Of a stretch of DNA of 64,000 nt, positions 1-64,000 are shown piece by piece. Location of the stretch: contig CAVRUJ010000001.1 in assembly GCA_963724385.1 (NCBI GenBank), positions 1,154,896-1,218,895 of the forward strand, in the 5' to 3' direction. Below the pieces are notes generated by a model. The model had not been told where the DNA came from and did no database searches. It saw nothing but the letters and a program-made list of their open reading frames with translations. The position numbers were made by a program, and so were the translations under genes. The stretch is from an uncultured Alphaproteobacteria bacterium (GTDB lineage Bacteria; Pseudomonadota; Alphaproteobacteria; Dongiales; Dongiaceae). Each line of letters opens with the position of its first letter. Positions within the stretch are counted from its first letter, which is position 1.

Positions 1-45
1 GCGGAAGAGCGGAGCAGCTGCGTCCATCCTACTCACTCACAATAG

Positions 46-73
46 GGGCGCCGGGGAGTGTTCCCCGGCGCCC
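46..73 (-). terminator. GC-rich stem-loop downstream of the binding-protein gene (terminator or intra-operon attenuator)
   Basis: GGGCGCCGGGGA gtgt TCCCCGGCGCCC forms a perfect 12-bp stem about 24 nt past the stop at 97-99. No clean U-tract follows on the minus strand. A possible minus-strand ATG at 24-26 follows, so the hairpin may separate two cistrons. Confidence 0.35.
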
Positions 74-96
74 AAGCTGTCAGTCCCTTGAAGTAC

Positions 97-1239
97 CTAC
101 TGATTGGTCTGCGTCTGCCCCATGATTTCCTGCGCGGTGAAGTTGATCCCGCAGGTCGGGAAGGCGTTGCCGACGAAGAAGTTGTCGGACTGGGTCGAGT
201 AGTAGTTCACGCCGTCCTTGAAGTCGGGATCTTCGACGATGGCAAGCGGCAGCTTCACCGACTGGGGCACCACGTGGCCCTGCAGGGCGTCGAGCGCGGT
301 CTTCATGGCAACCGCCACCTGGGCCGGGCCGGTGCCTGCGGACGAGCAGACGAGGCCATCCTTCGAGTGGGCGCCACAGAACTTGCGGAAGCCGTTCTCG
401 GTCTCGCCGCCGAAGGGTACGAAGGGATGCCCGGCGTCGATCAAGGCCTGGACGACGCCGGTGTCCCCGCCTTGGGCGGTGATGCCGTCGAAGTGCTTCT
501 GCACGGCGATCGCGTCGGCCGTCGCCTTCTGGGCCGTGGGGTCATCCCACTTGCCGACGACTTCGACCACGTTCCACGGCTTGCCCGAGGCATCGAGAGT
601 CTCGTGGATGCCGTTGTGCCGGTCGGTATCGACCGAAGTCCCGGCCACGCCGCGCACCTCGAGGATCTTGCCGCCGTTCGGCAGATGCTTGATCAGCCAG
701 TTGGCCCACAGCACGCCCAGGCCCTTCTGGTCAACGTCGACATCGATGGCGTCTTCGGTATCGAGGATGTTGTCGAAGGCGACCAGGATGACGCCGGCGT
801 CCTTCGCGCGCTTGATCACGGGCGCGAAGGCCTTGGGGTTCTGGGCGTTGACGATGATGGCGTCATAGCCGGAATCGATGAAGTTGTTGATCGCGGCGAT
901 CTGGGCGGCGACGTCTTCGCCGGTCGACACGACCTTGAACTCTTTCAGCATCGCGGCGACGGCAGGCTGGGCGGCATAGGCCTTGGCCGTCTTGATCATC
1001 TGGATGCGCCAGGTGTTGGCGATGAAGCCGTTGGCGAGCGCGATGCGGTATGGGCCTGGCTTGGCCGGGTACTTGAAGAACTTGGTCTGGGCCGACCACG
1101 GCACGTAGCAGGTCGGATCGCTGGACGGACCGGCGACGATGTCGGGACCGGCGGCCATTGCCGTCGTGGTGACGCCGAAGAGAAGTGCAAGTGCGCCGAC
1201 CATGGTCAGCGCGCCATTCGCGGAGACGGAACGCTTCAT
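97..1239 (-). CDS. sugar ABC transporter periplasmic substrate-binding protein (type I binding-protein fold)
   Basis: ORF 97..1374 trimmed to Met46. The ATG at 1239 is preceded by GGGAGG. It opens with the signal peptide MKRSVSANGALTMVGALALLFGVTTTAMA. The body resembles RbsB/LacI-type binding proteins (YDAIIVNAQNP, VAFDN). Confidence 0.85.
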   Translation of the reverse strand: MKRSVSANGALTMVGALALLFGVTTTAMAAGPDIVAGPSSDPTCYVPWSAQTKFFKYPAKPGPYRIALANGFIANTWRIQMIKTAKAYAAQPAVAAMLKEFKVVSTGEDVAAQIAAINNFIDSGYDAIIVNAQNPKAFAPVIKRAKDAGVILVAFDNILDTEDAIDVDVDQKGLGVLWANWLIKHLPNGGKILEVRGVAGTSVDTDRHNGIHETLDASGKPWNVVEVVGKWDDPTAQKATADAIAVQKHFDGITAQGGDTGVVQALIDAGHPFVPFGGETENGFRKFCGAHSKDGLVCSSAGTGPAQVAVAMKTALDALQGHVVPQSVKLPLAIVEDPDFKDGVNYYSTQSDNFFVGNAFPTCGINFTAQEIMGQTQTNQ

Positions 1240-1440
1240 TGGAATCCTCCCTATGTCGATTGCTGTCCGGACCCGTAGCGGGCGACCCGAAGCCCGACGA
1301 CTTGCGGCCGACGAACAAATCCACCAGGCAGTCGCAGCTTCGCTTGCAATCATTTTTCCTGGCAAGCTTGTCATACCATATGGGTAGTAATTCCGTCAAC
1401 ATTGCCAGAAGATGTTGGCGGTTCGACCAGCCCTCTGCGC

Positions 1441-2248
1441 TCAATCGCCTTGGGTCGGCAGGATCTCGGCACCGGAAAGATCGGTGCCGGTAATCTTGGT
1501 TATGTCGGCGGCGGCATTGCGCAGCAGCGTCATGGCTGCGGTATGGGCCAGCTCGGGCTTTCCTTCCACAATCCCGTTCAACAGGTCGCGATGCTCCTCG
1601 ATCGCCCGCAGGCGATGCGTTCCGCGAACGGAGATGCGAAACATTTCCCCGAGGGCGAGGCTGAACAATTGGCCAATGGGCCAGAAAAACTCATTATGAG
1701 TGGCGAAATATATCGCCTTGTGGAACTGCAGATCGGCTTCGACCCAGCGCTCTGCGTCATCGCGTGCCGCGACCATGTCGGCAAACAGTTCGCGAAGCCG
1801 CTTCTGGTCGGAGGCATCTGCCGCTTGCGCGGCCAGCGCCGCAGCGGCCGGCTCGGTCGCGTTGCGCAATTGCAGCATCTTGCGTAGATATGCGTCCATA
1901 TCAGTGACTTCGAGCCGCCATCGCAGCACATCGGGATCGAGGTGATTCCAACGCTCCGGCTCGCACACCCGGGTACCGACCTTCGGTCGGGATTCAACCA
2001 GACCCTTGGCGATGAGGCCGCGGATCGCCTCGCGCATCGAACGTCCGGCTGACGCCCATCATCTGGCACAGGCCCGCTTCCGACGGAAGTGTCTGGCCGG
2101 GTGAAAAATCGCCGCGCAAGATCGCCACGCCGATCTCGTCCGCAAGACGCAAATGAACCCGTCGGATCACCGACCGGAGCGAACCGGCTCTGTCGGCCTC
2201 GCTCACAAGGGAATTCCTGGGAGCAGGATATGGTGATCCGCGCTGCAT
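1441..2248 (-). pseudogene. GntR/FadR-family transcriptional regulator, split by a frameshift
   Basis: The wHTH part (LPSEAGLCQMMGVSRT) lies in ORF 1994..2248. The continuation (REAIRGLIAKGLVESRPKVGTRV plus an FCD-like C-terminal domain) lies in ORF 1441..2037 in another frame. The junction is about 2037-2046. Confidence 0.7.
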
Positions 2249-2536
2249 TTTCGGCCCGGGTGAAGGTTGGGGTGCTGGCTTGTCCGCTGCAAAAGAGGAG
2301 CATCCCTATGCCGCTTGTGCCCCTCGTCCGGCGCTTGGGAGCAAGTTCTCGGGATGGCGCAGGACGTTAGCCGAATCCTCATTGAGGCCTTCCCCATCCT
2401 CGACGCGATGGAGCTTGAGCATGTTCATATCATACAATATGACCAATGAGAAACGAAAACCGCCGATCGGCTCTGGGATTGGCTCTGCTGCGCGCGGGTA
2501 ATATATCGCGAACGGTAGATGCCTTGCCCGGTTGGT

Positions 2537-3361
2537 TCAGAAAGGCTTGTCGCCCTTTATGGTCACCCGGAATCCCGAGCGGACTTGAGGAAAATAGTCC
2601 CAGAGCGCCATGTGCTGGGCGCATCGATTGTCCCAGAAGGCGACGGAATTCTGCCGCCAGCGAAACCGCATCTGGAACTCCGGCCGGGCGCAGTGGCCGA
2701 CAAGGTAGGCGAGGATCGCCTCGCTTTCCTCTCGCGATAGGTCGTTGATCCGGGTCGTGAACATCCGGTTGACGTAAAGGGTCTTGCGCCCAGTTTCCGG
2801 ATGGGTGCGAACGACCGGATGCACCGCCCGGGGGTACTGCTTGGCCCGGTCGTCCACGCCTTGGTCCTTATACCGGCCTCGATAGTAGGGCTCGCCGTCA
2901 TGGGTAGCCGTCAGGCCCTCGAGATAGGCCTTCATCCGCTCCGAGAGGGCGCCATAGGCGGCATACATGCTGGCGAAGAGCGTGTCCCCGCCCACGGCAG
3001 GGACGACGCGCAGATGCAGGATACTGCCCATGGGCGGCTCCGCATCGCAGGACACGTCGGAGTGCCAGCTCTCGCCGGCGACGTAGGTCGATGTGGCGTC
3101 GGTGTGAACCGGCATCACCTCCGGATGGCCTGCCGGGGCCGGCGCGCCGGGGTGGATGTGAAGCTCGCCGAACTGGCGCCCGAAGGCCTTCTGGCTGTCC
3201 AGATCGAAGAGCTGGTCGCGAAAGAACAACACCTGGTGCTCGAGCAGGGCAGCGCGGATCTCGCCGATCTGGCGCGGACCCGCCTTGGTCAAGTCCACGC
3301 CCGCGACTTCGGCACCGATATGGGGCGAGACGGGCCGCACCTCGATCGTTTCGTATCCCAT
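2537..3361 (-). CDS. TauD/TfdA-family Fe(II)/2-oxoglutarate dioxygenase
   Basis: ORF 2537..3415 trimmed to Met19 (MGYETIEV). WHSDVSCDAEPPMGSILH matches the WHTDVTF iron-binding region of taurine dioxygenases. The length is about 274 aa. Confidence 0.85.
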   Translation of the reverse strand: MGYETIEVRPVSPHIGAEVAGVDLTKAGPRQIGEIRAALLEHQVLFFRDQLFDLDSQKAFGRQFGELHIHPGAPAPAGHPEVMPVHTDATSTYVAGESWHSDVSCDAEPPMGSILHLRVVPAVGGDTLFASMYAAYGALSERMKAYLEGLTATHDGEPYYRGRYKDQGVDDRAKQYPRAVHPVVRTHPETGRKTLYVNRMFTTRINDLSREESEAILAYLVGHCARPEFQMRFRWRQNSVAFWDNRCAQHMALWDYFPQVRSGFRVTIKGDKPF

Positions 3362-3529
3362 GGCCAAGCTCCTCGATACCGGCAGAGAGTGCCTCCGGTT
3401 GCCGCTGGCGTCCACAACGCCCTCTACTCCTGTCCGGCGCAGATGGTGTAAGACCTCATCTTGGCGATCCTGGCCGTCAGGATCGGGGTGTCCACCCGTG
3501 ACGGGCCGTTTGGCCAGGAGTTGGCATCG

Positions 3530-4348
3530 ATGGGATACCTAGGATCGCAAGCGCGAGCCGACGGGGCGGGCCCTTGGCCAGGGGGGCGAAGGCCTGCGAG
3601 GCTGCTCCTGGCCGCGGCCGTGGCTTGGCTCGCTTGGCCGGCGGCCGTGAGTCTCGCGGCGCAGTCGCTGTACGACAAGCCGGCCCGGGTGCAGCATCTG
3701 CCGCTTCCCGCCGATCCCCAGAACCCCCAAGCCAAGGCCGTGCTCTCCTGCTTCTACTTTCGCCATTTCATGGTCAAGCAGGTCGATCTGGGGGAATTGG
3801 GCGCCGAACAGCTTTCGATCCTTCCCATCGAGGCTGGAAATCAGGCGCCGGTTTGCCAGCACGACAACGCCGCCGACGAGAAGGTGGTGTCGCCGGACGA
3901 CTGGAGCGGGTATTTCGACGGCGTCAGGGGGAACTACGTGTTCTTCTCCGCCGAAGACGGCTGGAACGACGGGTTGGGCTTCGCCGTCTTCACCGCTGCC
4001 GACGCCAAGAAGGTATTCGAGGACGTAGCCAAGAAATGGCGCTCCATTTCCCTGACGCCCTCGGGCATCGCCATGCGGTACGAGAGGGTCTATGGCGCCA
4101 AATGCTCCCTGGAGGCCGACAAGGCCGGCTGCTGGCGGCAGATTGAACAGGACACCGGTCTCAGGGGAACGGCGCCCGATTGCGCCGCCGCCTATGAGGC
4201 GGAAAAGAAGCGCACGCCGACCATGATTCAGGCAGTGATCGACGACCCGACGGTGATCGACTACGAGGCGGCGGCTTCCATTGGCCCGGGCGGCTCGAAA
4301 ATCGCACCTGTCACCGGCAAGGCCATCGCCTGCCGGCCGTCCGTCTGA
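3530..4348 (+). CDS. secreted hypothetical protein
   Basis: ORF 3461..4348. The internal ATG at 3530 has AGGAG 9 nt upstream. It is followed by RRPARLLLAAAVAWLAWPAAVSLAAQ, a signal-like segment. The protein contains several Cys and I recognise no family. Confidence 0.55.
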   Translation: MGYLGSQARADGAGPWPGGRRPARLLLAAAVAWLAWPAAVSLAAQSLYDKPARVQHLPLPADPQNPQAKAVLSCFYFRHFMVKQVDLGELGAEQLSILPIEAGNQAPVCQHDNAADEKVVSPDDWSGYFDGVRGNYVFFSAEDGWNDGLGFAVFTAADAKKVFEDVAKKWRSISLTPSGIAMRYERVYGAKCSLEADKAGCWRQIEQDTGLRGTAPDCAAAYEAEKKRTPTMIQAVIDDPTVIDYEAAASIGPGGSKIAPVTGKAIACRPSV

Positions 4349-4400
4349 GGCGCGGCCGGGCTCGGGCGGATTCTCGGATTCGAGGCATGTTCAGACGCAT

Positions 4401-4904
4401 ATGTCTGCCATGACTCCCGACTGGTCGGTCCAGCGCAAGAAGGCCGCCAACGGAGTCGCCTCGGTGCTGTATGGCGTGATTGCGATCATGACCGCCGAGC
4501 TCGCCTATCAGCCCGGTTCTGCCGCGCCGGCAACCCTCGCTGCCGGAGTGCTCCTGGTCGGCCTCGCCATGGCCATGACCCGAATGTTCGTAGAATTGGT
4601 CAAAACTGAAACCGAGCGGGGCGCGCATATCGGCCTGAGCGAGGCCCTGGCGCTCCTGCGCTCGTCTATCCTGGTTCTGGTCTTTCCCGGCGCGGTTGCG
4701 GGGCTGGTGCTCGTCGCCCAGGCGCTCGGCCTTCCGCGCGGAGCGCTCGCGGACGCGGTGCCGTACATCGGCGTGGCAACTGTGACCGCTCTTGGTTTTG
4801 GATCCAGCTATGTCCTCGACCGCAAGCCCTGGCCGGCCGTGCAGCGCGGCATCTCCTGGACGGTTCTGAGCCTCGTGCTGTTCGCGGCGAAGCAAATCTC
4901 TTGA
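4401..4904 (+). CDS. integral membrane hypothetical protein
   Basis: ORF 4281..4904 trimmed to the ATG at 4401 (MSAMTPDW). It has four to five hydrophobic segments. I recognise no family. Confidence 0.5.
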   Translation: MSAMTPDWSVQRKKAANGVASVLYGVIAIMTAELAYQPGSAAPATLAAGVLLVGLAMAMTRMFVELVKTETERGAHIGLSEALALLRSSILVLVFPGAVAGLVLVAQALGLPRGALADAVPYIGVATVTALGFGSSYVLDRKPWPAVQRGISWTVLSLVLFAAKQIS

Positions 4905-5041
4905 TGGGAGACCGCGACGACCCGATGCCCGGACTGCGGTCCGGCGGGCGGACATTGCTGCCCTTCCGGTTCACGCTGTAACATTCGGAGGTCTCACGCG
5001 CGGGTACAGCGCTGCTGTCAAGAGAAAGGCCGATCAGCCCC

Positions 5042-5329
5042 GTGTCCGATCTCTACGTGCTCCAGGAAGCCCTCAGTGATATGGCTGAAGACCCGGAATT
5101 CACCGTGACTTTGGGGCGGCGGGCGGCGGATCTGACTGGCGCGTTCCTCGCCAAGGCCGGCCCCGGAGATGTCGCCACTCTGAAGGCTTGGCTGACCGCA
5201 CGGCTCAATCTCGCCGCCACCACGGGCAAGGCCCGGCTGAAGCTGAGCTATGCCAACCGTCGAGCCTACATCCTGCAATGCGCGCTGGACCGGGTGGAAG
5301 GGAAACCGCCGCCGGCGGACCCCGACTAG
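5042..5329 (+). CDS. hypothetical protein (95 aa, GTG start)
   Basis: Open frame with non-repetitive, helix-like sequence (MSDLYVLQEALSDMAEDPEF...). No motif recognised. Confidence 0.35.
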   Translation: MSDLYVLQEALSDMAEDPEFTVTLGRRAADLTGAFLAKAGPGDVATLKAWLTARLNLAATTGKARLKLSYANRRAYILQCALDRVEGKPPPADPD

Positions 5330-5392
5330 GGCAGGCAGGCGCCCCTCGGAAACTGCGCCGGGCGCCTGCCGGCCGGGGCCCCGCTGCGCCCG

Positions 5393-5488
5393 CTAGGGCC
5401 TTTTCGCAATCGCGTCCAATTTGGCGATGACGACGCCGAGTTCGACGGCGACGACGATGAGCAGCAGCGGGACGAGAAAACTAAGCAT
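5393..5488 (-). CDS. 31-aa hydrophobic peptide (below the ORF-track cutoff)
   Basis: ATG at 5488 preceded by GGGGGGAGCGACC. The product is MLSFLVPLLLIVVAVELGVVIAKLDAIAKRP, with a single TM helix. Read manually from the minus strand. Confidence 0.3.
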   Translation of the reverse strand: MLSFLVPLLLIVVAVELGVVIAKLDAIAKRP

Positions 5489-5730
5489 GGTCGCTCCCCC
5501 CTTTTTCTATTGCGGCATTCACAGGCGTGAACACGCCCGCCCGGGTTGGGGCCCAACGGCTCGAAGCCATGCAAAGGCCTGCAGGCCCCGCGGGGATTCC
5601 CGATCTAGCCGATAGCCGCATGGCATCCTGTCCCCAACAGAGCGGCAGACTCACTCTATGACCGGCGCCCTGGACCGGCAAGCGCCTCGCTGGAGGACGC
5701 GGGGGAACCCCTTGAAGCAGGAATCGAACC

Positions 5731-6516
5731 CTAGCTCCGTTTGCCGGGGGCGGACTTGGCGGCAATGACCGTCTCGATCAGAGCGTGCGAATGGATGCCG
5801 AGCAGGCCGCCATCGACGGCAATGGCCTGGCCTGTGATGTAGCGGCAATCGTCCGCGGCCAGGAAATGGATGAGGGCGGCAACTTCTTCGGGCATACCCA
5901 CCCTGCCGGCCGCCGCGGCAGTCTCGATGAGGGCGATTTCCACCTCGGCATTCTCCTGCTGGCGCAGCATGGGGGTGTCGATGGAGCCGGGACAGACGCA
6001 ATTGACCCGGATGCCCCGGCCGGCGAGCTCCACGGCCGCGGTCTGGGTGAGGCTGACCACCGCAGCCTTGGAGGCCGAATAGGCAGCATAGCTGCCGACC
6101 CCGAGCATGGCGGCGACCGAGGCGACGTTAATAATGCTGCCGCCCTCCATGTGGGGTGCCACATGGCGCATCGTGGCCCAGACGCCCATGGTGTTGACCT
6201 CGAAATGACGCCGCATGGCGGCGGCGCTGAGCTCGGTGATGGCCACCTGATCCGAGATCACGCCGGCGGAATTCACCAAGATATCGATCCGGCCATGGCG
6301 CCTGGCCACCTCGGCGATCAGCGAGATCACCTGGCTTTCTTGGGCTACGTCCACCGGCAGGTATTCGCCACCAAAAGCGGCCGCCGTGGGCCCTGCGTCG
6401 GACCGGTTGGCGATGACCACCTTGGCTCCGGCGGCGGCAAACCGGCGGGCGGTCGCAAGCCCGATCCCGGAACCGCCGCCCGTGACGAGCGCAATCTTGC
6501 CGTCAAGCCGGAACAT
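5731..6516 (-). CDS. SDR-family short-chain dehydrogenase/reductase
   Basis: ORF trimmed to Met13 (ATG 6516, GGGAGG upstream). It has the TGGGSGIG cofactor motif, NSAG and YAASKAAV (YxxxK). Confidence 0.85.
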   Translation of the reverse strand: MFRLDGKIALVTGGGSGIGLATARRFAAAGAKVVIANRSDAGPTAAAFGGEYLPVDVAQESQVISLIAEVARRHGRIDILVNSAGVISDQVAITELSAAAMRRHFEVNTMGVWATMRHVAPHMEGGSIINVASVAAMLGVGSYAAYSASKAAVVSLTQTAAVELAGRGIRVNCVCPGSIDTPMLRQQENAEVEIALIETAAAAGRVGMPEEVAALIHFLAADDCRYITGQAIAVDGGLLGIHSHALIETVIAAKSAPGKRS

Positions 6517-6679
6517 CCCCCGCGCCCCTCCCGTGGCTATTGGAAGCCGCACATCTTAGGTGAGGAATGGGGCGGGGCAAGCTGCGGCGCAGTTTGAGCC
6601 AACGGGCTTGCAGCGGGACAGGCCGCTGGTGAAGGACCCGACCGCCGGCTGGCGATCGGGTCCTATTCGGCCGACCTTT

Positions 6680-6925
6680 CTAGTTACAGACCGGCGACGA
6701 GCCGGCGTTGATCTGGTTCTGCGTGGTGAGGCCACCCACGGCGGCGCCCGCCGCGGCTCCGGCAGCGGCACCATAGAGCGGGGCCCCGGCCAATGCGCCT
6801 ATCACGGCGCCGCCAGCGGCACCGATGCCCGCGCCGGTCACGGCCCGACATCCCGGGGATTGGCCGCAAGCGGACAGGGCGAGGGCGCTGATGACCAAGA
6901 GCGCGGGTAGAGAATGAATACGCAT
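6680..6925 (-). CDS. small glycine-zipper lipoprotein (17-kDa-surface-antigen-like)
   Basis: ORF 6680..7147 trimmed to the ATG at 6925 (GGGAGA upstream). MRIHSLPALLVISALALSAC carries a lipobox. It is followed by a Gly/Ala zipper, GAGIGAAGGAVIGALAGAPLYGAAAGAAAGAAVGG. Confidence 0.7.
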   Translation of the reverse strand: MRIHSLPALLVISALALSACGQSPGCRAVTGAGIGAAGGAVIGALAGAPLYGAAAGAAAGAAVGGLTTQNQINAGSSPVCN

Positions 6926-7164
6926 GATAGGTCTCCCTCGTGGTCTGCAATTGGTATCCATTATGCCCGACAAGCCTTTGCGAACCAACTCGGTCTTGTC
7001 GATTCCGCCGGCTCTCGGGAGCCCCGCCCGGACGAGAAGCGGGCTCCCTTGCCCCATCATGTAGGAAGCAATCTCGGCGGAACTTGGGCGATTTCGCGGC
7101 CGGCTCCCGAATCCCGGCCTGCCCGACCGGGCCAACCCGTTTGCCACAGAGATGCCACAGGATC

Positions 7165-7623
7165 CTAGAAAAGCGGCTTCAGATCGGGATCGAGCCAGGC
7201 GCGCCGGGCAGCGACCGAAAGAAGCCGTTCGCGGCTGTAGTATTGGAACGGGAAGGCCTTGGTCGCATAGGGGCTGGCGAGCAGCGCATTGGTCAATGCC
7301 AGAAGCGGCAGAGCCTCGCCCGATTCTTCGACGAATCGCTGGATCGCCCGGACATAGAAGGCGGTGATGGTCTCATGGTAGCCGCCGGCGTCGTCGTTGA
7401 CCGTCCCGACGGCCTCGTTGTAGGCGATGATCCCTTGGCGGAGCTCTTCCAAAACCCGATCCCCTGGCCGGTTCAAGACATGCCAGAGCCCGACAGTAAG
7501 ATGGGACTGGTGGGTCCAGCGCGGCTGCGCGAGATCCCGCCGGCGAAATCCCTCGACGATCTCCAGGATCTCCGCCTCGCTCCGATAGGACGTGAAGGGG
7601 CGGGCGGCGGTTTCGATGGCCAT
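7165..7623 (-). CDS. hypothetical protein (152 aa) immediately downstream of ATPase 1
   Basis: ATG start, 43 nt after the ATPase stop, on the same strand. The sequence is globular-looking. No family recognised. Confidence 0.55.
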   Translation of the reverse strand: MAIETAARPFTSYRSEAEILEIVEGFRRRDLAQPRWTHQSHLTVGLWHVLNRPGDRVLEELRQGIIAYNEAVGTVNDDAGGYHETITAFYVRAIQRFVEESGEALPLLALTNALLASPYATKAFPFQYYSRERLLSVAARRAWLDPDLKPLF

Positions 7624-7665
7624 GATCTGGCGGCCGTTCCAGGCGGCTGGCGGCGCCTGCCGCGC

Positions 7666-9132
7666 TCAAGCTTGAGGGGGCGGCGATTTCGCGGGGTGGT
7701 AGCGCTTCACCCGGATATTGCTGATCGCGGCCTCGACCAGACGCTGCTCGAAATGAGGCTTTATGCCCTCGAACTCGCAGGTCGCGACGACCTGTTCGAT
7801 GATGAATCCGGGTTGGTAGGCCGCGAGCTCGATGCCCCGCTTCTCGGTCAGCTCCTGGATGATGAACTCGAGCATCTCTTCGCTGAGGGGAATATCCTTG
7901 GACTTGGCGACGTAATCGAAAATCCGCTTGAACCGCTTGCGCGAAGGCGGGGCGATCTCGAGCTTGAACGGCAGGCGGCGAAGGAAGGCCGGATCCATGA
8001 GATCTTCGGGCTCGAGATTGGTCGAAAACATCAGCCGCGCCTCGAACGGCAAGTCGAAGCTCTTGCCGGTCTGCAGCTTCAGATAGTCGACGCCGTTCTC
8101 CAAAGGCACGATCCAGCGATTCAGCAGGTCGGACGGCGACACGAGCTGGCGGCCGAAATCGTCGATGAGGATTGACCCGCCGAGCGCCTTCACGTGCAGG
8201 GGCGCCTCGTAGCATTTCGAAATGGGATCGTAGCCGAGCTCGAGCATCTCCAGCGTCAGCTCGCCGCCGGCCACTGCGAATGGCTGGCGGCAGGGAACCC
8301 ATCGTCCGTCGAATTCCTCGTCCCGGATGGCCCTCACGGAGGTATCTCGCTGCTCGTCCTCGTCGAGGAGGGCCGAGTGCAGCTTCGGATCGAACACGCG
8401 CATGATCTGCCCTTCGATCATGACCGAATAGGGGACGTAGATGAGGTCGGTCAGGGTTCGGCCGAGCCGAAGAGCGATCGACGTCTTGCCATTGCCCGGC
8501 GGCCCGTAGAACAGGATGGGTTTGCCCGAGTTGATTGCCGGGCCCATCTTCTGCATGAGCGACTCCTCGAGGAACAGCCCCGAGAGAGCCGCCTTGATTT
8601 CGGGCAAGGTCACCCGCTCGCCGGAGATCCGCTGACTGACGATCCGCTTCTTGAAGGCGTCCAAGGACACGGGCGCGGGGCCGATATACTGGGAGCGCGA
8701 CATTGCGCCGGCCGCCCATTGGCGGCCCGCCTCGGTGATGTCGTAGCGCTTTTCGGCGAGCATGCCCGAGCCGCGCGCGCTGCTGACATTGAGGAGCTGG
8801 CGGCTGGCGGCGAGTTCTCCCAACTGTGCGGCCAGCGGGTGGGGCAGTTTCAGGCCCTCGACGAATTGCGACGTCGTGTCGAGCCCGTTGACGAAGATGA
8901 GCTTCATCAGAAGGTCGAGCAGGTCGTTCTCTTTTATATGGAGCTCGGCGATGCTGGTCGGCTTGGCCGGGGAGATCTTCAGCAAGCGCTCGAGCCGCTT
9001 GCGGTCGACGATCCCCATCGCGATCAAGTTCTCGCCGAGCCGCCCGCCTTCGGTGAACTGCCGCTGCAAGGCGGCTTCGATGTCCTGGGGCGTTGCCAGC
9101 TCCGCCCTGATCAGAAGTTCACCGATCCTCAT
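7666..9132 (-). CDS. AAA+ ATPase with an N-terminal MshEN-like tandem motif and a probable winged-helix segment
   Basis: ATG at 9132 with AAGGTGAAGG upstream. Residues 2-54 match two 24-residue MshEN-type repeats. Walker A is GPPGNGKTS, Walker B ILIDDFGRQ, sensor STN, plus FLRR. It is about 50-60 % identical by eye to the 13277..14785 product. Confidence 0.85.
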   Translation of the reverse strand: MRIGELLIRAELATPQDIEAALQRQFTEGGRLGENLIAMGIVDRKRLERLLKISPAKPTSIAELHIKENDLLDLLMKLIFVNGLDTTSQFVEGLKLPHPLAAQLGELAASRQLLNVSSARGSGMLAEKRYDITEAGRQWAAGAMSRSQYIGPAPVSLDAFKKRIVSQRISGERVTLPEIKAALSGLFLEESLMQKMGPAINSGKPILFYGPPGNGKTSIALRLGRTLTDLIYVPYSVMIEGQIMRVFDPKLHSALLDEDEQRDTSVRAIRDEEFDGRWVPCRQPFAVAGGELTLEMLELGYDPISKCYEAPLHVKALGGSILIDDFGRQLVSPSDLLNRWIVPLENGVDYLKLQTGKSFDLPFEARLMFSTNLEPEDLMDPAFLRRLPFKLEIAPPSRKRFKRIFDYVAKSKDIPLSEEMLEFIIQELTEKRGIELAAYQPGFIIEQVVATCEFEGIKPHFEQRLVEAAISNIRVKRYHPAKSPPPQA

Positions 9133-9278
9133 CTCAAGACCTTCACCTTATGCGTTGAAGCCCCGAGCAAATCTTCCAGCTCAAGCTAATGCCACAGCTT
9201 GCGATTTAGTCAATTGTTTCCTGGTCATACAAATGGTCGCCCGACATGGCGGATTTGCTTCCTTGGGGGCTCCTCCGA

Positions 9279-10062
9279 TCAATCGAAGCCAACGCCCAGG
9301 CGGCCCAGCCCTGGGAACTCGGCGATGAGGCGGTCGCTCGGAGCGATGGCAACCGGCGTCAGGCATGTGCCGGTGGTCACGATTTGGCCGGCCTTCAATC
9401 CATCGCCCCGTTTCGAGCGTTCGTTGGCGAGCCAGGTGAGGGCGATGCGGGGATCGCCGAGGGCATCGGCGCCCTGGCCTTGTCCGGCGACACCGCCGTT
9501 GCGCAGCATGCGCACCGGCTGGCTGGGCAGGTCGATCCTCCGCCAGTCGGATACTTCGGGCCCCAGGATGAACCAGGCGGCGAAGGCGTCGTCGGCGACG
9601 ATCTGTGCCGGGCCTGCTTCGGCAAAACGCTCCAACCGGGCATCAGGCACCTCGATGGCGAGATGCATGCCGGCGACCGCTTTCACGACCTCTCCCAGCT
9701 CATAGGCGCGGGACCGAGAAGGCAGGTCCTGCCCCAGGCGAAAGGCAAACTCCGCCTCGGCCACGCGCATCAACATGGGACCGGCCGCGAGCCTGGCGCC
9801 ATCGCCGAGCACGAAATCGGCGAACAACCGGCCGGCGAGGGGCTCACTGACGCCGATGTGACGCTGGCCTGCCGCGCTGGTCGCCGCGATCTTCCAGCCG
9901 AGCACGGGCTGGCGGGCCAGCCCCGCCATGGCGTCCTGCACGGCATAGCCCCCGGGCCAGCGACCCTGGCCGGCAATGGGCGGGAAGCTCCGTCAGCCGG
10001 CGCTTTTCGAGGCGCGCTCGCCAGAGGATTTCGGCGGCTTCCGCTATGGCGGTTTCATTCAT
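9279..10062 (-). pseudogene. 2-keto-4-pentenoate hydratase-like (FAH superfamily) gene with a 1-nt frameshift
   Basis: The N-terminus MNETAIAEAAEILWRARLEKRRLTELPA lies in ORF 9844..10104. The rest (..YAVQDAMAGLARQPVLGWKIA...GQIVTTGT) lies in ORF 9279..9941. Removing one C from the C5 run at 9949-9953 restores ..SLARGYAVQDAM.. Confidence 0.7.
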
Positions 10063-10107
10063 CGGACTGCGCTCTCCCTCGACTATGGATTCACGCATCG
10101 CCACGGA

Positions 10108-11316
10108 TCAGATCAAGCATTCGTGCATCAGGTATTTGCCGCTGGGCGCTCGCGGTATCTCGCTCACGCGCCGGCAGCGGATCCGGAAACGCGGGGACAG
10201 GTATTTGTCGACGACATCCTGCGCCGCGGCCTCCGCGATTTCGACCCCGTCGGTCCTGGGCACATAGTGCAGTTCCACGTCGAAGAAGCCGGTCTGGAAC
10301 AGCTTGAATTGCCGCACGCCCAGAAGCAGCGATGTGTCGGCGGGAAGCATTGCCGCCACTCTCGTTCCATCCGGCAACTTGAACAGACACGACTCGCGGC
10401 CGATGACGCGCCGGATGGCGCATGCTGAGCGCGGGCAGCCGCTCGGCTCGCCGGCCACGGCATAGTCGCCGGTCTCGTAGCGGATCAGCGGCATGGCCCT
10501 GTTGAAGAGCGGGGTGACGACCACGCGGCCCATTTGGTCTGGCCCGGCCGGGCGGCCATTCTCGCCGACAAGCTCGAGGACCAGGTGCCGGTCGGCCGGG
10601 TGATAGGCATCGCAAAGCGGGCACTGCGCCGCTATCAGCCCCGCTTCGACGCAGCCATAGGTATCCACCAGCCGGCATCCGGGAATCTGCCCGACGAGCC
10701 GGCGCAACTCGTCTGAAACCACTTCGGAGACCGTCGAAACGAGCCGGAGGGACAGGGGTTGCGCGCTCTCGGCGAGCTGCTGCAGCGCCGCCTGCATGAT
10801 GGAGGGGAAGGCCACCGCCAGGGTGGCGGATGTGCGACGAAAGAGGTCGAAGGCGGCGGGACCATCAAGGGTGGCAAGCTTCCATTTCTCGGCGCCGTTC
10901 TTCAGGCTCTGCCGCTCCAACTTGCCGACAGGATGATCCTCGTCCGGGAACTCGATCTCGGCGACGCGCCGATGGCTGGCGAGGTCCCAACCCTGCATCA
11001 GGCGACGGTTTTCGGCGACGTTGGTTTGGAAGTGGCGCTGGGTCTTGCGGGTGAGCATCGGCTCGCCGGTCGACCCAGAGGTGCGCCTGGCTATGACTTT
11101 GCCTTCGCTTGGCGCGACGTGGCTCGAGAAAAATCGCTCCGTGTCTTCCCTCACCAGCCGTTTGCCCGTGATCGGAATTTCGTGGAAATCGATCATCAAG
11201 CCGCTGCGCAGGCGCTTGGCCCATTCCTGGTCCCGGTAATAGGGGGAATGGGCCGCCGCGTCGGACAGCATGGCGCTAAGCGCTGCCGGGAGCTCGGGTC
11301 CGATCTTGGCTTCCAT
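10108..11316 (-). CDS. phenylacetate-CoA ligase / coenzyme F390 synthetase-like acyl-adenylate-forming enzyme
   Basis: RRTSGSTGEPM (AMP-binding loop) and YETGDYAV motifs. The start is placed at Met24 (11316). The upstream ATG at 11385 is also possible. Confidence 0.8.
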   Translation of the reverse strand: MEAKIGPELPAALSAMLSDAAAHSPYYRDQEWAKRLRSGLMIDFHEIPITGKRLVREDTERFFSSHVAPSEGKVIARRTSGSTGEPMLTRKTQRHFQTNVAENRRLMQGWDLASHRRVAEIEFPDEDHPVGKLERQSLKNGAEKWKLATLDGPAAFDLFRRTSATLAVAFPSIMQAALQQLAESAQPLSLRLVSTVSEVVSDELRRLVGQIPGCRLVDTYGCVEAGLIAAQCPLCDAYHPADRHLVLELVGENGRPAGPDQMGRVVVTPLFNRAMPLIRYETGDYAVAGEPSGCPRSACAIRRVIGRESCLFKLPDGTRVAAMLPADTSLLLGVRQFKLFQTGFFDVELHYVPRTDGVEIAEAAAQDVVDKYLSPRFRIRCRRVSEIPRAPSGKYLMHECLI

Positions 11317-11406
11317 GATCGGGCTTCTGGTAACCCGGCCACGGCCGGCAGTCCAGATGGCGCCAAATGACGGCGCATCCTCCAAGTCCGCCCCACGACC
11401 GGGCCG

Positions 11407-12342
11407 TCAGACTCTCGGCAGGGTGAGCCAGCCCTTGGGCAGCAGGTCGGGGGTCGAAGGCAGATAGGTAAACCACGGATCGGGGGCGATCACGACCTGG
11501 TCAGGATGGCCGGCGAGCCAGGCGCCCCACCAGCTGAGTGAGGAATTGGCGATGATATGGTGCCGGCAGGCCGCCATCAGCCGCAGGTCCTCGACCGCCG
11601 CGTCAGGGCCGTTGGCGTCCACAAAATGGATGCCGGGTCCGCGAAAATTCTCCCGGCACCACTGGTGATCGTCGCTGAACATGAAGAACTCGACATCCCG
11701 GTGTTGCCCCAGGATCTGGCGCATCGCCCTTTCGTAGTAGCCGAGGGAGCAGAGCCCGTGGAGCTGCTGCTCTCGGGCGAGCAGATAGTCGCCTCGGCGG
11801 ACATGGACGCAGACCGCATTCGCCCCGCCGATCCGCGCGAGCCAATCGCGGTTGGCCCCGGGCGGTGGCGCTGGGCGCTGGAGCTCGCGTCTTATCGTCT
11901 CTGCCGCGGGCTCGAAATACCGGTAGGACTGCCAATAGCCGGCAAGGTAAGTCGAGCCGGCAAGCCGCTCGAATTGGGGATCGTAGTCGAAGCCCTTCTG
12001 GATGAAGACGTTCAGGCGCGGTCGCCGGAAACCCCCATCTTTGCTTGCCGTGAAGATGTGGCCGACCAGTCTCAGGGCGCGTTCAGCCGGGCTCGCGCTG
12101 TCGGGGAGCGGGACCGGGCCTTTGCGCGGTCCCTTCCGAAATCCGCGCCATGCGACCGTCGCCTGGATCGGGTAGCGATCGAGCGCGAACGGCCGCTGGC
12201 AATAGCCGGTGCCAAAGGCCGTGGCATCGAGGACGAGATTGGCGTCGAGCCGACTGGCGAGGGCTCGGCCCGCCGCATATTGGAACAGTTGGTTGCCCAG
12301 GCCGCCCAGGAGATGGGTGGCTACATAGACCGGTGCCGGCAT
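11407..12342 (-). CDS. glycosyltransferase family 11 (alpha-1,2-fucosyltransferase-like)
   Basis: ORF trimmed to the ATG at 12342 (GGGAGA upstream). It has HLLGGLGNQLFQYAAGRALA and the HVRRGDY motif typical of GT11. Confidence 0.85.
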   Translation of the reverse strand: MPAPVYVATHLLGGLGNQLFQYAAGRALASRLDANLVLDATAFGTGYCQRPFALDRYPIQATVAWRGFRKGPRKGPVPLPDSASPAERALRLVGHIFTASKDGGFRRPRLNVFIQKGFDYDPQFERLAGSTYLAGYWQSYRYFEPAAETIRRELQRPAPPPGANRDWLARIGGANAVCVHVRRGDYLLAREQQLHGLCSLGYYERAMRQILGQHRDVEFFMFSDDHQWCRENFRGPGIHFVDANGPDAAVEDLRLMAACRHHIIANSSLSWWGAWLAGHPDQVVIAPDPWFTYLPSTPDLLPKGWLTLPRV

Positions 12343-12351
12343 GGTCTCCCT

Positions 12352-12459
12352 AGTACCGGCTTTCGCAGAAAGTCGGTACATCGTTTTAGGTCCAAGGACC
12401 GGATTCATGCGGAAAATCGAGACCAAGCCGGAGTCACGGATTTCTGCGATCCGGTACTT
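12352..12459 (+). repeat. REP/MITE-like structured intergenic repeat, copy 1
   Basis: About 75 % identical by eye to 30321..30430, in the same orientation. It contains the hairpin TACCGGCTTTC gca GAAAGTCGGTA and a second imperfect long hairpin. Its ends are AGTACCGG ... CCGGTACT. Confidence 0.7.
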
Positions 12460-12558
12460 GGGACTTGGTCTGCCCTTCGTTCAATGCAATGGAGGCCGAT
12501 TCGCCTTCGGGAGTAAGCTTGCCCGAAGCGCTCCCCTGCTCTGTCACGGAGAGAGCCG

Positions 12559-13062
12559 GTGCACCAGCCGCCGCCGCAGATCGCTTCCGAAACCCTGCGC
12601 CAATTGTCCGCCTATTGGGACCGGCTCAGAGCCGGGCGGGCCTGTCCCTCCTGGTCCGAGATCGACCCGGCCGAGATGAAGACGCTGCTGCCCCACATCC
12701 TCGTGGCGGAGTTTCTCAGCGATCCTTTCGACGTGCGGTTTCGCCTAGTCGGCACGATGATCGTCGAGGCCTATGGCGAGGACTTCATGGGCAGGAACCT
12801 CCGCTCCTTGGAGCCGACGGGCGGCGTCGACCTGTGGCTCGAACTCTACTCCCGCCTCGTGGAAGAGCGCGTCCCGGTTTACGGTCGATACAGCCTCAGT
12901 TCGGACTATGTGCAAACCCAATACGTCGACGCGGGCATCTTCCCGCTTTCCGCGGACGGCGTGAAGGTGGACAAGGCCATCGAGTTGGAAGACTGGAGCC
13001 AGGCGGCGACGCTGGCGCCGAGCGTGCTCATGCACCCGGCCTGGCGGTTCGATCCCCTGTGA
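12559..13062 (+). CDS. single-domain PAS-like protein (alphaproteobacterial DUF1457-type)
   Basis: GTG start. LRQLSAYWDRLRAGRACPSWSEIDPAEMKTLLPHILV...FRLVGTMIVEAYGEDFMGRNL is the characteristic pattern of this family. Confidence 0.7.
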   Translation: MHQPPPQIASETLRQLSAYWDRLRAGRACPSWSEIDPAEMKTLLPHILVAEFLSDPFDVRFRLVGTMIVEAYGEDFMGRNLRSLEPTGGVDLWLELYSRLVEERVPVYGRYSLSSDYVQTQYVDAGIFPLSADGVKVDKAIELEDWSQAATLAPSVLMHPAWRFDPL

Positions 13063-13080
13063 GTTCGATCCCTGCTGAAC

Positions 13081-13239
13081 TCAATCCCCCGGCCAGACGG
13101 CCCAGGCGGCGCCGACGAATCCCAGGGCCGGAAGCATCCAGAAGCGCGCCGGGGTGCTGTAAAGGTTGGAGAAGCCCAATTTGATCGCGTTGTAGGCGAG
13201 GACGCCCGCGATCCCCAGGAAGACGAGCGACAACATCAT
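13081..13239 (-). CDS. 52-aa two-TM membrane peptide downstream of ATPase 2 (below the ORF-track cutoff)
   Basis: Manual read: MMLSLVFLGIAGVLAYNAIKLGFSNLYSTPARFWMLPALGFVGAAWAVWPGD. The ATG lies 37 nt after the ATPase stop, with GTGAGG upstream. Confidence 0.35.
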   Translation of the reverse strand: MMLSLVFLGIAGVLAYNAIKLGFSNLYSTPARFWMLPALGFVGAAWAVWPGD

Positions 13240-13276
13240 GCGCGCGAGCCTCACGGCCTGGTCCTCGCCTGCGCAC

Positions 13277-14785
13277 TCATGCTTCCGGGGCGCTGGTGTA
13301 GAGATTGTCGAGGGCGGTCGCCACGAGCGCCTCGCTCATCTCCGGGGCGCGTTTGGCAAAACTGCAGGCGTCGACCACATGGTCGACGATGAAGCGCGGT
13401 TGATAGCAGGCGAGCGGCGAATGGCGCCGGCCTTGCAGTTCCTCAACCAGCCAGGCGAACACCGCGTCGTCGAAGGGCAGCCGGCGCAACGCCGCCGCCC
13501 GGATGAAGATCTCGCGATAGCGCTCCAGCGACGGGGCGCCTAGCCTGATCTTATAGGGAATGCGGCGCAGGAACGCCGCGTCGGTCAGGTCCTCGGGCGC
13601 CAAATTCGTGCAGAAGATCACCAGCTCGTCGAAGGGGACCGAGAACGTGGCGCCGCTGTTCAGCTTGAGGTAGTCGATTTTCTCCTCGAGCGGGATCATC
13701 CAGCGGTTCAGCAGGTCCTTCGGGCGCACATATTGCCGGCCGAAATCGTCGATGACGAAGACGCCGCCCACGGCCTTGATATGGAGCGGCGCCTCATAGA
13801 AATTCGTCGACTCGCTGTACCGGAGATCCAGCATGTCGAGGGTGAATTCGCCGCCGGTGATCACCAGCGGGCGCCGGCAGGCGACCCAGCGCCGGTCGAA
13901 ATCCTCCCGGCGGATGACCATGTCGGGGGCGTCCTGGGGTCCGGCCCGGCCGATCTCCTCATGGATCTTGGGATCGAAGATCTTGACGATCTGGCCGCTC
14001 ACCTCGATGCAGTGGGGAATATAGATTACGTCCGAGAAGACGCGGTTGACCCGGCGCGCGATCGAGCTCTTGCCGTTGCCCGGCGGACCGTAGAGCAGGA
14101 TCGAACGGCCGGCCTTGACCGCGGGCCCGATCCGCTGCTTCAGGTCGTCGGTCAGCACCATGTCGTCGAAGGCGTCGCTCAAGTGCGATCCTTCGATCTG
14201 CTCGTTGCTCAGTTTTTGCATGGCAACGCGATCGCGATAGGCCCGAAGGCTGACGGGCACCGGGCCGATGTACTGGTTGCGGTCGAGAGCATCGCCCACC
14301 GCGTTCCGCCCGGCGCCGGTCAGGGAATATGTGAGGACCGGGATGGCGCCGCGCCGGTTGGAGCCCGTCACCTTGAGGAGCTTGCGCTCGACCGCCTCCT
14401 CCACCAGGTTCACGACCACATTGCCCGGCAGGCAGAGGAGTTCGGCAAGCGCCGGGGTGTTGTCGGCTCCAGCGCGGTGCAGGGCCTTGAGAAGCATGGC
14501 GACGAGGGTCGAGCGCGTGATCTCCGTGTCTTCCGCCGTGGCCGGCATGACCGGCCGGGCGGCAGGCTGCAAAGCGACGATCTGCTCCGGCGTCACGAGC
14601 TTCAGGGCGACCAGGTTCTCGGCGAGCTCGCCGCCGCGCGAGTGCCCGCGCTCGACCGCGCGCTCGACATCGGCGGGCTCCACCATGCCCTTGGCGACGA
14701 GAAGTTCCTCCAGACGCATGAAGCCTTGCTCCGGCTCAGATTGAGACAAGACAACACCCCCCGCTTCCGCGAAGCCGTCGCTCAT
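13277..14785 (-). CDS. AAA+ ATPase, paralogue of 7666..9132, with a degenerate MshEN-like N-terminus
   Basis: GPPGNGKSS, VIDDFGRQ, CTN and FLRR motifs. It is colinear with ATPase 1 throughout. An alternative start at Met23 (14719, MRLEELLV) aligns with the start of ATPase 1. Confidence 0.85.
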   Translation of the reverse strand: MSDGFAEAGGVVLSQSEPEQGFMRLEELLVAKGMVEPADVERAVERGHSRGGELAENLVALKLVTPEQIVALQPAARPVMPATAEDTEITRSTLVAMLLKALHRAGADNTPALAELLCLPGNVVVNLVEEAVERKLLKVTGSNRRGAIPVLTYSLTGAGRNAVGDALDRNQYIGPVPVSLRAYRDRVAMQKLSNEQIEGSHLSDAFDDMVLTDDLKQRIGPAVKAGRSILLYGPPGNGKSSIARRVNRVFSDVIYIPHCIEVSGQIVKIFDPKIHEEIGRAGPQDAPDMVIRREDFDRRWVACRRPLVITGGEFTLDMLDLRYSESTNFYEAPLHIKAVGGVFVIDDFGRQYVRPKDLLNRWMIPLEEKIDYLKLNSGATFSVPFDELVIFCTNLAPEDLTDAAFLRRIPYKIRLGAPSLERYREIFIRAAALRRLPFDDAVFAWLVEELQGRRHSPLACYQPRFIVDHVVDACSFAKRAPEMSEALVATALDNLYTSAPEA

Positions 14786-14965
14786 CTGACAACGCTTAAT
14801 TGATCACACTATTCCGCCGCCTTGAGAAGATTCAAATTCGCCGGCGGCGGATTTCAAAATTCCGCTGAAAACGACGCTTTTCTCGATTGGTTGGGAGGAT
14901 TATTTATGTAATACAATAGGTTATATCCGAACTGCCGCGCCCTTCAAACCTGAGCTGGCGGCCAG

Positions 14966-16366
14966 TCAGGAACCTGCCGGGTGGAATGCGGCCCTTGCGT
15001 CCGACTCCCTGACTGCGGCCATGCCCGCCCTCGCTTCATCTTGCGCCGAGCGTCGGGCCCTGGCCGCGAAGCTCCAGGCAAGCGGGCTTCTAGGCTTCAG
15101 CTCTGTCCGTTCCGAGGCAAGTCCGCTGGCAATTCCGCCAAGCCCGGCCCGGATCGCGGCTTCCAGCAATGTCAGGCTGAGGGCATCCCGCTGGGCGTGG
15201 CTGCCGCCGAATCGGTGGGCGATGGGCCTGAGGCGCATCAAAACCTCGACCGCCGTTCCGTAGTCGGCGCGGGCGAAGGCAAGGAGCGCGCGGCACAACG
15301 GAAGCCCCACCTCGGCCACGAGCGCGGCGTTGGTGCCGGGCTCGGTGGCCCGTCTTTCCAGCCGGGCGAGCAGTGCCGCGGCCGCGTCGTCCCGGCCGCC
15401 GCCGATGAAGGCCATCATGGCGTGGGCATCGTTGAAGGCGTAGTAGCCGTCCTCTGCCTTGCCGGCCCAGGCATCGGCCAGTTCCCGCCAGCGCTGGCCG
15501 ACCGGTGCTCCGCGCAGGTAGAGACGCCAGAGCAGGGCCGAGGCGTCGACCATCTCCAGGGCGATTTCCGAAGGTCGCGGCCGGATCTGCTTGTCGTAGA
15601 TGGCAAGCACCCGATCCCATTCATCGAGGTCGAAATGGTAGAGGGCGAGATGCCACCAGTTGTGAAACGCGAAGCCGTTGTCTTCGGCCCAGTCCTGGCT
15701 TCGGCCGGTGAGCCAGTCGATGCCCTCGTCGAGCCGCGCCTGCATTTCCATGACGTGAGCCACGGCGTGAATCGACCACGGGTCGCGCCGGTTTAGAGCA
15801 AGCGCCTGGCGGCCCCGCTCCTCGGCCCTTGGGTAGTCGCCCATCTCTTCGAGGCCGAAGGCATGCATGCCAAGCACGTAGCCGTAGCCTGGGACGCTCT
15901 CGTCCCAGGCCCAAAGCGTCCGGGCGACGCGGTCGCGCAGCTGGCTCGATTGCCCTAGATAGAAGTCACCGAGGTGCGCGAGCTGGAGGGCGAGGCTGTC
16001 GCGCGGATAGTCGGCCAGGATGGCGCCGTAGAGCTCGACCGCGCGGTCGAACTCGCCGCACGCCCAGGCGCGCGCCGCTGTGATATGGCCGCGCTCACGT
16101 TCGTTCGCCTGATCCCACAGGGCTTCGGCGGCGGCCACGCTTTGCTCGAGCGCGGCTTCGGCGCTCTTATCCGTGGCGCTCAGCATGAGGCCGGCCCGGA
16201 AGCAGTGGCCCAGGACGAAATCGGGATCTTCGGCCAGGGCGGCATCGATGGCGGCCAGGGGGTCGTTGAAGTAGCTGTGAAACAAGTCGATCGCGTCTTC
16301 GTAGCGATCGAGGGCGCGCCGGTTGCCGGTGGAAACCGGAACCCCGCGCCGGTCCTGCAAGGCCAT
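14966..16366 (-). CDS. tetratricopeptide-repeat protein (TTC38-like)
   Basis: ORF trimmed to Met19 (ATG 16366, GGAGAG upstream). Helical repeat sequence runs throughout (ALDRYEDAIDLFHSYF..., YPRAEERGRQALAL...). Confidence 0.75.
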   Translation of the reverse strand: MALQDRRGVPVSTGNRRALDRYEDAIDLFHSYFNDPLAAIDAALAEDPDFVLGHCFRAGLMLSATDKSAEAALEQSVAAAEALWDQANERERGHITAARAWACGEFDRAVELYGAILADYPRDSLALQLAHLGDFYLGQSSQLRDRVARTLWAWDESVPGYGYVLGMHAFGLEEMGDYPRAEERGRQALALNRRDPWSIHAVAHVMEMQARLDEGIDWLTGRSQDWAEDNGFAFHNWWHLALYHFDLDEWDRVLAIYDKQIRPRPSEIALEMVDASALLWRLYLRGAPVGQRWRELADAWAGKAEDGYYAFNDAHAMMAFIGGGRDDAAAALLARLERRATEPGTNAALVAEVGLPLCRALLAFARADYGTAVEVLMRLRPIAHRFGGSHAQRDALSLTLLEAAIRAGLGGIASGLASERTELKPRSPLAWSFAARARRSAQDEARAGMAAVRESDARAAFHPAGS

Positions 16367-16476
16367 GTTCCACTCTCCTTCCTCGCCGGCGGGGCGGCCC
16401 ATCGGGACCCGCCCGTGCATCGGCGATCTTGCGCTACATCAAAGCACCGGTTTTCCCTGCCTGCGATTATTGCAGC

Positions 16477-16674
16477 ATGGAAGAGGTGGACGCCAATGTC
16501 GTGGCGATTGCGAGGGCCATGCTACGCGCCTTCGGCGCGCGCGCCAGTACGGTGATGCGCAAGCGCATCCGGGACCATGAGCGAGCCGGAGAAAAGGAGG
16601 GCGCCGAATTCTGGATTCGCGTCGAACAGGCGATCGATCGCCTGAGGACCGGCGCCAAGTCCAACGAGGGCTGA
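16477..16674 (+). CDS. small hypothetical protein (65 aa)
   Basis: ORF 16429..16674 trimmed to the ATG at 16477 (MEEVDANVVAIARAML...). Helical sequence, no family recognised. Confidence 0.4.
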   Translation: MEEVDANVVAIARAMLRAFGARASTVMRKRIRDHERAGEKEGAEFWIRVEQAIDRLRTGAKSNEG

Positions 16675-16712
16675 TCTAGGCCTGCCCGCGCGGTCACGTG
16701 GCCCTATGATTG

Positions 16713-17027
16713 TCAGAACCAGCCGAAGTGGGGCAACTCGATTTCGCCCATGCTGACGGCGACGCTTACGGCGCCCACCGCTACGATGAACAGCAGGATC
16801 GGCCAGAGGAGCCGGCGGCCGATCTTTCCGGCGGAGGAATCGTGGGCGGCGAGCCAATGCTCGACAAAGGATCGAGGCGGGTAGGGTGGCTCCGGTACCA
16901 GTCCATAGAAGGCCGCGTCGGCATCGTGGCCGGAACCAACGCGCAGCAGCAGCCGCACTGACGCGGCGCCTCGGCGCTCTAGCGCCCGCTCCCAGTGGGC
17001 ATGAAGGTTGTCGGTATCCCTCGGCAA
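16713..17027 (-). CDS. hypothetical protein with a C-terminal TM anchor
   Basis: TTG start only, so the start is uncertain. The C-terminal segment LLWPILLFIVAVGAVSVAV is hydrophobic. Confidence 0.35.
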   Translation of the reverse strand: MPRDTDNLHAHWERALERRGAASVRLLLRVGSGHDADAAFYGLVPEPPYPPRSFVEHWLAAHDSSAGKIGRRLLWPILLFIVAVGAVSVAVSMGEIELPHFGWF

Positions 17028-17249
17028 TCCGGTCTCGGCTCCTTGCCTAACACGGCCTCCGGCCTGGATGCCCTCAACAAGGCGCTATCGGCCCCGGCCT
17101 GTCAAGATTGGCCGTCCGGCCAGCCGCGGTCGCCCCAGGCCTTGCCGTTCATCGCCTTTCGCAGGCTCATCCGAAGCATATAGAGCTTCCTGGCCAAGAA
17201 TTGCTTAACCGGCAGGCTTCGATGCCGGCGCCGTTCCACCTGCGGCGGC

Positions 17250-17456
17250 CTATTCGAGTTCGATGTCGCCCTCGATGACGAGGTCGAGGGCCGTGCCGCC
17301 GAGAGTAAGCCGGGCCTTGGCCGGGAGTTTTTCGCCGCCCTTCAGGCTTCCCGCCGCCAGCCCCTCGCGCACCGCTTCCTCGATGGCGCGCTGGGCCGTG
17401 ATGCCGACCTTCTTCAGGAATTTGCGCAGGCTCATGTTGAGAACATCGTCGTTCAT
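17250..17456 (-). CDS. small conserved hypothetical protein (resembles the DUF6494 type, from memory)
   Basis: ORF trimmed to MNDDVLNMSLRKFLKKVGITAQRAIEEAV...GDIELE. The family assignment is unverified. Confidence 0.5.
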   Translation of the reverse strand: MNDDVLNMSLRKFLKKVGITAQRAIEEAVREGLAAGSLKGGEKLPAKARLTLGGTALDLVIEGDIELE

Positions 17457-17646
17457 CCAAAGGTTCCTTTCCACTTGGCCTTGGCCATCCGCTGGCGGGC
17501 CGGCCCCGCGATGGCGCCTCGTAAATCAACGAAGAGCACTTGCCAGGGAGCCAGCCGATTGGGCTATGGTTGATCTATCTCAACCCGCACCTGCCGCTCC
17601 ATCGGCAATAATAGCAAGTCGCATCACCCAGATCCGGAGGATCACT

Positions 17647-18900
17647 ATGAATCGGCTCGCAAAACTTGCTCTCGGCGCCGGTTTGGCGCTGACCATGGGA
17701 GCGCTGGCGCCTAGAGCGGCATCGGCGGACGTCCAGCTGAACGCCCTGTTCATGAAACAGGCGGCCTACAGCGAGGACGACATTCGCAATATGACAACCG
17801 CCTTCGAGCAGGCCAACCCTGGGATCAAGGTCAACCTCGAGTTCGTCGCCTACGAAGCGCTCCACGACAAGATCGTCGCCGCCCAGGGCGCCGGGGGGTC
17901 GGGCTATGACGTCGTGCTCTACGACGTCATCTGGCCGGCGGAGTTCGCCAAGCACGGCTTTGTCTTGGACGTGACCAGCCGAATTCCGGATAGCGAAACC
18001 GCCCAGATCTTCGATGGAGCCTGGTCCACCGTCACCTATGACGGCAAGCGCTGGGGCATGCCCTGGATTCTCGATACCAAGTACCTCTTCTACAACAAGG
18101 ACATGCTGAAGCGGGCCGGTATCGCCGCACCGCCCAAGACCTGGGACGAGCTGACCGCTCAGGCCAAGATCCTGAAGGACAAAGGCATCGTTCAATACCC
18201 GATCGTTTGGAGCTGGGCCCAGGCCGAAGCCCTGATCTGCGACTACGCTACCCTGGTCGCGGCCTATAAGGGCACCTTCTTCAATGGCGACAAGCCCGCC
18301 TTCGATCAGGACGGCGCCTTGAAAGCCATGCAGTACATGAATGACTCCCTGCGGGACGGACTCACCAACCCGAACTCGCGCGAGTACCTGGAAGAGGACG
18401 TGCGCCGGGTGTTTTCCAACGGCGATGCCGCCTTCGCCCTCAACTGGACCTACATGTACAGCATGGCCAACGACCCGAAGGAGAGCAAAGTCGCCGGTCA
18501 AGTCGAACTTGAGCCGGCACCGGGCGTGGCCGGCCTGACCACGGCGTCCGCCGTCAACGGCTCCATGGCTCTTGGCATCCCGTCCAACAGCCAGCATGCG
18601 GACGAAGCCTGGAAGTATATCTCCTACATCACTTCCCAGCCGGTCCAGAACAAGTACGCCCAGCTGAGCCTGCCGATCTGGAAGTCGTCTTATGACGATC
18701 CGGCGGTGGCTAAGGGGCAGGAGAGCCTGATCGCCGCCGCGAAGACCTCGATCGCCATGATGTTCCCGCGGCCGACGACGGTGTCCTATCAGGAGCTGTC
18801 GACGATCCTGCAGAAGTGGATCCAGAAGGTGCTTCTGGGACAGGTCACGCCCGAGGCGGGGATGCAGCAGGCGGTGGAAGAAGCGTCCAGGTTGCGCTGA
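17647..18900 (+). CDS. ABC transporter extracellular solute-binding protein (family 1, carbohydrate-type)
   Basis: ORF 17263..18900 trimmed to the ATG at 17647. The signal peptide is MNRLAKLALGAGLALTMGALAPRAASA. The portion upstream of this start is antisense to 17250..17456. Confidence 0.9.
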   Translation: MNRLAKLALGAGLALTMGALAPRAASADVQLNALFMKQAAYSEDDIRNMTTAFEQANPGIKVNLEFVAYEALHDKIVAAQGAGGSGYDVVLYDVIWPAEFAKHGFVLDVTSRIPDSETAQIFDGAWSTVTYDGKRWGMPWILDTKYLFYNKDMLKRAGIAAPPKTWDELTAQAKILKDKGIVQYPIVWSWAQAEALICDYATLVAAYKGTFFNGDKPAFDQDGALKAMQYMNDSLRDGLTNPNSREYLEEDVRRVFSNGDAAFALNWTYMYSMANDPKESKVAGQVELEPAPGVAGLTTASAVNGSMALGIPSNSQHADEAWKYISYITSQPVQNKYAQLSLPIWKSSYDDPAVAKGQESLIAAAKTSIAMMFPRPTTVSYQELSTILQKWIQKVLLGQVTPEAGMQQAVEEASRLR

Positions 18901-18932
18901 CGCCGGCTAGTCGACGGCGTAGGGGGCCGGCT

Positions 18933-19814
18933 ATGGGGTGGCGGAGCCGTGATCGCCAGGCATGGGTGCTGTTGTTTCCCATGCTGGCGATCATGGTCAC
19001 CGTGACCGGCTACCCGCTTCTCAGTACCATCCGCCTTTCCTTCACCGACGCCAGTCTCGTGGGCAACGCGCCCATGAGCTGGGTCGGGTTGGAAAACTAC
19101 CTCTATGCGCTCACCGATCCGGACTTCCGCGATGCGTTCTTTCGCAGCATCTATTTCGCCTTCGTCTCCGTTGGCGTCGAGGTGGTGCTGGGCGTCCTGG
19201 TGGCTCTCCTGCTCAATCAGGAATTCTTCGGCCGGCACTTCGTGCGAGCCTTGATCGTGCTGCCTTGGGCGCTTCCCACCATCGTCAACGCCATGATGTG
19301 GCGGCTCATCTTCAATCCGGAATTCGGCAGCTGGAACGCACTGCTGACCCAGCTGCACCTGATCGATTCCTACCGGTCCTGGCTCGGCGACCCGGCGACG
19401 GTCATGAACATGGTGATCCTGGCCGATGTCTGGAAGAACTACCCCCTCGTTACGCTGATCGTGCTGGCCGCGCTCCAGATCATTTCCCCCGAGCTCTACC
19501 AGGCAGCGGCCATCGATGGTGCCGGGCCCTGGCGTCAGTTCTGGAAGATCACCTTTCCCGAGATCCTGGGTCCCCTCAGCGTCGCCCTCATGCTGCGCAT
19601 GATCGACGCCTTCAAGGTCTTCGACATTATTTTCGTCATGACCCGAGGCGGTCCCGCCAACGTCACCAAGACGGTGAGCTTCTACGTCTACCAGGAATCC
19701 TTCAGCTATCTGCGCGCCGGGAGCGGTGCGGCCTATGCGGTCATCGTGGGCCTGATTTGCGGCATTCTGATTGGCCTTTATCTCTTCATGCTGAGACGCC
19801 AGGAGTATTCGTGA
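18933..19814 (+). CDS. carbohydrate ABC transporter permease
   Basis: Trimmed to the ATG at 18933. Multiple TM segments. It has the EAA-type loop AAAIDGAGPWRQFWKITFP. Confidence 0.85.
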   Translation: MGWRSRDRQAWVLLFPMLAIMVTVTGYPLLSTIRLSFTDASLVGNAPMSWVGLENYLYALTDPDFRDAFFRSIYFAFVSVGVEVVLGVLVALLLNQEFFGRHFVRALIVLPWALPTIVNAMMWRLIFNPEFGSWNALLTQLHLIDSYRSWLGDPATVMNMVILADVWKNYPLVTLIVLAALQIISPELYQAAAIDGAGPWRQFWKITFPEILGPLSVALMLRMIDAFKVFDIIFVMTRGGPANVTKTVSFYVYQESFSYLRAGSGAAYAVIVGLICGILIGLYLFMLRRQEYS

Positions 19815-20659
19815 TGAGAAGGCGCCGCCCGATCTCCACCCTCCTCATCTATGTCAGCGTCGCTGCGCTCGTGGTCACTACGCTGGCGCCGCTCGTCTGG
19901 CTTTTCATCATGAGCATCAGCAGCACCAAGGACCTGACCACCGTGCCGCTCAACTGGCTGCCGAGCCGGGCTGATTTCTCCAACTACGTCCGCCTGATGT
20001 CGCTGGCGCCCAATTCGATCGGCGAGGAATTCCTTTACGCGCTGCGCAACAGCCTGGCGGCCTCGCTCACGGCGACCGCGATCGCGCTTCTGGCGGGGAT
20101 TCCCGCCGCCTACAGCTTCTCGCGCTTTCGCGGGCGCATGGGCCTGCTTTATGCCGTGCTCGGTACCTACATGCTGCCGCCGGTGGCTTTCATTCTGCCC
20201 CTCTACATGGCGTTCAGCGCGCTCCATCTGCTCAACACCATCGGGGCGCTGGTGATCGTCTATTGCACGATCCTGCTGCCCTTCGTCACCTGGCTGTTGA
20301 AGACCAACTTCGATGCCGTGCCCATCGAGATCGAGCAGGCCGCAAGGCTGGATGGGGCGGGCCTGTTCGGGGTCATCCGCCACGTGACGCTGCCGATCGC
20401 GGCCGCGGCCATGGGCACGGCGGCCCTCTTCGCCATGCTGCTGGCCTGGGACGAGTTTTTTTACGCCCTGCTCTACACCAACGACATCCGGGCCAAGACC
20501 CTGCCGGTCGCCATCGGCGATTTCGCGGCCGGCAGGGCCATCGACTACGGCCTGATCTCGGCCGTGGGCGTGCTGGCCTCGCTCCCGCCGGTCTTCATCG
20601 CCTTCGTCCTGCAGAAGTCGCTGATCGTCGGCTTGGCCCATGGCGGGGTGAAAGGCTGA
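19814..20659 (+). CDS. carbohydrate ABC transporter permease
   Basis: The ATG at 19814 overlaps the preceding stop. It has the loop AARLDGAGLFGVIRHVTLP. The first half of the 565-aa track ORF is out of frame over permease 1. Confidence 0.85.
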   Translation: MRRRRPISTLLIYVSVAALVVTTLAPLVWLFIMSISSTKDLTTVPLNWLPSRADFSNYVRLMSLAPNSIGEEFLYALRNSLAASLTATAIALLAGIPAAYSFSRFRGRMGLLYAVLGTYMLPPVAFILPLYMAFSALHLLNTIGALVIVYCTILLPFVTWLLKTNFDAVPIEIEQAARLDGAGLFGVIRHVTLPIAAAAMGTAALFAMLLAWDEFFYALLYTNDIRAKTLPVAIGDFAAGRAIDYGLISAVGVLASLPPVFIAFVLQKSLIVGLAHGGVKG

Positions 20660-20663
20660 GACA

Positions 20664-21677
20664 ATGGCCACGACGGCACCTTCCGGTCTCAAGCTGCTCC
20701 AGGGCGAGCTGGCCCGCCAGCACGGCGATGCACTGGCGTCCTTTGCCGGCAACCAGGCGATGGCCGCCCGCATCGCCGAGAGCCTTCGGCGCAACCGACG
20801 GCTCTTGCTGGTCGGCATGGGCGCGTCCCATTTCGCCAACCGCGCCGCCGAGGCGGCCTATCGTTCGCTTGGCATCGACGCGGCGGCCGTGGTCGCCTCG
20901 GAGATTCTGGCCGCGCCGCTGCCGAACGGTCAGCGCACCGCGATCCTGGCGTCCCAGTCGGGGGCTTCCGGCGAGATTCTGGACCTTCTCGAGCGTCCGG
21001 CCCCAGGGGAGGAGCGCTTTGGGCTCACCCTCGACGACCAGAGCCAGCTGGGCAAGGCGCTGCCTTGCCTGGTCGGCGCCGGCGGGGTCGAGCGCGCCTT
21101 CGCGGCCACGCGGAGCCTGCTGCTGACCCTGACGCTGCATGGGGCGGTGCTTTCGGCTCTTGGTCTCGATCCCGAGACGATCTTGTCGGTCCTGCGCGTT
21201 CCGCCGCGGGTCGAAAGCGATGCCGCATATGAGCGCCTGGCCGATTGCGCCACGGTCATCCTGAGCGGCCGGCGCGAGCTTCAGGGCGTCGCGGAAGCGG
21301 GCGGGCTGTTTCTCATGGAGCTGGCCCGGATACCGGCCTTCAGCCTGGAAGGTGGCCAGTTCCGCCATGGTCCGCTGGAAGCGCTCTCGCCTGCCGTAGG
21401 CATTGTCCTGTTGCGAAGCGCCAACGAATGGTCCGATTCCGTGCGGCGTCAGGCCGAAAGCTGCATTTCGGCGGGCACGGTGCCGGTCCTATTGGATGCC
21501 AGCGGCCGACCGCCGGTGAAGGGCGCAATCACGATATCATTTCCCACCATGGACGGGTTTGGCGCGGCGCTGGGTCTTTTGCCGTCCTTGCAGCAGCTCC
21601 TGCTGCGGGTGGCACGTCACAGGATACAGCGGGTGGGAGAGCCCTTGCGATCGACCAAAGTGACGGGCCGGGAATGA
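20664..21677 (+). CDS. SIS-domain sugar-phosphate isomerase/deglycase-like protein (FrlB/GlmS-C-like)
   Basis: LLLVGMGASHFANRAA is a SIS motif. The length of about 337 aa fits a double-SIS architecture. Confidence 0.75.
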   Translation: MATTAPSGLKLLQGELARQHGDALASFAGNQAMAARIAESLRRNRRLLLVGMGASHFANRAAEAAYRSLGIDAAAVVASEILAAPLPNGQRTAILASQSGASGEILDLLERPAPGEERFGLTLDDQSQLGKALPCLVGAGGVERAFAATRSLLLTLTLHGAVLSALGLDPETILSVLRVPPRVESDAAYERLADCATVILSGRRELQGVAEAGGLFLMELARIPAFSLEGGQFRHGPLEALSPAVGIVLLRSANEWSDSVRRQAESCISAGTVPVLLDASGRPPVKGAITISFPTMDGFGAALGLLPSLQQLLLRVARHRIQRVGEPLRSTKVTGRE

Positions 21678-22639
21678 CCGAAGCGCTTCGGGGACGCGGG
21701 TCCGGCCGGGACCGAGGCAGGATCTATGTGATCGGCAACGTCAATGTCGACCTGGTCATGGGGCCGATCGCACCCCTGCTCGTGCCGGGCACGGAAAGCA
21801 TGGTGGCTCGAACCGAGCTCAGGGTCGGCGGGGCCGCAGGCAATGCGGCCTTTGCCTTGCAGGCCATGGGCACGCCATGCCGCCTCGTCTGCAACATCGG
21901 CGACGACGTCTTCGGACGCTGGCTCGCGGAGGCCTTCGGGCCAGCCGCCCGGCGTTGGCCCAAATCGGCGCTGCCGACTACGGCCTCGGTCGGCATCACC
22001 CATCCGAACGGCGAGCGGACGTTCCTCACCTCGAAGGGCCATCTCGAGAGCCTCTCTCTGGCCGACGTGGAAGGTCAGCTACCCAAGCGGGCCGGCCCCG
22101 GCGACGTCGCCTTGCTGCTCGGCGGATTCCTCAGTCCGCCGTTGCTAAGGTCCTACGAGCGCCTGCTCGAACGACTGACGGAAGGCGGCTTCGCCGTGGC
22201 CCTCGACCCGAGTTGGCCGCCCGGTGGCTGGACGAAGCGGATGCGCCTCAGGGTCGCCGCCTGGCTTCGGGCCTGCGACCATGTCTTGCTGAACGAGGCG
22301 GAGAGCTGCGGCTTGTCGGGGGAGTCCGGGATTGCCGAGGCCGCGGGCTGGATCCAGCGTCGGGCGAAACCGGGTGTGACGGTGGTGGTCAAGCGCGGCC
22401 CGCGCGGGGCCAGCGCCTGGCAGGAAGACAGGACCGCCCATGCGCCGGCGCCCAAGGTGAAGGTGATCGACACGATCGGCGCTGGAGACGTGTTTGACGC
22501 AGCTTATCTGCGGGCCCGGGTCCTGGGCGCGGACCTCGGAGAGTCTCTTGCCGAGGGAGTGGCATTGGCATCGGCGGTCATCTCCACCTATCCGCGGCGG
22601 TACCGCAAAGTGCGAAGCAGGCGCGGCCAGGGGGACTAG
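21675..22639 (+). CDS. PfkB-family carbohydrate kinase
   Basis: The ATG at 21675 overlaps the SIS gene stop (ATGA). It has IYVIGNVNVDLV and the DTIGAGDVFDAAYL PfkB signature. Confidence 0.8.
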
Positions 22640-22648
22640 CGAGGCAGC

Positions 22649-23725
22649 ATGGCGGCAGTCTCATTGCGCAAGGTTTCGAAATCCTATGGCGCCGTGCGGG
22701 TGATCCGGGACGTGGACCTGGATATCCCGGACCATGCCTTCGCCGTGCTGGTCGGCCCGTCGGGCTGCGGCAAATCGACTCTGCTCAAGTTAATCGCCGG
22801 GCTCGAGGATCTGACCACGGGCGAGATTTCCATCGGCGGGCGCATGGTGAACGACCGGTCGCCGGCCGACCGCGATATCGCCATGGTGTTCCAGAGCTAC
22901 GCCCTCTACCCCCACATGACGGTGGCGGACAATCTGGGGTTTCACCTGAAGATCGCTCGCATGCCCAGGGAAGAGCGCAATGGGCGCATCGCCAAGGTGG
23001 CGGAGAATCTAGGCATCGCCCAGTTCCTTGACCGGTTCCCGCGCGATCTCTCGGGCGGCCAGCGCCAGCGTGTGGCGATGGGGCGGGCCATCGTACGCGA
23101 GCCCCAGGTCTTCCTGTTCGACGAGCCGCTCTCGAATCTCGACGCCAAGCTCAGGATCCAGGTGCGGGCAGAGATCAAGGCTCTCCAGCAGCGGCTGCGC
23201 ACGACCACGATCTATGTCACCCATGACCAGGTGGAGGCGATGACATTGGCCGACTTCATCGTGGTCATGCGCGACGGCGCGATCGAACAGGTGGGAGCAC
23301 CGCTCGAAGTCTACGACAACCCGGCCAATGCCTTCGTCGGCGGCTTCATCGGCTCGCCGCCGATGAATCTGGTCGAGGGAGTCCTGCATTCGGACGGTGC
23401 CGGCGCCTTCGTGGACGCTTCCGGCCTGCGCCTGCCCCTCGACGGCGCGGTGGGCGGCGGCGAGGGGCGCAAGGTCATCTATGGCATCCGTCCCGGCGCC
23501 TTCGCGCCGGACAAGACCGACGGCCCGATCCGGGCGGAAGTCGAGGTGATCGAGCCCACGGGCGACGAACTCTTCGCCCATGTCATGGCAGGCGCGGTCA
23601 GGCTCCATGTCGCCTTTGCCGGGCGCCCGGACCTGAAAGTGGGGGAAACCGTGTTTCTCCGGCCGCAGCCGGGCCGTGTCCACTTGTTCGATGCCGAAAG
23701 CGGCGAGCGGATGAAGGGCTCCTGA
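22649..23725 (+). CDS. ABC transporter ATP-binding protein (MalK/UgpC type)
   Basis: [23 protein letters not shown] and [11 protein letters not shown] motifs, plus a C-terminal regulatory-domain-length extension. Confidence 0.9.
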
Positions 23726-23738
23726 GGGCGCCGGCGGC

Positions 23739-24728
23739 TTAAGGGGTCGCCAGGAGCTCGGTCAGCGATCCACCCTCGTAGATCCGCCGTATTGCCTCGG
23801 CGAACAGACCCGAGCAGTCGAGCGAGACGAGCTTGTCGCGGACCGGTCCGGCGGCGAGCTCGCTGCGGGACACCGAATCCGTGATGACGATCTGCTCGAT
23901 CGCCGGGTCGGCCAGCGTTTCATTGGCCTTGGCGGTGAAGACGCCATGGGTGGCAGCGACACAGATGCGCGCAGCACCCTGCCTTTGGCAGGCCTGGGCG
24001 GCGCGGGCGACCGTGCCACCGCTGCTGATCATGTCATCGATGATGACCACGCTGCGCCCGCCGACCTCGGCGAACAGGGTCTCGCCGGTGACTGCGCCCT
24101 GGCGGCGCTGCTTCTCCATGAAGCCCACGGAGATCGTCCGTCCCGTGACGCGGGCCAAGGCATCGCGCAAGGCCTCGGCCCGCTTCATCCCGCCGATGTC
24201 GGGGGACAGCACGACGGCACCATCGGCCGGCAGGCGGGTCTTGAAATAATCGATGAACAGCCCGAGCGCATCGAGATGATCCGTGCGGCAGCGAAAGGCG
24301 TTCTGGAACGCGGCGAGGTTATGGACATCGAAAGTCACAACCCGGTCCGCGCCCACGGCCTCGAACAGCTGAGCGACGTAGCGCGTCGTCACCGGATCCC
24401 GAGGTTGGGTCTTCCTGTCCTTACGGGCATAGGACAGATAGGGGATCACCGCCGTCACCCTCTCCGCCGACGCATCCTTGAGCGCGCCGATGAAGAACAG
24501 CAGACGGCAAAGCTTGTCGTTGGCGCTGGCGGTCTCGTCCCCGTTCAGGGACTGGACCACGAAGACGTCACGCCCGCGCACGTTGACCAAAGGGCGCGCC
24601 TTGTGCTCGCCCGCCTCGAACTCGCGCTCCTCATGATCGGCAAGCGCGATGCCCAGGCGTTCGCCGATCCTGGCGCCGAAGGCGCGGCTGGTGTTGAGGG
24701 CGAAGAGGCGGATCTCATGCTGGTCCAT
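23739..24728 (-). CDS. ribose-phosphate pyrophosphokinase-family protein
   Basis: VIPYLSYARKDRK and VVIIDDMISSGGT motifs. 329 aa. Confidence 0.8.
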   Translation of the reverse strand: MDQHEIRLFALNTSRAFGARIGERLGIALADHEEREFEAGEHKARPLVNVRGRDVFVVQSLNGDETASANDKLCRLLFFIGALKDASAERVTAVIPYLSYARKDRKTQPRDPVTTRYVAQLFEAVGADRVVTFDVHNLAAFQNAFRCRTDHLDALGLFIDYFKTRLPADGAVVLSPDIGGMKRAEALRDALARVTGRTISVGFMEKQRRQGAVTGETLFAEVGGRSVVIIDDMISSGGTVARAAQACQRQGAARICVAATHGVFTAKANETLADPAIEQIVITDSVSRSELAAGPVRDKLVSLDCSGLFAEAIRRIYEGGSLTELLATP

Positions 24729-24925
24729 TCGTCGCCTCCCCCGATGTGATCAGCCGGGGCTGGCTGCGGGATAGCGCTGGCTTGCGCGACCAGGATGACG
24801 GGCGATGCGGTGTCGGCGCAAGCCTGGGATCGCCGACCGTGGCGCCGATCGCGCGCGCCGGCAGGCTGCGGATGACCGAAGCGCCATACCCCGACCGATC
24901 GGCCTCAAAGTATGACTTCGGATCC

Positions 24926-25405
24926 TCAGAGATGACTTTTTTCCACGTCCTCGATGGAAAGGCCGAGCTTGGCGAGACCTTCCTCGAGCTCGTCGCTAAG
25001 GTTGGGTGTACCCAGCAGATATTCTGCCGTTCGTTTGTTGTGGGCTTCGCGCGCGGCCTCCAAAGCCTGGTCCCATTCGGCCGCCTCGTAGTCGCCACGG
25101 CCAAGCCAGACCAGGGCGACGAGCTCGACCTGTTCATCCTCGTTGAGCCCTTCGATGGCTTCGACCAGCTCGGCATAGGTCGGATCGTCGGCGTAATCCT
25201 CGAGGACCTCGCGCTGGTCGTCGTCCGTCGGGTTGGAGCCAGGATCGGGTTCGACAGGCTCGACCTTGGCATCGAACTCCCGCGCCTTGATGATGATGAA
25301 GCCGAGCTTCTCGTGGTCGATGGTGAGCTCAACCGGTTGCGGTTCTTGGTCCATGCGATCGTCCCGTTGTCTGACTGCCATGTTCGTTTCCTTGTTTACG
25401 CTCAT
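24926..25405 (-). CDS. DUF3775-type acidic protein
   Basis: LGFIIIKAREFDAKVEPVEPDPGSNPTDDD...LVALVWLGRGDY matches my memory of the DUF3775 pattern. Confidence 0.7.
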   Translation of the reverse strand: MSVNKETNMAVRQRDDRMDQEPQPVELTIDHEKLGFIIIKAREFDAKVEPVEPDPGSNPTDDDQREVLEDYADDPTYAELVEAIEGLNEDEQVELVALVWLGRGDYEAAEWDQALEAAREAHNKRTAEYLLGTPNLSDELEEGLAKLGLSIEDVEKSHL

Positions 25406-25417
25406 CCTTGCCCGGTC

Positions 25418-26104
25418 TCAACTTGCCGGAGGCTTGCCATCGACCGTCCTTCGCATATTTACCGCGTTCGCCGCACGGTCGAGACAGGCGATGACTTCCT
25501 CGTCGTCGACCTGGTGGAAATCCTCATAGAAGATGCTGATGGCGCCGAATTCGGAGGGCGTCGCAAGGCAGACGATCTCGTCGGCTTCGGCGCCAAGGGC
25601 GGCGATGCTGTCGGGCGGCGCGACGGGGACGGCCAGGACGAGTCGCGCCGGGTTTCGTCGCCGGAGCGCGAGCAGGACGGCGCGCATGGAGGCCCCGGTG
25701 GCGATGCCGTCGTCGGTGACGATGACGCTGCGCCCTGCGATTTCGACCGGTTGCCGGCCCCTGAAATAGACCTTGCGCCGGCGCTCGATCTCCTTGGCTT
25801 GCCGCGCCATCTCCTTCTCCAGATAGTCTTGGGAAATCGACAGCATGGCGACCAGGTTCTGGTCTATGACCCGATCGAGCCTGGCACCGTCGACGATGGC
25901 GCCGGCGGCAAGCTCCGGCTGCCAGGGCACGCCGATCTTGCGCACCAGCAGCACATCGAGGGGTGCGTGGAGCGCGAGCGCGATTTCGCATCCGACCGGC
26001 ACGCCGCCGCGGGCGAGCCCGAGGATCACGGGGTTTTCCCGGCTGAAACGCTGAAGCTCTCGCGCCAGGCGCCGGCCGGCATCCGACCGATCCGCGAACA
26101 TCAT
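25418..26104 (-). CDS. phosphoribosyltransferase-family protein (COG1926-like)
   Basis: FADRSDAGRRLA...ILGLARGGVPVG...VIVTDDGIATGASM (PRPP-binding loop). Confidence 0.8.
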   Translation of the reverse strand: MMFADRSDAGRRLARELQRFSRENPVILGLARGGVPVGCEIALALHAPLDVLLVRKIGVPWQPELAAGAIVDGARLDRVIDQNLVAMLSISQDYLEKEMARQAKEIERRRKVYFRGRQPVEIAGRSVIVTDDGIATGASMRAVLLALRRRNPARLVLAVPVAPPDSIAALGAEADEIVCLATPSEFGAISIFYEDFHQVDDEEVIACLDRAANAVNMRRTVDGKPPAS

Positions 26105-26259
26105 GTCCTGCTCTTCCCTCCTGGCCCCGGAGTCTGGCCTCCCGCGGCACCCTCGCCTTGACCCAGATCAACGGCCGGCGCCGGCCCGGGCTTCGCACCG
26201 CAAGGAGGGGAGTGCTATAGTCGGGCCACGCGATCCCGCGCTCGATTGGGTAGCGAGCG

Positions 26260-26886
26260 ATGGCCCAGGCTTGGTGCAAGCGGATTCTCTTGATCCTGGC
26301 GGCGCTGCTTCTGCCGGCAGCCCTGCTTCGCGCAGCGACGACCGATGCCACGGGACCGGCGGGCGGCTCACTGGCCGGCCAGCTTCTGGTCGCCTCGCCC
26401 CAGATCGACGGGCCGCCCTTCTATCACACGGTAATCCTGATCGTGTCCCATGACAGCACCGGGGCGCTGGGCATCGTCATCAATCAGCCGTTGGAGGAGC
26501 GTTCGCTTGCCAGCGTCCTGGAGGGCGTGGGCATCAAGGACAGCGGCGCACAGGGCAGCATCCTCATCTTCGCCGGCGGACCGGTCGAGCCCGAGGCCGG
26601 CTTCGTCATCCACAGCAGCGACTATCACGATGCCAAGACCTTGGACATCGACGGCCATGTGGCCATGACCTCGAGCACGCAGATCCTGCGCGATATGGGC
26701 CACAACAAGGGCCCGAAGAAGAGCTTGGTCGCCTTCGGCTATGCCGGCTGGGGGCCGGGCCAGCTGGAAGCCGAGCTTGCGCGCCACGACTGGTTCACCG
26801 AGCCCGAGAACCCGAAGCTTGTCTTCGACGACGACCGGGGCGGACTGTGGGACGAAGCGATGGCGCGACGGACCAGGGATCTCTGA
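26260..26886 (+). CDS. YqgE/AlgH-family protein (UPF0301)
   Basis: LLVASPQIDGPPFYHTVILIVSHDSTGALGIVINQP...FAGGPVEPEAGFVIH, with an N-terminal hydrophobic extension. Confidence 0.8.
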   Translation: MAQAWCKRILLILAALLLPAALLRAATTDATGPAGGSLAGQLLVASPQIDGPPFYHTVILIVSHDSTGALGIVINQPLEERSLASVLEGVGIKDSGAQGSILIFAGGPVEPEAGFVIHSSDYHDAKTLDIDGHVAMTSSTQILRDMGHNKGPKKSLVAFGYAGWGPGQLEAELARHDWFTEPENPKLVFDDDRGGLWDEAMARRTRDL

Positions 26887-26927
26887 AGGGTCGGCCCGCT
26901 GCGATCGGATCGATGAAGTGGCACCGG

Positions 26928-27572
26928 TCAGGCCTGGCTTCGCCCTCTCAGCTCCTCGAAGGACGTCATGACGTTCTTTCGAAAGGCCGGACGCTGGCCG
27001 AGCCTCGCGTACCAAGCAGCGAAATTCGCCAACTGAGGGCGCTCCACGTCCATCTGATGGTAGCGATAGAGGGTGACGCCGATGGGGATGTCGGCCAGCG
27101 ACAGGCGATCGCCCAAGAGGAAGGCGCGGCCGGCGAGCAGGCGGTCCAGCAGCCGGTAATGCTCGGCCAGAAGCTGGGCATGTTGCTTGATCGCCGCCGG
27201 GTTGCGGCGCTCGGGCGGGGTCCTGACGGCGGCCCAGAACAGGCCATAGAAGTCCGGCGCCAGAGTCGTCTGCATCCAGTCCATCCACTGGTCGGCCTGG
27301 GCACGGGCGCCGGGATCCTTGTCCCACAGGTTGCCCTCGCTGTAGCGGGCGGCGAGGTAGCGCAGGACGGCGTTGCTCTCCCACACGACGACGCCGTCAT
27401 CCTCGATGGTCGGTATCCGGGCGTTGGGGTTGAGGGCGCGATAGGCCGGGGCGTCGAGGCCCCCGAAACGTCCCCCAACGTCGATGCGCTCATAAGCGAG
27501 GCCGATCTCATCCGCCAGCCAGAGAACCTTCTGCACATTGGCCGAGGTGCTACGGCCCCAGATCTTCAGCAT
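26928..27572 (-). CDS. glutathione S-transferase
   Basis: Trimmed to the ATG at 27572 (MLKIWGRSTSANVQKVLWLADEIGLAYE). Thioredoxin-like N-domain followed by a helical C-domain. Confidence 0.85.
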   Translation of the reverse strand: MLKIWGRSTSANVQKVLWLADEIGLAYERIDVGGRFGGLDAPAYRALNPNARIPTIEDDGVVVWESNAVLRYLAARYSEGNLWDKDPGARAQADQWMDWMQTTLAPDFYGLFWAAVRTPPERRNPAAIKQHAQLLAEHYRLLDRLLAGRAFLLGDRLSLADIPIGVTLYRYHQMDVERPQLANFAAWYARLGQRPAFRKNVMTSFEELRGRSQA

Positions 27573-27772
27573 GGCGAACCCCTTTGTCTTTCGAGTGGGG
27601 AGCGCAGACGAGGCCGGCTCCGCCGCGCCGGAGGATACGCCAAGCCCGCGGGCGATGCACGTTGGCGCCAAACGCCCTCACCGAATTGTTGTGATGGCCA
27701 AGCAGTGTCCCTTTGGTTGCCGATTTCGGATAGGATTTGCGCTCAAATCCAAGGGCTACAGCGGGACATGTC

Positions 27773-28861
27773 ATGTCGCAGAAGGTCGGGGAAATGGGAC
27801 TCGCGCGCGGATGTGCCGTCCTGATCGTTGCTTTGGCTTTGGGCGCTTGCGCATCGGCGCCGGCTAGGGCGCCCAAGACGCAGGCCGCGAGTGCCGCGAC
27901 ATCCGCGAGCCCGGCTGCCCCGACGGTCGCCGCGGGCCCCGCATTCGATGCCTGGCTCGCCGGCCTGCGCCAGGAGGCCGCGGCCCGAGGAATTTCCAAT
28001 CCCACTTTGGACGCGGCGCTCAAGGGGCTGCAGCCGATCCAGGAGATCATCGATCTCGAGCACAAGCAGCCGGAGCGGACGATGACCTTCGCCGAGTATC
28101 GTTCCCGCGTGGTCAGTGACCAGCGGGTGGCCAAGGGCCAGGAGATGCTGGCGGAGTACAGGCCGATGCTGGAAAAGGTCGCGGCGACCTACGGCGTGCA
28201 GCCGCAGTTCATCGTCGCGCTCTGGGGCGTGGAATCCGACTATGGCCGCTACACCGGGGGCTATCCGGTGATCGGCGCGTTGGCCACGCTGGCGTACGGC
28301 GGCGAGCGCCAGGACATGTTCCGCAAGGAGTTGATCGACGCGCTACGCATCGTGGACGAGAAGGACGTCCAGCCCGAGGCCATGACCGGCTCCTGGGCCG
28401 GCGCCATGGGCCAATGCCAGTTCCTGCCTTCGACCTTCCTCGGCTATGCCGTCGATTTCGACGGATCGGGCCGGCGCGACATCTGGGCCGACCAGGCCAA
28501 CGTCTTCGCCTCGATCGCCAACTACCTCGCGAGCCTGCAATGGAACGCCGGCCAGAGCTGGGGCTGGGAAGTCCGCCTGCCCGCGGGGATTGACGAAAAC
28601 CTGATCGGCCTCAAGGTCCAGAAGCAGGCCTCGGAATGGCAGGCGCTCGGCGTCCGCAATCTCGACGGCAGCAAGCTCGCCGCCATGGACGTGCCGCTCT
28701 CGCTCATTGCACCCGACGGCCCAAGCGGGCCCGGCTATCTCGTCTATCCCAATTTCCAAGCCGTCATGAAGTGGAACCGGTCGACCTATTTCGCGACCAC
28801 GGTCGGCCTGCTGGCTGATCGCATCGCCAAGGTCCAGGCCTCGGCGCTGTCGGGCAGTTGA
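27773..28861 (+). CDS. lytic murein transglycosylase (MltB-like), probable lipoprotein
   Basis: Trimmed to the ATG at 27773. The lipobox is LALGAC. It has WGVESDYG and GAMGQCQFLPSTF motifs. Confidence 0.85.
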   Translation: MSQKVGEMGLARGCAVLIVALALGACASAPARAPKTQAASAATSASPAAPTVAAGPAFDAWLAGLRQEAAARGISNPTLDAALKGLQPIQEIIDLEHKQPERTMTFAEYRSRVVSDQRVAKGQEMLAEYRPMLEKVAATYGVQPQFIVALWGVESDYGRYTGGYPVIGALATLAYGGERQDMFRKELIDALRIVDEKDVQPEAMTGSWAGAMGQCQFLPSTFLGYAVDFDGSGRRDIWADQANVFASIANYLASLQWNAGQSWGWEVRLPAGIDENLIGLKVQKQASEWQALGVRNLDGSKLAAMDVPLSLIAPDGPSGPGYLVYPNFQAVMKWNRSTYFATTVGLLADRIAKVQASALSGS

Positions 28862-28882
28862 ACCGGCGGAGAGCCGCCGGGA

Positions 28883-29341
28883 TCACGATCCCCGCGAAAA
28901 GCCTGGGTGGGCGGCTTTCTTCTGGCTCAGACGATAAACCAGGGCGGTCCCCAGCCCCCAAAGCCCGTTGATCGCAAAGCCGAGGACGATGCGGCGAAGA
29001 TCCATCCAGTCGGCCAGATTGCTGCCCTTGATCGGCGTTACCACCAAGGCTGCAACCAGGGTCGGCATGACGCCGCCGAAGAGGACGGCGAACCACAGCC
29101 GATCCAATTCCCGCCGCCGGTCCATAAGGCTAACAAGGACGATGCCCCAAACTCCGCCCCAGAAGGCCAGCGAGATGAACTGCGGCACGCCGAAGGGCGG
29201 CACGGGTCGCGTCGAATAGGGCGCGAAGGGAACCAGCCCCAGCCCATGCAAGACCAGCAGGAAGGTTTGGTGAAACAGGAGCGTGCCGACGACGCCACCG
29301 ACGAAGCCGATCAGCCCTATGCGCAAGCTGCGATTGCCCAT
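28883..29341 (-). CDS. integral membrane hypothetical protein
   Basis: Trimmed to the ATG at 29341 (MGNRSLRIGLIGFVGGVVG...). Four hydrophobic segments. Confidence 0.55.
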   Translation of the reverse strand: MGNRSLRIGLIGFVGGVVGTLLFHQTFLLVLHGLGLVPFAPYSTRPVPPFGVPQFISLAFWGGVWGIVLVSLMDRRRELDRLWFAVLFGGVMPTLVAALVVTPIKGSNLADWMDLRRIVLGFAINGLWGLGTALVYRLSQKKAAHPGFSRGS

Positions 29342-29512
29342 GGCGGGTCTCCTTCCGATTTCGTCTGGCAAGAGACAAGCAGGAACTGGCCCATCTCGCC
29401 AATTACGCCTGCGTTATCTTGGGCGGCAGCGGCCGGGATCGGGCAGAAGGAGCTTCCGGCCCTAGGCCCCGCCCTCTATACTGCCCGCCGCGCAGCCCGT
29501 CTGAGGATAAAA

Positions 29513-30277
29513 ATGAAGCGTTGTCAAGGGGTTATGGTCCTGCTTGCCGGCCTCGTCCTGGTCCTGCCGGGAAGCTTGATGGCGCAGACCGCAACGAGCC
29601 AGACGACGCCTGCCCAGGCGCCGTCGCCTCTCGACCCGATCGCCCAGGCATGCTCGAACGATCCCAACCCGGACAGGCGGATCGCGGCCTGCAACCAGCT
29701 CATTGCCGCCCTTCCCAAGGGCGACCCAAGGATTTACCGGATCTTGGATGCCCGCGGCGTCGCTTACTTTTCCAAGGGCGAGGTCGACCACGCGATCCTC
29801 GACTATGACGCGGCCATCAAGCTGAACCCGAGGGATCCCGTCGCCTACAACAACCGCGCCTTTGCGCATTTCGCCCAGAGCCAGCTCGATCTGGCGATCC
29901 AGGACTATAATTCCGCCATCGCGATCGCCCCGAAGGACAGCGTCGCCTACACCAACAGAGGCTACGTCTATTTCACGGCCGGCATGCAGGGCCAGGCGAT
30001 CCAGGATTTCAGCACGGCCATCAAGATCAGCCCGCAGTATATCGACGCCTATCACCAGCGAGGCGTGGCCTACTACATACTGGGCAAATACGCGCCGGCT
30101 TATGCCGACTTCAATTCGGCCCTCAAGCTCAACCCCAAGGAGGCGGACTCGTATTATTTGCGCTCCTTGGCAGGCCGCAAGCTCGGCCGGCTGAGCGATG
30201 CGGATCGCGACCTGGCAACCGCGCGCCAGCTTGATCCCCATATCGAAGCCGAGATGGGCAAGATCGGCCTCAAGTGA
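29513..30277 (+). CDS. secreted tetratricopeptide-repeat protein
   Basis: ATG at 29513 (MKRCQGVMVLLAGLVLVLPGSLMA). It has repeated AYxNRGxxYxxxGxxDxAIxDYxxAIxLxP units. Confidence 0.8.
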   Translation: MKRCQGVMVLLAGLVLVLPGSLMAQTATSQTTPAQAPSPLDPIAQACSNDPNPDRRIAACNQLIAALPKGDPRIYRILDARGVAYFSKGEVDHAILDYDAAIKLNPRDPVAYNNRAFAHFAQSQLDLAIQDYNSAIAIAPKDSVAYTNRGYVYFTAGMQGQAIQDFSTAIKISPQYIDAYHQRGVAYYILGKYAPAYADFNSALKLNPKEADSYYLRSLAGRKLGRLSDADRDLATARQLDPHIEAEMGKIGLK

Positions 30278-30320
30278 CGAATCCAAGCTTCGCGTTGGCG
30301 CGATCGCCGCTCTCGCGCCT

Positions 30321-30430
30321 AATACCGACTTTCGTAGAAAGTCGGTACATCGTCTTGAGTTTCAGTATCGGATTCACGCAGAAATTCGCGACAATGCCCC
30401 GAGTTCACGAATTTCTGCGATCCGATACTG
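30321..30430 (+). repeat. REP/MITE-like structured intergenic repeat, copy 2
   Basis: It contains the perfect hairpin TACCGACTTTC gta GAAAGTCGGTA, then CGGATTCACGCAGAAATTCG...CACGAATTTCTGCGATCCG. It aligns with 12352..12459. Confidence 0.7.
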
Positions 30431-30539
30431 CACGGGCCGCAATCATCGAAATGCCATGGTCTCGCCATGGCGAGGTCATCGAGCCGGTCTATGAATTCAA
30501 CTCTGAGGCGGCCGAACTCGGCGCCTTGAGGAGGTTCAC

Positions 30540-30668
30540 ATGGCTCGCCTGCGCTTCTGGCTCGGACGCCTAATGGAGGCCCGGCGCGCCGCGCGCGACG
30601 CCCGGCTCTTCGCGCGCATCGTCGACGAGCGGGAAGCGCGCCGGATGACCCTCGATCGGACGGCCTGA
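30540..30668 (+). CDS. 42-aa basic peptide (below the ORF-track cutoff)
   Basis: The ATG at 30540 is preceded by a strong GAGGAGG. The product is MARLRFWLGRLMEARRAARDARLFARIVDEREARRMTLDRTA. Confidence 0.3.
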   Translation: MARLRFWLGRLMEARRAARDARLFARIVDEREARRMTLDRTA

Positions 30669-30718
30669 CGGCAGCCGGCTGGTTGACTGGCCGGACATGG
30701 CCGGCGCAGCATTCGCCG

Positions 30719-30904
30719 ATGAGCAAGAAAGAGCCTGATGAAGCGGCCGCAACGGGTCGGCCAGCCCTGTCCGAGGAAGGCCGTCGTGCTGCCAGGACCA
30801 GAAGCGATCGTCAGGCCGCCGCCTTGCGCGAGAACCTGCTGAAGCGCAAGCGCCAGCAACGGGCCCGTGACAAGGCGCCTGCACCCTTTCCCACCGACAG
30901 CTGA
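30719..30904 (+). CDS. small basic hypothetical protein upstream of murA
   Basis: ORF 30683..30904 trimmed to the ATG at 30719 (MSKKEPDE...LRENLLKRKRQQRARDK). Confidence 0.4.
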   Translation: MSKKEPDEAAATGRPALSEEGRRAARTRSDRQAAALRENLLKRKRQQRARDKAPAPFPTDS

Positions 30905-31017
30905 GGTTTTCGCGCAGCGCCGCCCGGCGCTGGCGCTTGAGGCCCCGACCCGCATCAAGTAGAACCCGAAAGCAGGCTTCCCGCGGCTGAGCCGCGAGAG
31001 GTCGCATCAGGAGACGC

Positions 31018-32304
31018 ATGGACAGAATACGCATTCGCGGCGGCAGTCGCCTCAAAGGCGACATTCCCGTTGGCGGGGCCAAGAACGCGGCCCTGCCGCT
31101 CATGGCCGCAGCCCTCTTGACCGACGAGACGTTGACCCTGGGCAACCTGCCCCATGTGGCCGACATCACCACCATGGCCAATCTGCTCGCCCAGCTCGGC
31201 GTCGAGGTCCATCTCAACGGCCAGGCCGCTAATGGCGGCCATGACGGCCGGGTGCTGGAGCTGAGCGCCCGTCGGATCCTCGAGACCAGGGCGCCTTACG
31301 ACCTGGTGCGCAAGATGCGGGCCTCGGTTCTGGTGCTGGGTCCGCTGGTCGCCCGCTATGGGCGGGCCGAGGTGTCCCTGCCGGGCGGTTGCGCCATCGG
31401 CACCCGGCCAATCGACATTCACCTTCAGGGCCTGCGCCAGCTGGGCGCCGAGATCGAGCTGTCCGAGGGTTATGTGCTCGCCCGCGCGCCCCAGGGTCTC
31501 ACCGGCGGGCGCATCGTGTTTCCCAAGGTGTCCGTGGGCGCGACGGAAAATCTCCTCATGGCCGCGACCTTGGCCAAGGGCGAAAGCGAGCTGGTCAACG
31601 CCGCGCGCGAGCCGGAGATCGGCGATCTCGCCCTTTGCCTCAACCGCATGGGCGCCATGATCGAGGGCATCGGCAGCGACCATCTTCGGGTCCGGGGCGT
31701 GGAGCGCCTGCACGGCGCGGCGCACCAGACGGTTCCCGACCGGATCGAGGCCGGGACCTATGCCATGGCGGCGGCCATCACCGACGGCGAGGTCGAGCTT
31801 CTGGGTGCGCGCCTCGGCCTCATGGGCTCTGTGGTCGAGACCCTGGCCCGCGCCGGAGTGGAGATTTCGGAGACCAACCGCGGCCTCAAGGTCCGCCGGG
31901 CTAATGGCAGGCTGGTCGGCTGCGACGTGATGACCGAGCCGTTCCCAGGCTTTGCCACTGACCTGCAGGCGCAGATGATGGCGACCATGACCACGGCCGA
32001 GGGCGCCGCCATGATCACCGAGACGATCTTCGAGAACCGCTTCATGCATGTGCCGGAGCTCTGCCGCATGGGTGCCAGCATCAACGTCCATGGCGCCTCG
32101 GCCATGGTGCGCGGCGTGACGCGGCTGACTGGGGCCCCGGTCATGGCGACCGACCTGCGGGCCTCGGTCTCCCTGGTGCTGGCGGGCCTGGTGGCCGAGG
32201 GGGACACCATCCTCAATCGCGTCTACCACCTGGACCGGGGCTACGAGCGCCTGACCGAGAAGCTCGCCGCCTGCGGGGCCGAGATCGAGCGGCTCAAGGG
32301 CTGA
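31018..32304 (+). CDS. murA: UDP-N-acetylglucosamine 1-carboxyvinyltransferase
   Basis: [35 protein letters not shown]... 428 aa, with full-length colinearity to MurA. Confidence 0.95.
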
Positions 32305-32306
32305 CC

Positions 32307-32813
32307 ATGGCCGACGGCCTGAAGCTGCGCGCGCGGGATGCCGCCGACCTGGAAACCATCGCGGCCTGCGTCCAGGACGCCCTGGTGCCGCTCGCCGACA
32401 TGCAGTATTTGCCCAGGGAGCGGCGCTTTGCCCTGATGCTGAACCGGTTCCGCTGGGAAGCCGTCCCCGTCGGCGCGCCCCAGCCGGTGGCGCCGGACCG
32501 GCCGGCCATCGAGGGCGACGCGGCCTATGCCGATGCGTCCGGCCGGGGTCTCGAGCGCGTCCACGCGGCCCTCGTTTTCGACCGGGTGCGAAGCGTCAAG
32601 CGCCGGGGCCTGGCCGAGGCTGCCCGGGGCGGGATGCTTTCGCTTCTCACCCTCGGCCTCGCGGGCAGAGAGGTCGTCATCTCCTTTGCCGGGGGTGCCG
32701 CGGTCAGGCTGGAGGTCGATCAACTGTCCTGTCATCTCGAGGACCTGGGTGAGGCCTGGCCGACCGTGTGGCGGCCCCGGCACGGCGAAGACGAAGCGGC
32801 CGGGAAGGAATGA
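32307..32813 (+). CDS. DUF2948-family protein
   Basis: [24 protein letters not shown]...[11 protein letters not shown]. Its position after murA is typical of alphaproteobacteria. Confidence 0.75.
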
Positions 32814-33496
32814 CGGGCGCGCGCAAGACGCGCCGGCAGATGGCGGAGCCGCTGATCCTGGCCCTGCCGAAAGGCCGGATCCTCGCCGAGGTGCTGCCGC
32901 TCTTGGCCCGCGCCGGGATCGTGCCGGAACCAGAATTTGCCGACGAGGAAAGCAGGCGCCTGCGCTTCAGCAGCAACCGGCCGGAGATCGAGATCATCCG
33001 GGTGCGCAGCTTCGACGTCGCGACCTTCGTTGCCTTCGGCGCCGCGGCATTGGGCGTGGTCGGCAGCGACGTGCTGATGGAGTTCGACTATCCCGAGGTC
33101 TACGCCCCGGTCGATCTCAAGGTGGGCCGGTGCCGCCTGGCCGTGGCCGAGCCCGCTTCGCTGTCCCGGGATGATGATCCCTCCCGCTGGAGCCATATCC
33201 GGGTGGCGACCAAATACCCCGCGATCACGCGCCGGCATTTTGCCGCCCGGGGGGTCCAGGCCGAATGCATCCGGCTGTCCGGCGCCATGGAGCTGGCGCC
33301 CGGCCTCGGCCTCTGCCAGCGCATCGTCGACCTGGTCGCGACCGGCAGCACGCTCAAGGCCAATCGCCTGGTCGAGGTCGAGCCCATCGCCGAGGTGACC
33401 GCGCGGCTGGTGGTGAACCGGGCCCGCTTCAAGACCGATCCCGAGCGGGTCGGGGCCTGGGTCGAGCGCATCCGCGAGGCGGTCGATGCCCGCTGA
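32810..33496 (+). CDS. hisG: ATP phosphoribosyltransferase (short form)
   Basis: The ATG at 32810 overlaps the preceding stop. It has [26 protein letters not shown] and [14 protein letters not shown] motifs. Confidence 0.85.
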
Positions 33497-33974
33497 GGGC
33501 GGGGATGCCGGCCGCCGCATCGCCAAGGTGACCCTGGACGAGAGGACCGTCGTCCGGCGCAGCCCCGAAGTGGAGCATGAGCGCGCGGTCGCCATCTTCG
33601 ACCTGATCGAGGAAAACCATTTCGCCCCGGTGGGCGATCACGGCGGACCCTACAGCCTCCATCTCGGCATCGAGGAGAACCGTCTCGTCCTCGATATCCG
33701 GACCGAAGCGGACGAGCCGCTGGGCAAGGTGATCCTCGCCCTCTCGCCCTTCCGGCGGATCGTCAAGGACTACTTCACCGTCTGCGAGAGCTACTACCAC
33801 GCCATCAAGACCGCTTCGCCCTCCCAGATCGAGGCCATCGACATGGGCCGTCGCGGGCTGCATGACGAGGGCGCGGTGCTCTTGCGCGAGCGCCTGGCCG
33901 GCAAGATCGAGCTGGATCCGAACACGGCGCGCCGGCTGTTCACCCTCATCTGCGTCCTGCATATCAGGGGCTGA
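33486..33974 (+). CDS. UPF0262-family protein
   Basis: [21 protein letters not shown]...[19 protein letters not shown]. Confidence 0.8.
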
Positions 33975-33978
33975 CCGG

Positions 33979-34422
33979 GTGCTCGACCTTCCGGGCAGCG
34001 TCCTCTTCTGCTGCACGATGAACGCGCTGCGCTCGCCCATGGCCGAGGCGATGCTGAAGCATTTGCATGGCCGGCGGATCTATGTCGATTCCGCGGGCCT
34101 GCGCATCGGTCCGGTCGACGAATTCGCCGTCGCGGTGATGGAGGAGATCGGCATGGATATCTCCAAGCACCATCCCAAGACCTTCGAGCAGCTCGAAGAC
34201 GGCTCCTTCGATCTCATCGTTTCGCTCTCGCCCGAGGCCCAGCATCACGCCGTCGAGATGACCCGCGTCATGGCCTGCAACGTCGAATTCTGGAACACCT
34301 TGGATCCGAGCTTCGTCGAAGGAAGCCGTGAGACCCGTCTCGAGGCCTATCGCCAAGTGCGCGACCAACTCATGCGCCGGATCCTCGCCCGGTTCCCCGT
34401 GCCCGGAGCGCCGGGCGTCTAG
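33979..34422 (+). CDS. low-molecular-weight phosphotyrosine phosphatase / ArsC-like family protein
   Basis: GTG at 33979. [18 protein letters not shown] corresponds to the CX5R(S/T) P-loop. Confidence 0.75.
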
Positions 34423-34457
34423 ACCATGTTTCGATCCGATTGAATCGAAACATGGTC
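34422..34457 (+). terminator. perfect 14-bp palindromic hairpin at the end of the LMW-PTP gene
   Basis: GACCATGTTTCGAT ccgattga ATCGAAACATGGTC. The left arm begins in the TAG stop. A short T-containing stretch (CAGATTCTTCC) follows. It could equally be a REP-type element. Confidence 0.4.
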
Positions 34458-34625
34458 CAGATTCTTCCGTCTGGTCGCATTATCTACGCCGAACCGGTGC
34501 CCACTTCGGCGGAAAATGCTCCAGGCCCCGACAGGCCTTTTGGAAGCGTTTGTCGCTTTACCGCCGAGCCGCTAATATCCGCGCCCGGCGCGCCGGCCTT
34601 CGGCGAGGGGATGCTAGGGATAAGG

Positions 34626-34844
34626 ATGGCCAAGGAAGACTTGATCGAATTCGCGGGCACGGTGCTGGAGCTGCTGCCCAATGCCATGTTCCGGGTCAAG
34701 CTCGACAACGACCACACGGTGCTGGCCCACACCTCGGGCAAAATGCGCAAGAACCGAATCCGGGTTCTCGCCGGGGACCGCGTCAATGTCGAGATGACGC
34801 CCTACGACCTGACCAAGGGCCGGATCACGTTCCGCTTCAAATAG
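34626..34844 (+). CDS. infA: translation initiation factor IF-1
   Basis: [72 protein letters not shown], 72 aa. The track ORF's 62-aa N-terminal extension is read-through of the leader. Confidence 0.95.
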
Positions 34845-34861
34845 CCGGGCCGGCCGAAGTC

Positions 34862-35443
34862 TTGGCTTCCGCCGTCCCGCTGATCCTCGCCTCCGCCTCT
34901 CCGCGCCGGCTCGAGCTTCTGCATCAGATCGGCATCCGGCCTGACAGGATCGTGCCGGCGGAGATCGACGAGACGCCTCTGCGGGGCGAGCTGCCGGTGG
35001 CCTACGCCAGGCGCGTTGCTGCCGCCAAGGCCGTGACAGTCGTTGCCCGCCATCCCGGCGCTTTCGTGCTTGCCGCCGATACCGTGGTCGCCTGCGGCCG
35101 GCGCATCCTGCCCAAGGCCGAGGACGAGGCGACGGCGCGGGCCTGCCTTTCGCTCCTCTCCGGCCGGCGGCACCGGGTGCTGGGGGCGGTGGAGCTGGTC
35201 GCGCCGGACGGCAGACTCAGCCGGCGTCTGGTGACGACTGTCGTGCGATTCAATCGCCTGACGGCCGAGGAGATCGCAGGCTACCTCGCGTCGGGCGAGT
35301 GGCAGGGCAAGGCTGGCGGTTACGCCATCCAGGGGAGGGCCGCCGCCTTCGCCCCGGCCATAATCGGTTCCTATTCCAATGTGGTCGGCCTGCCTCTGGC
35401 CGAGACCTCGGCCATGCTTCGGGGCCTCGGATACCGGTCATGA
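34862..35443 (+). CDS. maf: Maf-family nucleoside triphosphate pyrophosphatase
   Basis: In-frame TTG at 34862. It has LILASASPRRLELL and GKAGGYAIQG motifs. Confidence 0.8.
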   Translation: MASAVPLILASASPRRLELLHQIGIRPDRIVPAEIDETPLRGELPVAYARRVAAAKAVTVVARHPGAFVLAADTVVACGRRILPKAEDEATARACLSLLSGRRHRVLGAVELVAPDGRLSRRLVTTVVRFNRLTAEEIAGYLASGEWQGKAGGYAIQGRAAAFAPAIIGSYSNVVGLPLAETSAMLRGLGYRS

Positions 35444-36363
35444 GCCGGCGGCTTCTTGTCGCCGGCGAAAGCGGGCCCTTGCGGGCCGCGTTGCTGGACG
35501 CCGCGGGGCGCCTCGAAGGATTCTGGCAGTTCGGGCCGGCCTCCGCGAGCCTGATCGGAGATCGCTTCTTTGGCCGGGTCGCTGCGATCGATCGCGGGCT
35601 CGACGCGGCCTTCGTGGACATCGGCTTGGGCAAACCCGGGTTCCTGCCCCTGTCACGCGCCCCGTCGCCGCCGGTGGAGGGTCAGAGCCTTCAGGTCGAA
35701 GTGACCCGCGATCCCCATGACGGCAAGGGCGCCCGGTTGACGGCGAGAATTGCCGATCCGTCGAAGCCGCCTGCCGGCGCAAGGCCGCCGCTGCGTCTTG
35801 CCAAGGGCGACCCCTTGGGCCGGCTCCTGAGGCGGCTTGGTGCGCTCGCGGTCGAGGTGGATACCCGGCGTCTTGCCGAATCCCTGGCGGCCATGGTCGC
35901 CGGCGCTCCGGACATTGGCGTGCGCCATCGGCCGCAGCGCGAATGGGATCGCTCCATGGCTGACATCGAGATCGAGCTCGCCGAGGCTCTCGAGCCGCGC
36001 GTCGAGCTGCCTTCCGGCGGCTGGCTCTTGTTCGAGCCCTGCCGGACGCTGACCGTGATCGACGTCAACAGCGGCACGGCGCAAGGTGGCGACGGGGAGC
36101 TGAGCCGGCTCAAGACCGATCTCGAAGCGGCGCGGGCCATCGCCCGCCAGTTGCGCCTGCGCCATATCGGCGGCATCGTCGTCATCGACTTCATCGACCT
36201 CGACCGGCCGGACCACCGCCGCCAACTGGTCGAAGGCCTGCGCCAGGCTCTCGCCGACGACTGGGAGCCTTGCCAGGCCGGCGCCATGTCGCGCCTCGGC
36301 CTGGTCGAGATGACGAGGCGGCGCAGCGGCCCGACCCTGACCGAGATGCGAGGAGAGGAATGA
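35440..36363 (+). CDS. ribonuclease E/G-family protein (short form)
   Basis: The ATG at 35440 overlaps the maf stop. It has AFVDIGLGKPGFL, LTVIDVNSG and GGIVVIDFIDL motifs. Confidence 0.8.
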   Translation: MSRRLLVAGESGPLRAALLDAAGRLEGFWQFGPASASLIGDRFFGRVAAIDRGLDAAFVDIGLGKPGFLPLSRAPSPPVEGQSLQVEVTRDPHDGKGARLTARIADPSKPPAGARPPLRLAKGDPLGRLLRRLGALAVEVDTRRLAESLAAMVAGAPDIGVRHRPQREWDRSMADIEIELAEALEPRVELPSGGWLLFEPCRTLTVIDVNSGTAQGGDGELSRLKTDLEAARAIARQLRLRHIGGIVVIDFIDLDRPDHRRQLVEGLRQALADDWEPCQAGAMSRLGLVEMTRRRSGPTLTEMRGEE

Positions 36364-36602
36364 GCGACAAGATCGCCGATCTGGCGGCGCGCCGGTCTGC
36401 CAGCCGGGAGTCCGGTGGCCGGGCCAAGCCACGCCGATGCCCTGTCTGCGGCAAGCCGGCGCAGGAGCGGACACGGCCCTTCTGCTCGGAGCGCTGCCGC
36501 CAGATCGACCTCGACCGTTGGCGCAGCGAGGCCTACCGCGTCCCGACCGAAGAAGCGCCGAGCCAGGAAGGCGTCATTCCATCGAAGGAGGACGACACAT
36601 GA
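36360..36602 (+). CDS. yacG: DNA gyrase inhibitor YacG (zinc ribbon)
   Basis: The ATG at 36360 overlaps the preceding stop. CPVCGKPAQERTRPFCSERCRQIDLDRW. Confidence 0.8.
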   Translation: MSDKIADLAARRSASRESGGRAKPRRCPVCGKPAQERTRPFCSERCRQIDLDRWRSEAYRVPTEEAPSQEGVIPSKEDDT

Positions 36603-36644
36603 CTGCCTTCTCGTGTGCCGAGGTCGAGGAACCGGGCCGCCGAC

Positions 36645-39089
36645 CTACGCCTTGATCCGCGCCATGGCGGGATCGTAGAGCGGCGCCAAATGCAGTGCCG
36701 CCGGCACGCGCTCGCTCGCCACTTCCATCTCGTACTTGCCGCTCGTGAGCCAGTCGCTCGGCACGCCCTCGGCATTGCGGACATAGCCGTAGCCGATGTT
36801 CTTCGCGACCGTGTAACCCCAGCCTGCGCTGGTGAGCCAGCCGACCTGGCGCCCGTCGCGGAAGATGGTCTCCCGCCCCAGCAAGGTGACCGCGGGGTCG
36901 TCGACGGTGAAGCAGGCGAGGCGCTTTTTCAGGGGCTGGCCCATTTGCCTCGCCAGCGCCTCGCGGCCGAGGAAAGGCGTGTTCTGCTTTAGCTTCACCG
37001 CCCAAGCCATGCCGGCTTCCAGCGGCGTGTGGTCGGGCCCGATGTCGGAACCCCAGGCGCGGTAGCCCTTTTCCAGGCGCAGGGATTCGATGGCGCGGTA
37101 CCCGGCATTGGCGATGCCGTGGCGCTTGCCGGCGGCCATCAGCGCCTCATAGACCGCGCCCGCGGTCTCCACCGGCAGGTGCAGCTCCCAGCCCAGCTCG
37201 CCCACATAGGTGACGCGCAGCGCCCGGACGACGGCGCCGGCGATGGTGATCTCGCGCCAGCTGCCGAAGGGGAAGGCGGCGTTGCTCATGTCGGCGTCGG
37301 TGACCGCGGCCAGGATCTCGCGCGAGCGCGGACCCATGAGGGAGAGCACCGCATAGGCCGAGGTGACGTCGATCAGGCGGGCGTCGAGCCCGTCCTTGAT
37401 GTTGGCCTTGATCCAGGCGAAGTCGTGGGTGGCGAAGCCGGTGCCGGTGACGATGTAGTAGCTGTCCTCGGCAAGGCGCGAGACCGTGAGATCGCATTCG
37501 ATGCCGCCGCGTTGGTTCAGCATCTGGGTATAGACGAGACTGCCCGGCGTCTTGGCCACGTCGTTGGCGGCGATCCAGGACAGTGCCGCCTCGGCGTCGC
37601 GGCCGAGCAGCAGGAACTTGGCGAAGGAGGTCTGGTCGAAGACGACCGCACGCTCGCGCGCCGCGCGATGTTCCGCGCCCACGGCCTCAAACCAGTTCTG
37701 CCGGCCGTAGCTGTAGACATCCTTGGCTGCCATGCCGGCGGGCGCGAACCAATTGGGCCGCTCCCAGCCGAGCTTGGAGCCGAAGCAGGCACCCTGCGCC
37801 TTCAGGCGCTCGTAGAGCGGCGAGACGCGCAGCGGCCGGCCGGTCTCGTACTCCTCATGGGGCCAGGCCATGGTGTAGTGCTTGCCATACGCTTCGAGCG
37901 TGCGGGTCAGCACCCAGCCGCGGTCGCGGTGCAGCGCTCCGAAGCGCCGGATGTCCACCGGCCAGAGATCCATGGGCGCCTCGCCGGCGGCGATCCATTC
38001 GGCAAGCGCCCGCCCGGCGCCGCCGGCACTCGCGATGCCGAAGGCGTTGAACCCGGCGCCGACATAGAAGCCGGCCAGCTCCGGCGCCTCGCCCAGAATG
38101 AAGTTGCCGTCGGGGGTGAAGGATTCCGGGCCGTTGATGAAGCGCTTGATGCCGGCCGTCTCCAGGGCCGGCACGCGGGCGAGCGCCTCAGTCATCAGCG
38201 GCTCGAAGTGATCCTGGTCGGCGTCGAGCAAGGCGAAATGGAAACCCTCGGGAATGCCGTCCAAGGCCCAGGGGATCGGGTTCGGCTCGTAGCCCCCCAT
38301 GACCAGGCCGCCGACCTCCTCCTTGAAATAGATCAGACGATCGGGATCCCGCAGGGTCGGCAGGTTGCGCTGGACGCCGGGAATGGGCTCGGTCACGAGA
38401 TACTGGTGCTGCACCGACTGCAGCGGCACACAGACGCCGGCGAGCGCCCCCAGCTCCCGCGCCCATTGCCCGGCACAGTTGACGACGATGTCGCTCGCGA
38501 TCTCGCCCTGGCCGGTGACGACGCCTGAGACGCGTCCCTTCTTGCTGTGGATCGCGGTCACCGGGCAATCCTCGACGATGCGCGCGCCCGCGGCCCGCGC
38601 GCCCTTGGCCAGCGCCTGGGCGATGTCGGCCGGATTGGCCTGGCCGTCGGTCGGCAGGAAGGCGGCGCCGACGAGATCGGAGATGTCCATGATCGGCCAG
38701 AGGTCCCGGGCCTCCTTGGGCGAGAGGAGATGCATCTCCAGGCCGAAGCTGTGGGCCGTGGTCGCCTGGCGCTTGATCTCGGTCATGCGCTCGGCGTTGC
38801 AGGCAAGGCGCAGGCCGCCGTTGCGCTTCCAGCCGGTGGCCTGGCCCGTCTCGGCCTCGAGCCTGTCATAGAGCTCGACGCTGTATTTCAGGAGCTGGGT
38901 GATGTTGGCCGAGGTCCTGAGCTGGCCCACCAGGCCCGCCGCATGCCAGGTCGAGCCGCTGGTGAGCTTGGCGCGTTCCAGCAGGACCACGTCCTTCCAG
39001 CCGAGCCTGGCCAGGTGATAGGCGACGCTGCAGCCGATGATGCCGCCGCCGACGATGACGGCGCGGGCGGATTTGGGAAGCTCGGTCAT
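36645..39089 (-). CDS. FAD-dependent oxidoreductase fused to a GcvT-like aminomethyltransferase domain (dimethylglycine/sarcosine dehydrogenase-like)
   Basis: Trimmed to the ATG at 39089. It has the VIVGGGIIGCSVAYHLA dinucleotide fold, and the C-terminal half is GcvT-like. About 814 aa. Confidence 0.85.
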   Translation of the reverse strand: MTELPKSARAVIVGGGIIGCSVAYHLARLGWKDVVLLERAKLTSGSTWHAAGLVGQLRTSANITQLLKYSVELYDRLEAETGQATGWKRNGGLRLACNAERMTEIKRQATTAHSFGLEMHLLSPKEARDLWPIMDISDLVGAAFLPTDGQANPADIAQALAKGARAAGARIVEDCPVTAIHSKKGRVSGVVTGQGEIASDIVVNCAGQWARELGALAGVCVPLQSVQHQYLVTEPIPGVQRNLPTLRDPDRLIYFKEEVGGLVMGGYEPNPIPWALDGIPEGFHFALLDADQDHFEPLMTEALARVPALETAGIKRFINGPESFTPDGNFILGEAPELAGFYVGAGFNAFGIASAGGAGRALAEWIAAGEAPMDLWPVDIRRFGALHRDRGWVLTRTLEAYGKHYTMAWPHEEYETGRPLRVSPLYERLKAQGACFGSKLGWERPNWFAPAGMAAKDVYSYGRQNWFEAVGAEHRAARERAVVFDQTSFAKFLLLGRDAEAALSWIAANDVAKTPGSLVYTQMLNQRGGIECDLTVSRLAEDSYYIVTGTGFATHDFAWIKANIKDGLDARLIDVTSAYAVLSLMGPRSREILAAVTDADMSNAAFPFGSWREITIAGAVVRALRVTYVGELGWELHLPVETAGAVYEALMAAGKRHGIANAGYRAIESLRLEKGYRAWGSDIGPDHTPLEAGMAWAVKLKQNTPFLGREALARQMGQPLKKRLACFTVDDPAVTLLGRETIFRDGRQVGWLTSAGWGYTVAKNIGYGYVRNAEGVPSDWLTSGKYEMEVASERVPAALHLAPLYDPAMARIKA

Positions 39090-39096
39090 GCTGGCC

Positions 39097-39975
39097 TCAG
39101 GCGAGTTCGGCATAGGCCCGCTCGAAGCGGGCGAGATAGTCGCGGGCATAGGCGACGTAGTCGAAATCGAGGGTCGAATGGAGTTCGGACACCATGCCCC
39201 AGACCGTCTCGCGCAGGAGCGAGGCGCATTTCATCGCCCGGTAGCGAAGGCGGAGATCGTCGTCCAGCCTGCGCTCGAAATAGGCTTCCACCAGCCAGTC
39301 CTCGTCGGCGGGCGCCACCTCGTTGTTGGAGCATAGGTTGCCGAGGTCGAAGAGCGGGCTGTTGAACCCGGCATAGTCCCAGTCAATGAGCCAAAGCCGC
39401 TTGCCGTCGTCGATCAGGTTCGCCGGCAGCAGGTCGTTGTGGCCGAAGACCACGTCGATGGGGCCGACGAGCTTCTCGAGCCGCTCGGCCGCCTGGAGCA
39501 GGCGCGGGAGTTCGGGAAGCCAGCGGCTGCCGCCTTCCTTCAGGGTGGCGGCGTAGTCGCGCAGGATGTGGAAGACCCAGAAGATCAGCACCGGCCCGCG
39601 CAAGAAGCGCGGGATCTCCCGGTGGCAGCGCCGGATGAGGGGCAGGATGCGGCTCAGCATGGCACGCGGCCGCACGTCCTCGGCGGCGAGCGTTTTGCCC
39701 TCGACGAAGCGGAAGACGATGGCGCCGGCCGCCTGATGCACGACCTCGGGCGAGAGGCCGGCCACCGCCGCGGCGCGGCTCGCGGCGGCCTCGTTGAAGC
39801 GCATGACTTGGTGCACGGGGATGTCGTCGCCGATGCGCACGACGAAGCGCTGGCCGCGGTCCTCGACCAGGAAGTTCTTGTTGGTGATGCCGCCCGCGAG
39901 CGGCTCCGGCGAAACCGGCCCCGACCAGCAGCCAAGCCCGGCCGCCCGCGCCACGGGATCGCTTGGGCTTTTCAT
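39097..39975 (-). CDS. choline/ethanolamine-kinase-like phosphotransferase (APH fold)
   Basis: Trimmed to the ATG at 39975. It has GGITNKNF, HNDLLPANLI and IDWDYAGFN motifs. The stop lies 8 nt before the downstream start. Confidence 0.75.
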   Translation of the reverse strand: MKSPSDPVARAAGLGCWSGPVSPEPLAGGITNKNFLVEDRGQRFVVRIGDDIPVHQVMRFNEAAASRAAAVAGLSPEVVHQAAGAIVFRFVEGKTLAAEDVRPRAMLSRILPLIRRCHREIPRFLRGPVLIFWVFHILRDYAATLKEGGSRWLPELPRLLQAAERLEKLVGPIDVVFGHNDLLPANLIDDGKRLWLIDWDYAGFNSPLFDLGNLCSNNEVAPADEDWLVEAYFERRLDDDLRLRYRAMKCASLLRETVWGMVSELHSTLDFDYVAYARDYLARFERAYAELA

Positions 39976-40105
39976 GCGGAAATTCGCTCCCCCTCGCGCC
40001 GCCCATTGCCGAGGGCGCCTGGAGCAGGGAGTGGCCGAAAACGCCGCCGGTTTCAAGGGGAAATGGGCGAGGGCGCGACGGGGCAGGCGGGCGGGCGCCG
40101 GCGTC

Positions 40106-40134
40106 TGGACAGCCCGGCACCTATTCTCTATAAG
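40106..40134 (+). promoter_or_regulatory. candidate sigma70-type promoter of tRNA-Phe
   Basis: TGGACA, 17-nt spacer, TATAAG. The -10 ends 17 nt before the mature tRNA 5' end. Confidence 0.4.
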
Positions 40135-40150
40135 CGCTTGCCCGCCCGGC

Positions 40151-40226
<76 letters not shown>

Positions 40227-40227
40227 G

Positions 40228-41316
40228 CTATTTCAATAGCTTGGTCGCGCGCCGTTTCGTCAGTTTTGCAAGCGGTCCGCGCGGTTTTGCAAAACTGATC
40301 TTTTTCCGTTCCAGTTTGTCGATCGCCGCAACCGCGGCGCGCCGACGATCGGCGTCACGCGAGTAGTGAGCCGACATGGTCGTGGACTCGTGGCCCAGGA
40401 TCGACTGGATCCCGCGGAGGTCGACCTCCTCGTCGGCGAGCCAGGTGGCCATGCTGTGACGCAAGCCATGGAAGCTCAGGCCCGGGCCGACCGCGCCGGC
40501 GTTCGCGAGCTCGCGGATCAACTTGAAGAACCGGGCTCGGAATCCGGACAGGGTGAAGGGCTTGCCGCGAGCGCCGACGACGATCACGGGCGACCTCCGC
40601 TTGGCCTTGGCCAGGTCGAGCACGCCGCGCGCGAAATCCGGCATGGGGTGCCAGACCAAGTTGCCGGTCTTGCCCTGCCTGGTCAGGACTGCCGTGCCAT
40701 CATAGGCTGACCAGGGCGCGCGCAGCACGTCGCCCTCGCGCAGAAAGAGCCCGAGCACTATGGGCGGCTGAAGCTCGGCCGGCGCCGCCCGCACCACGGT
40801 GACGAATTCCGGCACGGTCCAGGGCCGGTTCGCCCTCGGCGTGTCCTTGGGCCGCCGGATCTTGGGAACGCCGGCGGCGGGATTGGCGGCGAGCCAACCC
40901 CGCGGCCGACCCCAGGCAAACAACAGGCTCAGGACCGAAAGGACATAGTTCGCGAAGCGCCGCCGGCGCTGCTCGAAAGCCTTGTCGCGGATGCCGAGGA
41001 TCTCGGGCGAGCCGATCTCCATGAGCGGCATGCCGTCGATCCGCTGCAGCCAATCGAACACGCGCCCATAGTCCTGGCGGGTCCGCGGCGCCAGGCCGGC
41101 GAATTCCGGCGATCGCTTGTAGGCGGCGATGAGGGCGCCGAGCGAACCGGCCCGCGCCGGCGCCTGGGCGGGGGCCATGCCATCGAGCCGCTCTATCTCT
41201 TGCAGGAATTCGGCGGTGCCGGGAGACGCGAGGATCCGGGTCCTGGTGCGGCGGTGGTAGTAATAGATCCGGCCCTTGGCCCGAACCTTATTGACGCCGG
41301 GGATTCGCATCAGCAT
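40228..41316 (-). CDS. tyrosine recombinase / phage integrase
   Basis: Trimmed to MLMRIPGVNKV (ATG 41316). The catalytic region is HGLRHSMATW...LGHESTTMSAHY. The stop codon lies 2 nt from the tRNA end. Confidence 0.9.
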   Translation of the reverse strand: MLMRIPGVNKVRAKGRIYYYHRRTRTRILASPGTAEFLQEIERLDGMAPAQAPARAGSLGALIAAYKRSPEFAGLAPRTRQDYGRVFDWLQRIDGMPLMEIGSPEILGIRDKAFEQRRRRFANYVLSVLSLLFAWGRPRGWLAANPAAGVPKIRRPKDTPRANRPWTVPEFVTVVRAAPAELQPPIVLGLFLREGDVLRAPWSAYDGTAVLTRQGKTGNLVWHPMPDFARGVLDLAKAKRRSPVIVVGARGKPFTLSGFRARFFKLIRELANAGAVGPGLSFHGLRHSMATWLADEEVDLRGIQSILGHESTTMSAHYSRDADRRRAAVAAIDKLERKKISFAKPRGPLAKLTKRRATKLLK

Positions 41317-41557
41317 CGAGCCTCTCCAGCCAGCGTGAGCGCTGCCCGGAGGATTGCCCGCCCTCGCGCTGGCTGTCAAACCAGCGGTCCAGCTGTTCCC
41401 GATCGTAGATGATGCGCGAGCCCACCTTGATAGGCTGCACCGCGACATGGGCGGTGAAGTGGCCGGCCGACATGCCGAGGTAGGCTGCTGCCTGCTCGAG
41501 CGAGAGCCCCCGCGGCCAGTCCGGCAGATCGGCGATCGCGGCCTTTCGGGCGGTCAT
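41288..41557 (-). CDS. excisionase / AlpA-like HTH DNA-binding protein
   Basis: LSLEQAAAYLGMSAGHFTAHVA..VGSRIIYDREQLDRWF. It overlaps the integrase start by 29 nt. Confidence 0.6.
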   Translation of the reverse strand: MTARKAAIADLPDWPRGLSLEQAAAYLGMSAGHFTAHVAVQPIKVGSRIIYDREQLDRWFDSQREGGQSSGQRSRWLERLDADANPRRQ

Positions 41558-41889
41558 GGATTGGCCAGCTCAAGCTGGACGTCGACGTGACAGGGGCCGG
41601 CCGCGCCGCACCAGCAGGCCAGGTTCTTGCCGCGCAGCTCCTCGAACATCGCGGGATGGCGCTGGATCCAGTGGTCGGCATATTCGCGATAGAGCGCCAC
41701 GGCATGCGCCACGTCCCTGACGAAGACGCGCTCGCCGAAATGCTCGGCCCAGCGCTTGACCTCGTAGCGGTTGCCCCACTTGCCCGGCCGGGCGCAGTTG
41801 ACGGCCGGCAGGCCGTTGGTCGTTTGGCTGATGGCCTGTAGGTCGAAGCCCTTGCGGCGTGAGAGCTGGAGACGGACGGGCTTGATCAC
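41554..41889 (-). CDS. DUF4326-domain protein
   Basis: GTG start in a GTGA overlap. It has RPGKWGNRYEV...NLACWCGAAGPCHVDV. Confidence 0.65.
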   Translation of the reverse strand: MIKPVRLQLSRRKGFDLQAISQTTNGLPAVNCARPGKWGNRYEVKRWAEHFGERVFVRDVAHAVALYREYADHWIQRHPAMFEELRGKNLACWCGAAGPCHVDVQLELANP

Positions 41890-42692
41890 AGCCCTGCCTC
41901 CGGCCGGTAGGCGGCGTGCTGGTTGGCCCGCCGCCAGAATAGTTTCTCATCGCCCCGCATCAGCATGAGGTGCGCGACGACATCGTCGGTCGGGCACATC
42001 GCGCCGGCCCAAGTTCCTTCGTAGTAGGCGATCGGGTGCAGGCAGAGCGCAGCCAGGATGCGCGTCTTTTGCTCCTTCAGCGTCAAGGCGATGGTCGGCT
42101 TCAGTTTGCGGAACAGATAAGTGATGCCGCTGCGCGGGCTGGTCTCCAGGAACATGCCGGTCAACAGGTATTGCTTGAATGCGTGATGGCGCAGCAGCGT
42201 GCCTAGAAGCTTTACTGCGTTGCCTTCCTGCTCGATCCCCCAGGCCACCGATGCGCCGAGGGCGGAGATATCCATGCCGAAATGGTTGGCGCCTGGTACG
42301 AAGCCCCAGACGATCTTGCCGTCTTCCTCCCAGATCAGGATTTCGCCGCGGCGCTTGTGAGACCAGAACCGATTCCGGATCTCGGCCGGCGCCGCTTCCG
42401 GTTCTTCTTCCTCCTTGCCGATCATCATCAGCTCGGCGGCCTTGGAATATTTCGGATCGATCACCAGACGCTCGCCCTCGAGCGGCATGGGGATACCGGC
42501 CCACTCGCCCAAGCCGTCGGCAATGCGCCGCATCCCGTTGCGCAACCGGGCGAAGCCGTCGAACCGCTCCAGGAGCCCGACGTCAGCCACCGGCTGACCT
42601 GGCGATGGCGACGCCGCGGGTAGATCCCGCCGGGACGCGCCGACGCGTTTTGCCTTTCCTGGCGGACGCTGCCGGGGCCTTCGTTTCTTCAT
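41886..42692 (-). CDS. phage hypothetical protein (268 aa)
   Basis: ATG at 42692 with GGGAG upstream. The sequence is globular. No family recognised. Confidence 0.5.
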   Translation of the reverse strand: MKKRRPRQRPPGKAKRVGASRRDLPAASPSPGQPVADVGLLERFDGFARLRNGMRRIADGLGEWAGIPMPLEGERLVIDPKYSKAAELMMIGKEEEEPEAAPAEIRNRFWSHKRRGEILIWEEDGKIVWGFVPGANHFGMDISALGASVAWGIEQEGNAVKLLGTLLRHHAFKQYLLTGMFLETSPRSGITYLFRKLKPTIALTLKEQKTRILAALCLHPIAYYEGTWAGAMCPTDDVVAHLMLMRGDEKLFWRRANQHAAYRPEAGL

Positions 42693-42927
42693 CGGGAGCT
42701 CCCACGATCAGGTATTCGCAGGTCTCGGGGTCGAAGGCCTCGGCCCGTTGGTAGAGCGGTTTGCCATCGCGCTCGCCGACCTGGATCAGGATCGCGTAAC
42801 CGCGCTCCAGCATGTCCATCACCACCTTGGCGGCGCGCTTGCGCTCGGCCGGCCTGGTGGGATCGAAGCTGAGCTCGGTGTCGCCGGTGCCGACATTGAG
42901 GATGCCGAGCTCGCCGAGAGCGGTCAT
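42583..42927 (-). CDS. phage hypothetical protein
   Basis: Start placed at the ATG at 42927 (GGAG 7 nt upstream, MTALGELGILNVG...). The last ~110 nt overlap the next gene in another frame, so the C-terminus is uncertain. Confidence 0.4.
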   Translation of the reverse strand: MTALGELGILNVGTGDTELSFDPTRPAERKRAAKVVMDMLERGYAILIQVGERDGKPLYQRAEAFDPETCEYLIVGAPDEETKAPAASARKGKTRRRVPAGSTRGVAIARSAGG

Positions 42928-43027
42928 GGGTGTCTCCAATCGGGAAATGGGATCTCGGCCTCCCTTGGCCACCAGCGCTGGCGCAGGCCGCGGAAACCCG
43001 CGGTCGGCTCGGGATGCAGTACCCGGC

Positions 43028-43204
43028 TCACAGCCTGGTCCCTCCCTCGCGGATCATATGGGACAGGAGCGGAGCTTCGATCGGGGCCGACCTGGTCGCG
43101 GCGGCGATCGCGGGGACCGAGACCGCGCCAAGCAACTTGAACCGCCGGCGGCGAAGGGCCGACACGAGCCAGTGCAGCACGACCATGCGGGCGGCGGAGT
43201 ACAT
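43028..43204 (-). CDS. 58-aa phage peptide (below the ORF-track cutoff)
   Basis: Manual read: MYSAARMVVLHWLVSALRRRRFKLLGAVSVPAIAAATRSAPIEAPLLSHMIREGGTRL. Its ATG shares one nt with the upstream TAA (TAATG). Confidence 0.3.
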   Translation of the reverse strand: MYSAARMVVLHWLVSALRRRRFKLLGAVSVPAIAAATRSAPIEAPLLSHMIREGGTRL

Positions 43205-44259
43205 TAGGCGGGGAGCTCCCTGATCCGCAGATCAGCAGGCCATTCCATCCAATCGCCGCCCTTCCTGTCTCGAAGCCGCCGAGGCGCGCTCTCGCACTCG
43301 CTGTCATAGGGTCGGCTGCCGAGCTGCTTCTCGAAGAAAGCCACACCGGCGGACTTGCATTGATCCCGGAGCGACCGATCCCAGACGAGATCGTGAGCCC
43401 GCGCGTCCGGCCCACTCTCGCCGCCGGCGATGACCCAATCGAGATGATTGTGCATCGTGCCGTAACCGGCACGATTCGGATGACTGAGCCCGTCTAGCGC
43501 GGAACCCCTGACCTCCTTGCCGGACCAGCCGAAGCAAATGTCGCTCAGATCGATCGGTCCCAGCAGCGGCTCGGCCGAGATGAACCACTTCGCGGCCGGT
43601 GTCGCCAGTAGCCACTTGATGCGCTCGTCCGCCGTGGCCTGGTCCTCGACCGAGACGCCGAGCCAGACGTTGGGCAGCGGCCAGGCGAACTGCATCGCTT
43701 TGCATTTGCCATCTCGCGTCCAAAGCCGATCATCGCCAGGATTGTTTAGGCCGCGCGCATTGAGAAATGGCTCGCAAGCTTCTTCAATTTGATTCCGTCT
43801 GCCCGTCTCGCCGCCGGCGGAGATGTCGATGCCCGCGAACCGCTGGGCCGGCGTGCCCTGCCAGAGTTCCTCAAACCAGGCTTTCATCCGCTCCGGCCGC
43901 TTGGTCAGCACCTGGAAGGTATGCTGCCTGGCCAGCGCCATGACGGCGAAGACCTTGTCGATAGCTTCGTTCGGGAGTTCCTCGTGGAACAGGTCCGACA
44001 TGCTATTGACGAAAATGCGTCGGGGCTTGCGCCAGCGCAGCGGCCGGTCGAGCAGCTCCGGGAGCAGGCGGACCTTCCCCGTCCAGCGCGCCTCGCCGCC
44101 GATGCGCTTGGCGAGGCCGTGGAACGGCTGGCCCGGGCCGCTGAACCGAGCCGCGATCCGCTCGGCATAGCAGTGACGGCAGCCCTCCGAGACGCGGGAG
44201 CAGCCGCGCACGGGATTCCAAGTGCTGTCCGTCCATTGAATGCCGGTGCGGTCGGACAT
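43204..44259 (-). CDS. phage Gp37/Gp68-family protein (DUF5131)
   Basis: Trimmed to the ATG at 44259. IQWTDSTWNPVRGCSRVSEGCRHCYAERIA is the family's N-terminal Cys motif. Confidence 0.8.
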   Translation of the reverse strand: MSDRTGIQWTDSTWNPVRGCSRVSEGCRHCYAERIAARFSGPGQPFHGLAKRIGGEARWTGKVRLLPELLDRPLRWRKPRRIFVNSMSDLFHEELPNEAIDKVFAVMALARQHTFQVLTKRPERMKAWFEELWQGTPAQRFAGIDISAGGETGRRNQIEEACEPFLNARGLNNPGDDRLWTRDGKCKAMQFAWPLPNVWLGVSVEDQATADERIKWLLATPAAKWFISAEPLLGPIDLSDICFGWSGKEVRGSALDGLSHPNRAGYGTMHNHLDWVIAGGESGPDARAHDLVWDRSLRDQCKSAGVAFFEKQLGSRPYDSECESAPRRLRDRKGGDWMEWPADLRIRELPA

Positions 44260-44261
44260 GG

Positions 44262-44468
44262 TCAGGCTTTCGTGACGGGTTCTGGCGAGAATGGACGGGG
44301 CGGCTTGGTCGTCGGCGGGATCAGCTCGAACTGCCCGCACCAATCCAGGGCGTCGCGTCTGACGTAAGTCGGCCGCCAGCGGCACAGGCCCTGTTGGTTC
44401 CCGGTCCCACGCGTGGCGCCGAGATGCCAGAAGCGGCAGTTCTCGCAGTGGTCGGCGCGGTTGGTCAT
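44262..44468 (-). CDS. small Cys-rich phage protein
   Basis: ATG in an ATGA overlap with the upstream gene. MTNRADHCENCRFWH...LCRWRP...WCGQFE. Confidence 0.45.
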   Translation of the reverse strand: MTNRADHCENCRFWHLGATRGTGNQQGLCRWRPTYVRRDALDWCGQFELIPPTTKPPRPFSPEPVTKA

Positions 44469-44680
44469 GCGCGCCCCGCCTTTTCGTGTTCCGGCGCCGG
44501 CTGTTCAATCATGTCGGGCTTCTGCCCGAAGGCTTGCGCTACAGCCGACGACATCACGTCGGACATGAGAGCCTTCCAGCGGAGCCAGAAGTCGCGGTCC
44601 GTCTCGGCGATGCTGCGGAGCATGGAACCCACCAGCATCGCGCCTTCCATGGAATCAGCCAGGGCGACGTAAGCCTTCAA
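44465..44680 (-). CDS. phage hypothetical protein (TTG start)
   Basis: Open frame with helical sequence. The start is uncertain. Confidence 0.35.
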   Translation of the reverse strand: MKAYVALADSMEGAMLVGSMLRSIAETDRDFWLRWKALMSDVMSSAVAQAFGQKPDMIEQPAPEHEKAGRA

Positions 44681-44823
44681 CTACTCGCCTTCGGTGCGGA
44701 TCGCCAAACGGACGCCGATCGGTTTCTTTGCGTTCATTCGGGCAGCGCTTTCTCGGCCAGGCCATAGCGATCGACGCCGACATATTCAGGACACCCTGCC
44801 GCTCCAGTCGGCGGACGCCGGAC

Positions 44824-44994
44824 TCACCAACCGGGTCCCTCGGGGCCGCTGCCGGGGTCCACGTAGTAGCGTCGCAGCCCCGAAACCCTGACTAGCGTGG
44901 CGCCAGCTTCGAGGCGCGGCAGGATTTGTTTCCAGCTGTCGTCATCGGCTCGGCGGTTGATCGCGGCGGTCGTCTCGCCAGTGTCAGGCTGCAT
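44824..44994 (-). CDS. 56-aa phage hypothetical protein
   Basis: The internal ATG at 44994 of ORF 44824..45150 gives MQPDTGETTAAINRRADDDSWKQILPRLEAG... It overlaps the upstream gene's end by 11 nt. Confidence 0.3.
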   Translation of the reverse strand: MQPDTGETTAAINRRADDDSWKQILPRLEAGATLVRVSGLRRYYVDPGSGPEGPGW

Positions 44995-45187
44995 CGCCGT
45001 GCCTCGGATGCCAGGGAGCAGGAGCGGGCCGCAGGATAGGAATGCCCGGCACGTCGAAGGCCGTGGGCGCGTCGGCGGCAACCGCCGTGGGCATCGGCAC
45101 GTCGAGCCAGGCCTTCGCGCGGTCGCCGGCGACGGCGCCGGCCAGTGCAAGGAGAAGTAGGGCGCAGAGGCGCAGCTCGGTGCGCAT
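44984..45187 (-). CDS. 67-aa phage protein with a signal-peptide-like N-terminus
   Basis: MRTELRLCALLLLALAGAVAG... The ATG sits in a TGATG overlap with the upstream ORF. Confidence 0.35.
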   Translation of the reverse strand: MRTELRLCALLLLALAGAVAGDRAKAWLDVPMPTAVAADAPTAFDVPGIPILRPAPAPWHPRHGDAA

Positions 45188-45339
45188 CAGCGGGCGAGCC
45201 ACAGGAGCCGGAGCCAGCGGAGCTGCCGGCGCCAGAAGGGCAGCACCCGGCGGCAGGCGCCGAGCCGCGGCTGCGACTGCTCGACGGTGGCGATGAAGCG
45301 CATGTCGCCGCTGCGCCAGTATTCGAAGAGCTGGGCCAT
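45187..45339 (-). CDS. 50-aa basic phage peptide (below the ORF-track cutoff)
   Basis: Manual read: MAQLFEYWRSGDMRFIATVEQSQPRLGACRRVLPFWRRQLRWLRLLWLAR. TGATG overlaps occur at both ends. Confidence 0.3.
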   Translation of the reverse strand: MAQLFEYWRSGDMRFIATVEQSQPRLGACRRVLPFWRRQLRWLRLLWLAR

Positions 45340-45673
45340 CACTCGGCCTTCCGGAGCGCGGCGAGCTCGGCACGCGCGAGCCGTTCTGCCTCAGCGATAA
45401 GCAGAGATGCGGCGCGGACCAGGTTCCGCCGCGCATATTTTGGCCTGAATTCCTCTGGTCCCAGGGCCACAGACGTTGCCGTAGGGGCTCGTTCAGCTGG
45501 AAATGATCGGCCGCATAGCAGGCCGTGGCCATCGCCAGTTCGCCTCTCCGATGTCCATCGTCATGTTCGGGCGTGTAGCCCTCGCGGGTGACATGAGCCC
45601 GGCGCTCCACAGCAGCCTCTTCAAGGAAAGCGACGGCGTCGGGCGAAAGAGGAGGCAGCACCAGCATGGCCAT
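45339..45673 (-). pseudogene. dATP/dGTP pyrophosphohydrolase-like (MazG-related) phage gene with one frameshift
   Basis: The N-terminal part is ...REGYTPEHDDGHRRGELAMATACYA...LWPWD. After a shift near 45450-45462 the other frame reads EFRPKYARRNLVRAASLLIAEAERLARAELAALRKAE and then stops. Confidence 0.55.
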
Positions 45674-45675
45674 GG

Positions 45676-45994
45676 CTAGGCAGCCTTCTGATGACCGGCC
45701 GGCTCAAGACCGAGCCAGTCACGCATCGCCTCCAAGCACTCGGGATCCATCGGCTCGGGTGTGGCCACGTCGTCATGAAGCATGGCGCAACCGACCCACA
45801 ATGTGGCAGCTTCGGAACTCGTCTCCCCGGCCCCCGTTATTCGGAAGGGGCACACGCTCCCAGTTGCGGTCACACTCCGTCGAGATGAATCCGATCTCGC
45901 CCGTTGAGGTATTCCGCGTGAAGACTAGCCAATCGTCGACCCCGAGGACTTCGAGCCCGGGACGGATCGGGAGAGGCTTGAGCAGCCTTGGCAT
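45676..45994 (-). pseudogene. phage hypothetical protein, probably one gene split by an indel in a G/C run
   Basis: The ATG at 45994 (AGAGGAG upstream) gives MPRLLKPLPIRPGLEVLGVDDWLVF... The plausible continuation ...ETSSEAATLWVGCAMLHDD... is in ORF 45676..45873. The junction lies near the GGGGGCCGGGGAG run at about 45835. Confidence 0.35.
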
Positions 45995-45995
45995 G

Positions 45996-46184
45996 TCAAA
46001 CACTCCTCTGTTGCAGGATCTGAGCCGTCTGGATTGATGTCCCACGGACGTCGGCCACAAGATCCCGCGCTTTGTTGAGTGCGGCTTCTTTCTCGCTGAC
46101 CGGTCGGCCACCGGGCATCGCCTGCACCAGCTCCTCGATCGTTTCGATCAGCTGGTCGACCAGGTCGTCCTGATTGTCGAACAT
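45996..46184 (-). CDS. small acidic phage protein
   Basis: MFDNQDDLVDQLIETIEELVQAMPGG... The ATG at 46184 sits in a TGATG overlap. Confidence 0.4.
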   Translation of the reverse strand: MFDNQDDLVDQLIETIEELVQAMPGGRPVSEKEAALNKARDLVADVRGTSIQTAQILQQRSV

Positions 46185-46522
46185 CACCGGCGGGACCTCC
46201 GGCGGCGGAGTACTGGCGATTTGTCGGCGAACGCTTCCGCAAGAGGCTTTAACTGGAGCCCGGTAAGCCGCTCGAAGGTTCTCTCGCCATAACGGTGAAG
46301 GCGCTGGTGGTGGCGCCAGCAGAGGGAGACCGTCCAGTTGTCCCCTGGCTTCATGCCCATGCCGCCATCAGTCCCGATCCTTACGTGGGCCGCTTCGATC
46401 TCACGCTCGAAACAATTGGCGACAGAACAGGCGTGGGACCGGACCCAATCGAGATGGGCAGGTGAGCGTAGCGGGCCGCGTTCTCGAATCGGCGGGAAAC
46501 GCAGGAGGGCCGGCAAGCTCAC
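46184..46522 (-). CDS. HNH/DUF968-like putative nuclease
   Basis: GTG start in a GTGA overlap. It has AHLDWVRSHACSV...EAAHVRIGTDGGMGMKPGDNWTVSLCWRHHQRLH. Confidence 0.5.
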   Translation of the reverse strand: MSLPALLRFPPIRERGPLRSPAHLDWVRSHACSVANCFEREIEAAHVRIGTDGGMGMKPGDNWTVSLCWRHHQRLHRYGERTFERLTGLQLKPLAEAFADKSPVLRRRRSRR

Positions 46523-46872
46523 GCCCCGGACCTCCGCTCGGCCTCGCAGAGGGCTTGATAGTCAGCCTCCTCGTTGAGGTGAGCGTCGTAGGCCTTGAGC
46601 AACTCGGCCGGGCAGGCCTTCCGGTCCACGACGGCAATCACTCGCCTGCCGCTGCATTCCGGGCACGCCCGGTCGTAGACGCCGCTGAGGTAATCCTCCA
46701 GGAACTCCGGACCCTCCTCGTCCATCTCCTCGCGGGTGAAGGCGCCGAGATGGGCGCTCGACGTGCCCCGGCCTTCAAAGTGACCGCACACCTCGAATTT
46801 CGCCGGGAGCGCTACGTCTTCCTCGCTCCCATCATCGTGATAGCGAGTCCAGGTGATCGTTGTGGAGGGCAT
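46519..46872 (-). CDS. phage hypothetical protein with a CxxC pair; first gene of the leftward early operon
   Basis: ATG at 46872 with GGAG 6 nt upstream (the track start at 46878 is TTG). It contains ...ACPECSGRRVIAVVD... Confidence 0.5.
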   Translation of the reverse strand: MPSTTITWTRYHDDGSEEDVALPAKFEVCGHFEGRGTSSAHLGAFTREEMDEEGPEFLEDYLSGVYDRACPECSGRRVIAVVDRKACPAELLKAYDAHLNEEADYQALCEAERRSGA

Positions 46873-46902
46873 GGGCAACTCCGTCGGTGACTGGCAAAAC
46901 CG

Positions 46903-46954
46903 ACGGTAGCCAATATGGCAACCTACGTCAACAGGTCTGTTGCCGATTAGTCAA
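46903..46954 (-). promoter_or_regulatory. candidate PL promoter with operator sites
   Basis: The minus strand reads TTGACG-N17-TACCGT. The spacer contains TTGCCATATTGGCTA, and a second site, TTGCCGATTAGTCAA, lies at 46940-46954. The module is 24/29 identical to PR at 48131-48159. Confidence 0.55.
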
Positions 46955-46968
46955 CAAACCGATGCCAA

Positions 46969-47346
46969 CTAGGGGCCTCGCGGCGCGATATCGTCCATCA
47001 TGATGTAGAAACTGTCGACTGAACCATCTTGGAGCATGATCTCACCGCGAGCTTCGTCAACCGCCCCCGCTGGGAGAGCCACCCTAATAGTGGACGTAAT
47101 CGTGAAGCCCACATTGGGCGGAAGCGGCAGGCAGCGTCCTTGGGCGCTGAGCTGGTTGAAGAAATCCTGGCTGAAAGTCTCCGGATGCTTCACCGCGTCT
47201 TCCCACTCCGCCGTCGAGTTCGGATCGGCGCAAGTGACGACGGCATCGCCTTTGGAATGACGAAGAGCCTGCGCGTTCACATCACCCGCCGCCATGCCAA
47301 TCAATAGCGCCGCGAAAGCCGCGGCAGAGGGCAATGGGATGTGCAT
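46969..47346 (-). CDS. secreted small protein (candidate lysogenic-conversion moron)
   Basis: The signal peptide is MHIPLPSAAAFAALLIGMAAGDVNA. It lies directly downstream of, and co-oriented with, the repressor gene. Confidence 0.55.
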   Translation of the reverse strand: MHIPLPSAAAFAALLIGMAAGDVNAQALRHSKGDAVVTCADPNSTAEWEDAVKHPETFSQDFFNQLSAQGRCLPLPPNVGFTITSTIRVALPAGAVDEARGEIMLQDGSVDSFYIMMDDIAPRGP

Positions 47347-47360
47347 GACGCGGTGCCTTC

Positions 47361-48072
47361 CTAAGTGCCATCCATTCCGATCGGCTTGGAGAAGCTGACC
47401 ACGAGAGCTGCGATGACCAGGTCCTCGCCGTCGTCATCCGAGTTGCCATTGGGAACAGGCCACGGCTGCTGATACGCCGGATCAGTCGATTCGGGCCAGA
47501 GCCACGCTTGTCCCTCGACTACTTTGTATCGCTTGATTGTCGCTTCTGTAAGGCCGCTCCGATCGCGCCGATGAACCACGACATAGGCTCCGTTCTGGAT
47601 TTCGAGCGGCTGGCCCGTTTCTCTCAACCGTCGCGTCCCGAGCTCGACCACTCCGACGCAGATAACATAGGAGCCTTCGGGAAATGTTCTGTTCATCGAA
47701 TTGCCGACGACGCGGAGCGCGAAAGCCGGCATGCCGGCATAGGCCGTTCCGATCACCGCCGAGATCTCGTACTGATCACTCGGTGACCATTCTAGAGCTT
47801 CCCGCCATTGGCCGGCCTGCACCGCGCCGACGACCTTGATCGACCTCGGCCGTGCGGATCGCGCCGATTCGTCGGTTGTCGGCGGCCGATGGAAGAGATC
47901 TTCCGGGCGAATTGACAGAGCAGACGCAGAGTCGGGCCATCCACTTGGTGGTGAGGCCGCGATCCGAACGTTCAAGCTTCGATATCTGGGTCTTATCAGT
48001 ACCGACGGCTTCGCCGAGTTCCTGCAGCGTCAAGCCGCGATGCTCACGCCATTCCCTGAGGAAATGATCCAT
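47361..48072 (-). pseudogene. CI/LexA-like repressor (XRE HTH plus S24 peptidase domain) with one frameshift
   Basis: The HTH (LTLQELGEAVGTDKTQISKLERSDRGLT) is in ORF 47776..48168 from the ATG at 48072. ALSIRPEDLF and the S24 part (ALRVVGNSMNRTFPEGSYV) are in ORF 47361..47975. The junction is about 47930-47945. Confidence 0.75.
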
Positions 48073-48081
48073 GCCGCCACG

Positions 48082-48159
48082 TTGCCGGAATGGCAACGTC
48101 GGGTCAGTCGCCAATGCGGCAACTAGATGATTGACGATAGTTGCCGTATTGGCTACCTT
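48082..48159 (+). promoter_or_regulatory. OR-like operator cluster and candidate PR promoter
   Basis: Three sites: TTGCCGGAATGGCAA (48082-96), TCGCCAATGCGGCAA (48108-22) and TTGCCGTATTGGCTA (48141-55). The promoter is TTGACG (48131-36), N17, TACCTT (48154-59). Confidence 0.55.
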
Positions 48160-48166
48160 ATGCAAC

Positions 48167-48403
48167 ATGGTTCTGGCGGACTATCTAAAGACTGAGCATC
48201 TGAGTGCTGCCGAATTCGCGCGCTCGCTGGGCGTCAGCCGCTCGATCGTGCTCCGCTGGGCGAAGAGGGAACGCACACCTCGCGGCGCCCAAATCAAGCG
48301 CATCACTTCCCTGACGGGCGGCCGAGTTACCGCCGCCGACTTCTTCGATGAGCCCGCAGCGAGGCCGCCGCATGATCCGCTGGCTCCGCTCATTGCTTCG
48401 TAA
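48167..48403 (+). CDS. Cro/YdaS-like HTH protein
   Basis: ATG at 48167 (the track start at 48131 is the TTG of the -35 box). It has LSAAEFARSLGVSRSIVLRWAK. It is divergent from the repressor. Confidence 0.65.
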   Translation: MVLADYLKTEHLSAAEFARSLGVSRSIVLRWAKRERTPRGAQIKRITSLTGGRVTAADFFDEPAARPPHDPLAPLIAS

Positions 48404-48466
48404 GGCCTCGGGTATCGATGCCCTCGAACGGCGCCTGGCGCTGATCGCGATGGAGGCGCGCCGGCA

Positions 48467-48694
48467 ATGACGGAGCAGCTCCGCGCCGATGAGGTTGTCC
48501 AGGTCGGCCGCCGGCGGGGCAGGGTGGTCTCCTATCGCGTAACAGATCGCGGCCAACTCTGCCGCATTCAATTCGACACCGACGGCGATCCACGGCCGAG
48601 CGACTACCCGCCCGGCGGTGAATACGTCGAGCTCTTCGCTTCATCCCCCAAAATCTCCCGCGCCGCGCCTGTCCCTGAAGGGAATGTGGCATGA
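48467..48694 (+). CDS. phage hypothetical protein (75 aa)
   Basis: Open frame with an ATG start. No motif recognised. Confidence 0.3.
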   Translation: MTEQLRADEVVQVGRRRGRVVSYRVTDRGQLCRIQFDTDGDPRPSDYPPGGEYVELFASSPKISRAAPVPEGNVA

Positions 48695-49097
48695 GCGCCC
48701 TGGCCTATCTCCGGACTCCTGGGCGGAACAGCTCGGGTTCGGCTGGCCGGAGGAAATCGTCCCGGCGGGACGAAAATCCCCGTCCGCCCGCGACGAAGAT
48801 GGACACCAACGACCTGACCAAGGCGCTCTACCTCGCGCTGCATCGCGCCTTCGACGGGCCGATGCGCCGATCAAGCGCATCGCCCGCATCGCCAACAGCA
48901 ACGAGCGCGCCGCCAAGGACTGGTGGGGCGGCAAGAACCTGCCCAATGCCGTGCACCTGCTGAAACTCATGGCCCAGGTGCCAGAGTTCGCCGGCGAGGT
49001 CCGCCGCCTGACCGGCATGGAAGCCGACCTCGAGCCGGAATTCGCCGCCGCCTTCAACGAGGCGATGCGGGCGTTCTCCAAGCTGAAGGGCCGCTGA
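48684..49097 (+). pseudogene. phage hypothetical protein; reading frame ambiguous in the middle
   Basis: The C-terminal part, PIKRIARIANSNERAAKDWWGGKNLPNAVHLLKLMAQVPEFAGEVRRL, is clear. Between about 48790 and 48860 a second frame (MDTNDLTKALYLALHRAFDGP) looks more protein-like. Confidence 0.35.
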
Positions 49098-49286
49098 GAT
49101 GGCCCGGGGGCATCGATGCCCGCGAGCCGGTGTCCCCACGGTGGGCCCGGCCAATCCGATCACCTTCCAGAAGGGCAAGCTGGACGGTCGGAGGGTAGGG
49201 CCTCTTGCCCCCGCCGCGGATCCGTCGCGGGAATTACGGGAAAAGCCGGGGGATCGCCGGCCCAGAGGGTGGAAGGCCCTCACCGC

Positions 49287-49538
49287 ATGACCGCCACGCT
49301 CCAAGTCTTGCGCGAGCTGATCCGGGTCCATGTCACCGGCCCGGCGGTCGAACTGGCCGAGATCGAGGCCGACACGCGGCTCTCCGAGGATCTCGACTAT
49401 GGCCAGGCAATCGATCTCGCCTATGGGGTCTGGCAGCGCTTCCGGGTCGATATCCCGGCACCGAGGATCCCCGGGAAGACTGTGGCCGAGCTCGTCGCCC
49501 TGATCGAGCAGGCCGCCGGCGACAGGACCGCGGCATGA
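49287..49538 (+). CDS. phage hypothetical protein (83 aa)
   Basis: The ATG at 49287 gives MTATLQVLRELIRVHVTG... No family assigned. Confidence 0.4.
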   Translation: MTATLQVLRELIRVHVTGPAVELAEIEADTRLSEDLDYGQAIDLAYGVWQRFRVDIPAPRIPGKTVAELVALIEQAAGDRTAA

Positions 49539-49624
49539 CCCGCACCTTCGCCGCCATCATCGCCATCGGCCTAGCGATCGGGATCATCGGCCTGGTGCTG
49601 ATCTGGCTGGTGCCCACGCCATGA
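49535..49624 (+). CDS. 29-aa single-TM peptide
   Basis: MTRTFAAIIAIGLAIGIIGLVLIWLVPTP. ATGA overlaps occur at both ends. Confidence 0.3.
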   Translation: MTRTFAAIIAIGLAIGIIGLVLIWLVPTP

Positions 49625-50190
49625 TCCAAACGGACGCTCCCCTCTGGGTCCCCTCTCGGGAGGTGTCCGATGCCGCTGCCGGCCAAGACCTGCCCCCAGG
49701 CGGCCGGCAGCGGCACCCCAACCGCCGCAGGTCGCTGAACCTCCGCTTCCGCTTCCCGGTCGATCCGGAGCGGCCGGGCAGGCGCTATCACCTCGGCATC
49801 GGCTTTTACGGCGAGGAAGGCTGGCGGCCCGGGGAGATCTTCCTTCGCGGCCCCAAGACCGGTTCCGATGCCGACGCACAGCTCGACGACGCGGCCACCT
49901 ACGCTTCGATGCTGATGCAGCACGGCTGCAGGGCCGAAGCGCTGGCCCATGGCAGCACGCGCGAGGCCGTGATGCGCGTGGCGCTGCAAATCGCCGCCGC
50001 GATCGAGGCTTTCGGGCCCGGCGTCGACCTGCAACACCTGGGTGTCGAGCCTGAGCGACGCCGCCATCACCCTCGCGCGAGCGGGCGGCATGGTCGCCTT
50101 TGCCGCCGGCCAGCGGCTTTCCAGCAACCCGCATGCGCTGGCGGGGGCCCCATGGCGAGCCTGGCGGGCGGGCTGGATCGGCGCCGCTAG
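49621..50190 (+). CDS. phage hypothetical protein; only the N-terminal ~130 aa look protein-like
   Basis: ...HLGIGFYGEEGWRPGEIFLRGPKTGSDADAQLDDAATYASMLMQHGCRAEAL... The Arg-rich tail suggests the frame is lost near 50040. Confidence 0.35.
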   Translation: MIQTDAPLWVPSREVSDAAAGQDLPPGGRQRHPNRRRSLNLRFRFPVDPERPGRRYHLGIGFYGEEGWRPGEIFLRGPKTGSDADAQLDDAATYASMLMQHGCRAEALAHGSTREAVMRVALQIAAAIEAFGPGVDLQHLGVEPERRRHHPRASGRHGRLCRRPAAFQQPACAGGGPMASLAGGLDRRR

Positions 50191-50382
50191 TGAAGCGTCA
50201 CACGTGAAACAGGCCGTGGCCGGGGCCGCAACCGCGCCGATTGGACCGAGACGGAAACGCTGCTGCTGCTGCGGCTCATCAAGGAGCCGGCGGTTGCGCT
50301 CAAAGAGGTCGCCCAAATCATCGGCCGCTCACGCGCGGCGGTGACGGTCAAGGCCTGCCGGCTGCGCAAGGAAGCCGCATGA
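50042..50382 (+). pseudogene. phage hypothetical protein with an HTH-like C-terminus in a different frame
   Basis: The GTG at 50042 gives LSDAAITLARAGGMVAFAAGQRLSSNPHALAGAPWRAWRAGW.. After about 50225 another frame reads WTETETLLLLRLIKEPAVALKEVAQIIGRSRAAVTVKACRLRKEAA and stops at 50380-82. Confidence 0.3.
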
Positions 50383-50986
50383 GGCGGGACAGCGCCGAGC
50401 GCGATGCTGATCAGGGCCTCGGCCGCCTGGGCCTGGACGCGACATCCGACCGCTCGCCCGGCTCGCCGTTCGCCCATCTCTGCCAGCACTGGTACGGCGA
50501 GGGGCATTGCCTGGCGGAAGCTATCGCCAATGGCCGCTGCGAGGTGCATCGGGTCAAGAAGGCCGAGGCCGCCGAGGCGGCTAAACCGGCCGCCTCGGCA
50601 GCTGTGCCGCGGCAAGCAACCGAACCCGAAAATCCCCCGGATTCGTCAACCGGTCGCGCTGATCGCGGCCGGAAGCGAGGCCCCAGCAAGGGCGTGCCCG
50701 AAGGGATGCGCCGCTATCACCAGCGCCGGCGCGAGGAGAAAGCGGCCAAGCCTGCGCCCGAAGAGAAACTGGTCCAGTTCGGCGCGGCCCGGCCGGCGCC
50801 GCTGGCGCGGGCCGGCGATCCTATCCGGTGCATGCCTATCCGAAGCCGCCCGAGGAGCGGAAGCTGCTCGACAAGCTGAAGGCCAAGGGCGGCTCGGTCG
50901 AGGCGGCCCGCGCGCTCAAGTGCTGGCGCAACGGCTGGAACTTTCCCGCCATCCGCAATTTGCTGGCGCAAGGGCCGCAGCCGTGA
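50379..50986 (+). pseudogene. phage hypothetical protein, frameshifted
   Basis: The ATG at 50379 overlaps the preceding stop. ...HLCQHWYGEGHCLAEAIANGRCEVH... After about 50820 another frame reads VHAYPKPPEERKLLDKLKAKGGSVEAARALKCWRNGWNFPAIRNLL. Confidence 0.3.
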
Positions 50987-51621
50987 GCACCCAGGGCGAG
51001 ATCTCAGGCTCCGGCAAGCGCGGCTATTACCGCGAGCCGCGGACGCATGACCGGCACAGCATGGATTTCTATATCGAGCCACGTTGGACGATAGATGCGC
51101 TGCTCGGTGCCGAGGCGATCCCGGGCGACGCATGGGACCCTGCCTGCGGCTCGGCACCATCCCCAAGCGCTGACGGATCGCGGGTCCACTGTACGGCACC
51201 GATGCGGCGCCCAGGGGCGACGGCCGGTGCATGACTTCCTGGGCATGGCCCGGCCGCCCGTCTGCGAAGTGGCCTCGATTATCACAAATCCGCCCTACGG
51301 CGTCGCTCAGGAGTTCGCGGAACGCGCGCTGTCGATCGCCACGACAAGGTGGCCCTGCTGGTTCAGTCAAAATTCCCCTACAGCCAGCGACGCCACAAGC
51401 TGTTTACCAACGACGCGCCCGCCGAGCTCTATCTCCTCAGCAACCGACCATCCATGCCCCCAGGGGAGAATGTGTCGCCGGCGAAGTCGAGGCGAAGGGC
51501 GGAAACTCGATACATGTGGATCGTCTGGGATCGCGAGCATGTCGGCCCGACGGAAGCGCATTGGCTGCGCAAGGGCGCGGCGGCGAAGTCGGCACCCGAC
51601 CTGTTCGGGAGCGCGGCGTGA
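50983..51621 (+). pseudogene. N6-adenine-type DNA methyltransferase (NPPY motif), multiply frameshifted
   Basis: The GTG at 50983 sits in a GTGA overlap. Three pieces lie in three frames: GYYREPRTHDRHSMDFYIEPRWTIDALL..DPACGS, then HDFLG...IITNPPYGVAQEFAERAL, then VALLVQSKFPYSQRRHKLF...YMWIVWDREH. Confidence 0.65.
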
Positions 51622-52004
51622 CCGATCTCCCCAACGTGGTCTACGTGGGGGTGGCCGCTGATCGTTGGCAAGCGGGCGGCAACGACGACGTGGCGCGGTT
51701 GCAGCACGGGATCGGCCTGGAGATTAACGGCCCGCTCTATGGGTACGGGCGGCTGGGCTGTATCCGCGCTGTGGCAGTGGCCGCCCTCGCACCTGGTCGT
51801 CGCTCGCGAATTGTATCGGCGGAGGAATTCGGCGACATGGTCGGCGATGATGAAAGGCGCTGCAAAAGGCAGGCGATCGGCACGGGAGCGCAGACGAGAC
51901 GCGTCGTCGGCTTCGAATCCGGTTCAGCCTCTCGCGCCGCTCTCAAGATCGGCGATCTCTGCACCGGCGAACTATTTAATCTCGGCGGGAACGACGCCCC
52001 GTGA
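51618..52004 (+). CDS. phage hypothetical protein (frame uncertain)
   Basis: The GTG at 51618 sits in a GTGA overlap and gives VTDLPNVVYVGVAADRWQAGGNDDVARLQHGIGLEINGPLYGYG... Later parts may be frameshifted. Confidence 0.25.
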   Translation: MTDLPNVVYVGVAADRWQAGGNDDVARLQHGIGLEINGPLYGYGRLGCIRAVAVAALAPGRRSRIVSAEEFGDMVGDDERRCKRQAIGTGAQTRRVVGFESGSASRAALKIGDLCTGELFNLGGNDAP

Positions 52005-52079
52005 TGCTTCAAGCTCAAGAACGCGAACGGCCGCCGCTGGACCGGTCGCCTGAGGGCCGGCAAGAGCGCGCTCAGGCTG

Positions 52080-52265
52080 ATGAGCGAGTTCATCGAGGCT
52101 CCGGACGACGTCCGGCTCGACCGGCTGCTCGAGGCCTTCGTCGCCTGGAAGCGATCCGGCCAAGATCGGCGCGGCCTGTGTGTCGAGCCGGGCCTGTCGC
52201 GGCTCGATGCCTGGGGCAAGCGCAAGATCGAGGAACGCGAGCGCGCCGCGGAGCAGGGCCGATGA
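52080..52265 (+). CDS. small phage protein (61 aa)
   Basis: MSEFIEAPDDVRLDRLLEAFVAWKRSGQDRRG... Its stop overlaps the primase ATG (ATGA). Confidence 0.4.
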   Translation: MSEFIEAPDDVRLDRLLEAFVAWKRSGQDRRGLCVEPGLSRLDAWGKRKIEERERAAEQGR

Positions 52266-53361
52266 GCCGCTATGATGCCGCCGAGCTGGACGAGATCCGG
52301 GCCCGCGTCCCTCTACCCGAGCTGATCGCGAGCCTCGGCGTCGAGCTGAAGAAGAAGGGCCGCGAATACCTGGGCCTCTGTCCGTTCCACAGCGAACGCA
52401 CGCCCAGCTTCACCGTGGTGCCCGGCCAGTTCTGGCATTGCTTCGGCTGCGGCGCGCATGGCGACGCGATCAGCTTCCTGATGCGGGTCAAGGGCATCGA
52501 GTTCACGGCCGCGGTGGAAACCCTGGCCGATCGGTCGGGCGTTAGGCTCGGCCGGATGACCGAGGCCGAAAAGGCCCAGGTGGCGGCGCGCGCTCGCTTG
52601 GAGGCGGAGGCCGCGCGCCGAGAGCGCGCCCAGGCGACGGCGGACGCCCGGGAGATCTGGGCCACGTGCCATCCCGCCGGCGGCACTCTCGTCCAAACTT
52701 ACCTGGAATCCCGCGGTATCAACCCCGAGGCGATCGGCGGCATCCCGCCGACGCTGCGCTACCACCCGGCGCTGCGCCTGGCGAAGGGCGACCATCGCCC
52801 GGCCATGGTGGCGGCGGTGCAAGATCCGGCCGGCGCCATCGCCGCAGTCCACCGGACCTTCCTCGCCGCGGATGGGCAGGCAAGGCGGACGTGGAGCGGC
52901 CCAAGCGCATGTTTGGCCCCGTCTGGCAGGGCGCGGTGCGCCTGACGGCCAGGGCGGCGCACATGCTGATCGCCGAGGGGATCGAGACGGCCTGTCGGTC
53001 CTGGTATCCCGGCGCAAGACCGGCGGGCGAGCATTGGCCCTCCTACGGGGTCTGGGCCGCGCTCAGCCTCGGCAACATCGCCGGCTCGGGCGACGACGAC
53101 TATTTCGGCAAACCGCATCGGGCCAAGCGCAAAGGAGTACGTTTGCCGACCGTGGTCCCGGACATGAGCGGCCCGGGGTCGTGCTGCCGCCGGGACGAAG
53201 CGAGTAACGGTCTGCGCCGATGCGGACAACCGGGATCCCGAAGCGGCCGAGGCGCTGCTGTAGCGCGCGGCCGCACGCTTGGAGGCGCGCGGGATATGTG
53301 TGCGATCGCCCGGCCGCCAGCTGGCATGGATTTCAACGACCTGCTGGCGGGTGCGGCATGA
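52262..53361 (+). pseudogene. DNA primase (CHC2 zinc finger plus Toprim), frameshifted at least 3 times
   Basis: LCPFHSERTPSFTVVPGQFWHCFGCGAHGDAISF is in the first frame. KRMFGPVWQGAVRLT...MLIAEGIETA (Toprim) and ...ARPPAGMDFNDLLAG are in other frames. Confidence 0.7.
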
Positions 53362-53766
53362 TCTATTTCATTCGCATCGGCAAAGCCGGCCCCGTGAAAA
53401 TCGGTTTTTCTACAAATGTACAATCCCGGATTCTCGCGCTCTGCAGACCTCCAATTCCGAGCCCTTGGTCTTACTGCGGAAATAGAGGGCGACCAAAGTA
53501 CAGAAGCATGGTGCCACGAACATTACCAGCACCTGCGATTAAGGGGAGAGTGGTTCAGATATTGTCCGACGATGCTGTCCGTGTCGCCGGCGCCCACGGC
53601 GCCGAGACGGTGGCGCAGCTGCAGCCATCCGGGCTGCGGGAGTTTGCTGGAGTGGCCCGGAGATTATCCTGACGTTTGCGACGCCCATCACCCTCTCGGG
53701 TCGCAGCGCATCCGCCTCGTTCAAACGACGGCCGGCCTCTGGCGGCTAAGAATGGCTTCAGCATGA
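53358..53766 (+). pseudogene. T5orf172 / GIY-YIG-like domain protein, two frameshifts within about 100 nt
   Basis: MIYFIRIGKAGPVKIGFSTNVQSRI (frame 1), ALQTSNSEPLVLLRK (frame 2) and IEGDQSTEAWCHEHYQHLRLRGEWFRY (frame 3). The frame-3 stop overlaps the next ATG (ATGA). Confidence 0.5.
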
Positions 53767-55396
53767 CGGGCACCGGCGACGTTTCCCGGGCCATCGAAGA
53801 GGCGGCGCTGCCGCCCGACAATCGCGAGCTCGCCAAGGAACCGCGCAACGACATCGGCAACGGTCGACGCTTGCTGGCCCGCCACGGCCAGGACTTGTTC
53901 GACGTGGCAGAGGCGGGCTGGCACGTCTGGAACGGCAAGCGCTGGGAACTGAGCGCGGGCAGCGTGGCGGCCCTGGGCCCGAGGTGTTGCGCCTGGCCCA
54001 CTTGACGGCCCTTGGCATCGCGGACGAGGCCGACGCGGTCAGCAAAAGCGCGCCGAAACTTCCGCCGGCCGAAGACGAAAGCGAGGAGGCGAAGCGGCTC
54101 CGCGAGCTGCATGACGCACTTCTGGCTGGCAACCAATCATCGCAAGTTCGGCATCCTCAGCGGCAACCAAGGCAAGATCGAGGGGATGTTGAAGACGACG
54201 GCGCCCTATCTCCGACGCAAGCCCGACGACTTCGATCGCGATCCCTATCTCTTCAATTGCGACAACGGCACGTTACGCCTCGGCGCCGACCAGGTGGAGA
54301 TCAAGGCCCACGCCCGCAGCGACCTGATCACGCATCTATCGCCGACCGTCTTCGATCCAGAAGCCTCCTGTCCGCTATTCCGCAAATACCTCGACCGCGT
54401 GCAGCCCGATCCCAACCAGCAACGCTTCCTGCAGGTCTGGTTCGGCTATTGCCTGTCGGGCCTGATCGTCGAACAGGTCCTGGCCATCCACCATGGGACG
54501 GGATCCAACGGCAAGTCGGTGCTGCTGGCACTCCTAATGTTCATTTTCGGCGATTACGCCGCCACGGTCCCGGTCGAGTCTTCATGCAGGAGCGCGAAGC
54601 GCGCGGCGGCGGCGAGGCGACGCCTGATATCGCCCGCCTGCCAGGCAAGCGCCTGGTCGTGGTCAGCGAGCCCGAGAAGAACGCGCGGCTTGCTGAATTC
54701 GTCGTCAAGACCGCAACCGGTGGAGGCAAGATGAACGCCCGCCGGCTGTTCGAGGGACAGTTCGAATTCGAGCCCGTGCTCAAGCTCAACATCGACTGCA
54801 ACGCGAAGCCGATCATCACCGGCAACGATGAAGGGATCTGGCGGCGCGTGCTGATGGCCGACTGGCCGGAGTTCATTTCCAAGGCGGAGGCGGACAAGCA
54901 CCTCATCGACAAGCTCAAGGGCGAGGCGAGCGGGGTGCTCAACTGGCTACTCGACGGCTGGCGCATGTATCGCGAGGACGGCCTTTGGCTGCCGGACAGC
55001 GTGCTCGCCGCGACGGAGGAATACCGGGCCGAGAGCGACCCATTGCGCCAGTTCATCACCAGCTGCCTCAAGAAAGCGCCTGGCCAACGGATCGCCCGCG
55101 GGCGGCTCTATGCCGCCTATGAGAAGTGGTGCAGGGGCAGCGGGCTCGAACCGATGAAGGGCAACGCCTTCGGCCGGGCTATGACGCAGGTCGGCATCCG
55201 GCGCGAGACGATCGGCGTGACCTTCTATTGCGACGTTCGAACTGGTCGAGGCAGCGATGGAACAATCTGGAGGAATGGAGCAATCCGGCCTTCTGGCCCG
55301 ATCCGCCGCCGCGATAGCGCTGTTTGGAGACGGCCCGGGGCCATTTGGAGGAAAATTGCTCCATTCCTCCAGATTGTTCCACCGACAAGTGGTTGA
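53763..55396 (+). pseudogene. P4/D5-type primase-helicase (NTPase), frameshifted at least 3 times
   Basis: NDIGNGRRLLARHGQDLF..WHVWNGKRWE, then DPYLFNCDNGTLRL...FLQVWFGYCLSG...HHGTGSNGKSV (Walker A), then RLVVVSEPEKNARL...KLNIDCNAKPIITGNDEGIWRRV. These lie in alternating frames. The 3' end reads through the iteron field, so the true stop is uncertain. Confidence 0.7.
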
Positions 55397-55523
55397 TGGC
55401 AAACGACTTTGGAGCATCGGAGCAATTGGAGCAATTCCGCGCGCGCACGCGAGACATAGAAGGGCACTTTTCATGAGTTCTCTCATGTGTATGGGGAATT
55501 CCTCCAATTCCTCCATTCCTCCA
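55259..55523. repeat. iteron field with a 26-bp perfect inverted repeat (candidate phage replication origin)
   Basis: GGAACAATCTGGAGGAATGGAGCAAT (55259-84) has its exact reverse complement at 55355-80. There are 7 forward TGGAG/CGGAG and 5 reverse CTCCA cores in 8-9-nt tandem spacing. A lower-GC segment carries CATGAG ttct CTCATG (55472-87). Confidence 0.6.
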
Positions 55524-55543
55524 GTAAGGGAGAAGCAGCGAAC

Positions 55544-56121
55544 ATGCCGATCGACCGTAGGGGTAAAACCACCCCGAGCCAGCCCCAAATCGACGCTGTG
55601 GCCGGCATCGTGTTCCAGATCGCCAGCTGTTCGGAAGGGGGCGCTCGCCGTTGGGCGCTGCAGATCATCAAGGCCTATGCGGCGGCCGGAGCGCCGGTTG
55701 CGGCGCCAGCGAACGGCGAACACCGGATCAACGGGCAACGCGCCAGCCTGACCCGGGAGCAAATCAAGGACATGTTGCGCGAGGCCGCCCTGACGCTCCG
55801 CAGGCTCCGGCATTCAACCGCGATCGGCCCATGGAACTCCGCGCGGCATGGCCCGACGTGGTTCGAGCGACCTGGGATGCCTATGAGCGCGACGGCCGCG
55901 AGACCCCGGATGGCCCCGCGACGCCAGGCCAGATCGCAGCGCTGGACCGCGTGCTGCCCTGGCTCTTTTTGCTGGGGCCCAAAAACCGAGTGCTGGTCTG
56001 GGCCCGCGCGGAACGGGTTCCCTGGCGCAAGCTGGAGCGTCGGTTTGACCGGAATGAGCGGACGCTGCTGCTTTGGTACGACGCCGCGCTAGAGATAATT
56101 CGAACCAGAGCCAAAATATAG
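55544..56121 (+). pseudogene. phage regulatory/HTH-like protein (DUF6362-like from memory), one frameshift
   Basis: ATG at 55544 with AAGGGAGAAG upstream. After about 55800 the second frame reads ELRAAWPDVVRATWDAYERDGRETPDGPATPGQIAALDRVLPWLFLL..RVPWRKLERRFDRNERTLLLWYDAALEII. Confidence 0.45.
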
Positions 56122-56136
56122 TTGCGGCTTCTGCGC

Positions 56137-56156
56137 GAAATCTATATGTAGATTTC
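56137..56156. promoter_or_regulatory. perfect palindrome in an AT-richer spacer ahead of the packaging genes
   Basis: GAAATCTA tatg TAGATTTC, an 8-bp perfect arm pair. Confidence 0.35.
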
Positions 56157-56244
56157 CCTATCGTGAACAGCATCGCGCCCGCCCGGCGACTCGGCCGCGG
56201 CGGGCGTCGCATTTCTGGCCCCTTTCATCCCTGGAGATAGCCAT

Positions 56245-56904
56245 GTGACCGCGCCCGTCACGATCTCGATCCGTGCCGATGTGAAGGGTCTCCAGCGCCA
56301 GCTCGACCGTCTGGCTAACAGCCAACTGCCCTTCGCCACGGCACTGGCGCTGACTGCCCTGGCCAAGCGGGTGGCCGCTTCCGAGACTGCGGCGCTCTCC
56401 ACTGTCTTCGAGAACCCGACTGCCTTCACGAAGCGAGCCTTTGGCGTCCTGCCGGCGCGCAAGGCGACGCTCACGGCGGTGGTCTTCGCCAAGGATATCC
56501 AGGCCGCTTACCTGGCCCCGTCGGAGCAGGGGACACCGCAGTATCTAGGCAAAGGCCGGCGGATCAGGACGCCGGTCAATATCAACACCAACGTTTCGGG
56601 CAACATCCCCAAGGGCTCAATCCAACGATTGCTTGCTCGGCCCGGCGTATTCCTCGGCACGATCAATGGCGTGAATGGTCTGTGGCAGCGCGTCGGTTCG
56701 CCGAAGCGCGCCGGGCGACGGACACGCCGCATTGCTGGCAACGAGCGGCCACACAAACTTCGCCTGCTCGTCGCCTTCACCAGGCCGAAGCCGATCTCGA
56801 CGCGGCTCGAATATCATCAGCGGGCGCGTGCCGTCATCGCTGCCGGCTTTGATGAGGAATTCAGCGTGGCAATGCGCCGCGCGCTTGCCACCGTTCGCCT
56901 CTAA
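56245..56904 (+). CDS. phage protein resembling the minor tail protein Z (gpZ) family
   Basis: GTG at 56245 with GGAGA upstream. The frame is intact for 219 aa. DVKGLQRQLDRLANSQLPFATALALTALAKRVA..., ...IPKGSIQRLL... and GLWQRVG resemble the lambda Z pattern (recollection, unverified). Confidence 0.45.
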   Translation: MTAPVTISIRADVKGLQRQLDRLANSQLPFATALALTALAKRVAASETAALSTVFENPTAFTKRAFGVLPARKATLTAVVFAKDIQAAYLAPSEQGTPQYLGKGRRIRTPVNINTNVSGNIPKGSIQRLLARPGVFLGTINGVNGLWQRVGSPKRAGRRTRRIAGNERPHKLRLLVAFTRPKPISTRLEYHQRARAVIAAGFDEEFSVAMRRALATVRL

Positions 56905-57015
56905 ACAATTTGGGTCCTTCCTGGCGACCAAATCCCCGCGGGCATTTCGCGTGCGCGGTTTTCCACTGTCGCGCATAAGAAAATCCGCCTTCTGTTACCC
57001 ACTGAGGTTTTTGCT

Positions 57016-57601
57016 ATGTCCGCTCTGACGGCCGAGCGTCCCGACGGCCGCATCCTCGCCAACAAGCGGGAGTTGGCGCGCATCCTGCGCTGCTCGTTGC
57101 CGACCTTGGCGAAGCTGATCGACGATAATCCCGACTTCCCGGTCGTGGGCCGCGGATCGAACGGCGTCGAATGGCAGTTCGACGCCGAGCGCGTTATCGA
57201 GTTCATCCGGGAGAAGCGGGACAAGCCCGCGACCAGCGCAACAATCGCTCGAGGAGAAGGCCGCCTATTTCGGCCAGTTCTCGCTGCCGATCGACGACGT
57301 GGTGCCGGAAGAGGCGAAGGGTCTGAGCCCGACGCAGCGGGCCAGCGTTGCGAAGGCCCGCCTGATCGAACGCAAGCTCGCGGTCGAGACGGGCATGCTG
57401 GTGCCCGTCGCGGAGCTGCGTCAGATACTACAGGGCGCGTTCATGAAGCTGGGCCGCTCGCTCGACGGACTGCCGGTCCTGCTGGCGCGCCAGCATGGCC
57501 TACCGGAGGAGGTGGCCAGGGCCATGCGCTCTTCGATCGACGACTTCCGCCGGACCTTCGTCAACGAGCTCGCCGACGTCCTACGGGACGACGAAGCATG
57601 A
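57016..57601 (+). pseudogene. terminase small subunit (HTH N-terminus), one frameshift
   Basis: ANKRELARILRCSLPTLAKLIDDNPDFPVV..EWQFDAERVIEFIREKRD, then after about 57240 a second frame reads QSLEEKAAYFGQFSLPIDDVVPEEAKGLSPTQRASVAKARLIERKL... Confidence 0.6.
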
Positions 57602-59679
57602 GCGAACTCGCCGAGGCGCGGTACTACGCGCCGGCGCGGCTGCTCCGCGAGAGTGTCGCGGCGTTCCTGCCGGCCGACCGGCTCAACGTGGCCGAGCATG
57701 CCGCCCAGCATCGCTGGCTCGCCAACGAAGGCGGCGGCTACGTTGGTCGCTGGCAGCACAGCTGGGTGCCTTACGGGGTCGAGCCGCAGGAGGCGCTCAC
57801 CTCGCTCGATCACATGACCGTCGCCGTGGTCGGGCCCGGACAATCGGCCAAGTCGAGCTTCGGAGAGAACTGGCTCTTCCGGAACATCGATATCGATCCG
57901 GCGGACATGCTGATCTACATGCAGACCGACCAGGCCGTGGAGGCCTTCGTCAAGGGCCGGATCAACCCGATGATCGAGCAGCACCCGCGGATGCGGAACA
58001 AGCTCGGTCTCAATGCGGTCGACGATAGCCTGCACTTCAAGCGGTTTCGGGTATGCGGGTCGAGTTCCTCTCGGCCACGCATTCCAACCTGATCAGCAAG
58101 TCAGCGCCGAGGATCTGGGGCGACGAGATCGACGCCTATGGTGAAGGCCTGGGCGACGTGAAGGCGCTATGGGACGTGCGCCGGCAGACCTTCGGGCGCG
58201 AGTCGATGCTGCTGGTCACGAGCCATCCCGATCTGGCCCGCGGTCTCGATCCCGAGACTTGGACCGCCGGCGTGATGGCGATCTATGCCGACAGCGATCG
58301 CCGGACCTGGTGGTGGCCGTGCCCGGAATGCGGGGCCTGGTCCTCGCCGGTTCCGATCGCCTCGCGGGTGATGCGGATCACCTATCCGGAAGAGGCGCCG
58401 CTGGATGAGGTCGAGCAGGCCGCCCGCCTGCTCTGCCCTGTCTCGGGCTGCCTGATCGAGGATCGACAGCGCCGGGCGATGAACTTGGCCGGCCGCTGGA
58501 TCGGGCTCGGCCAGGAGATCGCTGAGGACGGTACGATCACCGGCGAGCGGGTCAAGCGCGACACGGCCGGGTTCTGGATCGTCGGTCCGATGAGCCCCTT
58601 CGCGCTCGGCGGGATTGGCGGTCTGGCCCGCGCGCGGGCCAAGGCCGAGCGGGAGCTGGCGACGTTGGGCGACGAGGAGAGCCTGCGCCAGGTCATGGTC
58701 AAGCAGTGGGGCGAGCCCATGTCCCGCCGCGCTCTGTCGGTTCGGTCGATGCCTCGACGCTGGCGGAGCGTGCCGACGGCGAGCATGGCCTGAAGCTCGG
58801 TGAGGTCGCCGAGGGCGTGCGCTTCCTCACTGGCGGGATCGATGTCCAGGCCGCGCATTTCGAGGTGATGGTTCGCGGCTGGGGTGAGGCGGGCGAGTCC
58901 TGGATCGTCGACAAGTATCGTCTGCCGGCCGATCCGGCGATCGCATCGGAGGACTGGGACAGGCTTCTGGCCGTCTGCTGACGAAACGCTACCCGCTCGC
59001 CGACGGTAGCGGGCGCGTCATGGCGATCCGGGCGATCGGCTACGATTTGGCGGTGTGCCCGGCGTGACGGCACAAGCCTATGACACGTTCGCGCGATTCC
59101 GCCGGCGGGGTGACGCGCGCAGCTACGGCAAGCTCGACGGGCGCGACGTTCTCGTCGCTGTTGCCGACCAAGGGCAATGCCGGTCCGCTCTCGGCCCGGC
59201 TACAAGTGGTCTATCCGGACTCGGCCCGCAAGGATCGCAAGGTTGCCAGAACTGGCACCGTGCCACTCGGCCTGTTCAACGCGAACCAGTTCAAGGATGA
59301 CCTGGCCGGGCAGCTCGGCCGGGCCATGCCCGGCACTGGTACGTGCATTTCCCGCCGGCGTTGCGCTCCAAGGAGAAGCCGCATGTCTTCTTCGAGCAGC
59401 TCGTCGCCGAGAAGCGCGATGCCCCGGTCGCTGGTCGAAGCCGCACCAGGGGATCCGCAACGAGGCGGCCGACCTGATGGTGATCTCCACGCCATCGCCC
59501 ATCTCCATGGTCTGGGCGGATCGACTGGGCCAAGCCGCCGGCGTGGGCGTCGCCCTGGGACAAGAATTCGATGGTTTCGGCCGGATCGAGGTGGCGCCTG
59601 GCGCGCCGGCGGTGATGCCGCCGCCCTCCGCTCCGGCCGAAGCTTTAAGAAGCGCTCAATCTTGAGCCGGCTTGCATAG
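57598..59679 (+). pseudogene. terminase large subunit, lambda GpA family, frameshifted at least 5 times
   Basis: The ATG at 57598 overlaps the terS stop. Pieces lie in ORFs 57016-58092, 58053-58793, 58706-58981 and 59055/59080/59177-59679. Examples are VVGPGQSAKSS, WWWPCPECGAWS, FLTGGIDVQAAHFEVMVRGWG and NANQFKDDLAGQL. Confidence 0.75.
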
Positions 59680-59686
59680 AGGCCCG

Positions 59687-59950
59687 ATGTATAACCCATC
59701 GACCAGCATCTTCGCCGGAATGTCGACCCAGGCGCTGCAGACCGCGTTGGCGCAGGCGCAGCAGGCCTATATCGATCTTTCGACGGGCGCGAAGGGTGAA
59801 TCGTACAGCTACACCCAAGGCCAGGGCAGCAAGGCCATCACCTATACCCGCGCCAACCTCGGCGCGCTGACCGGGCTGATCAAGCAGCTCCAGGCTCAGC
59901 TCGGCATTGTGCGGCATCCCCGCCACGCTCTCTCGATCGGGTTCCGCTGA
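59687..59950 (+). CDS. gpW-family head-tail joining protein
   Basis: ATG at 59687 with GAGG upstream. MSTQALQTALAQAQQAYIDLSTGAKGESYSYTQGQGSKAITYTRANLGALTGLIKQLQAQLG is typical gpW. Confidence 0.7.
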   Translation: MYNPSTSIFAGMSTQALQTALAQAQQAYIDLSTGAKGESYSYTQGQGSKAITYTRANLGALTGLIKQLQAQLGIVRHPRHALSIGFR

Positions 59951-61627
59951 TGGCTGCCCCGTTTGCCCCGCGCAAGCAGGTGCAGATCCTCGGCGCCGAT
60001 GGCCATCCGCTGCCGCCCCGGCATCCTGGTGCCGCTGGGCGCAAGCTAGCTCTCGCCGGCGGCGCGGGTCATGGTCGGGCGTGCCCTATGACGCCGCCGA
60101 CGTCTGGTCGGATCACATGTCGGCGTGGATGCCGATGCTGTGGTCGGCCGACAACGTCCTCAACCCCTATCGCGACCGGATCGTCGCCCGGACGCGCGAT
60201 GCGGTGCGCAACGACGGTTGGGCGAGGGTGCCGTCACGCGCGTGCTCGACAACGCGATGGCGAATTTCCGGCCGCTCGCAAGCCCGACTATCGTGCGCTG
60301 GCGTCTATAGCGGGATTCAGACGTTCGACGCGGTCTGGGCCGACGAATATGGCCGCGCGCTCAAGGCATGCTGGCGGACCTGGGCCAACGATCCGGGACG
60401 CTGGTGTGACGCCAGCGCGCCATGACTGTCTCGCAGATGTCGTCTGCATTCCGTCACTATCTGGTCGACGGCGAAGGGCTGGGTATCCTCTCTTGGCTGC
60501 GAGAGGGTCGGACAGGTGCTGCTTGGTATGCCACCGCGCTCCAGGTAGTTGATCCGGACCGGCTCGCAATCCCCAGCTCGTGTTCGACGATCGGACCTGC
60601 GCGGCGGGTCGAGGTCGATCGCTTCGGCGCCGCGATGAGCTACTGGATCCGCGCCGCGCTCAGGGCGACTGGTGGGCGGCAGCGGATGCGTGCATTGGGA
60701 GAGGATCCCGCGCGAGACCGCCTGGGGCCGTCCTATCGTGGTGCATGACTTCGATCGCGAGCGGGCCGGCCAGCACCGCAGCAGCGCCGGGACGCTGGCG
60801 CCCGTGCTGAAGCGGCTGAAAATGCTGATTCGGTACGATAGCGCGGAACTCGACGCCGCGATCATCAACGCGATGTTCGGCGCCTACGTCGAGAGCCCGT
60901 TCGATCCGGAAAAGGTGGAGGAGGCGCTGACCAGGCGCAGACGACAATGCTCGGCAGCACCAGAAGCATCGCTCTGACTCGCACAGGGACCGCGACCGGA
61001 TGCTCGGCGGGGCGCGGCTCCCGCTGTTCTACCCCGGCGAGGCGATCAGGGCCGTCACGGCCGAGCAGCCGACCGGACGATTCAGGGGTTCGAGAAGGCG
61101 ATGCTGCACAACGTCTCGGCCGGGCCGGAACGTCGGCGCAGCAGGTCCCGAACGACGGGGCGGACATGGACTACTGCTCGGCCCGAGGCGCGCTGCTGGA
61201 GGTCCTGAAGACGATGGGCCGGCGTCGCGAGGATTTTGCGCCGGGCTTCGGCCAGCCGATCTACGCCGCGTTCGTCGAGGAGTGCATCGAGCTGGACGAA
61301 CTGCCGATGCCGGCGGGCACACCAGATTTCTCGGCGTTCCGCACGGCCTACGGCGATGCTCACTCGATCGGCCCTGGGAAGGGCTGGATGGATTCGGTCG
61401 GCCGAACCCGACGGCGCGATCCTTCGGATGGACGCCGGTCCTGTCGACGCTCGACGAGGAATGCTGCCGACCAGGGGCTGAACCGGAAGCCTGCCTGGAT
61501 CATCGCCGCGATGGAAATCCAGATCTTCAAGGATCGCGGCATCCCAGGGCTCGACCTCGGCCGAGCATGCAAACCCGAGCCGCCTGCATCGCCCCAGTCG
61601 CAGAAGAGTCAATCTCTCCCGGCGTGA
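59950..61627 (+). pseudogene. portal protein, lambda family, frameshifted at least 5 times
   Basis: The ATG at 59950 sits in a TGATG overlap. YDAADVWSDHMSAWMPMLWSADNVLNPYRDRIVARTRDAVRNDGWA and further pieces are scattered over ORFs 59907-60425, 59950-60552, 60422-60748, 60672-60977 and 60947-61627. Confidence 0.7.
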
Positions 61628-62542
61628 CCGCCCCCGCCCCCCCCCCCCCCCCTGGCCCCTCCGGTACATCAGCGGCTTCGCACATCTGGCCCAACGGATC
61701 TTCAACCTCCCGCTCGCGATCCTTCCCGACAAGGCCGAGAAGATCATGGCGGCACTCGCCGAGCGGCTCGGCGTGACCTCGATGTTCCCGGTCGCCGGAT
61801 CGAGCATGCCGCGGCAGCATTGGGCCGACGATTTCACCGTCGACGAGGCGATGAGCGCTCGCATCCGACCACGGCTACGACCTCGCCGCCAGCATCGCGA
61901 TGATACCGGTGACGGGCACACTGGTGCAAAAGACCGGCAGCCTGCGCCCCTGGTCCGGGATGACCGGCTATGACGGCTTACGGCAGGCCTTCCTGACGGC
62001 GCTAGATGATCCGGCGATCGAGGCGGTCTGTCTCAACGTCGACGCCGGGCGGTAAAATCGCCGGTCTGTTCGACCTGGTCGACACAATCTATAAAGCGCG
62101 CGGCGAAAAGCCGGTATGGGCGATCCTGAACGGAAACGCTTGTCGGCCGCCTACGCGATCGCCTCGGCGGCCGATCGGATCATCGTGCCGCGCACCGGCG
62201 CGTCCGGCTCGATCGGGGTCATCGCATGCACGTCGACTGGTCGCAAGCGATCGACAAGGCCGGCCTCAAGGTGACGCTGATCGCCTACGGCAAGAAAAAG
62301 ACCGATGGCCGCCCAGAGCTGCCGCTCGCGGATGAGGCCAGGAAGCGCTGACAGGCCGACATCAACGCGATGGGCGAGCTGTTCACCGATACGGTCGCGC
62401 GCAACCGGTGGCCGCCGCGTCGGGGATGCGCGGACACGAGGCGGGGACGTTCCTGGGCGCGAACGGCGTCGCGGCGCGGCTCGCCGATCAAGTGATGGCG
62501 CCCGACGCCGCCTTTCGGGCCTTGCTCGCCGAGCTGGGCTGA
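61624..62542 (+). pseudogene. S49-family (SppA/ClpP-like) prohead protease, frameshifted at least 4 times
   Basis: The following pieces lie in alternating frames: LAQRIFNLPLAILPDKAEKIMAALAERLG, IAMIPVTGTLVQKTGSLRPWSGMTGYDGLRQAF..AIEAVCLNVDAGG, KIAGLFDLVDTIYKARGEKPVWAILNGNA, SAAYAIASAADRIIVPRTGASGSIGVIA and ADINAMGELFTDTVARN. The start is uncertain (see the poly-C finding). Confidence 0.65.
61637..61652 (+). repeat. 16-nt poly-C homopolymer tract
   Basis: Counted directly: CCCCC G C16 TGG, starting 10 nt after the portal stop codon. Confidence 0.95.
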
Positions 62543-62570
62543 AACCCTTCCCAAAGGAGATCTTAAGACC

Positions 62571-63144
62571 ATGAGTCAAGCGAGCACCTTCGCAATGGGC
62601 GGCCGCCGCGCCGTTCGCCCATCTGTTCGGGACGGGCAAGAAGGCCAAGCCAAGGGCACCACGACGGCGACGACGAAGACGAGTCGGACGAGCGAAGCGA
62701 GCAAGGACGCGCCGAGTCGAGGACGACGAAGACGCGCGGATGAAGACGACGCACGACGACAAGAAGGGCAAGAAGTCGAAAGGCCAAGAAGGCCGACGAA
62801 GGAGGAGCGCGAAGAGGAAGAGGCCAATGCCCGCGGCCGGGGGAGCAAGGCCGAGCGCGCCCGGTGGGCAAGGTGCTCGCCACAAGGCCTCGTGGTGGGC
62901 CGGGTCGGCGTCGCCTGCCAGCTGCTGCAGCGACCTCGGGGATGGTCGTCGGCGAAGATCGTCGCCACGCTCGGCGCCATGCCGGCCGAGGCGGGGGCCG
63001 GGCGCCAGGCTCTATGACCGGATGGACCGCAACGGCCGTGCCAATCCCGGTCATCGGCGCCGACGCCGCAAGGCGCGGGGAACGCCCGCCGGGGCTCGCC
63101 GCAGCGGCCTCGCTGCCGGCCGCAAGGCCCGCGGCGAGGCCTGA
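62571..63144 (+). pseudogene. scaffold-like highly charged protein, frame repeatedly lost
   Basis: ATG at 62571. A Lys/Glu/Arg/Asp-rich middle is followed by ...AKIVATLGAMPAEAGAG... Pieces lie in ORFs 62571-63017, 62740-63144 and 62864-63355. Confidence 0.35.
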
Positions 63145-63229
63145 TCGCCCCAACCCTACCGTGCCCAAACCTCGACGCAGCCGTCAGGGCCAGCCCGGGA
63201 AGCCCGGCGGCCTGACGCTTTCGAAGGAA

Positions 63230-63930
63230 TACTGCCAACCAACTACGGGCACCGACAACCCGCAGGGGACAGCCGGGGATCTCGGCGAGGCCTACTATCC
63301 CGGATCGACTGATCGCGGGCAACATGAAGCTGGTGACGGGCCGGAGATGGCCTGACGGCGCCGCGGCGCCTGATCGCCCGCGGCACGGTGATGGGCCAGG
63401 TCTACGTGGGCGGCCGCGGGGCCGCACCAACCGCCGGCGGCGGCCAACACCGGCGGCGGGGCGATCACCGTGCTCGATGGCACGACGCCGGTCGCGCTGG
63501 CGGCAAGTCCGGCGTCTATGCCCGGCGCGCATGGCCGCGCGCCGCGTTCAGCTCAACGGCGCCGAACTGACGCCGGGCCTGGCCTCGGCGCCACGATTTC
63601 ATCCCAAGCTGCAACTTCACCATCGCCGGGGAGGGGGCTGACCGAGGACGACGCCTTCGTCGCCGGCGACGGTTTCCTGATCCGGTCACGGCCGGCTCGG
63701 GGAGTACCCCGGCGGTGGCGACGGCGATCGACGGCAGCCAGGCGCCGACTGGGATCTGGCCGACGATGTCGACGCGACCGGCAGCAACGTCACCGGCGGC
63801 CTCTACCAGATCGGCGAATTCAACGGGAATGCTGATCACGTCGACGCCAGCTTTACCCTGGCCTCGATCACCGCGCTGCTGCGGCCGCTGGCCATCTTCA
63901 TCAGAACCTTCGTCACGGCGGCGGATCCGA
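63230..63930 (+). pseudogene. head decoration protein-like gene, frameshifted; boundaries approximate
   Basis: DRLIAGNMKLVTG, LIARGTVMGQV, NTGGGAITVLDGTTPVALAA, FVAGDGFLI and AIDGSQAPTGI..DDVDATGSNVTGGLYQIGEFNGNA lie in different frames. Confidence 0.3.
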
Positions 63931-64000
63931 CCGAAGGCTGGTCCCCCCGCCTGGCGGGGACGCAAAACCGGCCGCCTGCGCTTTTTGACCTCAACCCTCA

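What the first reader, a model, noticed from the sequence alone, without database searches (positions are those of the whole stretch)
7165..14785. Two paralogous MshEN-AAA+ ATPases bracket a fucosyltransferase / acyl-adenylate ligase / hydratase cassette
The two ATPases are about 50-60 % identical by eye, lie on the same strand, and flank a 4-kb block. The block holds a frameshifted 2-keto-4-pentenoate-hydratase-like gene, a PaaK/F390-synthetase-like ligase, a GT11 alpha-1,2-fucosyltransferase-like gene, a REP-like element and a divergent single-PAS protein. Each ATPase is followed by a small uncharacterised ORF (152 aa at 7165..7623; a 52-aa two-TM peptide at 13081..13239). The run continues co-directionally into a glycine-zipper lipoprotein and an SDR. 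A glycosyltransferase, an acyl-activating enzyme and a second-messenger sensor together suggest regulated surface-glycan modification. I cannot name a described system with this MshEN-wHTH-AAA+ architecture. This is the best candidate in the window for an uncharacterised system.
Basis: inference. Interest (0 to 1): 0.7.

Follow-up and report, generated by a model that had tools for sequence, protein, structure and literature searches.

The report
Uncharacterised c-di-GMP-sensor AAA+ ATPase paralogues
The two ATPases are real members of a large, unstudied family that joins a probable c-di-GMP sensor to a ring-type ATPase, but their position around a sugar-transferase/ligase cassette is an accident of one narrow lineage, not a conserved system.

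Summary
Two points need correcting. The ATPases are 42 % identical, not 50-60 %. Only ATPase 1 (7666-9132) keeps a near-canonical MshEN_N c-di-GMP motif; ATPase 2 and its whole clade are degenerate.

Around 80 ATPase homologues from species-representative genomes (±10 kb), none has a GT11, ligase, hydratase, 152-aa, PAS_5, 2-TM peptide or TPR homologue. Most ATPase genes have neighbours on the opposite strand. Ligase homologues of 44-60 % identity lie in unrelated contexts. ATPase-2 orthologues sit alone elsewhere in sister genomes.

What is there:
- two anciently diverged members of a widespread family with no Pfam model (1,128 clusters at E ≤ 1e-30);
- architecture MshEN_N – MarR-like winged helix – AAA+;
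- best structural match: an uncharacterised P. furiosus hexamer, then archaeal LonB.

The same winged-helix–AAA+ core carries FHA, PAS or HDOD N-termini in other proteins. A sister subfamily sits inside Hpt–REC–REC–EAL–ATPase–PAS-GGDEF operons.

Best reading: stand-alone, signal-gated AAA+ effectors, with c-di-GMP as the input for ATPase 1. Substrate unknown. Interest is moderate.

The parts
7666..9132 (-). ATPase 1 (488 aa). Domains: MshEN_N-like four-helix c-di-GMP motif (res. 2-54), MarR/DtxR-like winged helix (about 68-146), AAA+ module (about 160-400) with a conserved insert between Walker A and Walker B, and a C-terminal helical lid. Motifs: Walker A GPPGNGKT 210-217, Walker B LIDDFGRQ 322-329, sensor-1 STN 370-372, FLRRLP 383-388.
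   Evidence: NF053729 scores 49.8 bits against a cutoff of 38. The family profile hits VcMshE 5htl (7.5e-8), PilB and PilF GSPII. Motif check. AF2 pLDDT 87.4, pTM 0.83. Foldseek matches. Conserved columns.
13277..14719 (-). ATPase 2 (480 aa from M23; the ORF extends to 14785). Same architecture, 42 % identical to ATPase 1. It belongs to a separate, deep-branching subfamily whose MshEN_N motif is systematically degenerate: RLG→RLE, motif-I Q→G/R/S, motif-II R→E, G→A, G10→K.
   Evidence: (29.9 bits, below the cutoff of 38).
7165..7623 (-). 152-aa ORF, 42 nt downstream of ATPase 1. No family assignment. Conserved only in close relatives of the window.
9279..10062 (-). FAA_hydrolase / 2-keto-4-pentenoate-hydratase-like gene, broken by a +1 insertion near 9956.
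10108..11385 (-). Acyl-adenylate-forming ligase of the PaaK / F390-synthetase / DVU_1553-like superfamily. The likely start is M24 at 11316.
11407..12342 (-). GT11 family glycosyltransferase (alpha-1,2-fucosyltransferase-like), 311 aa. HVRRGDY and SxSWWGAWL motifs are present.
12349..12465 (.). Structured two-hairpin intergenic repeat (REP-like). A second copy lies at 30318-30432.
   Evidence: no Rfam match.
12559..13062 (+). Single-domain PAS_5 protein (167 aa), divergent from GT11. It separates the ATPase 2 unit from the GT11–ATPase 1 run.
13081..13254 (-). Small peptide of 52-57 aa with two hydrophobic segments, 22 nt downstream of ATPase 2. Found only in close relatives.
14966..16420 (-). 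TPR-like protein of 464-484 aa upstream of ATPase 2. Linked to it only in close relatives.

Best explanation
The window carries two anciently diverged paralogues of a large, uncharacterised family of signal-regulated AAA+ ATPases. Each is an autonomous single-gene effector. The architecture is an N-terminal MshEN_N four-helix module, a MarR-like winged helix and an AAA+ motor. The motor has an unusually conserved insert between Walker A and Walker B.

Inferred mechanism: the protein forms a hexameric ring, like its best structural match. The N-terminal sensor controls ring assembly or ATP turnover. In ATPase 1 the signal is c-di-GMP bound by the two tandem RLG…Q-type motifs. ATP hydrolysis then remodels a still unknown protein (less likely DNA) target, engaged through the winged helix and the conserved insert.

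ATPase 2 belongs to a subfamily that kept the fold but lost the c-di-GMP contact residues. It probably answers to another cue or is constitutive.

The GT11–ligase–hydratase cassette, the PAS_5 gene and the small ORFs are lineage-specific neighbours, not parts of a conserved machine.

Shown: paralogy, architecture, family size, absence of conserved neighbours, modular N-termini, and the EAL/GGDEF operon context of a sister subfamily. Inferred: c-di-GMP binding, hexamer formation, gating, and remodelling activity.
For: - Paralogy: 42 % identity, E 8e-143. An NJ tree puts ATPase 1, ATPase 2 and the 'operon' type in separate clades.
- N-terminal domain: NF053729 above cutoff for ATPase 1. The family profile hits MshE 5htl at 7.5e-8, M. 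xanthus PilB at 5e-9 and PilF GSPII at 3e-13. Foldseek with the 1-160 model ranks 5htl first, then MarR/DtxR wHTH proteins. The motif has the exact 5-residue linker, and R/G/L positions are kept in about 75-85 % of family members.
- AAA+ module: Walker A, Walker B, sensor 1 and RR are invariant. Foldseek: the 8p49 hexamer at 4e-12, then LonB, BchI, NtrX, NtrC1, ComM and NorQ. 8p49 is a hexameric ring with a flexible N-domain and no Pfam assignment.
- Family size: at least 7,995 hits (capped) at E ≤ 1e-10; 1,128 50 %-identity clusters at E ≤ 1e-30; at least 437 loci in species-representative genomes, mostly Acidobacteriaceae and Alphaproteobacteria.
- Stand-alone status.
- Signalling-output character: the same wH–AAA+ core carries FHA, PAS or HDOD N-termini.
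- c-di-GMP context: the sister subfamily lies in Hpt–REC–REC–EAL–ATPase–PAS-GGDEF operons in three MAGs (L001, L085, L086), with 4-nt EAL/ATPase overlaps in two of them. Two further genomes (L008, L016) show partial signs of the same context. In L001 the EAL and GGEEF motifs are present.
Against: - No binding, oligomer or activity data exist for any member.
- ATPase 1 departs from the strict MshEN consensus at motif-I Gly10 (Glu) and motif-II Gln24 (Ser). Most family members have I/V/M/S at the latter position. A Q→V change there is among those linked to loss of binding in XpsE (PMC5013675).
- A consensus match is not sufficient for binding. PilF GSPII-A with a restored consensus still did not bind (PMC12002112).
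- Fifty-four acidobacterial loci show no EAL or GGDEF gene within ±10 kb, so the context support comes from one proteobacterial subfamily.
- TM-scores to solved AAA+ structures are only 0.4-0.58, so clade placement and pore geometry are uncertain.
- No canonical aromatic pore loop is evident from the sequence.
- Same-strand spacing GT11–ligase–hydratase–ATPase 1–152 aa (gaps 21-146 nt) is kept down to 82 % ATPase identity (L107). Local co-transcription in this lineage cannot be excluded.
Confidence: 0.6

Rival explanations
1. One reading: GT11–ligase–hydratase–ATPase 1–152 aa is one operon, and the c-di-GMP-sensing ATPase controls or assists modification of a surface glycan.
For: - Same strand and short gaps.
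- The arrangement is conserved in L002-L004, L087, L088 and L102, and partly in L107, where ATPase 1 identity is 82 %.
- MshEN domains are known to regulate glycosyltransferases such as NfrB (PMC5013675; PMC8669469, listed).
- A Bac_transf sugar transferase is the downstream neighbour in 9 of 79 loci, and a GT2 follows the GGDEF gene in L086.
Against: - No cassette homologue lies near any of the 80 other ATPase loci.
- ATPase 1 orthologues of 64-68 % identity have entirely different neighbours.
- Ligase homologues occur without the ATPase or GT11.
- The hydratase is frameshifted in the window.
- A 146-nt gap precedes ATPase 1.
- The downstream gene is on the opposite strand to the ATPase in 52 of 81 loci overall. 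By their coordinates the Bac_transf neighbours look convergent and come from Terracidiphilus-type genomes. They therefore probably reflect shared ancestry rather than independent linkage. Neither point was tabulated separately.
Confidence: 0.15
2. The proteins are c-di-GMP-responsive DNA-binding factors. They could be transcription regulators, or DNA-loading or helicase-type AAA+ proteins that use the MarR-like winged helix. This would be analogous in logic to FleQ, or to ORC/Cdc6 or ComM.
For: - The wHTH fold matches MarR, DtxR and IdeR DNA-binding domains.
- NtrX, NtrC1, FleQ, FlrC and ComM are among the AAA+ structural matches.
- A monocistronic, stand-alone gene is typical of regulators.
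Against: - The predicted recognition helix (res. 98-110, HPLAAQLGELAAS) has no basic residues. Only its buried hydrophobic positions are conserved in the family.
- There is no Sigma54_activat hit, no GAFTGA loop and no C-terminal HTH.
- The best structural matches are the 8p49 hexamer and LonB, not DNA-binding AAA+ proteins.
Confidence: 0.15
3. The ATPases are part of an anti-phage defence system (IetA/IteA-like or MoxR-type conflict system).
For: Weak PADLOC IetA and NCBIfam IteA hits, and weak bpMoxR and nSTAND3 hits in relatives.
Against: - Most of the weak hits cover only the P-loop stretch (about res. 200-240). They score 27 bits against an equivalog cutoff of 510.
- The Pfam scan of the immediate neighbours found no IetS-like protease or vWA partner.
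- The genes sit among housekeeping and metabolic neighbours.
- The gene is kept as one copy per locus in ordinary chromosomal contexts across many Acidobacteriaceae species, and no island-like neighbours were seen.
Confidence: 0.03

Closest known systems
MshE / PilB / PilF-type secretion ATPases with N-terminal MshEN (GSPII) c-di-GMP receptor domains
   Same: The N-terminal 53-residue module has two 24-residue RLGxxLLxxG…L…L..Q-type motifs joined by a 5-residue linker. It is predicted as a four-helix bundle whose best PDB match is MshE bound to c-di-GMP. In both, a sensor domain sits ahead of an ATPase.
   Different: The motor is an AAA+ fold, not the T2SSE/PilT-class (PF00437) ATPase. There is no MshEN_C subdomain; a winged helix follows instead. 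The genes are not in gsp or pil operons. Motif-I Gly10 and motif-II Gln24 are not conserved in the family.
Uncharacterised P. furiosus hexameric AAA+ protein Q8U0N8 (PDB 8P49) and archaeal LonB ATPase domain (4ZPX/3K1J)
   Same: These are the best structural matches to the full-length model (E 4e-12 to 5e-9). 8P49 is a hexameric ring with a flexible N-terminal domain and, like this family, has no Pfam assignment.
   Different: Sequence identity is 14-18 % and TM-scores are 0.4-0.58. There is no Lon protease domain and no membrane insertion. The N-terminal sensor differs. The function of 8P49 is itself unknown.
FleQ / bacterial enhancer-binding proteins (sensor domain – AAA+ – HTH), including c-di-GMP-responsive FleQ
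   Same: The design logic is shared: exchangeable N-terminal sensor modules (here MshEN_N, FHA, PAS, HDOD) drive a AAA+ output domain. FleQ shows that a AAA+ protein can be a c-di-GMP effector (PMC5013675).
   Different: There is no Sigma54_activat domain, GAFTGA loop or C-terminal HTH. In FleQ, c-di-GMP binds the AAA+ domain itself, not a MshEN module. In this family the winged helix lies N-terminal to the motor.
NfrB and other MshEN–glycosyltransferase fusions (c-di-GMP-controlled exopolysaccharide synthesis)
   Different: In those proteins the sensor and the GT are fused in one polypeptide. Here the GT11 is a separate gene, and its adjacency to the ATPase is confined to one narrow lineage.

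Membership tests
MshEN_N c-di-GMP-binding domain | Two tandem 24-residue motifs RLGxxL(L/V/I)xxG(L/V/I/F)(L/V/I)xxxxLxxxLxxQ separated by a 5-residue linker | tested here: met
   ATPase 1: RIGELLIRAELATPQDIEAALQRQ-FTEGG-RLGENLIAMGIVDRKRLERLLKIS. It matches 21 of 22 scored positions of the relaxed pattern. Deviations from the strict consensus are E11 (Gly) and S54 (Gln). The motif definition comes from PMC5013675 and PMC12943098.
MshEN_N c-di-GMP-binding domain | The same motif in ATPase 2 | tested here: not met
   RLEELLVAKGMVEPADVERAVERG-HSRGG-ELAENLVALKLVTPEQIVALQPAA. G3→E, Q24→G, R1'→E, G3'→A, G10'→K; 15 of 22 positions. The whole ATPase 2 clade shares this degeneration.
MshEN_N c-di-GMP-binding domain | Curated HMM NF053729 at or above its cutoff (38 bits) | tested here: met
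   ATPase 1 scores 49.8 bits. ATPase 2 scores 29.9 bits, below the cutoff.
MshEN_N c-di-GMP-binding domain | Four-helix-bundle fold like VcMshE 5HTL | tested here: met
   AF2 predicts helices 3-9, 15-28, 32-38 and 44-53. Foldseek ranks 5htl_B first (E 5e-3, prob 1.0) and also finds PilF GSPII-B 8pdk. The sequence profile hits 5htl at E 7.5e-8.
MshEN_N c-di-GMP-binding domain | Measured high-affinity c-di-GMP binding | not testable with these tools
   This needs ITC, DRaCALA or NMR. A consensus match alone is not sufficient (PilF GSPII-A, PMC12002112).
MshE/PilB/GspE secretion ATPases | T2SSE (PF00437) ATPase domain and a gsp/pil/msh operon context | tested here: not met
   No T2SSE hit in Pfam or NCBIfam. 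Neighbours are unrelated to secretion or pili.
AAA+ ATPase superfamily | Walker A, Walker B, sensor 1, arginine residues after sensor 1, and an αβα core plus helical lid | tested here: met
   GPPGNGKT, LIDDFGRQ, STN and FLRRLP are invariant or nearly so. There are 1,449 PDB matches at E ≤ 1e-3; those listed are AAA+ proteins.
Lon / LonB proteases | C-terminal Ser-Lys protease domain | tested here: not met
   The protein ends after the AAA+ lid at residue 488. No Lon_C hit.
Sigma-54 enhancer-binding proteins (FleQ/NtrC type) | Sigma54_activat domain with GAFTGA loop and a C-terminal HTH | tested here: not met
   No PF00158 hit for the window proteins. One relative has a P-loop-only hit at E 2.5e-4. 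No C-terminal HTH appears in the model.
IetA/IteA anti-phage ATPases | Equivalog-level similarity and an IetS protease partner | tested here: not met
   NF042959 scores 27.5 and 26.4 bits against a cutoff of 510. PADLOC hits cover only about 25-40 residues around the P-loop. No partner gene is present.
Glycosyltransferase family 11 | PF01531 above its gathering score; HxRRGDY motif | tested here: met
   98 bits against a cutoff of 23.9. HVRRGDY is present in the translation. Fucosyltransferase activity was not tested.
PaaK phenylacetate-CoA ligase / F390 synthetase | Equivalog HMM score | tested here: not met
   TIGR02155 scores 30.9 against 646. TIGR02304 scores 21.8 against 252. DVU_1553 family scores 111 against 300. 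Only superfamily-level AMP-binding passes, at 32 against 29.9.
2-keto-4-pentenoate hydratase (MhpD/DmpE) | Equivalog HMM score and an intact reading frame | tested here: not met
   NF008461 scores 107.5 against 350. The frame is broken by a +1 insertion near 9956.

The most novel reading that the evidence does not exclude
MshEN_N–wH–AAA+ proteins are a new, widespread class of c-di-GMP effector in soil Acidobacteriota and Alphaproteobacteria. They would be hexameric AAA+ remodelling motors switched by c-di-GMP. They would belong to a broader, undescribed family of 'one-component' AAA+ signal-output proteins whose wH–AAA+ core accepts interchangeable sensors (MshEN_N, FHA, PAS, HDOD). Genomes that carry both a canonical and a degenerate-sensor paralogue, as this window does, might build mixed rings in which only some subunits sense the messenger.
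Probability: 0.3. Interest if true: 0.7.

Novelty: new variant of a known kind. Interest (0 to 1): 0.45.

Why it matters
c-di-GMP signalling has long had many more cyclases and phosphodiesterases than known receptors. Acidobacteriota and many soil Alphaproteobacteria are especially poorly understood in this respect.

This family has about a thousand 50 %-identity clusters and no Pfam model. It joins a recognised c-di-GMP receptor module to a AAA+ motor. It would add an energy-consuming remodelling output to the known effector types.

The family also has a tractable entry point:
- The EAL–ATPase–GGDEF operon suggests a local signalling module.
- Cultured carriers exist: Sneathiella chungangensis KCTC 32476 and Granulicella aggregans M8UP14.

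The negative result matters too. The eye-catching bracket of GT11, ligase and hydratase should not be annotated or pursued as a system.

Tried and rejected
- **Conserved ATPase–cassette linkage.** I ran tblastn with all seven cassette and flanking proteins against 84 ATPase loci. Only near-identical relatives hit. Rejected.
- **De novo neighbour clustering.** All-vs-all blastp of 6,688 ORFs. No cluster beyond the ATPase exceeds 18 of 85 loci, and those reflect synteny among related Acidobacteriaceae.
- **Pfam census of the -1 and +1 genes.** Heterogeneous: Bac_transf 9, Pyr_redox 7, TIG/Big_1 12, NAD synthase 9. No partner emerged.
- **Ligase-centred search of metagenome contigs.** Linkage exists only in the window's own lineage.
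- **A small 2-TM peptide downstream as a family feature.** Found in 3 of 90 cases, all close relatives.
- **Recent tandem duplication.** Rejected. The two copies fall in separate deep clades, and ATPase-2 orthologues lie elsewhere in sister genomes.
- **Defence-system membership.** PADLOC hits cover the P-loop only.
- **Promoter and terminator scan of 6.5-16.8 kb.** Nothing above the shuffled background. The one strong 'terminator' is the first hairpin of the repeat element, so co-transcription could not be settled.
- **Rfam.** Only a tRNA in the whole window.
- **Literature.** Four searches found no description of a MshEN–AAA+ protein. The library is incomplete, so this is absence of evidence only.
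- **Taxonomy.** I did not determine it directly. Relatives are labelled uncultured Alphaproteobacteria. One 94 %-identical contig is binned as 'Candidatus Udaeobacter', which I suspect is a binning error but did not test.

Full report

- On the minus strand, in transcription order:
  - a TPR-like protein (14966-16420)
  - ATPase 2 (13277-14785)
  - a 52-57-aa peptide with two hydrophobic segments (13081-13254)
  - GT11 (11407-12426)
  - an AMP-binding ligase (10108-11385)
  - a FAA_hydrolase-type hydratase (9279-about 10062)
  - ATPase 1 (7666-9132)
  - a 152-aa ORF (7165-7623)
  - a Gly-zipper lipoprotein (6680-7147)
  - an SDR (5731-6552)
- On the plus strand, a 167-aa PAS_5 protein (12559-13062; PF07310, E 1.4e-13) splits the ATPase 2 unit from the GT11 run.
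- The two ATPases align end to end at 42 % identity (E 8e-143).
- The hydratase frameshift is real. Its first 38 residues are in another frame. Compared with a 99.0 %-identical metagenome contig (L087), the window has one extra C near 9956. This is either a recent lesion or an assembly error.
- The 'REP-like element' is a two-hairpin repeat of about 115 nt at 12349-12465, with a 79 %-identical copy at 30318-30432. Folding z-scores are -4.4 to -6.8. It has no Rfam family.
- Likely true starts shorten GT11 to 311 aa and ATPase 2 to 480 aa.

**What the ATPases are.** Pfam sees only sub-threshold P-loop matches.

- NCBIfam's MshE-related c-di-GMP motif model NF053729 scores ATPase 1 at 49.8 bits (cutoff 38) and ATPase 2 at 29.9.
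- A profile of 84 family members hits the solved c-di-GMP-binding domains of T. thermophilus PilF (3e-13), M. xanthus PilB (5e-9) and V. cholerae MshE 5HTL (7.5e-8). These hits use profile positions 2 to about 84.
- The AF2 model of ATPase 1 is confident (pLDDT 87.4, pTM 0.83). It shows:
  - four N-terminal helices
  - an α-α-α-β-β winged helix (68-132)
  - a AAA+ core with a long β-rich insert between Walker A (210-217) and Walker B (322-329)
  - a helical lid
- The isolated 1-160 model finds MshE bound to c-di-GMP (5HTL) as its top PDB match, then a run of MarR, DtxR and IdeR winged-helix domains.
- The full model matches best an uncharacterised hexameric P. furiosus protein (8P49, E 4e-12). 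That protein has no Pfam domain and a flexible N-terminal domain. Next come archaeal LonB, BchI, NtrX/NtrC1, ComM and NorQ.

I found no description of it in the MshEN paper's architecture table or in later literature.

**Sensor competence differs between the paralogues.**

- ATPase 1 carries both 24-residue motifs with the exact 5-residue linker (RIGELLIRAELATPQDIEAALQRQ-FTEGG-RLGENLIAMGIVDRKRLERLLKIS). It departs from the strict consensus only at motif-I Gly10 (Glu) and motif-II Gln24 (Ser).
- ATPase 2 has RLG→RLE, motif-I Q→G, motif-II R→E, G→A and G10→K.
- The same degeneration runs through its whole clade, down to 53 % identity. It is therefore a stable subfamily trait, not decay.
- The replaced residues are those that stack on guanine or hydrogen-bond the backbone of c-di-GMP (PMC12002112).
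- Two caveats apply. Most family members lack Gln at the end of motif II. A consensus match does not guarantee binding.

**Is there a system?** No.

- The family is large: at least 7,995 hits (capped), 1,128 50 %-clusters at E ≤ 1e-30, and at least 437 loci in species-representative genomes.
- Of the 80 loci fetched with ±10 kb, about 54 are Acidobacteriota and about 24 Pseudomonadota. The cultured Granulicella aggregans and Sneathiella chungangensis are among them.
- tblastn with the 152-aa protein, hydratase, ligase, GT11, PAS_5, peptide and TPR protein hits only the window's near-identical relatives (L002-L004) and none of the 80.
- De novo clustering finds no neighbour family in more than 18 of 85 loci.
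- The adjacent genes are on the same strand in only 29/81 (downstream) and 31/81 (upstream) cases.
- Their Pfam content is heterogeneous.
- Starting instead from the ligase, homologues of 44-60 % identity have no GT11, hydratase or ATPase nearby. Linkage is limited to contigs where ATPase 1 is at least 82 % identical.
- The 2-TM peptide follows the ATPase only in those same relatives.
- An NJ tree places ATPase 1 and ATPase 2 in separate deep clades.
- ATPase-2 orthologues (60-62 %) sit alone between glycerate/pyruvate kinase genes and a TauD gene in sister genomes.

The bracket is thus a lineage-specific juxtaposition.

**Evidence that bears on function.**

- *Operon context.* In three sister alphaproteobacterial MAGs (L001, L085, L086), a third subfamily with a canonical motif lies inside Hpt–REC–REC–EAL–ATPase–PAS-GGDEF operons.
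  - The EAL and ATPase genes overlap by 4 nt in two of them.
  - The GGDEF gene follows within 6-42 nt.
  - Two further genomes show partial signs of the same context: EAL, GGDEF and REC hits in L008; EAL, Hpt and REC hits in L016.
  - In L001 the EAL and GGEEF signatures are intact.
  - In these genomes the ATPase-1 orthologue lies 3-6 kb away with different genes in between. Clustering of paralogues recurs, but the cargo varies.
- *Modular N-termini.* Many representatives match the family profile only from position about 54 (winged helix plus AAA+). They carry other N-termini: FHA (4 of 41 examined), PAS (3), HDOD (1) or unrecognised segments.

This modularity is what one expects of a signal-output module with exchangeable sensors.

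**Most likely mechanism (inferred).** I propose a hexameric AAA+ ring whose assembly or turnover is gated by the N-terminal sensor. ATPase 1 would sense c-di-GMP. The ring would act on an unknown target through the winged helix and the invariant insert (D275, R277, W278, GGE 289-291, YEAP 308-311, H313, K315).

DNA binding is less likely. The predicted recognition helix has no basic residues, and only its core positions are conserved.

Defence-system and σ54-activator membership both fail their tests.

**Verdict.** The system-level interpretation is not supported. The ATPases themselves are a new variant of a known kind: a MshEN-type receptor on a novel AAA+ output. They belong to a sizeable uncharacterised family. 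Interest is moderate (0.45). The proposed mechanism rests on inference, and no member has been studied.

Noticed in passing
window 12349-12465 and 30318-30432: A repeat of about 115 nt forming two strong hairpins. The copies are 79 % identical and include a G·U→A-U change in a stem. RNA folding z-scores are -4.4 to -6.8 on either strand. Both copies are intergenic. The first-hairpin core is also found at the same position in L002-L004, L087 and L102. No Rfam family matches.
   Followed up: partly
window about 9956 (hydratase gene 9279-10062): A single extra C in a G/C run breaks the hydratase frame. The gene is intact in a 99.0 %-identical metagenome contig (L087). This is either a recent pseudogene or an assembly error.
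   Followed up: yes
L001 11960-18224; L085 14377-20473; L086 7731-13193; also L008, L016: A sister subfamily of the ATPase is embedded in a conserved Hpt–REC–REC–EAL–ATPase–PAS-GGDEF operon, with a 4-nt EAL/ATPase overlap. This looks like a local c-di-GMP signalling module in uncultured Alphaproteobacteria and Dongiaceae.
   Followed up: partly
proteins P0167, P0170 (FHA), P0205, P0218 (PAS), P0200 (HDOD): The winged-helix–AAA+ core of the family occurs with FHA, PAS, HDOD or unrecognised N-terminal domains in place of MshEN_N. This points to a broader modular family of sensor–AAA+ proteins with no Pfam model.
   Followed up: partly
L108-L110 (ATPase-2 orthologues) and window 2537-3415: ATPase-2-type genes in sister genomes lie next to a TauD dioxygenase, and in L110 near a PAS_5 gene. 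The window has a TauD gene about 4 kb beyond ATPase 1. The block between ATPase 2 and TauD may therefore be an insertion or rearrangement.
   Followed up: no
L089, L097, L098, L105: Homologues of the PaaK-like ligase often occur as two paralogues within one locus, without GT11, hydratase or ATPase genes.
   Followed up: no
window 55255-55284 / 55355-55384: A near-perfect inverted repeat: 30-nt arms, 97 % complementary, 70 nt apart.
   Followed up: no
L002 (GCA_035604155.1): A contig 94 % identical in ATPase 1, with the same gene order, is binned as 'Candidatus Udaeobacter sp.' (Verrucomicrobiota). All other close relatives are alphaproteobacterial, and the PAS_5 gene fits that. This is probably a binning error, but I did not test it.
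   Followed up: no
window 13277-14785 and 11407-12426: The longest ORFs overshoot the likely starts. ATPase 2 probably begins at M23 (14719, 480 aa). GT11 probably begins at M29 (12342, 311 aa). The extra GT11 codons overlap the repeat element.
   Followed up: yes

What the first reader, a model, noticed from the sequence alone, without database searches (positions are those of the whole stretch)
46903..46931. PL and PR are near-duplicate 29-bp promoter/operator modules
The minus strand at 46931..46903 reads TTGACG TAGGTTGCCATATTGGC TACCGT. The plus strand at 48131..48159 reads TTGACG ATAGTTGCCGTATTGGC TACCTT. They match at 24 of 29 positions, have an identical -35, a 17-nt spacer, and an embedded TTGCC(A/G)TATTGGCTA site that overlaps the -10. 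One faces the leftward early operon (first gene ATG 46872). The other faces the cro-like gene. This is the lambda OL/PL - OR/PR logic, with one repressor site architecture reused at both early promoters.
Basis: seen in the sequence. Interest (0 to 1): 0.6.

Follow-up and report, generated by a model that had tools for sequence, protein, structure and literature searches.

The report
Prophage early promoters share one operator module
The two outward-facing early promoters of a prophage in an alphaproteobacterium are built from the same repressor-site/promoter layout, as in phage lambda; this is an ordinary lysis-lysogeny switch, and in this copy the repressor gene is broken by a frameshift.

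Summary
Minus 46931..46903 and plus 48131..48159 match at 24 of 29 positions; 0 of 2000 shuffles reached 24.

The shared unit is longer than reported. It is a 53-bp module: operator O2, 7 nt, TTGACG, 3 nt, then operator O1 overlapping the -10. Operators are 17-bp GTTGCC-N5-GGCAAC dyads, and O1 and O2 lie 33 bp apart at both promoters.

Identity sits in the -35 and the operators. The linkers match at only 1 of 10 positions. This points to shared function, not recent duplication.

Five such dyads lie in 1.25 kb, three at OR and two at OL. The whole 5.03-Mb genome has only 29.

They flank a CI-like repressor gene (HTH plus S24 peptidase) and a divergent Cro-like gene. The same layout occurs beside homologous repressors in four other phage lineages.

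New points are a cro with no room for a leader and a candidate lambda-like PRM. The repressor carries one extra base, and the portal gene is split over three frames, so this copy may be defective.

No transcript or binding data could be obtained. Verdict: a new member of the lambda-type immunity region, of low to moderate interest.

The parts
46903..46955 (-). PL module: OL2 (46955..46939), 7-nt linker, -35 TTGACG (46931..46926), 3 nt, OL1 (46922..46906), -10 TACCGT (46908..46903). Predicted start is near 46896, giving a leader of about 24 nt.
48107..48159 (+). PR module: OR2 (48107-48123), 7-nt linker, -35 TTGACG (48131-48136), 3 nt, OR1 (48140-48156), -10 TACCTT (48154-48159). Predicted start is at about 48166-48167, which is the cro ATG.
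48081..48097 (.). OR3, the only perfect dyad (GTTGCCGGAATGGCAAC). It ends 8 nt upstream of the repressor ATG and lies 26 bp from OR2.
48079..48107 (-). Candidate PRM (inferred): -35 CTGACC (48107..48102) abutting OR2, 17-nt spacer, -10 CAACGT (48084..48079) inside OR3, then 6 nt to the ATG at 48072. OR2 would be centred at -43.
   Evidence: L020 has CTGACG-17-CAAAAT at the matching position
47776..48072 (-). Repressor gene, first frame. It encodes the XRE-type HTH domain (MDHFLREWREHRGLT...KWMARL) and then an out-of-frame tail.
47361..47933 (-). Repressor gene, second frame. It encodes the linker and the S24 peptidase domain, with Ala86-Gly87, Ser125 and Lys180 conserved (read-through numbering). 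From ATG to stop is 712 nt, one base too many. The frames meet near 47925-47935.
48167..48403 (+). Cro-like HTH gene (78 aa). It has no Shine-Dalgarno sequence, and its start codon lies 7 nt after the -10.
46969..47346 (-). 125-aa ORF between the repressor gene and PL, in the position of lambda rexAB. It matches no family.
46519..46872 (-). First gene of the leftward operon (117 aa, no family). A GGAG sequence lies 6 nt before its ATG.

Best explanation
These are the OL/PL and OR/PR control regions of a lambda-type prophage immunity region in an alphaproteobacterium.

Each early promoter is built as O2, 7 nt, TTGACG, 3 nt, O1. O1 (GTTGCC-N5-GGCTAC) covers the spacer and supplies the 'TA' of the -10 (TACCKT). 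O2 lies 33 bp away, about three helical turns, on the same face of the helix.

Dimers of the CI-like repressor would bind O1 and O2, probably cooperatively, and shut RNA polymerase out of both promoters. RecA-stimulated self-cleavage at Ala86-Gly87 would lift repression.

A third, perfect dyad (OR3) sits over the repressor gene's own candidate promoter, which would allow autoregulation. The Cro-like protein would act on the same sites during lytic growth.

cro, and probably the repressor gene, are read from mRNAs with no leader.

What is shown:
- the repeats and their significance;
- their uniqueness in the genome;
- the gene context;
- the conserved layout in other phages;
- the conserved peptidase residues;
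- the frameshift.

What is inferred: promoter activity, which protein binds, cooperativity, PRM and leaderless starts.

In this assembly the repressor gene has one extra base, so the full-length protein cannot be made. If that is real, the modules are intact relics of a switch that no longer holds.
For: - Sequence and statistics.
- Five dyads lie in 1.25 kb, against 29 in 5.03 Mb.
- Identity is confined to functional elements: -35 6/6, O1 16/17, the O2 half-site next to the -35 6/6, linkers 1/10.
- Both O1 sites share the GGCAAC-to-GGCTAC departure, which creates GCTA/TAC at the -10.
- The host is an alphaproteobacterium (alpha_tmRNA, 258 bits). The Caulobacter RpoD consensus is TTGaCgS / GCtANAWC (PMC8144410).
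- The proposed promoters are the best -35/-10 pairs in each intergenic region.
- Genes: HTH plus Peptidase_S24 and a phrog_35 Cro-like protein. The repressor is 26-33% identical to annotated CI repressors of cultured phages.
- The cleavage site and the Ser/Lys pair are invariant in the alignment.
- The same O2-linker-TTGACR-linker-O1 layout, with 32-33 bp spacing, occurs in L020 (at both PL and PR), L257, L266 and L258. Each sits beside an XRE-HTH repressor 33-48% identical in the DNA-binding domain.
- Cro N-termini align from residue 1 in six loci. In the window and in three further distinct loci a -10-like hexamer ends 6-7 nt before the start, and the window's cro has no Shine-Dalgarno sequence.
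Against: - There is no experimental or transcript evidence.
- The -10 hexamers match TATAAT at only 3 of 6 positions, and the generic promoter scan found nothing.
- L257, L258, L266 and L020-PR were found with a pattern that already required most of the layout. Only their gene context, the O2 left halves and the extra nearby sites are independent evidence.
- The closest full-length repressor homologues are only 43% identical, so site-by-site conservation cannot be tested.
- The repressor reading frame is broken, and no second copy exists in the genome.
- The portal gene is split over three frames. The prophage may be dead, or the assembly may be poor here.
Confidence: 0.78

Rival explanations
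1. The modules are fossils. The prophage is defective, no functional repressor is made, and PL/PR are either constitutively open or silent. The likeness records past function only.
For: - The repressor gene is 712 nt from ATG to stop and changes frame at WMARL|ASALSIRPEDLF. Intact relatives read straight through this point.
- The lambda-family portal gene is split over three frames.
- The coding frame switches about 4.5 times per kb across 48-64 kb, against a genome mean of 2.05.
- There is no paralogous repressor in the genome.
Against: - Both modules, all five dyads and their 33-bp spacing are undamaged.
- The left arm, cro and the ORF behind the repressor gene are open.
- The frameshifts could be local assembly errors, and reads could not be inspected.
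- The frame-switch measure is noisy; other genome blocks score as high.
Confidence: 0.5
2. The dyads are mainly targets of another protein, either the Cro-like protein or a host regulator, and not of the CI-like repressor.
For: - Cro proteins normally share operators with CI.
- No binding data exist.
- The genome has 24 further sites with at most 1 mismatch elsewhere.
Against: - The count elsewhere in the genome (24) is close to the backwards-read control of 21, so there is no host regulon signal.
- The dyad type travels with homologous repressor HTH domains in L020, L257 and L258, where the C-terminal domains and partner genes differ.
Confidence: 0.1
3. The PL-PR likeness is a recent DNA duplication, or chance, with no regulatory meaning.
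For: The pair is an inverted repeat 1.2 kb apart.
Against: - 0 of 2000 shuffles reached the observed match.
- The linkers between elements match at 1 of 10 positions, while the elements match at 28 of 29.
- The same layout, with unrelated linker sequence, occurs in other phages.
Confidence: 0.03

Closest known systems
Phage lambda immunity region (OL1-3/PL, OR1-3/PR/PRM, cI, cro, rexAB)
   Same: - Divergent cI (HTH plus S24 self-cleaving domain) and cro genes.
- 17-bp dyad operators repeated at both early promoters.
- Three sites at OR, with the middle one between the two -35 hexamers.
- A lysogen-expressed gene behind cI and ahead of PL.
- A candidate leaderless cI start with OR2 centred near -42/-43 (lambda details from my own knowledge).
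   Different: - The operator sequence is unrelated (GTTGCC-N5-GGCAAC).
- O1 and O2 are 33 bp apart, not 24.
- Only two clear OL sites are present.
- O2 flanks the -35 rather than overlapping it.
- cro also appears to be leaderless.
- The repressor is only distantly related (26-33% identity to annotated CI repressors).
- No N-like antiterminator was identified.
Phage 434 / P22 repressor-operator systems
   Same: Dyad half-sites are separated by a central stretch that is A/T-rich (19 of 25 spacer bases here, in a 66% G+C genome). In 434 this stretch is not contacted, yet it tunes affinity through DNA shape (own knowledge).
   Different: The half-site sequence and operator length differ. No structural or binding data exist for this system.
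Sinorhizobium phage 16-3 C repressor with OL/OR operators
   Same: It is a temperate alphaproteobacterial phage with a repressor that binds palindromic operators at two regions flanking the immunity genes (own knowledge).
   Different: The 16-3 operators are ACAA-N4/6-TTGT. Its repressor was not among the listed database hits (one search listed phiLM21 and Caulobacter phage DMCA instead).
Uncultivated phage contig IMGVR_UViG_3300042370_000005 (L020)
   Same: - It has the same module at both PL (5879..5830, minus) and PR (8130-8179), with 33-bp spacing.
- Its Cro is 41% identical, and its repressor HTH is 48% identical.
- Its cro start lies 6 nt after the -10.
- A -35-like CTGACG abuts O2 on the repressor side.
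   Different: - Its repressor lacks the S24 peptidase domain (about 130 aa).
- 2.3 kb of other genes lie between the repressor gene and PL.
- The PR -35 is shifted by 1 nt.

Membership tests
Lambda-type (CI/Cro) prophage immunity region | Divergently transcribed repressor and cro-like genes | tested here: met
   The repressor gene runs 48072..47361 (minus) and the cro-like gene 48167..48403 (plus), 94 bp apart.
Lambda-type (CI/Cro) prophage immunity region | Repressor with an N-terminal HTH and a C-terminal LexA-like S24 domain carrying an Ala-Gly cleavage site and a Ser/Lys dyad | tested here: inconclusive
   Both domains and all key residues are present (A86-G87, S125, K180). They lie in two reading frames separated by one extra base, so one intact polypeptide is not encoded as assembled.
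Lambda-type (CI/Cro) prophage immunity region | Repeated dyad operators at both a rightward and a leftward early promoter, overlapping the -35/-10 elements | tested here: met
   There are three dyads at OR and two at OL. O1 overlaps the spacer and the -10 at both promoters.
Lambda-type (CI/Cro) prophage immunity region | The repressor binds the operators and represses PL and PR; Cro binds the same sites | not testable with these tools
   This needs EMSA or footprinting and reporter assays.
Lambda-type (CI/Cro) prophage immunity region | A maintenance promoter (PRM) autoregulated through OR2/OR3 | tested here: inconclusive
   The only candidate is CTGACC-17-CAACGT, 6 nt from the ATG, with OR2 at -43 and OR3 over the -10. 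A matching -35 is found in L020. No transcript data are available.
Sigma-70 (RpoD) promoters of Alphaproteobacteria | -35 TTGaCgS and -10 GCtANAWC at 10-14 nt (Caulobacter consensus, PMC8144410) | tested here: met
   PL reads TTGACGT-N14-GCTACCGT and PR reads TTGACGA-N14-GCTACCTT. The -35 core matches 6/6 and GCTA matches 4/4, while the downstream -10 positions fit poorly. The host is alphaproteobacterial. Activity was not tested.

The most novel reading that the evidence does not exclude
The 94-bp OR region may be a fully compacted switch in which both cro and the repressor gene are translated from leaderless mRNAs. OR2, centred at -43 of a weak PRM, would activate it as in lambda. The O2-7-TTGACR-3-O1 module would then be a conserved design of a widespread, unstudied group of temperate phages, apparently of Alphaproteobacteria (seen here in five lineages).
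Probability: 0.3. Interest if true: 0.4.

Novelty: new member of a known kind. Interest (0 to 1): 0.28.

Why it matters
The finding gives a sequence-level map of a lysis-lysogeny switch in an alphaproteobacterial prophage, where few such switches have been dissected. The map covers the operators, three promoters and the likely transcription starts.

The same promoter-operator layout recurs in other uncultivated phages. This gives a ready search pattern for their immunity regions, and a compact repressible promoter pair that could be tested as a genetic tool in Alphaproteobacteria.

It does not change any concept. It is the lambda paradigm with a different operator sequence.

Tried and rejected
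- DNA-level relatives: none were found in 60 related genomes or in INPHARED phages.
- A peptide-pattern scan of genome contigs with the S24 part found no relative.
- The loose pattern TTGACG-N3-GTTGCC-N5-GGC gave at least 114 viral and 120 genome hits. Nearly all were single chance matches. Only loci with extra nearby dyads were kept.
- Of 13 metagenome hits to the strict pattern, 12 look like chance or coding sequence.
- A second pair of dyads in the genome (C1:889596 and C1:890183) is not an immunity region.
- The generic sigma-70 scan found no promoter, because the -10 hexamers match only 3 of 6 positions.
- There is no terminator between the 125-aa ORF and PL (z = -0.39).
- GC3 ORF filtering and frame-switch counts are too noisy to separate real decay from assembly error.
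- Exact-sequence look-ups of three window proteins in other assemblies returned nothing.
- Literature searches for the operator motif and for leaderless cro in Alphaproteobacteria gave nothing relevant.

Full report
**1. The observation**

The + strand at 46903-46931 reads ACGGTAGCCAATATGGCAACCTACGTCAA. Its reverse complement is TTGACGTAGGTTGCCATATTGGCTACCGT. The + strand at 48131-48159 reads TTGACGATAGTTGCCGTATTGGCTACCTT. The two agree at 24 of 29 positions. The repeat finder lists the pair as the longest inverted repeat in 46400-48700 (I1, 27 nt, 85%).

I shuffled the two intergenic regions (46873-46968 and 48073-48166) 2000 times. The best 29-mer match averaged 15.5 (sd 1.05, maximum 21), and none reached 24.

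**2. What the repeat consists of**

The embedded site is one copy of a 17-bp dyad, GTTGCC-N5-GGCAAC. There are five copies:

| Site | Coordinates | Sequence (+ strand) |
|---|---|---|
| OL1 | 46906-46922 | GTAGCCAATATGGCAAC |
| OL2 | 46939-46955 | GTTGCCGATTAGTCAAC |
| OR3 | 48081-48097 | GTTGCCGGAATGGCAAC (perfect dyad) |
| OR2 | 48107-48123 | GTCGCCAATGCGGCAAC |
| OR1 | 48140-48156 | GTTGCCGTATTGGCTAC |

- The whole genome (5.03 Mb, two contigs) has 29 sites with at most 1 mismatch. The backwards-read control gives 21. Five of the 29 lie in this 1.25 kb.
- From those counts, about 0.007 sites are expected in a stretch of this size (my own arithmetic).
- The central five bases are A/T at 19 of 25 positions, in a genome of 66% G+C.

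Read in the direction of transcription, PL and PR line up over 53 nt:

- PL: GTTGACTAATCGGCAAC agacctg TTGACG tag GTTGCCATATTGGCTAC CGT
- PR: GTCGCCAATGCGGCAAC tagatga TTGACG ata GTTGCCGTATTGGCTAC CTT

In all, 36 of 53 positions match, against a shuffle mean of 23.1 and a maximum of 30. O1 and O2 are 33 bp apart at both promoters.

The identity is unevenly spread:

- -35 hexamer: 6/6
- O1: 16/17
- O2 half-site next to the -35: 6/6
- the two linkers: 1/10

The likeness is therefore best explained by shared function, not by a recent copy.

**3. Gene context**

- **Repressor.** Between the modules, on the minus strand, lies a CI-like repressor gene. It starts at the ATG at 48072 and stops at 47361. 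The first frame encodes an XRE-type HTH domain (Pfam HTH_31 and HTH_3). The second frame encodes a Peptidase_S24 domain (PHROG 4, 'transcriptional repressor').
- **The frameshift.** The gene is 712 nt long, one base more than a multiple of three. The frames change at ...KWMARL | ASALSIRPEDLF.... Relatives read straight through this point. These include the closest full-length ones (P0002 and P0003, 43% identical) and the L020 repressor (48% identical over the HTH domain).
- **Peptidase residues.** Ala86-Gly87, Ser125 and Lys180 (read-through numbering) are invariant in the alignment.
- **Paralogues and cultured relatives.** No paralogue exists in the genome. Cultured-phage relatives are 26-33% identical, and several are annotated as CI or prophage repressors.
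- **Cro.** A 78-aa Cro-like gene (phrog_35) starts at 48167 on the + strand.
- **Behind the repressor.** A 125-aa ORF with no family match (46969..47346) follows the repressor gene, in the position of lambda rexAB. PL then faces a 117-aa gene whose ATG at 46872 follows a GGAG sequence.
- **Host.** The host is an alphaproteobacterium: its genome carries a two-piece alpha_tmRNA (258 bits).

**4. Promoters**

- In each intergenic region the best -35/-10 pair is the proposed one. These are TTGACG-17-TACCGT (46931..46903) and TTGACG-17-TACCTT (48131..48159).
- The generic scan missed both because the -10 hexamers match TATAAT at only 3 of 6 positions. The matching positions are T-12, A-11 and T-7.
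- The modules fit the Caulobacter RpoD consensus (TTGaCgS and GCtANAWC; PMC8144410). They read TTGACG(T/A)-N14-GCTACC(G/T)T.
- Both O1 sites depart from the dyad consensus in the same way, GGCAAC to GGCTAC. That change is what creates GCTA/TAC at the -10. This looks like a compromise between operator and promoter.
- A host promoter of ordinary form, TGGACA-17-TATAAG, precedes tRNA-Phe in the window.

**5. Related phages**

No DNA-level relatives exist in the related genomes or the cultured phages searched. Pattern scans found four other phage lineages, on five contigs, with the same layout.

| Locus | Record | G+C | Module found |
|---|---|---|---|
| L020 | IMGVR_UViG_3300042370_000005 | 65% | At both PL (5879..5830, minus) and PR (8130-8179); both pairs 33 bp apart |
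| L257 | IMG/VR contig | 53% | Behind an HTH plus S24 repressor gene; 33-bp spacing |
| L266 | Metagenome contig, related to L257 | 53% | Same module as L257; 33-bp spacing; genes beside it not examined |
| L258 | IMG/VR contig | 67% | Behind a short HTH repressor gene; 32-bp spacing; further dyads in its divergent intergenic region |

- In L020 the two modules flank a repressor with a homologous HTH domain but no S24 domain. A Cro 41% identical to the one here lies beside it.
- The four repressor HTH domains examined are 33-48% identical to the one here.
- One caveat applies. The strict pattern already required the O2 right half, TTGAC, the O1 left half and GGC. Only the gene context, the O2 left halves, the extra nearby sites and L020-PL are independent evidence. 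L020-PL was found without any requirement for O2.
- All three viral hits to the strict pattern lie in immunity regions. Twelve of the 13 metagenome hits look like chance.

**6. Leaderless starts and a candidate PRM (inference)**

- The Cro N-terminus (M-x-L-x-D/x-Y-L) aligns from residue 1 in six loci.
- In this window and in three further distinct loci (L251, which is L020; L253, identical to L254 here; L255), a -10-like hexamer ends 6-7 nt before the start codon. The window's cro has no Shine-Dalgarno sequence. cro mRNA is therefore probably leaderless.
- The repressor gene also lacks a Shine-Dalgarno sequence.
- On its strand, CTGACC (48107..48102, abutting OR2) is followed after 17 nt by CAACGT (48084..48079, inside OR3). 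Six nt later comes the ATG.
- A start at the ATG would put OR2 at -43 and OR3 over the -10. That is the geometry of lambda PRM (own knowledge).
- L020 has CTGACG-17-CAAAAT at the corresponding place.
- This candidate is weak by consensus, and I give it about 0.35.

**7. State of this copy**

- The repressor frame is broken.
- The lambda-family portal gene matches Pfam PF05136 in three successive pieces, covering model positions 4-94, 102-171 and 183-258. The pieces lie in three different frames.
- The coding frame changes about 4.5 times per kb here, against a genome mean of 2.05. Other blocks of the genome score as high, so this measure is not decisive.
Exact-sequence look-ups in other assemblies returned nothing. 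Real decay and local assembly error therefore remain open.
- Both modules and all the spacings are intact either way.

**8. Mechanism proposed**

Repressor dimers bind O1 and O2 at both promoters. The sites are three helical turns apart, so they lie on one face of the helix and binding is probably cooperative. O1 spans -26 to -10 and O2 spans -59 to -43 relative to the PR start. Together they bracket the -35 and exclude RNA polymerase.

RecA-stimulated self-cleavage would release repression. Cro would then act at the same sites. OR3 would limit repressor synthesis.

All of these steps are inferred from the anatomy and from the lambda paradigm. None was measured.

**9. Comparison, novelty and verdict**

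This is the lambda OL/PL - OR/PR design with an unrelated operator sequence. It differs in its 33-bp site spacing, in an O2 that flanks rather than overlaps the -35, in having two rather than three clear OL sites, and in a likely leaderless cro.

It is a new member of a known kind. Interest is low to moderate (0.28).

Noticed in passing
window 59880-60974 (+): The lambda-family portal gene (PF05136) is split over three reading frames, covering model positions 4-94, 102-171 and 183-258. At least two frameshifts therefore fall within about 1 kb.
   Followed up: partly
window 46925-47010 (-) and 47326..47308 (-): No terminator lies between the 125-aa ORF and PL (z = -0.39). Transcription from the repressor operon could therefore read into the leftward operon. 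A terminator-like hairpin sits inside the 5' end of the 125-aa ORF, but the number of such hits equals the chance expectation.
   Followed up: partly
L020 7690-8106 (-) and 6021-7076 (+): The L020 repressor shares the HTH domain (48% identity) but has an unrelated short C-terminal part in place of the S24 peptidase. A LuxR-type-looking ORF (judged by eye, no family search) lies between the repressor gene and PL. The same operators are thus paired with a different, probably non-SOS, induction route.
   Followed up: no
L258 4085-4140: In this related contig the divergent intergenic region packs dyads 24 bp apart. TTGACG-N13-TATACT and a CAATAT hexamer lie 6 nt before the repressor ATG. This suggests a leaderless repressor gene there as well.
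   Followed up: no
L253/L254 upstream of the cro homologue: This cro homologue has TTGACA-17-TACGGT, then 6 nt, then GTG. The promoter geometry is the same, but the repeats are different (GGTGTCGCT). That looks like an immunity swap on a conserved promoter frame.
   Followed up: no
G000 C1:889596-889612 and C1:890183-890199 (L001): Two further dyad matches lie 587 bp apart elsewhere in the genome, one of them perfect (GTTGCCTCTTCGGCAAC). By eye, no immunity-type arrangement is apparent around them, and no repressor paralogue exists in the genome. They are probably chance matches or a hairpin.
   Followed up: partly
G000 C2:630-660 kb and C2:800-925 kb: These blocks have coding-frame switch rates as high as the prophage (4.7-5.6 per kb, against a mean of 2.05). 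They could be other degraded or atypical regions.
   Followed up: no

What the first reader, a model, noticed from the sequence alone, without database searches (positions are those of the whole stretch)
55259..55523. Iteron field with a perfect 26-bp inverted repeat at the 3' end of the primase-helicase gene, a candidate phage origin
GGAACAATCTGGAGGAATGGAGCAAT (55259-84) is repeated as its exact reverse complement at 55355-80, with a 70-bp spacer. The core TGGAG(G/C)AAT recurs in 8-9-nt tandem arrays. Forward copies start at 55268, 55276, 55325, 55346, 55410, 55418 (CGGAG) and 55427. Reverse copies (CTCCA) start at 55359, 55367, 55502, 55511 and 55519. That is 12 cores in 265 bp, where under 1 is expected by chance. 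Between the last two arrays lies a lower-GC stretch with CATGAG-ttct-CTCATG (55472-87), a possible unwinding element. P4-type primase-helicases bind iterons of this kind next to their own gene.
Basis: partly seen in the sequence, partly recalled or inferred. Interest (0 to 1): 0.6.

Follow-up and report, generated by a model that had tools for sequence, protein, structure and literature searches.

The report
Prophage replication origin behind its helicase
The repeat field is very probably the replication origin of a decayed prophage, built like the known origins of staphylococcal SaPI islands and Lactobacillus phage A2, so it is a well-supported but ordinary feature.

Summary
A perfect 26-nt inverted repeat lies at 55259-84 / 55355-80. 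There are 13 copies of TGGAGSAAT (8 exact) in 55258-55523. All 8 exact copies in the window lie here (0.83 expected), and this is the only such cluster in the 5.03-Mb genome.

The field sits at the 3' end of a frameshifted D5_N/SF3 helicase gene with a C-terminal winged helix. A DnaG-type primase gene lies upstream. The prophage is decayed: terminase and portal are fragmented, while host genes are intact.

I examined 91 loci encoding 33-52% identical helicases. In 84 of them an 8-mer recurs at least 4 times around the helicase stop, against 1/91 and 3/85 in control regions. The repeat sequence differs between loci, but the layout is shared: opposed arrays with ~9-nt spacing around a ~67-nt lower-GC spacer.

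Phage A2's GenBank record annotates rep_origin on exactly this structure. The helicase profile matches SaPI5 PriRep5 (PDB 7OLA), whose C-terminal domain binds such iterons.

Verdict: an iteron origin for a self-loading helicase-initiator, now probably inactive. It is a new member of a known kind. In GC-rich relatives the conserved central element is an alternating purine/pyrimidine tract, here CGCGCGCGCACGCG at 55438-51. The CATGAG palindrome is not a conserved feature. No replication or binding test was possible.

The parts
52001..53361 (+). DnaG-type primase gene, split over two frames (52001-52945 and 52666-53361). It corresponds to 'pri' in a pri-rep-ori module.
   Evidence: Pfam Zn_ribbon_DnaG 7.7e-30 and DUF7146 6.1e-25. 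phrog_510 'DNA primase' continues into the second frame.
54012..54734 (+). First part of the helicase-initiator gene (D5_N domain), in frame 0. The frame breaks near 54590.
   Evidence: Pfam D5_N 2e-13. phrog_1156 profile positions 442-597. The frame switch is visible in the three-frame translation.
54590..55243 (+). Second part of the helicase-initiator gene: the C-terminal half of the SF3 ATPase plus the C-terminal winged-helix domain (about 55070-55240).
   Evidence: phrog_1156 positions 597-820, 1e-59. Pfam Pox_D5 and RFX_DNA_binding at residues 350-403. Family profile matches 7OLA, SaPI5 PriRep5, at 3.3e-15. AF2 model pLDDT 83.6. Foldseek hits 7OLA and the RFX DNA-binding domain 1DP7. GC by codon position is 0.64/0.46/0.86.
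55244..55396 (+). Unmatched 51-codon tail of the present helicase reading frame. It runs through module A to TGA 55394-96 and does not look like coding sequence in this frame.
   Evidence: No homologue aligns beyond about 55241-55301. GC by codon position is 0.58/0.70/0.50, so there is no third-position GC excess. The other two frames resemble homologue tails, and one of them stops at TAG 55315-17.
55255..55284 (+). Module A left arm: three forward iterons (TGGAACAAT 55258, TGGAGGAAT 55268, TGGAGCAAT 55276).
55285..55354 (.). Module A spacer, 70 nt and 69% GC. An extra forward copy, TGGAGGAAA, lies at 55346.
55355..55384 (-). Module A right arm: three reverse iterons (55355, 55363, 55373). It is the reverse complement of the left arm: 26 of 26 perfect, 29 of 30 overall.
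55410..55435 (+). Module B forward array: TGGAGCATC, CGGAGCAAT, TGGAGCAAT, with a period of 9.
55436..55497 (.). Module B central spacer, 62 nt and 55% GC. This is the proposed melting and helicase-entry region. It contains the alternating Pu/Py tract CGCGCGCGCACGCG (55438-51), CATAGAA, a T-run, and CATGAG-N4-CTCATG (55472-87).
   Evidence: In 79 related loci the equivalent gap has a median of 67 nt and a GC 11-15 points below the locus. In GC-rich loci it holds the longest alternating tract in 37 of 47 cases.
55498..55523 (-). Module B reverse array: three identical ATTCCTCCA copies (55498, 55507, 55515).
55544..56092 (+). Downstream ORF of unknown family, with AAGGGAGAAG 9-18 nt before its ATG. 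It is not part of the origin and bounds it on the right.
   Evidence: No Pfam or PHROG hit. No homologue in any of the 91 related loci.

Best explanation
The field 55255-55523 is the iteron-type replication origin of the prophage that occupies roughly 40-64 kb of the window. It belongs to a pri-rep-ori module.

Proposed mechanism, inferred by analogy with SaPI Rep/PriRep proteins:
1. The SF3 helicase encoded just upstream acts as its own initiator. Its C-terminal winged helix (encoded at about 55070-55240) binds the 9-nt iterons TGGAGSAAT.
2. The iterons are arranged in opposed arrays, so helicase rings assemble on each side of the 62-nt spacer 55436-97.
3. That spacer has lower GC and a pyrimidine-purine alternating tract. 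It is distorted and melted there, and two helicases load in opposite directions.
4. The separate DnaG-type primase then primes synthesis.

Module A (the 26-nt perfect inverted repeat, 55259-84 / 55355-80) is a second set of the same binding sites. It overlaps the end of the helicase gene, as it does in the closest relative.

In the assembly as given, the helicase, primase, terminase and portal genes are all frame-broken. The origin is therefore most likely a well-preserved relic that cannot fire without an intact helicase supplied in trans.

Shown: the sequence anatomy, homology, family-wide conservation of the architecture, and an annotated origin in a homologous phage. Inferred: binding, melting, bidirectional loading and present inactivity.
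For: Uniqueness:
- The repeats are unique in the window and in the genome.

The adjacent gene:
- It is a D5_N/SF3 helicase with a C-terminal winged helix.
- Its family profile hits SaPI5 PriRep5, 7OLA, at E = 3.3e-15. The match runs through the ATPase into the CTD, chain residues 558-748.
- 7OLA is PriRep5, and deleting its CTD alters binding to ori DNA in EMSA.

The SaPI paradigm (PMC9371898; bioRxiv 10.64898/2026.10.17.759575):
- pri lies upstream, and rep carries a winged helix.
- ori lies immediately downstream.
- Iterons face each other across a melting region, and the field spans about 300 bp.

Phage A2:
- GenBank AJ251789 annotates rep_origin 32208-32717 over the 3' end of its homologous primase-helicase gene.
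- The sequence there has forward ACGGGAGGAT copies, an AT-rich spacer, then reverse copies.

Survey of homologous loci:
- An 8-mer recurs at least 4 times in 84/91 loci around the helicase stop, against 1/91 inside the gene and 3/85 in a region 0.9-1.5 kb downstream.
- The first copy lies within -15 to +25 nt of the stop in 73/83 loci.
- The median is 8 copies, the median span is 259 nt and the modal spacing is 9 nt. The window has 13 copies, 265 nt and 8-10 nt.
- Repeat sequences differ between loci (TGGAGGGTT, TTGACCGAT, TGGACAGTT, GTGACGGAT and others).

Link to the helicase rather than the downstream genes:
- The window's downstream genes have no homologue in any of the 91 loci.
- Iteron similarity tracks identity of the C-terminal domain after controlling for the ATPase part (partial r = 0.198, 0 of 2000 permutations reach it).

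The spacer:
- Median length is 67 nt, and GC is 11-15 points below the locus.
- It holds the longest alternating Pu/Py run in 37 of 47 GC-rich loci, against 21% expected from its length.
Against: - There is no direct evidence of binding, melting or replication.
- The helicase gene here is frame-broken near 54590, and probably again near 55238. The primase, TerL and portal genes are also broken. The origin therefore probably does not function in this genome.
- The covariation signal is weak. The ATPase part also correlates with iteron similarity (partial r = 0.142, 27 of 2000), so much of the signal is shared ancestry.
- One distant helicase (L104, 36% identical) uses the same TGGAGSAAT core without an obviously more similar winged helix.
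- In the present frame, module A lies inside the ORF rather than downstream of it.
Confidence: 0.85

Rival explanations
1. The repeats are operator or promoter-control sites for the downstream (late or packaging-side) operon. They would be bound by a transcription regulator, not by the helicase.
For: - The last array ends 20 nt before the ATG of the next gene (55544), and a ribosome-binding site lies between them.
- Opposed short repeats are also typical of operators.
Against: - No sigma-70-like promoter was found on the + strand in 55100-55700.
- The downstream gene is not conserved in any of the 91 loci that keep the repeat field.
- The field tracks the helicase stop codon: the first copy is within -15 to +25 nt of it in 73/83 loci.
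I did not test that note.
Confidence: 0.06
2. The field is a packaging site (cos or pac) recognised by the small terminase subunit.
For: - terS and terL lie 1.5 kb downstream, at 57016 onward.
- Lambda cosB also contains short repeated terminase-binding sites. This is from my own knowledge.
Against: - Two ORFs (55544-56092 and 56245-56904) separate the field from terS.
- In phage A2 the same structure sits at 32.2 kb of a 43.4-kb linear record, far from the record's ends, and is annotated rep_origin.
- In AmM-1 it lies about 3 kb inside the right end of the record.
- The field co-occurs with the helicase whatever gene lies downstream.
Confidence: 0.03
3. The field is a centromere-like partition or incompatibility site, or a decoy kept by the host. 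As a decoy it would titrate the helicase of superinfecting related phages, a 'Per'-type phage-encoded resistance, and would no longer serve as a working origin.
For: - The repeats look undecayed. The inverted repeat is perfect over 26 nt, and the three ATTCCTCCA copies are identical. Meanwhile the surrounding genes carry many frameshifts.
- Phage origins cloned on plasmids are known to confer resistance, as reported for A2 and for Sfi21-type phages. This is from my own knowledge.
Against: - No ParA/ParB-type genes were seen among the ORFs scanned in 40-64 kb.
- Per phenotypes are reported for multicopy plasmids, whereas this is a single chromosomal copy. This is from my own knowledge.
- 265 nt is a small target, so the absence of mutations is weak evidence of selection.
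- A decoy role would in any case derive from the field being an origin.
Confidence: 0.04

Closest known systems
SaPI replication origins with Rep/PriRep self-loading SF3 helicases (SaPI1, SaPI5; structure 7OLA)
   Same: - Gene order is pri, then rep, then ori.
- The SF3 helicase has a C-terminal winged helix.
- The origin lies immediately 3' of the helicase gene.
- Short iterons point in opposite directions on either side of a central melting region, and the field spans about 300 bp.
- The window's helicase family profile matches PriRep5 at E = 3.3e-15, and the model matches it by fold at E = 8.6e-6.
   Different: - The iterons are 9 nt (TGGAGSAAT), not 5-6 nt.
- The host is GC-rich (65% GC) rather than Staphylococcus.
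- The central region is not AT-rich in absolute terms. It is 55% GC and carries a GC-rich alternating Pu/Py tract.
- The primase is a separate DnaG-type (CHC2 zinc-ribbon) protein.
- The element is a full prophage with terminase and portal genes, not a satellite.
- The helicase is frame-broken.
- Sequence identity to PriRep5 is low: the single-sequence phmmer search found nothing.
Origin of Lactobacillus casei phage A2 (GenBank AJ251789, rep_origin 32208-32717)
   Same: - The primase-helicase ORF35 is 40% identical over the ATPase and winged-helix part.
- The annotated origin overlaps the 3' end of that gene.
- It shows forward ACGGGAGGAT copies, a central spacer, then reverse copies.
   Different: - The iteron sequence differs.
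- The spacer is truly AT-rich (GTATATATATAAAAAC...).
- The primase and helicase are fused in one 770-aa protein.
- That the A2 annotation rests on experiments (Moscoso and Suarez 2000) is my recollection. I did not read the paper here.
Satellite phage P4 alpha protein with ori and crr
   Same: The helicase is of the D5/P4-alpha family. From my own knowledge, its C-terminal winged helix binds short repeated octamers (type I iterons).
   Different: As I recall, P4 uses two separated repeat regions (ori and crr) several kb apart, not one field abutting the gene. The alpha protein carries its own primase domain. I could not check this in the library (one search found nothing).
Alphaproteobacterial phages AmM-1 (Aurantimonas) and RR1-A (Rhizobium)
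   Same: - Their helicases are 42% identical.
- AmM-1 has the same two-module field directly after the gene: AGGGAGGC repeats and a GCGCATGCGCGCGC tract in the spacer.
- RR1-A has GGACAGC repeats with a GCGCATGCGC tract.
   Different: - No origin is annotated in either record.
- In RR1-A the field lies two genes further downstream, not at the helicase stop.

Membership tests
Iteron origin of a self-loading SF3 helicase-initiator (SaPI / phage A2 type) | The adjacent gene encodes an SF3 (D5/P4-alpha-like) helicase. | tested here: met
   Pfam D5_N 2e-13 and Pox_D5 1.7e-6. phrog_1156 1e-59. Profile hits to 7OLA, ASFV C962R and poxvirus D5. Fold matches to the same proteins.
Iteron origin of a self-loading SF3 helicase-initiator (SaPI / phage A2 type) | The helicase carries a C-terminal winged-helix DNA-binding domain. 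| tested here: met
   In the AF2 model (pLDDT 83.6), residues 157-213 form strand-helix-helix-beta-hairpin. Foldseek aligns 71 columns to the RFX DNA-binding domain 1DP7 at rmsd 1.9. Pfam RFX_DNA_binding gives 4e-4, below the gathering score.
Iteron origin of a self-loading SF3 helicase-initiator (SaPI / phage A2 type) | The repeat field lies immediately 3' of the helicase gene. | tested here: met
   Helicase homology ends at about 55243 and the first iteron is at 55258. The same placement holds in 73/83 related loci.
Iteron origin of a self-loading SF3 helicase-initiator (SaPI / phage A2 type) | At least two iterons lie on each side of a central easily melted region and point in opposite directions. 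| tested here: met
   Three forward copies (55410-35), a 62-nt spacer of 55% GC, then three reverse copies (55498-523). The spacer has lower GC than its flanks but is not AT-rich in absolute terms.
Iteron origin of a self-loading SF3 helicase-initiator (SaPI / phage A2 type) | A primase is encoded upstream of the helicase or fused to it. | tested here: met
   A Zn_ribbon_DnaG plus DUF7146 gene at 52001-53361, frame-broken.
Iteron origin of a self-loading SF3 helicase-initiator (SaPI / phage A2 type) | The helicase binds the iterons specifically, and the fragment supports helicase-dependent replication. | not testable with these tools
   Only indirect evidence exists. Iteron similarity correlates weakly with C-terminal-domain identity (partial r = 0.198), and a homologous phage has an annotated origin.
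Phage cos/pac packaging site | The site lies directly upstream of the small-terminase gene or at the ends of the mature genome. | tested here: not met
   Two ORFs and 1.5 kb separate the field from terS at 57016. In A2 the homologous field is internal to the linear record.

The most novel reading that the evidence does not exclude
In GC-rich hosts, origins of this helicase family may not use a classical AT-rich unwinding element. Instead they would use a GC-rich alternating purine/pyrimidine tract as the site where the self-loading helicase first distorts and opens the DNA. Such a tract is CG/CA-rich, Z-DNA-prone and has the maximum number of pyrimidine-purine steps. It reaches 36 nt in relatives and is CGCGCGCGCACGCG here.

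The tract is clearly enriched and well positioned:
- 43/91 loci have a run of at least 12, against 8/91 and 6/85 in the controls.
- In 37 of 47 GC-rich loci the longest run lies in the inter-array gap, against 21% expected.

I found no description of it in the papers searched. Its role is untested.
Probability: 0.3. Interest if true: 0.5.

Novelty: new member of a known kind. Interest (0 to 1): 0.3.

Why it matters
For this genome, the result annotates a 270-nt stretch of otherwise unannotated DNA as the origin of a cryptic prophage. It also explains a striking perfect palindrome.

More generally, the survey gives a simple rule for phages, prophages and satellites that encode this helicase type. 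Look at the stop codon of a D5/P4-alpha-type helicase for opposed arrays with ~9-nt spacing around a ~67-nt spacer. That locates the origin and reads off the element's iteron specificity.

The origin–helicase pairs differ in iteron sequence between loci. They could be tested as a source of mutually independent replicons for GC-rich Alphaproteobacteria.

The alternating Pu/Py tract is a testable candidate for how such origins open in GC-rich DNA.

Tried and rejected
- Single-sequence search of PDB sequences with the helicase part found nothing. Only the family profile reached PriRep5.
- Single-protein scans found only distant relatives, at most 48% identical: 8 loci in genome contigs, 1 in viral contigs and 5 of 60 related genomes. 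No near-identical intact copy of this prophage was found, so the ancestral helicase C-terminus and stop codon cannot be fixed.
- Scanning viral and metagenome contigs for the 17-mer TGGAGGAATGGAGSAAT returned mostly chance hits and an (ATTCC)n satellite, L227. Only L104 was a real helicase-linked field.
- Rfam gave only sub-threshold hairpin look-alikes: MIR169_3 at 22 bits against a gathering score of 70, and Plastid-psbA-3 at 21 bits against 48. An RNA element was rejected.
- The promoter and terminator scan found no + strand promoter and no intrinsic terminator in 55100-55700. A terminator or attenuator role for the 26-nt hairpin was rejected, since no T-run follows it.
- The winged-helix versus iteron covariation test gave only a weak signal that is largely confounded by ancestry. 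I do not rest the case on it.
- A literature search for P4 ori/crr details found nothing in the held library.
Full report

Yes. The sequence at 55259-84, GGAACAATCTGGAGGAATGGAGCAAT, recurs as its exact reverse complement at 55355-80, with 70 nt between the arms. The repeat finder extends it to 30-nt arms with 29 of 30 positions complementary.

TGGAGSAAT occurs exactly 8 times in the 64-kb window, and all 8 lie within 55268-55523. Dinucleotide shuffles give 0.83 copies, and none of 100 shuffles reaches 8. Allowing up to 2 mismatches gives 13 copies:
- forward: 55258, 55268, 55276, 55346, 55410, 55418, 55427
- reverse: 55355, 55363, 55373, 55498, 55507, 55515

In the whole 5.03-Mb, 65%-GC genome there are 72 exact copies. 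This is the only place where three or more lie within 150 nt of each other.

Some small corrections apply:
- Two degenerate outer copies (55258 and 55373) were missed.
- Spacing is 8-10 nt.

**2. Anatomy**

The field has two modules.
- Module A is three forward copies (55258-84), a 70-nt GC-rich spacer with one extra forward copy at 55346, and three reverse copies (55355-81).
- Module B is three forward copies (55410-35), a 62-nt spacer (55436-97) and three identical reverse copies (55498-523).

The module B spacer is 55% GC, against 64-68% in the neighbouring genes. It contains, in order:
- the 14-nt alternating purine/pyrimidine tract CGCGCGCGCACGCG (55438-51)
- CATAGAA
- a short T-run

The next gene starts at 55544, behind AAGGGAGAAG.

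**3. Context**

Upstream lie two replication genes:
- a DnaG-type primase gene at 52001-53361 (Zn_ribbon_DnaG 7.7e-30, DUF7146)
- a D5_N/SF3 helicase gene (D5_N 2e-13, phrog_1156 1e-59, Pox_D5/RFX-like C-terminus)

Both are split across frames. The helicase switches frame near 54590.

The wider region is a prophage:
- integrase at 40228-41448
- S24-type repressor at 47361-47975
- terS and GpA-type terL in at least three pieces from 57016
- a portal fragment at 59907

Host genes elsewhere in the window give full-length domain matches, for example EPSP_synthase at profile positions 2-417 of 417 and a four-domain 834-aa dehydrogenase. The frame breaks are therefore local to the prophage. This agrees with another note of the scan.

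**4. Where does the helicase gene end?**

Homologues align only to about 55241-55301. The present frame runs on to TGA 55394-96, through module A. Those last 51 codons have GC by codon position of 0.58/0.70/0.50. The real coding part has 0.64/0.46/0.86. The tail therefore does not look like coding sequence in that frame.

The other two frames resemble homologue tails:
- One reads ...FELVEAAMEQSGG..., close to the TELVVE tail of L011.
- The other reads ...PDPPPR and stops at TAG 55315-17, close to the Pro-rich acidic tails of L001, L010 and L011.

If the ancestral stop was at 55315-17, module A would straddle the stop. The closest relative L001 is built that way: forward copies at -75 and -67 and reverse copies at +37 and +55 relative to its stop. 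This is inference only.

**5. Comparative test**

I collected 91 loci encoding helicases 33-52% identical to the window's. They come from genomes, IMG/VR contigs and three GenBank phages.
- In the 600 nt around the helicase stop, the most frequent 8-mer (both strands) occurs at least 4 times in 84 of 91 loci.
- The controls give 1 of 91 inside the helicase gene and 3 of 85 in a region 0.9-1.5 kb downstream.
- The first copy lies within -15 to +25 nt of the stop in 73 of 83 loci.
- The median is 8 copies, the median field span is 259 nt and the modal spacing is 9 nt. The window's 13 copies, 265 nt and 8-10 nt fit these norms.

The repeat sequence is locus-specific: TGGAGGGTT, TGGGAGGAT, TGGAAGGA, TGGACAGTT, TTGACCGAT, GTGACGGAT, GCGAGGGT and others. 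The layout is constant: opposed arrays around a gap with a median of 67 nt, whose GC is 11-15 points below that of the locus.

The window's two downstream genes have no homologue in any of these loci. The field therefore goes with the helicase gene and not with whatever follows it.

**6. Anchors in known biology**

Phage A2:
- Its GenBank record annotates rep_origin 32208-32717 over the 3' end of ORF35. ORF35 is a primase-helicase 40% identical to the window's.
- The sequence there has forward ACGGGAGGAT copies, an AT-rich spacer and reverse copies.

SaPI5 PriRep5:
- A profile of 43 family members matches PDB 7OLA at E = 3.3e-15. The match runs from the ATPase into the C-terminal domain. 7OLA is SaPI5 PriRep5.
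- An AlphaFold model of the window's 54602-55243 (pLDDT 83.6) ends in a strand-helix-helix-hairpin unit.
- Foldseek matches the model to ASFV C962R, to 7OLA (E = 8.6e-6) and, for the last 71 residues, to the RFX winged-helix DNA-binding domain (rmsd 1.9).

For SaPIs, the papers state the following (PMC9371898 and bioRxiv 10.64898/2026.10.17.759575):
- The origin lies immediately downstream of rep.
- It spans about 300 bp.
- It has iterons in opposite orientation around a central melting region.
- The iterons are bound by the winged helix of the C-terminal domain without ATP.
- One hexamer presumably assembles on each side.

**7. Who binds the iterons?**

By analogy, the helicase's winged helix does. 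I tried a covariation test. After dereplication to 53 loci, iteron similarity correlates with C-terminal-domain identity when ATPase identity is controlled for (partial r = 0.198, 0 of 2000 permutations reach it). The converse correlation is also present (r = 0.142, 27 of 2000).

This support is weak, and shared ancestry explains much of it. One distant helicase (L104, 36% identical) uses the same TGGAGSAAT core.

**8. The central element**

In relatives, the conserved feature of the gap is lower GC plus an alternating purine/pyrimidine tract. The particular CATGAG palindrome is not conserved.
- A run of at least 12 occurs in 43 of 91 origin regions, against 8 of 91 and 6 of 85 controls. Runs reach 36 nt.
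- In 47 GC-rich loci the longest run lies inside an orientation-switch gap in 37, against 21% expected from the gap's length.
- In low-GC hosts the tract is (TA)n. In GC-rich hosts it is GC-rich, for example GCGCATGCGCGCGC.
- CATG is about three times over-represented in 49 dereplicated spacers: 32 observed against 11 +/- 3.2.

I found no description of this in the papers searched. Its function is untested.

**9. Rivals**

- Operator or promoter role. This is unlikely. There is no + strand promoter, the downstream gene is not conserved and the field is anchored to the helicase stop.
- cos or pac role. This is unlikely. Two ORFs and 1.5 kb separate the field from terS, and in A2 the homologous field is internal to the linear genome and is annotated as the origin.
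- Known RNA family. No match reaches threshold.
- Decoy or partition role. This cannot be excluded, but it would be secondary to the field being an origin.

**10. Verdict**

The field is the iteron origin of a pri-rep-ori replication module of the SaPI/A2 type. It sits in a decayed prophage of a GC-rich bacterium.

It is a new member of a known kind. It probably cannot fire in this genome because its helicase is frame-broken. No experiment on binding or replication exists for this element.

Noticed in passing
window 45000-64000, compared with 1-40000: Frame breaks are confined to the prophage: primase, helicase, terL in at least 3 pieces, and portal. Host genes give full-length domain matches (EPSP_synthase 2-417 of 417; an 834-aa DAO/GCV_T protein). 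Another note of the scan (e1-3835803) already flags this. I could not tell real decay from a local assembly problem without reads.
   Followed up: partly
window 55438-55451, and the inter-array gaps of L001, L012, L013, L017, L024, L031-L048 and others: Long alternating purine/pyrimidine tracts, up to 36 nt (for example CATGCGCATGTGCGCGTGCGCGCATGCGCGCGCACG in L043), sit in the gap between opposed iteron arrays in GC-rich relatives. In low-GC relatives the tract is (TA)n. CATG is about 3-fold enriched in these gaps.
   Followed up: partly
L018 (Rhizobium phage RR1-A) 8150-8470: In RR1-A the iteron field (GGACAGC repeats around GCGCATGCGC) is not at the helicase stop. It lies two genes further downstream, in the 8078-8503 intergenic gap. 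The next gene starts directly at the helicase stop.
   Followed up: no
L010 2216-2480 and L012 2190-2450: Two different repeat families share one field: TGGAGGGTT with TGGATAGTT in L010, and GCGATAGTT with GCGAGGCT-type repeats in L012. This may indicate two binding specificities or a recent specificity switch.
   Followed up: no
L104 (IMGVR_UViG_3300022693_001177) 460-760: A helicase only 36% identical over the aligned 101-aa stretch is followed by a field with the same TGGAGSAAT core as the window. It may be a case of convergent or retained iteron specificity.
   Followed up: partly
window 55236-55317: The helicase C-terminus may have been in other frames. Frame 0 reads FELVEAAMEQSGG, like the tail of L011. 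Frame 1 reads PDPPPR and stops at TAG 55315-17, like the Pro-rich tails of L001, L010 and L011. That would put the ancestral stop inside module A's spacer.
   Followed up: partly
window 43204-44508 (- strand): A 434-aa DUF5131 (PF07505) protein (3.1e-82) is encoded between the integrase and the repressor region of the prophage.
   Followed up: no
L227 4750-5010: An (ATTCC)n-like satellite array in a metagenome contig matched the 17-mer search by chance. It is unrelated to the helicase family.
   Followed up: yes
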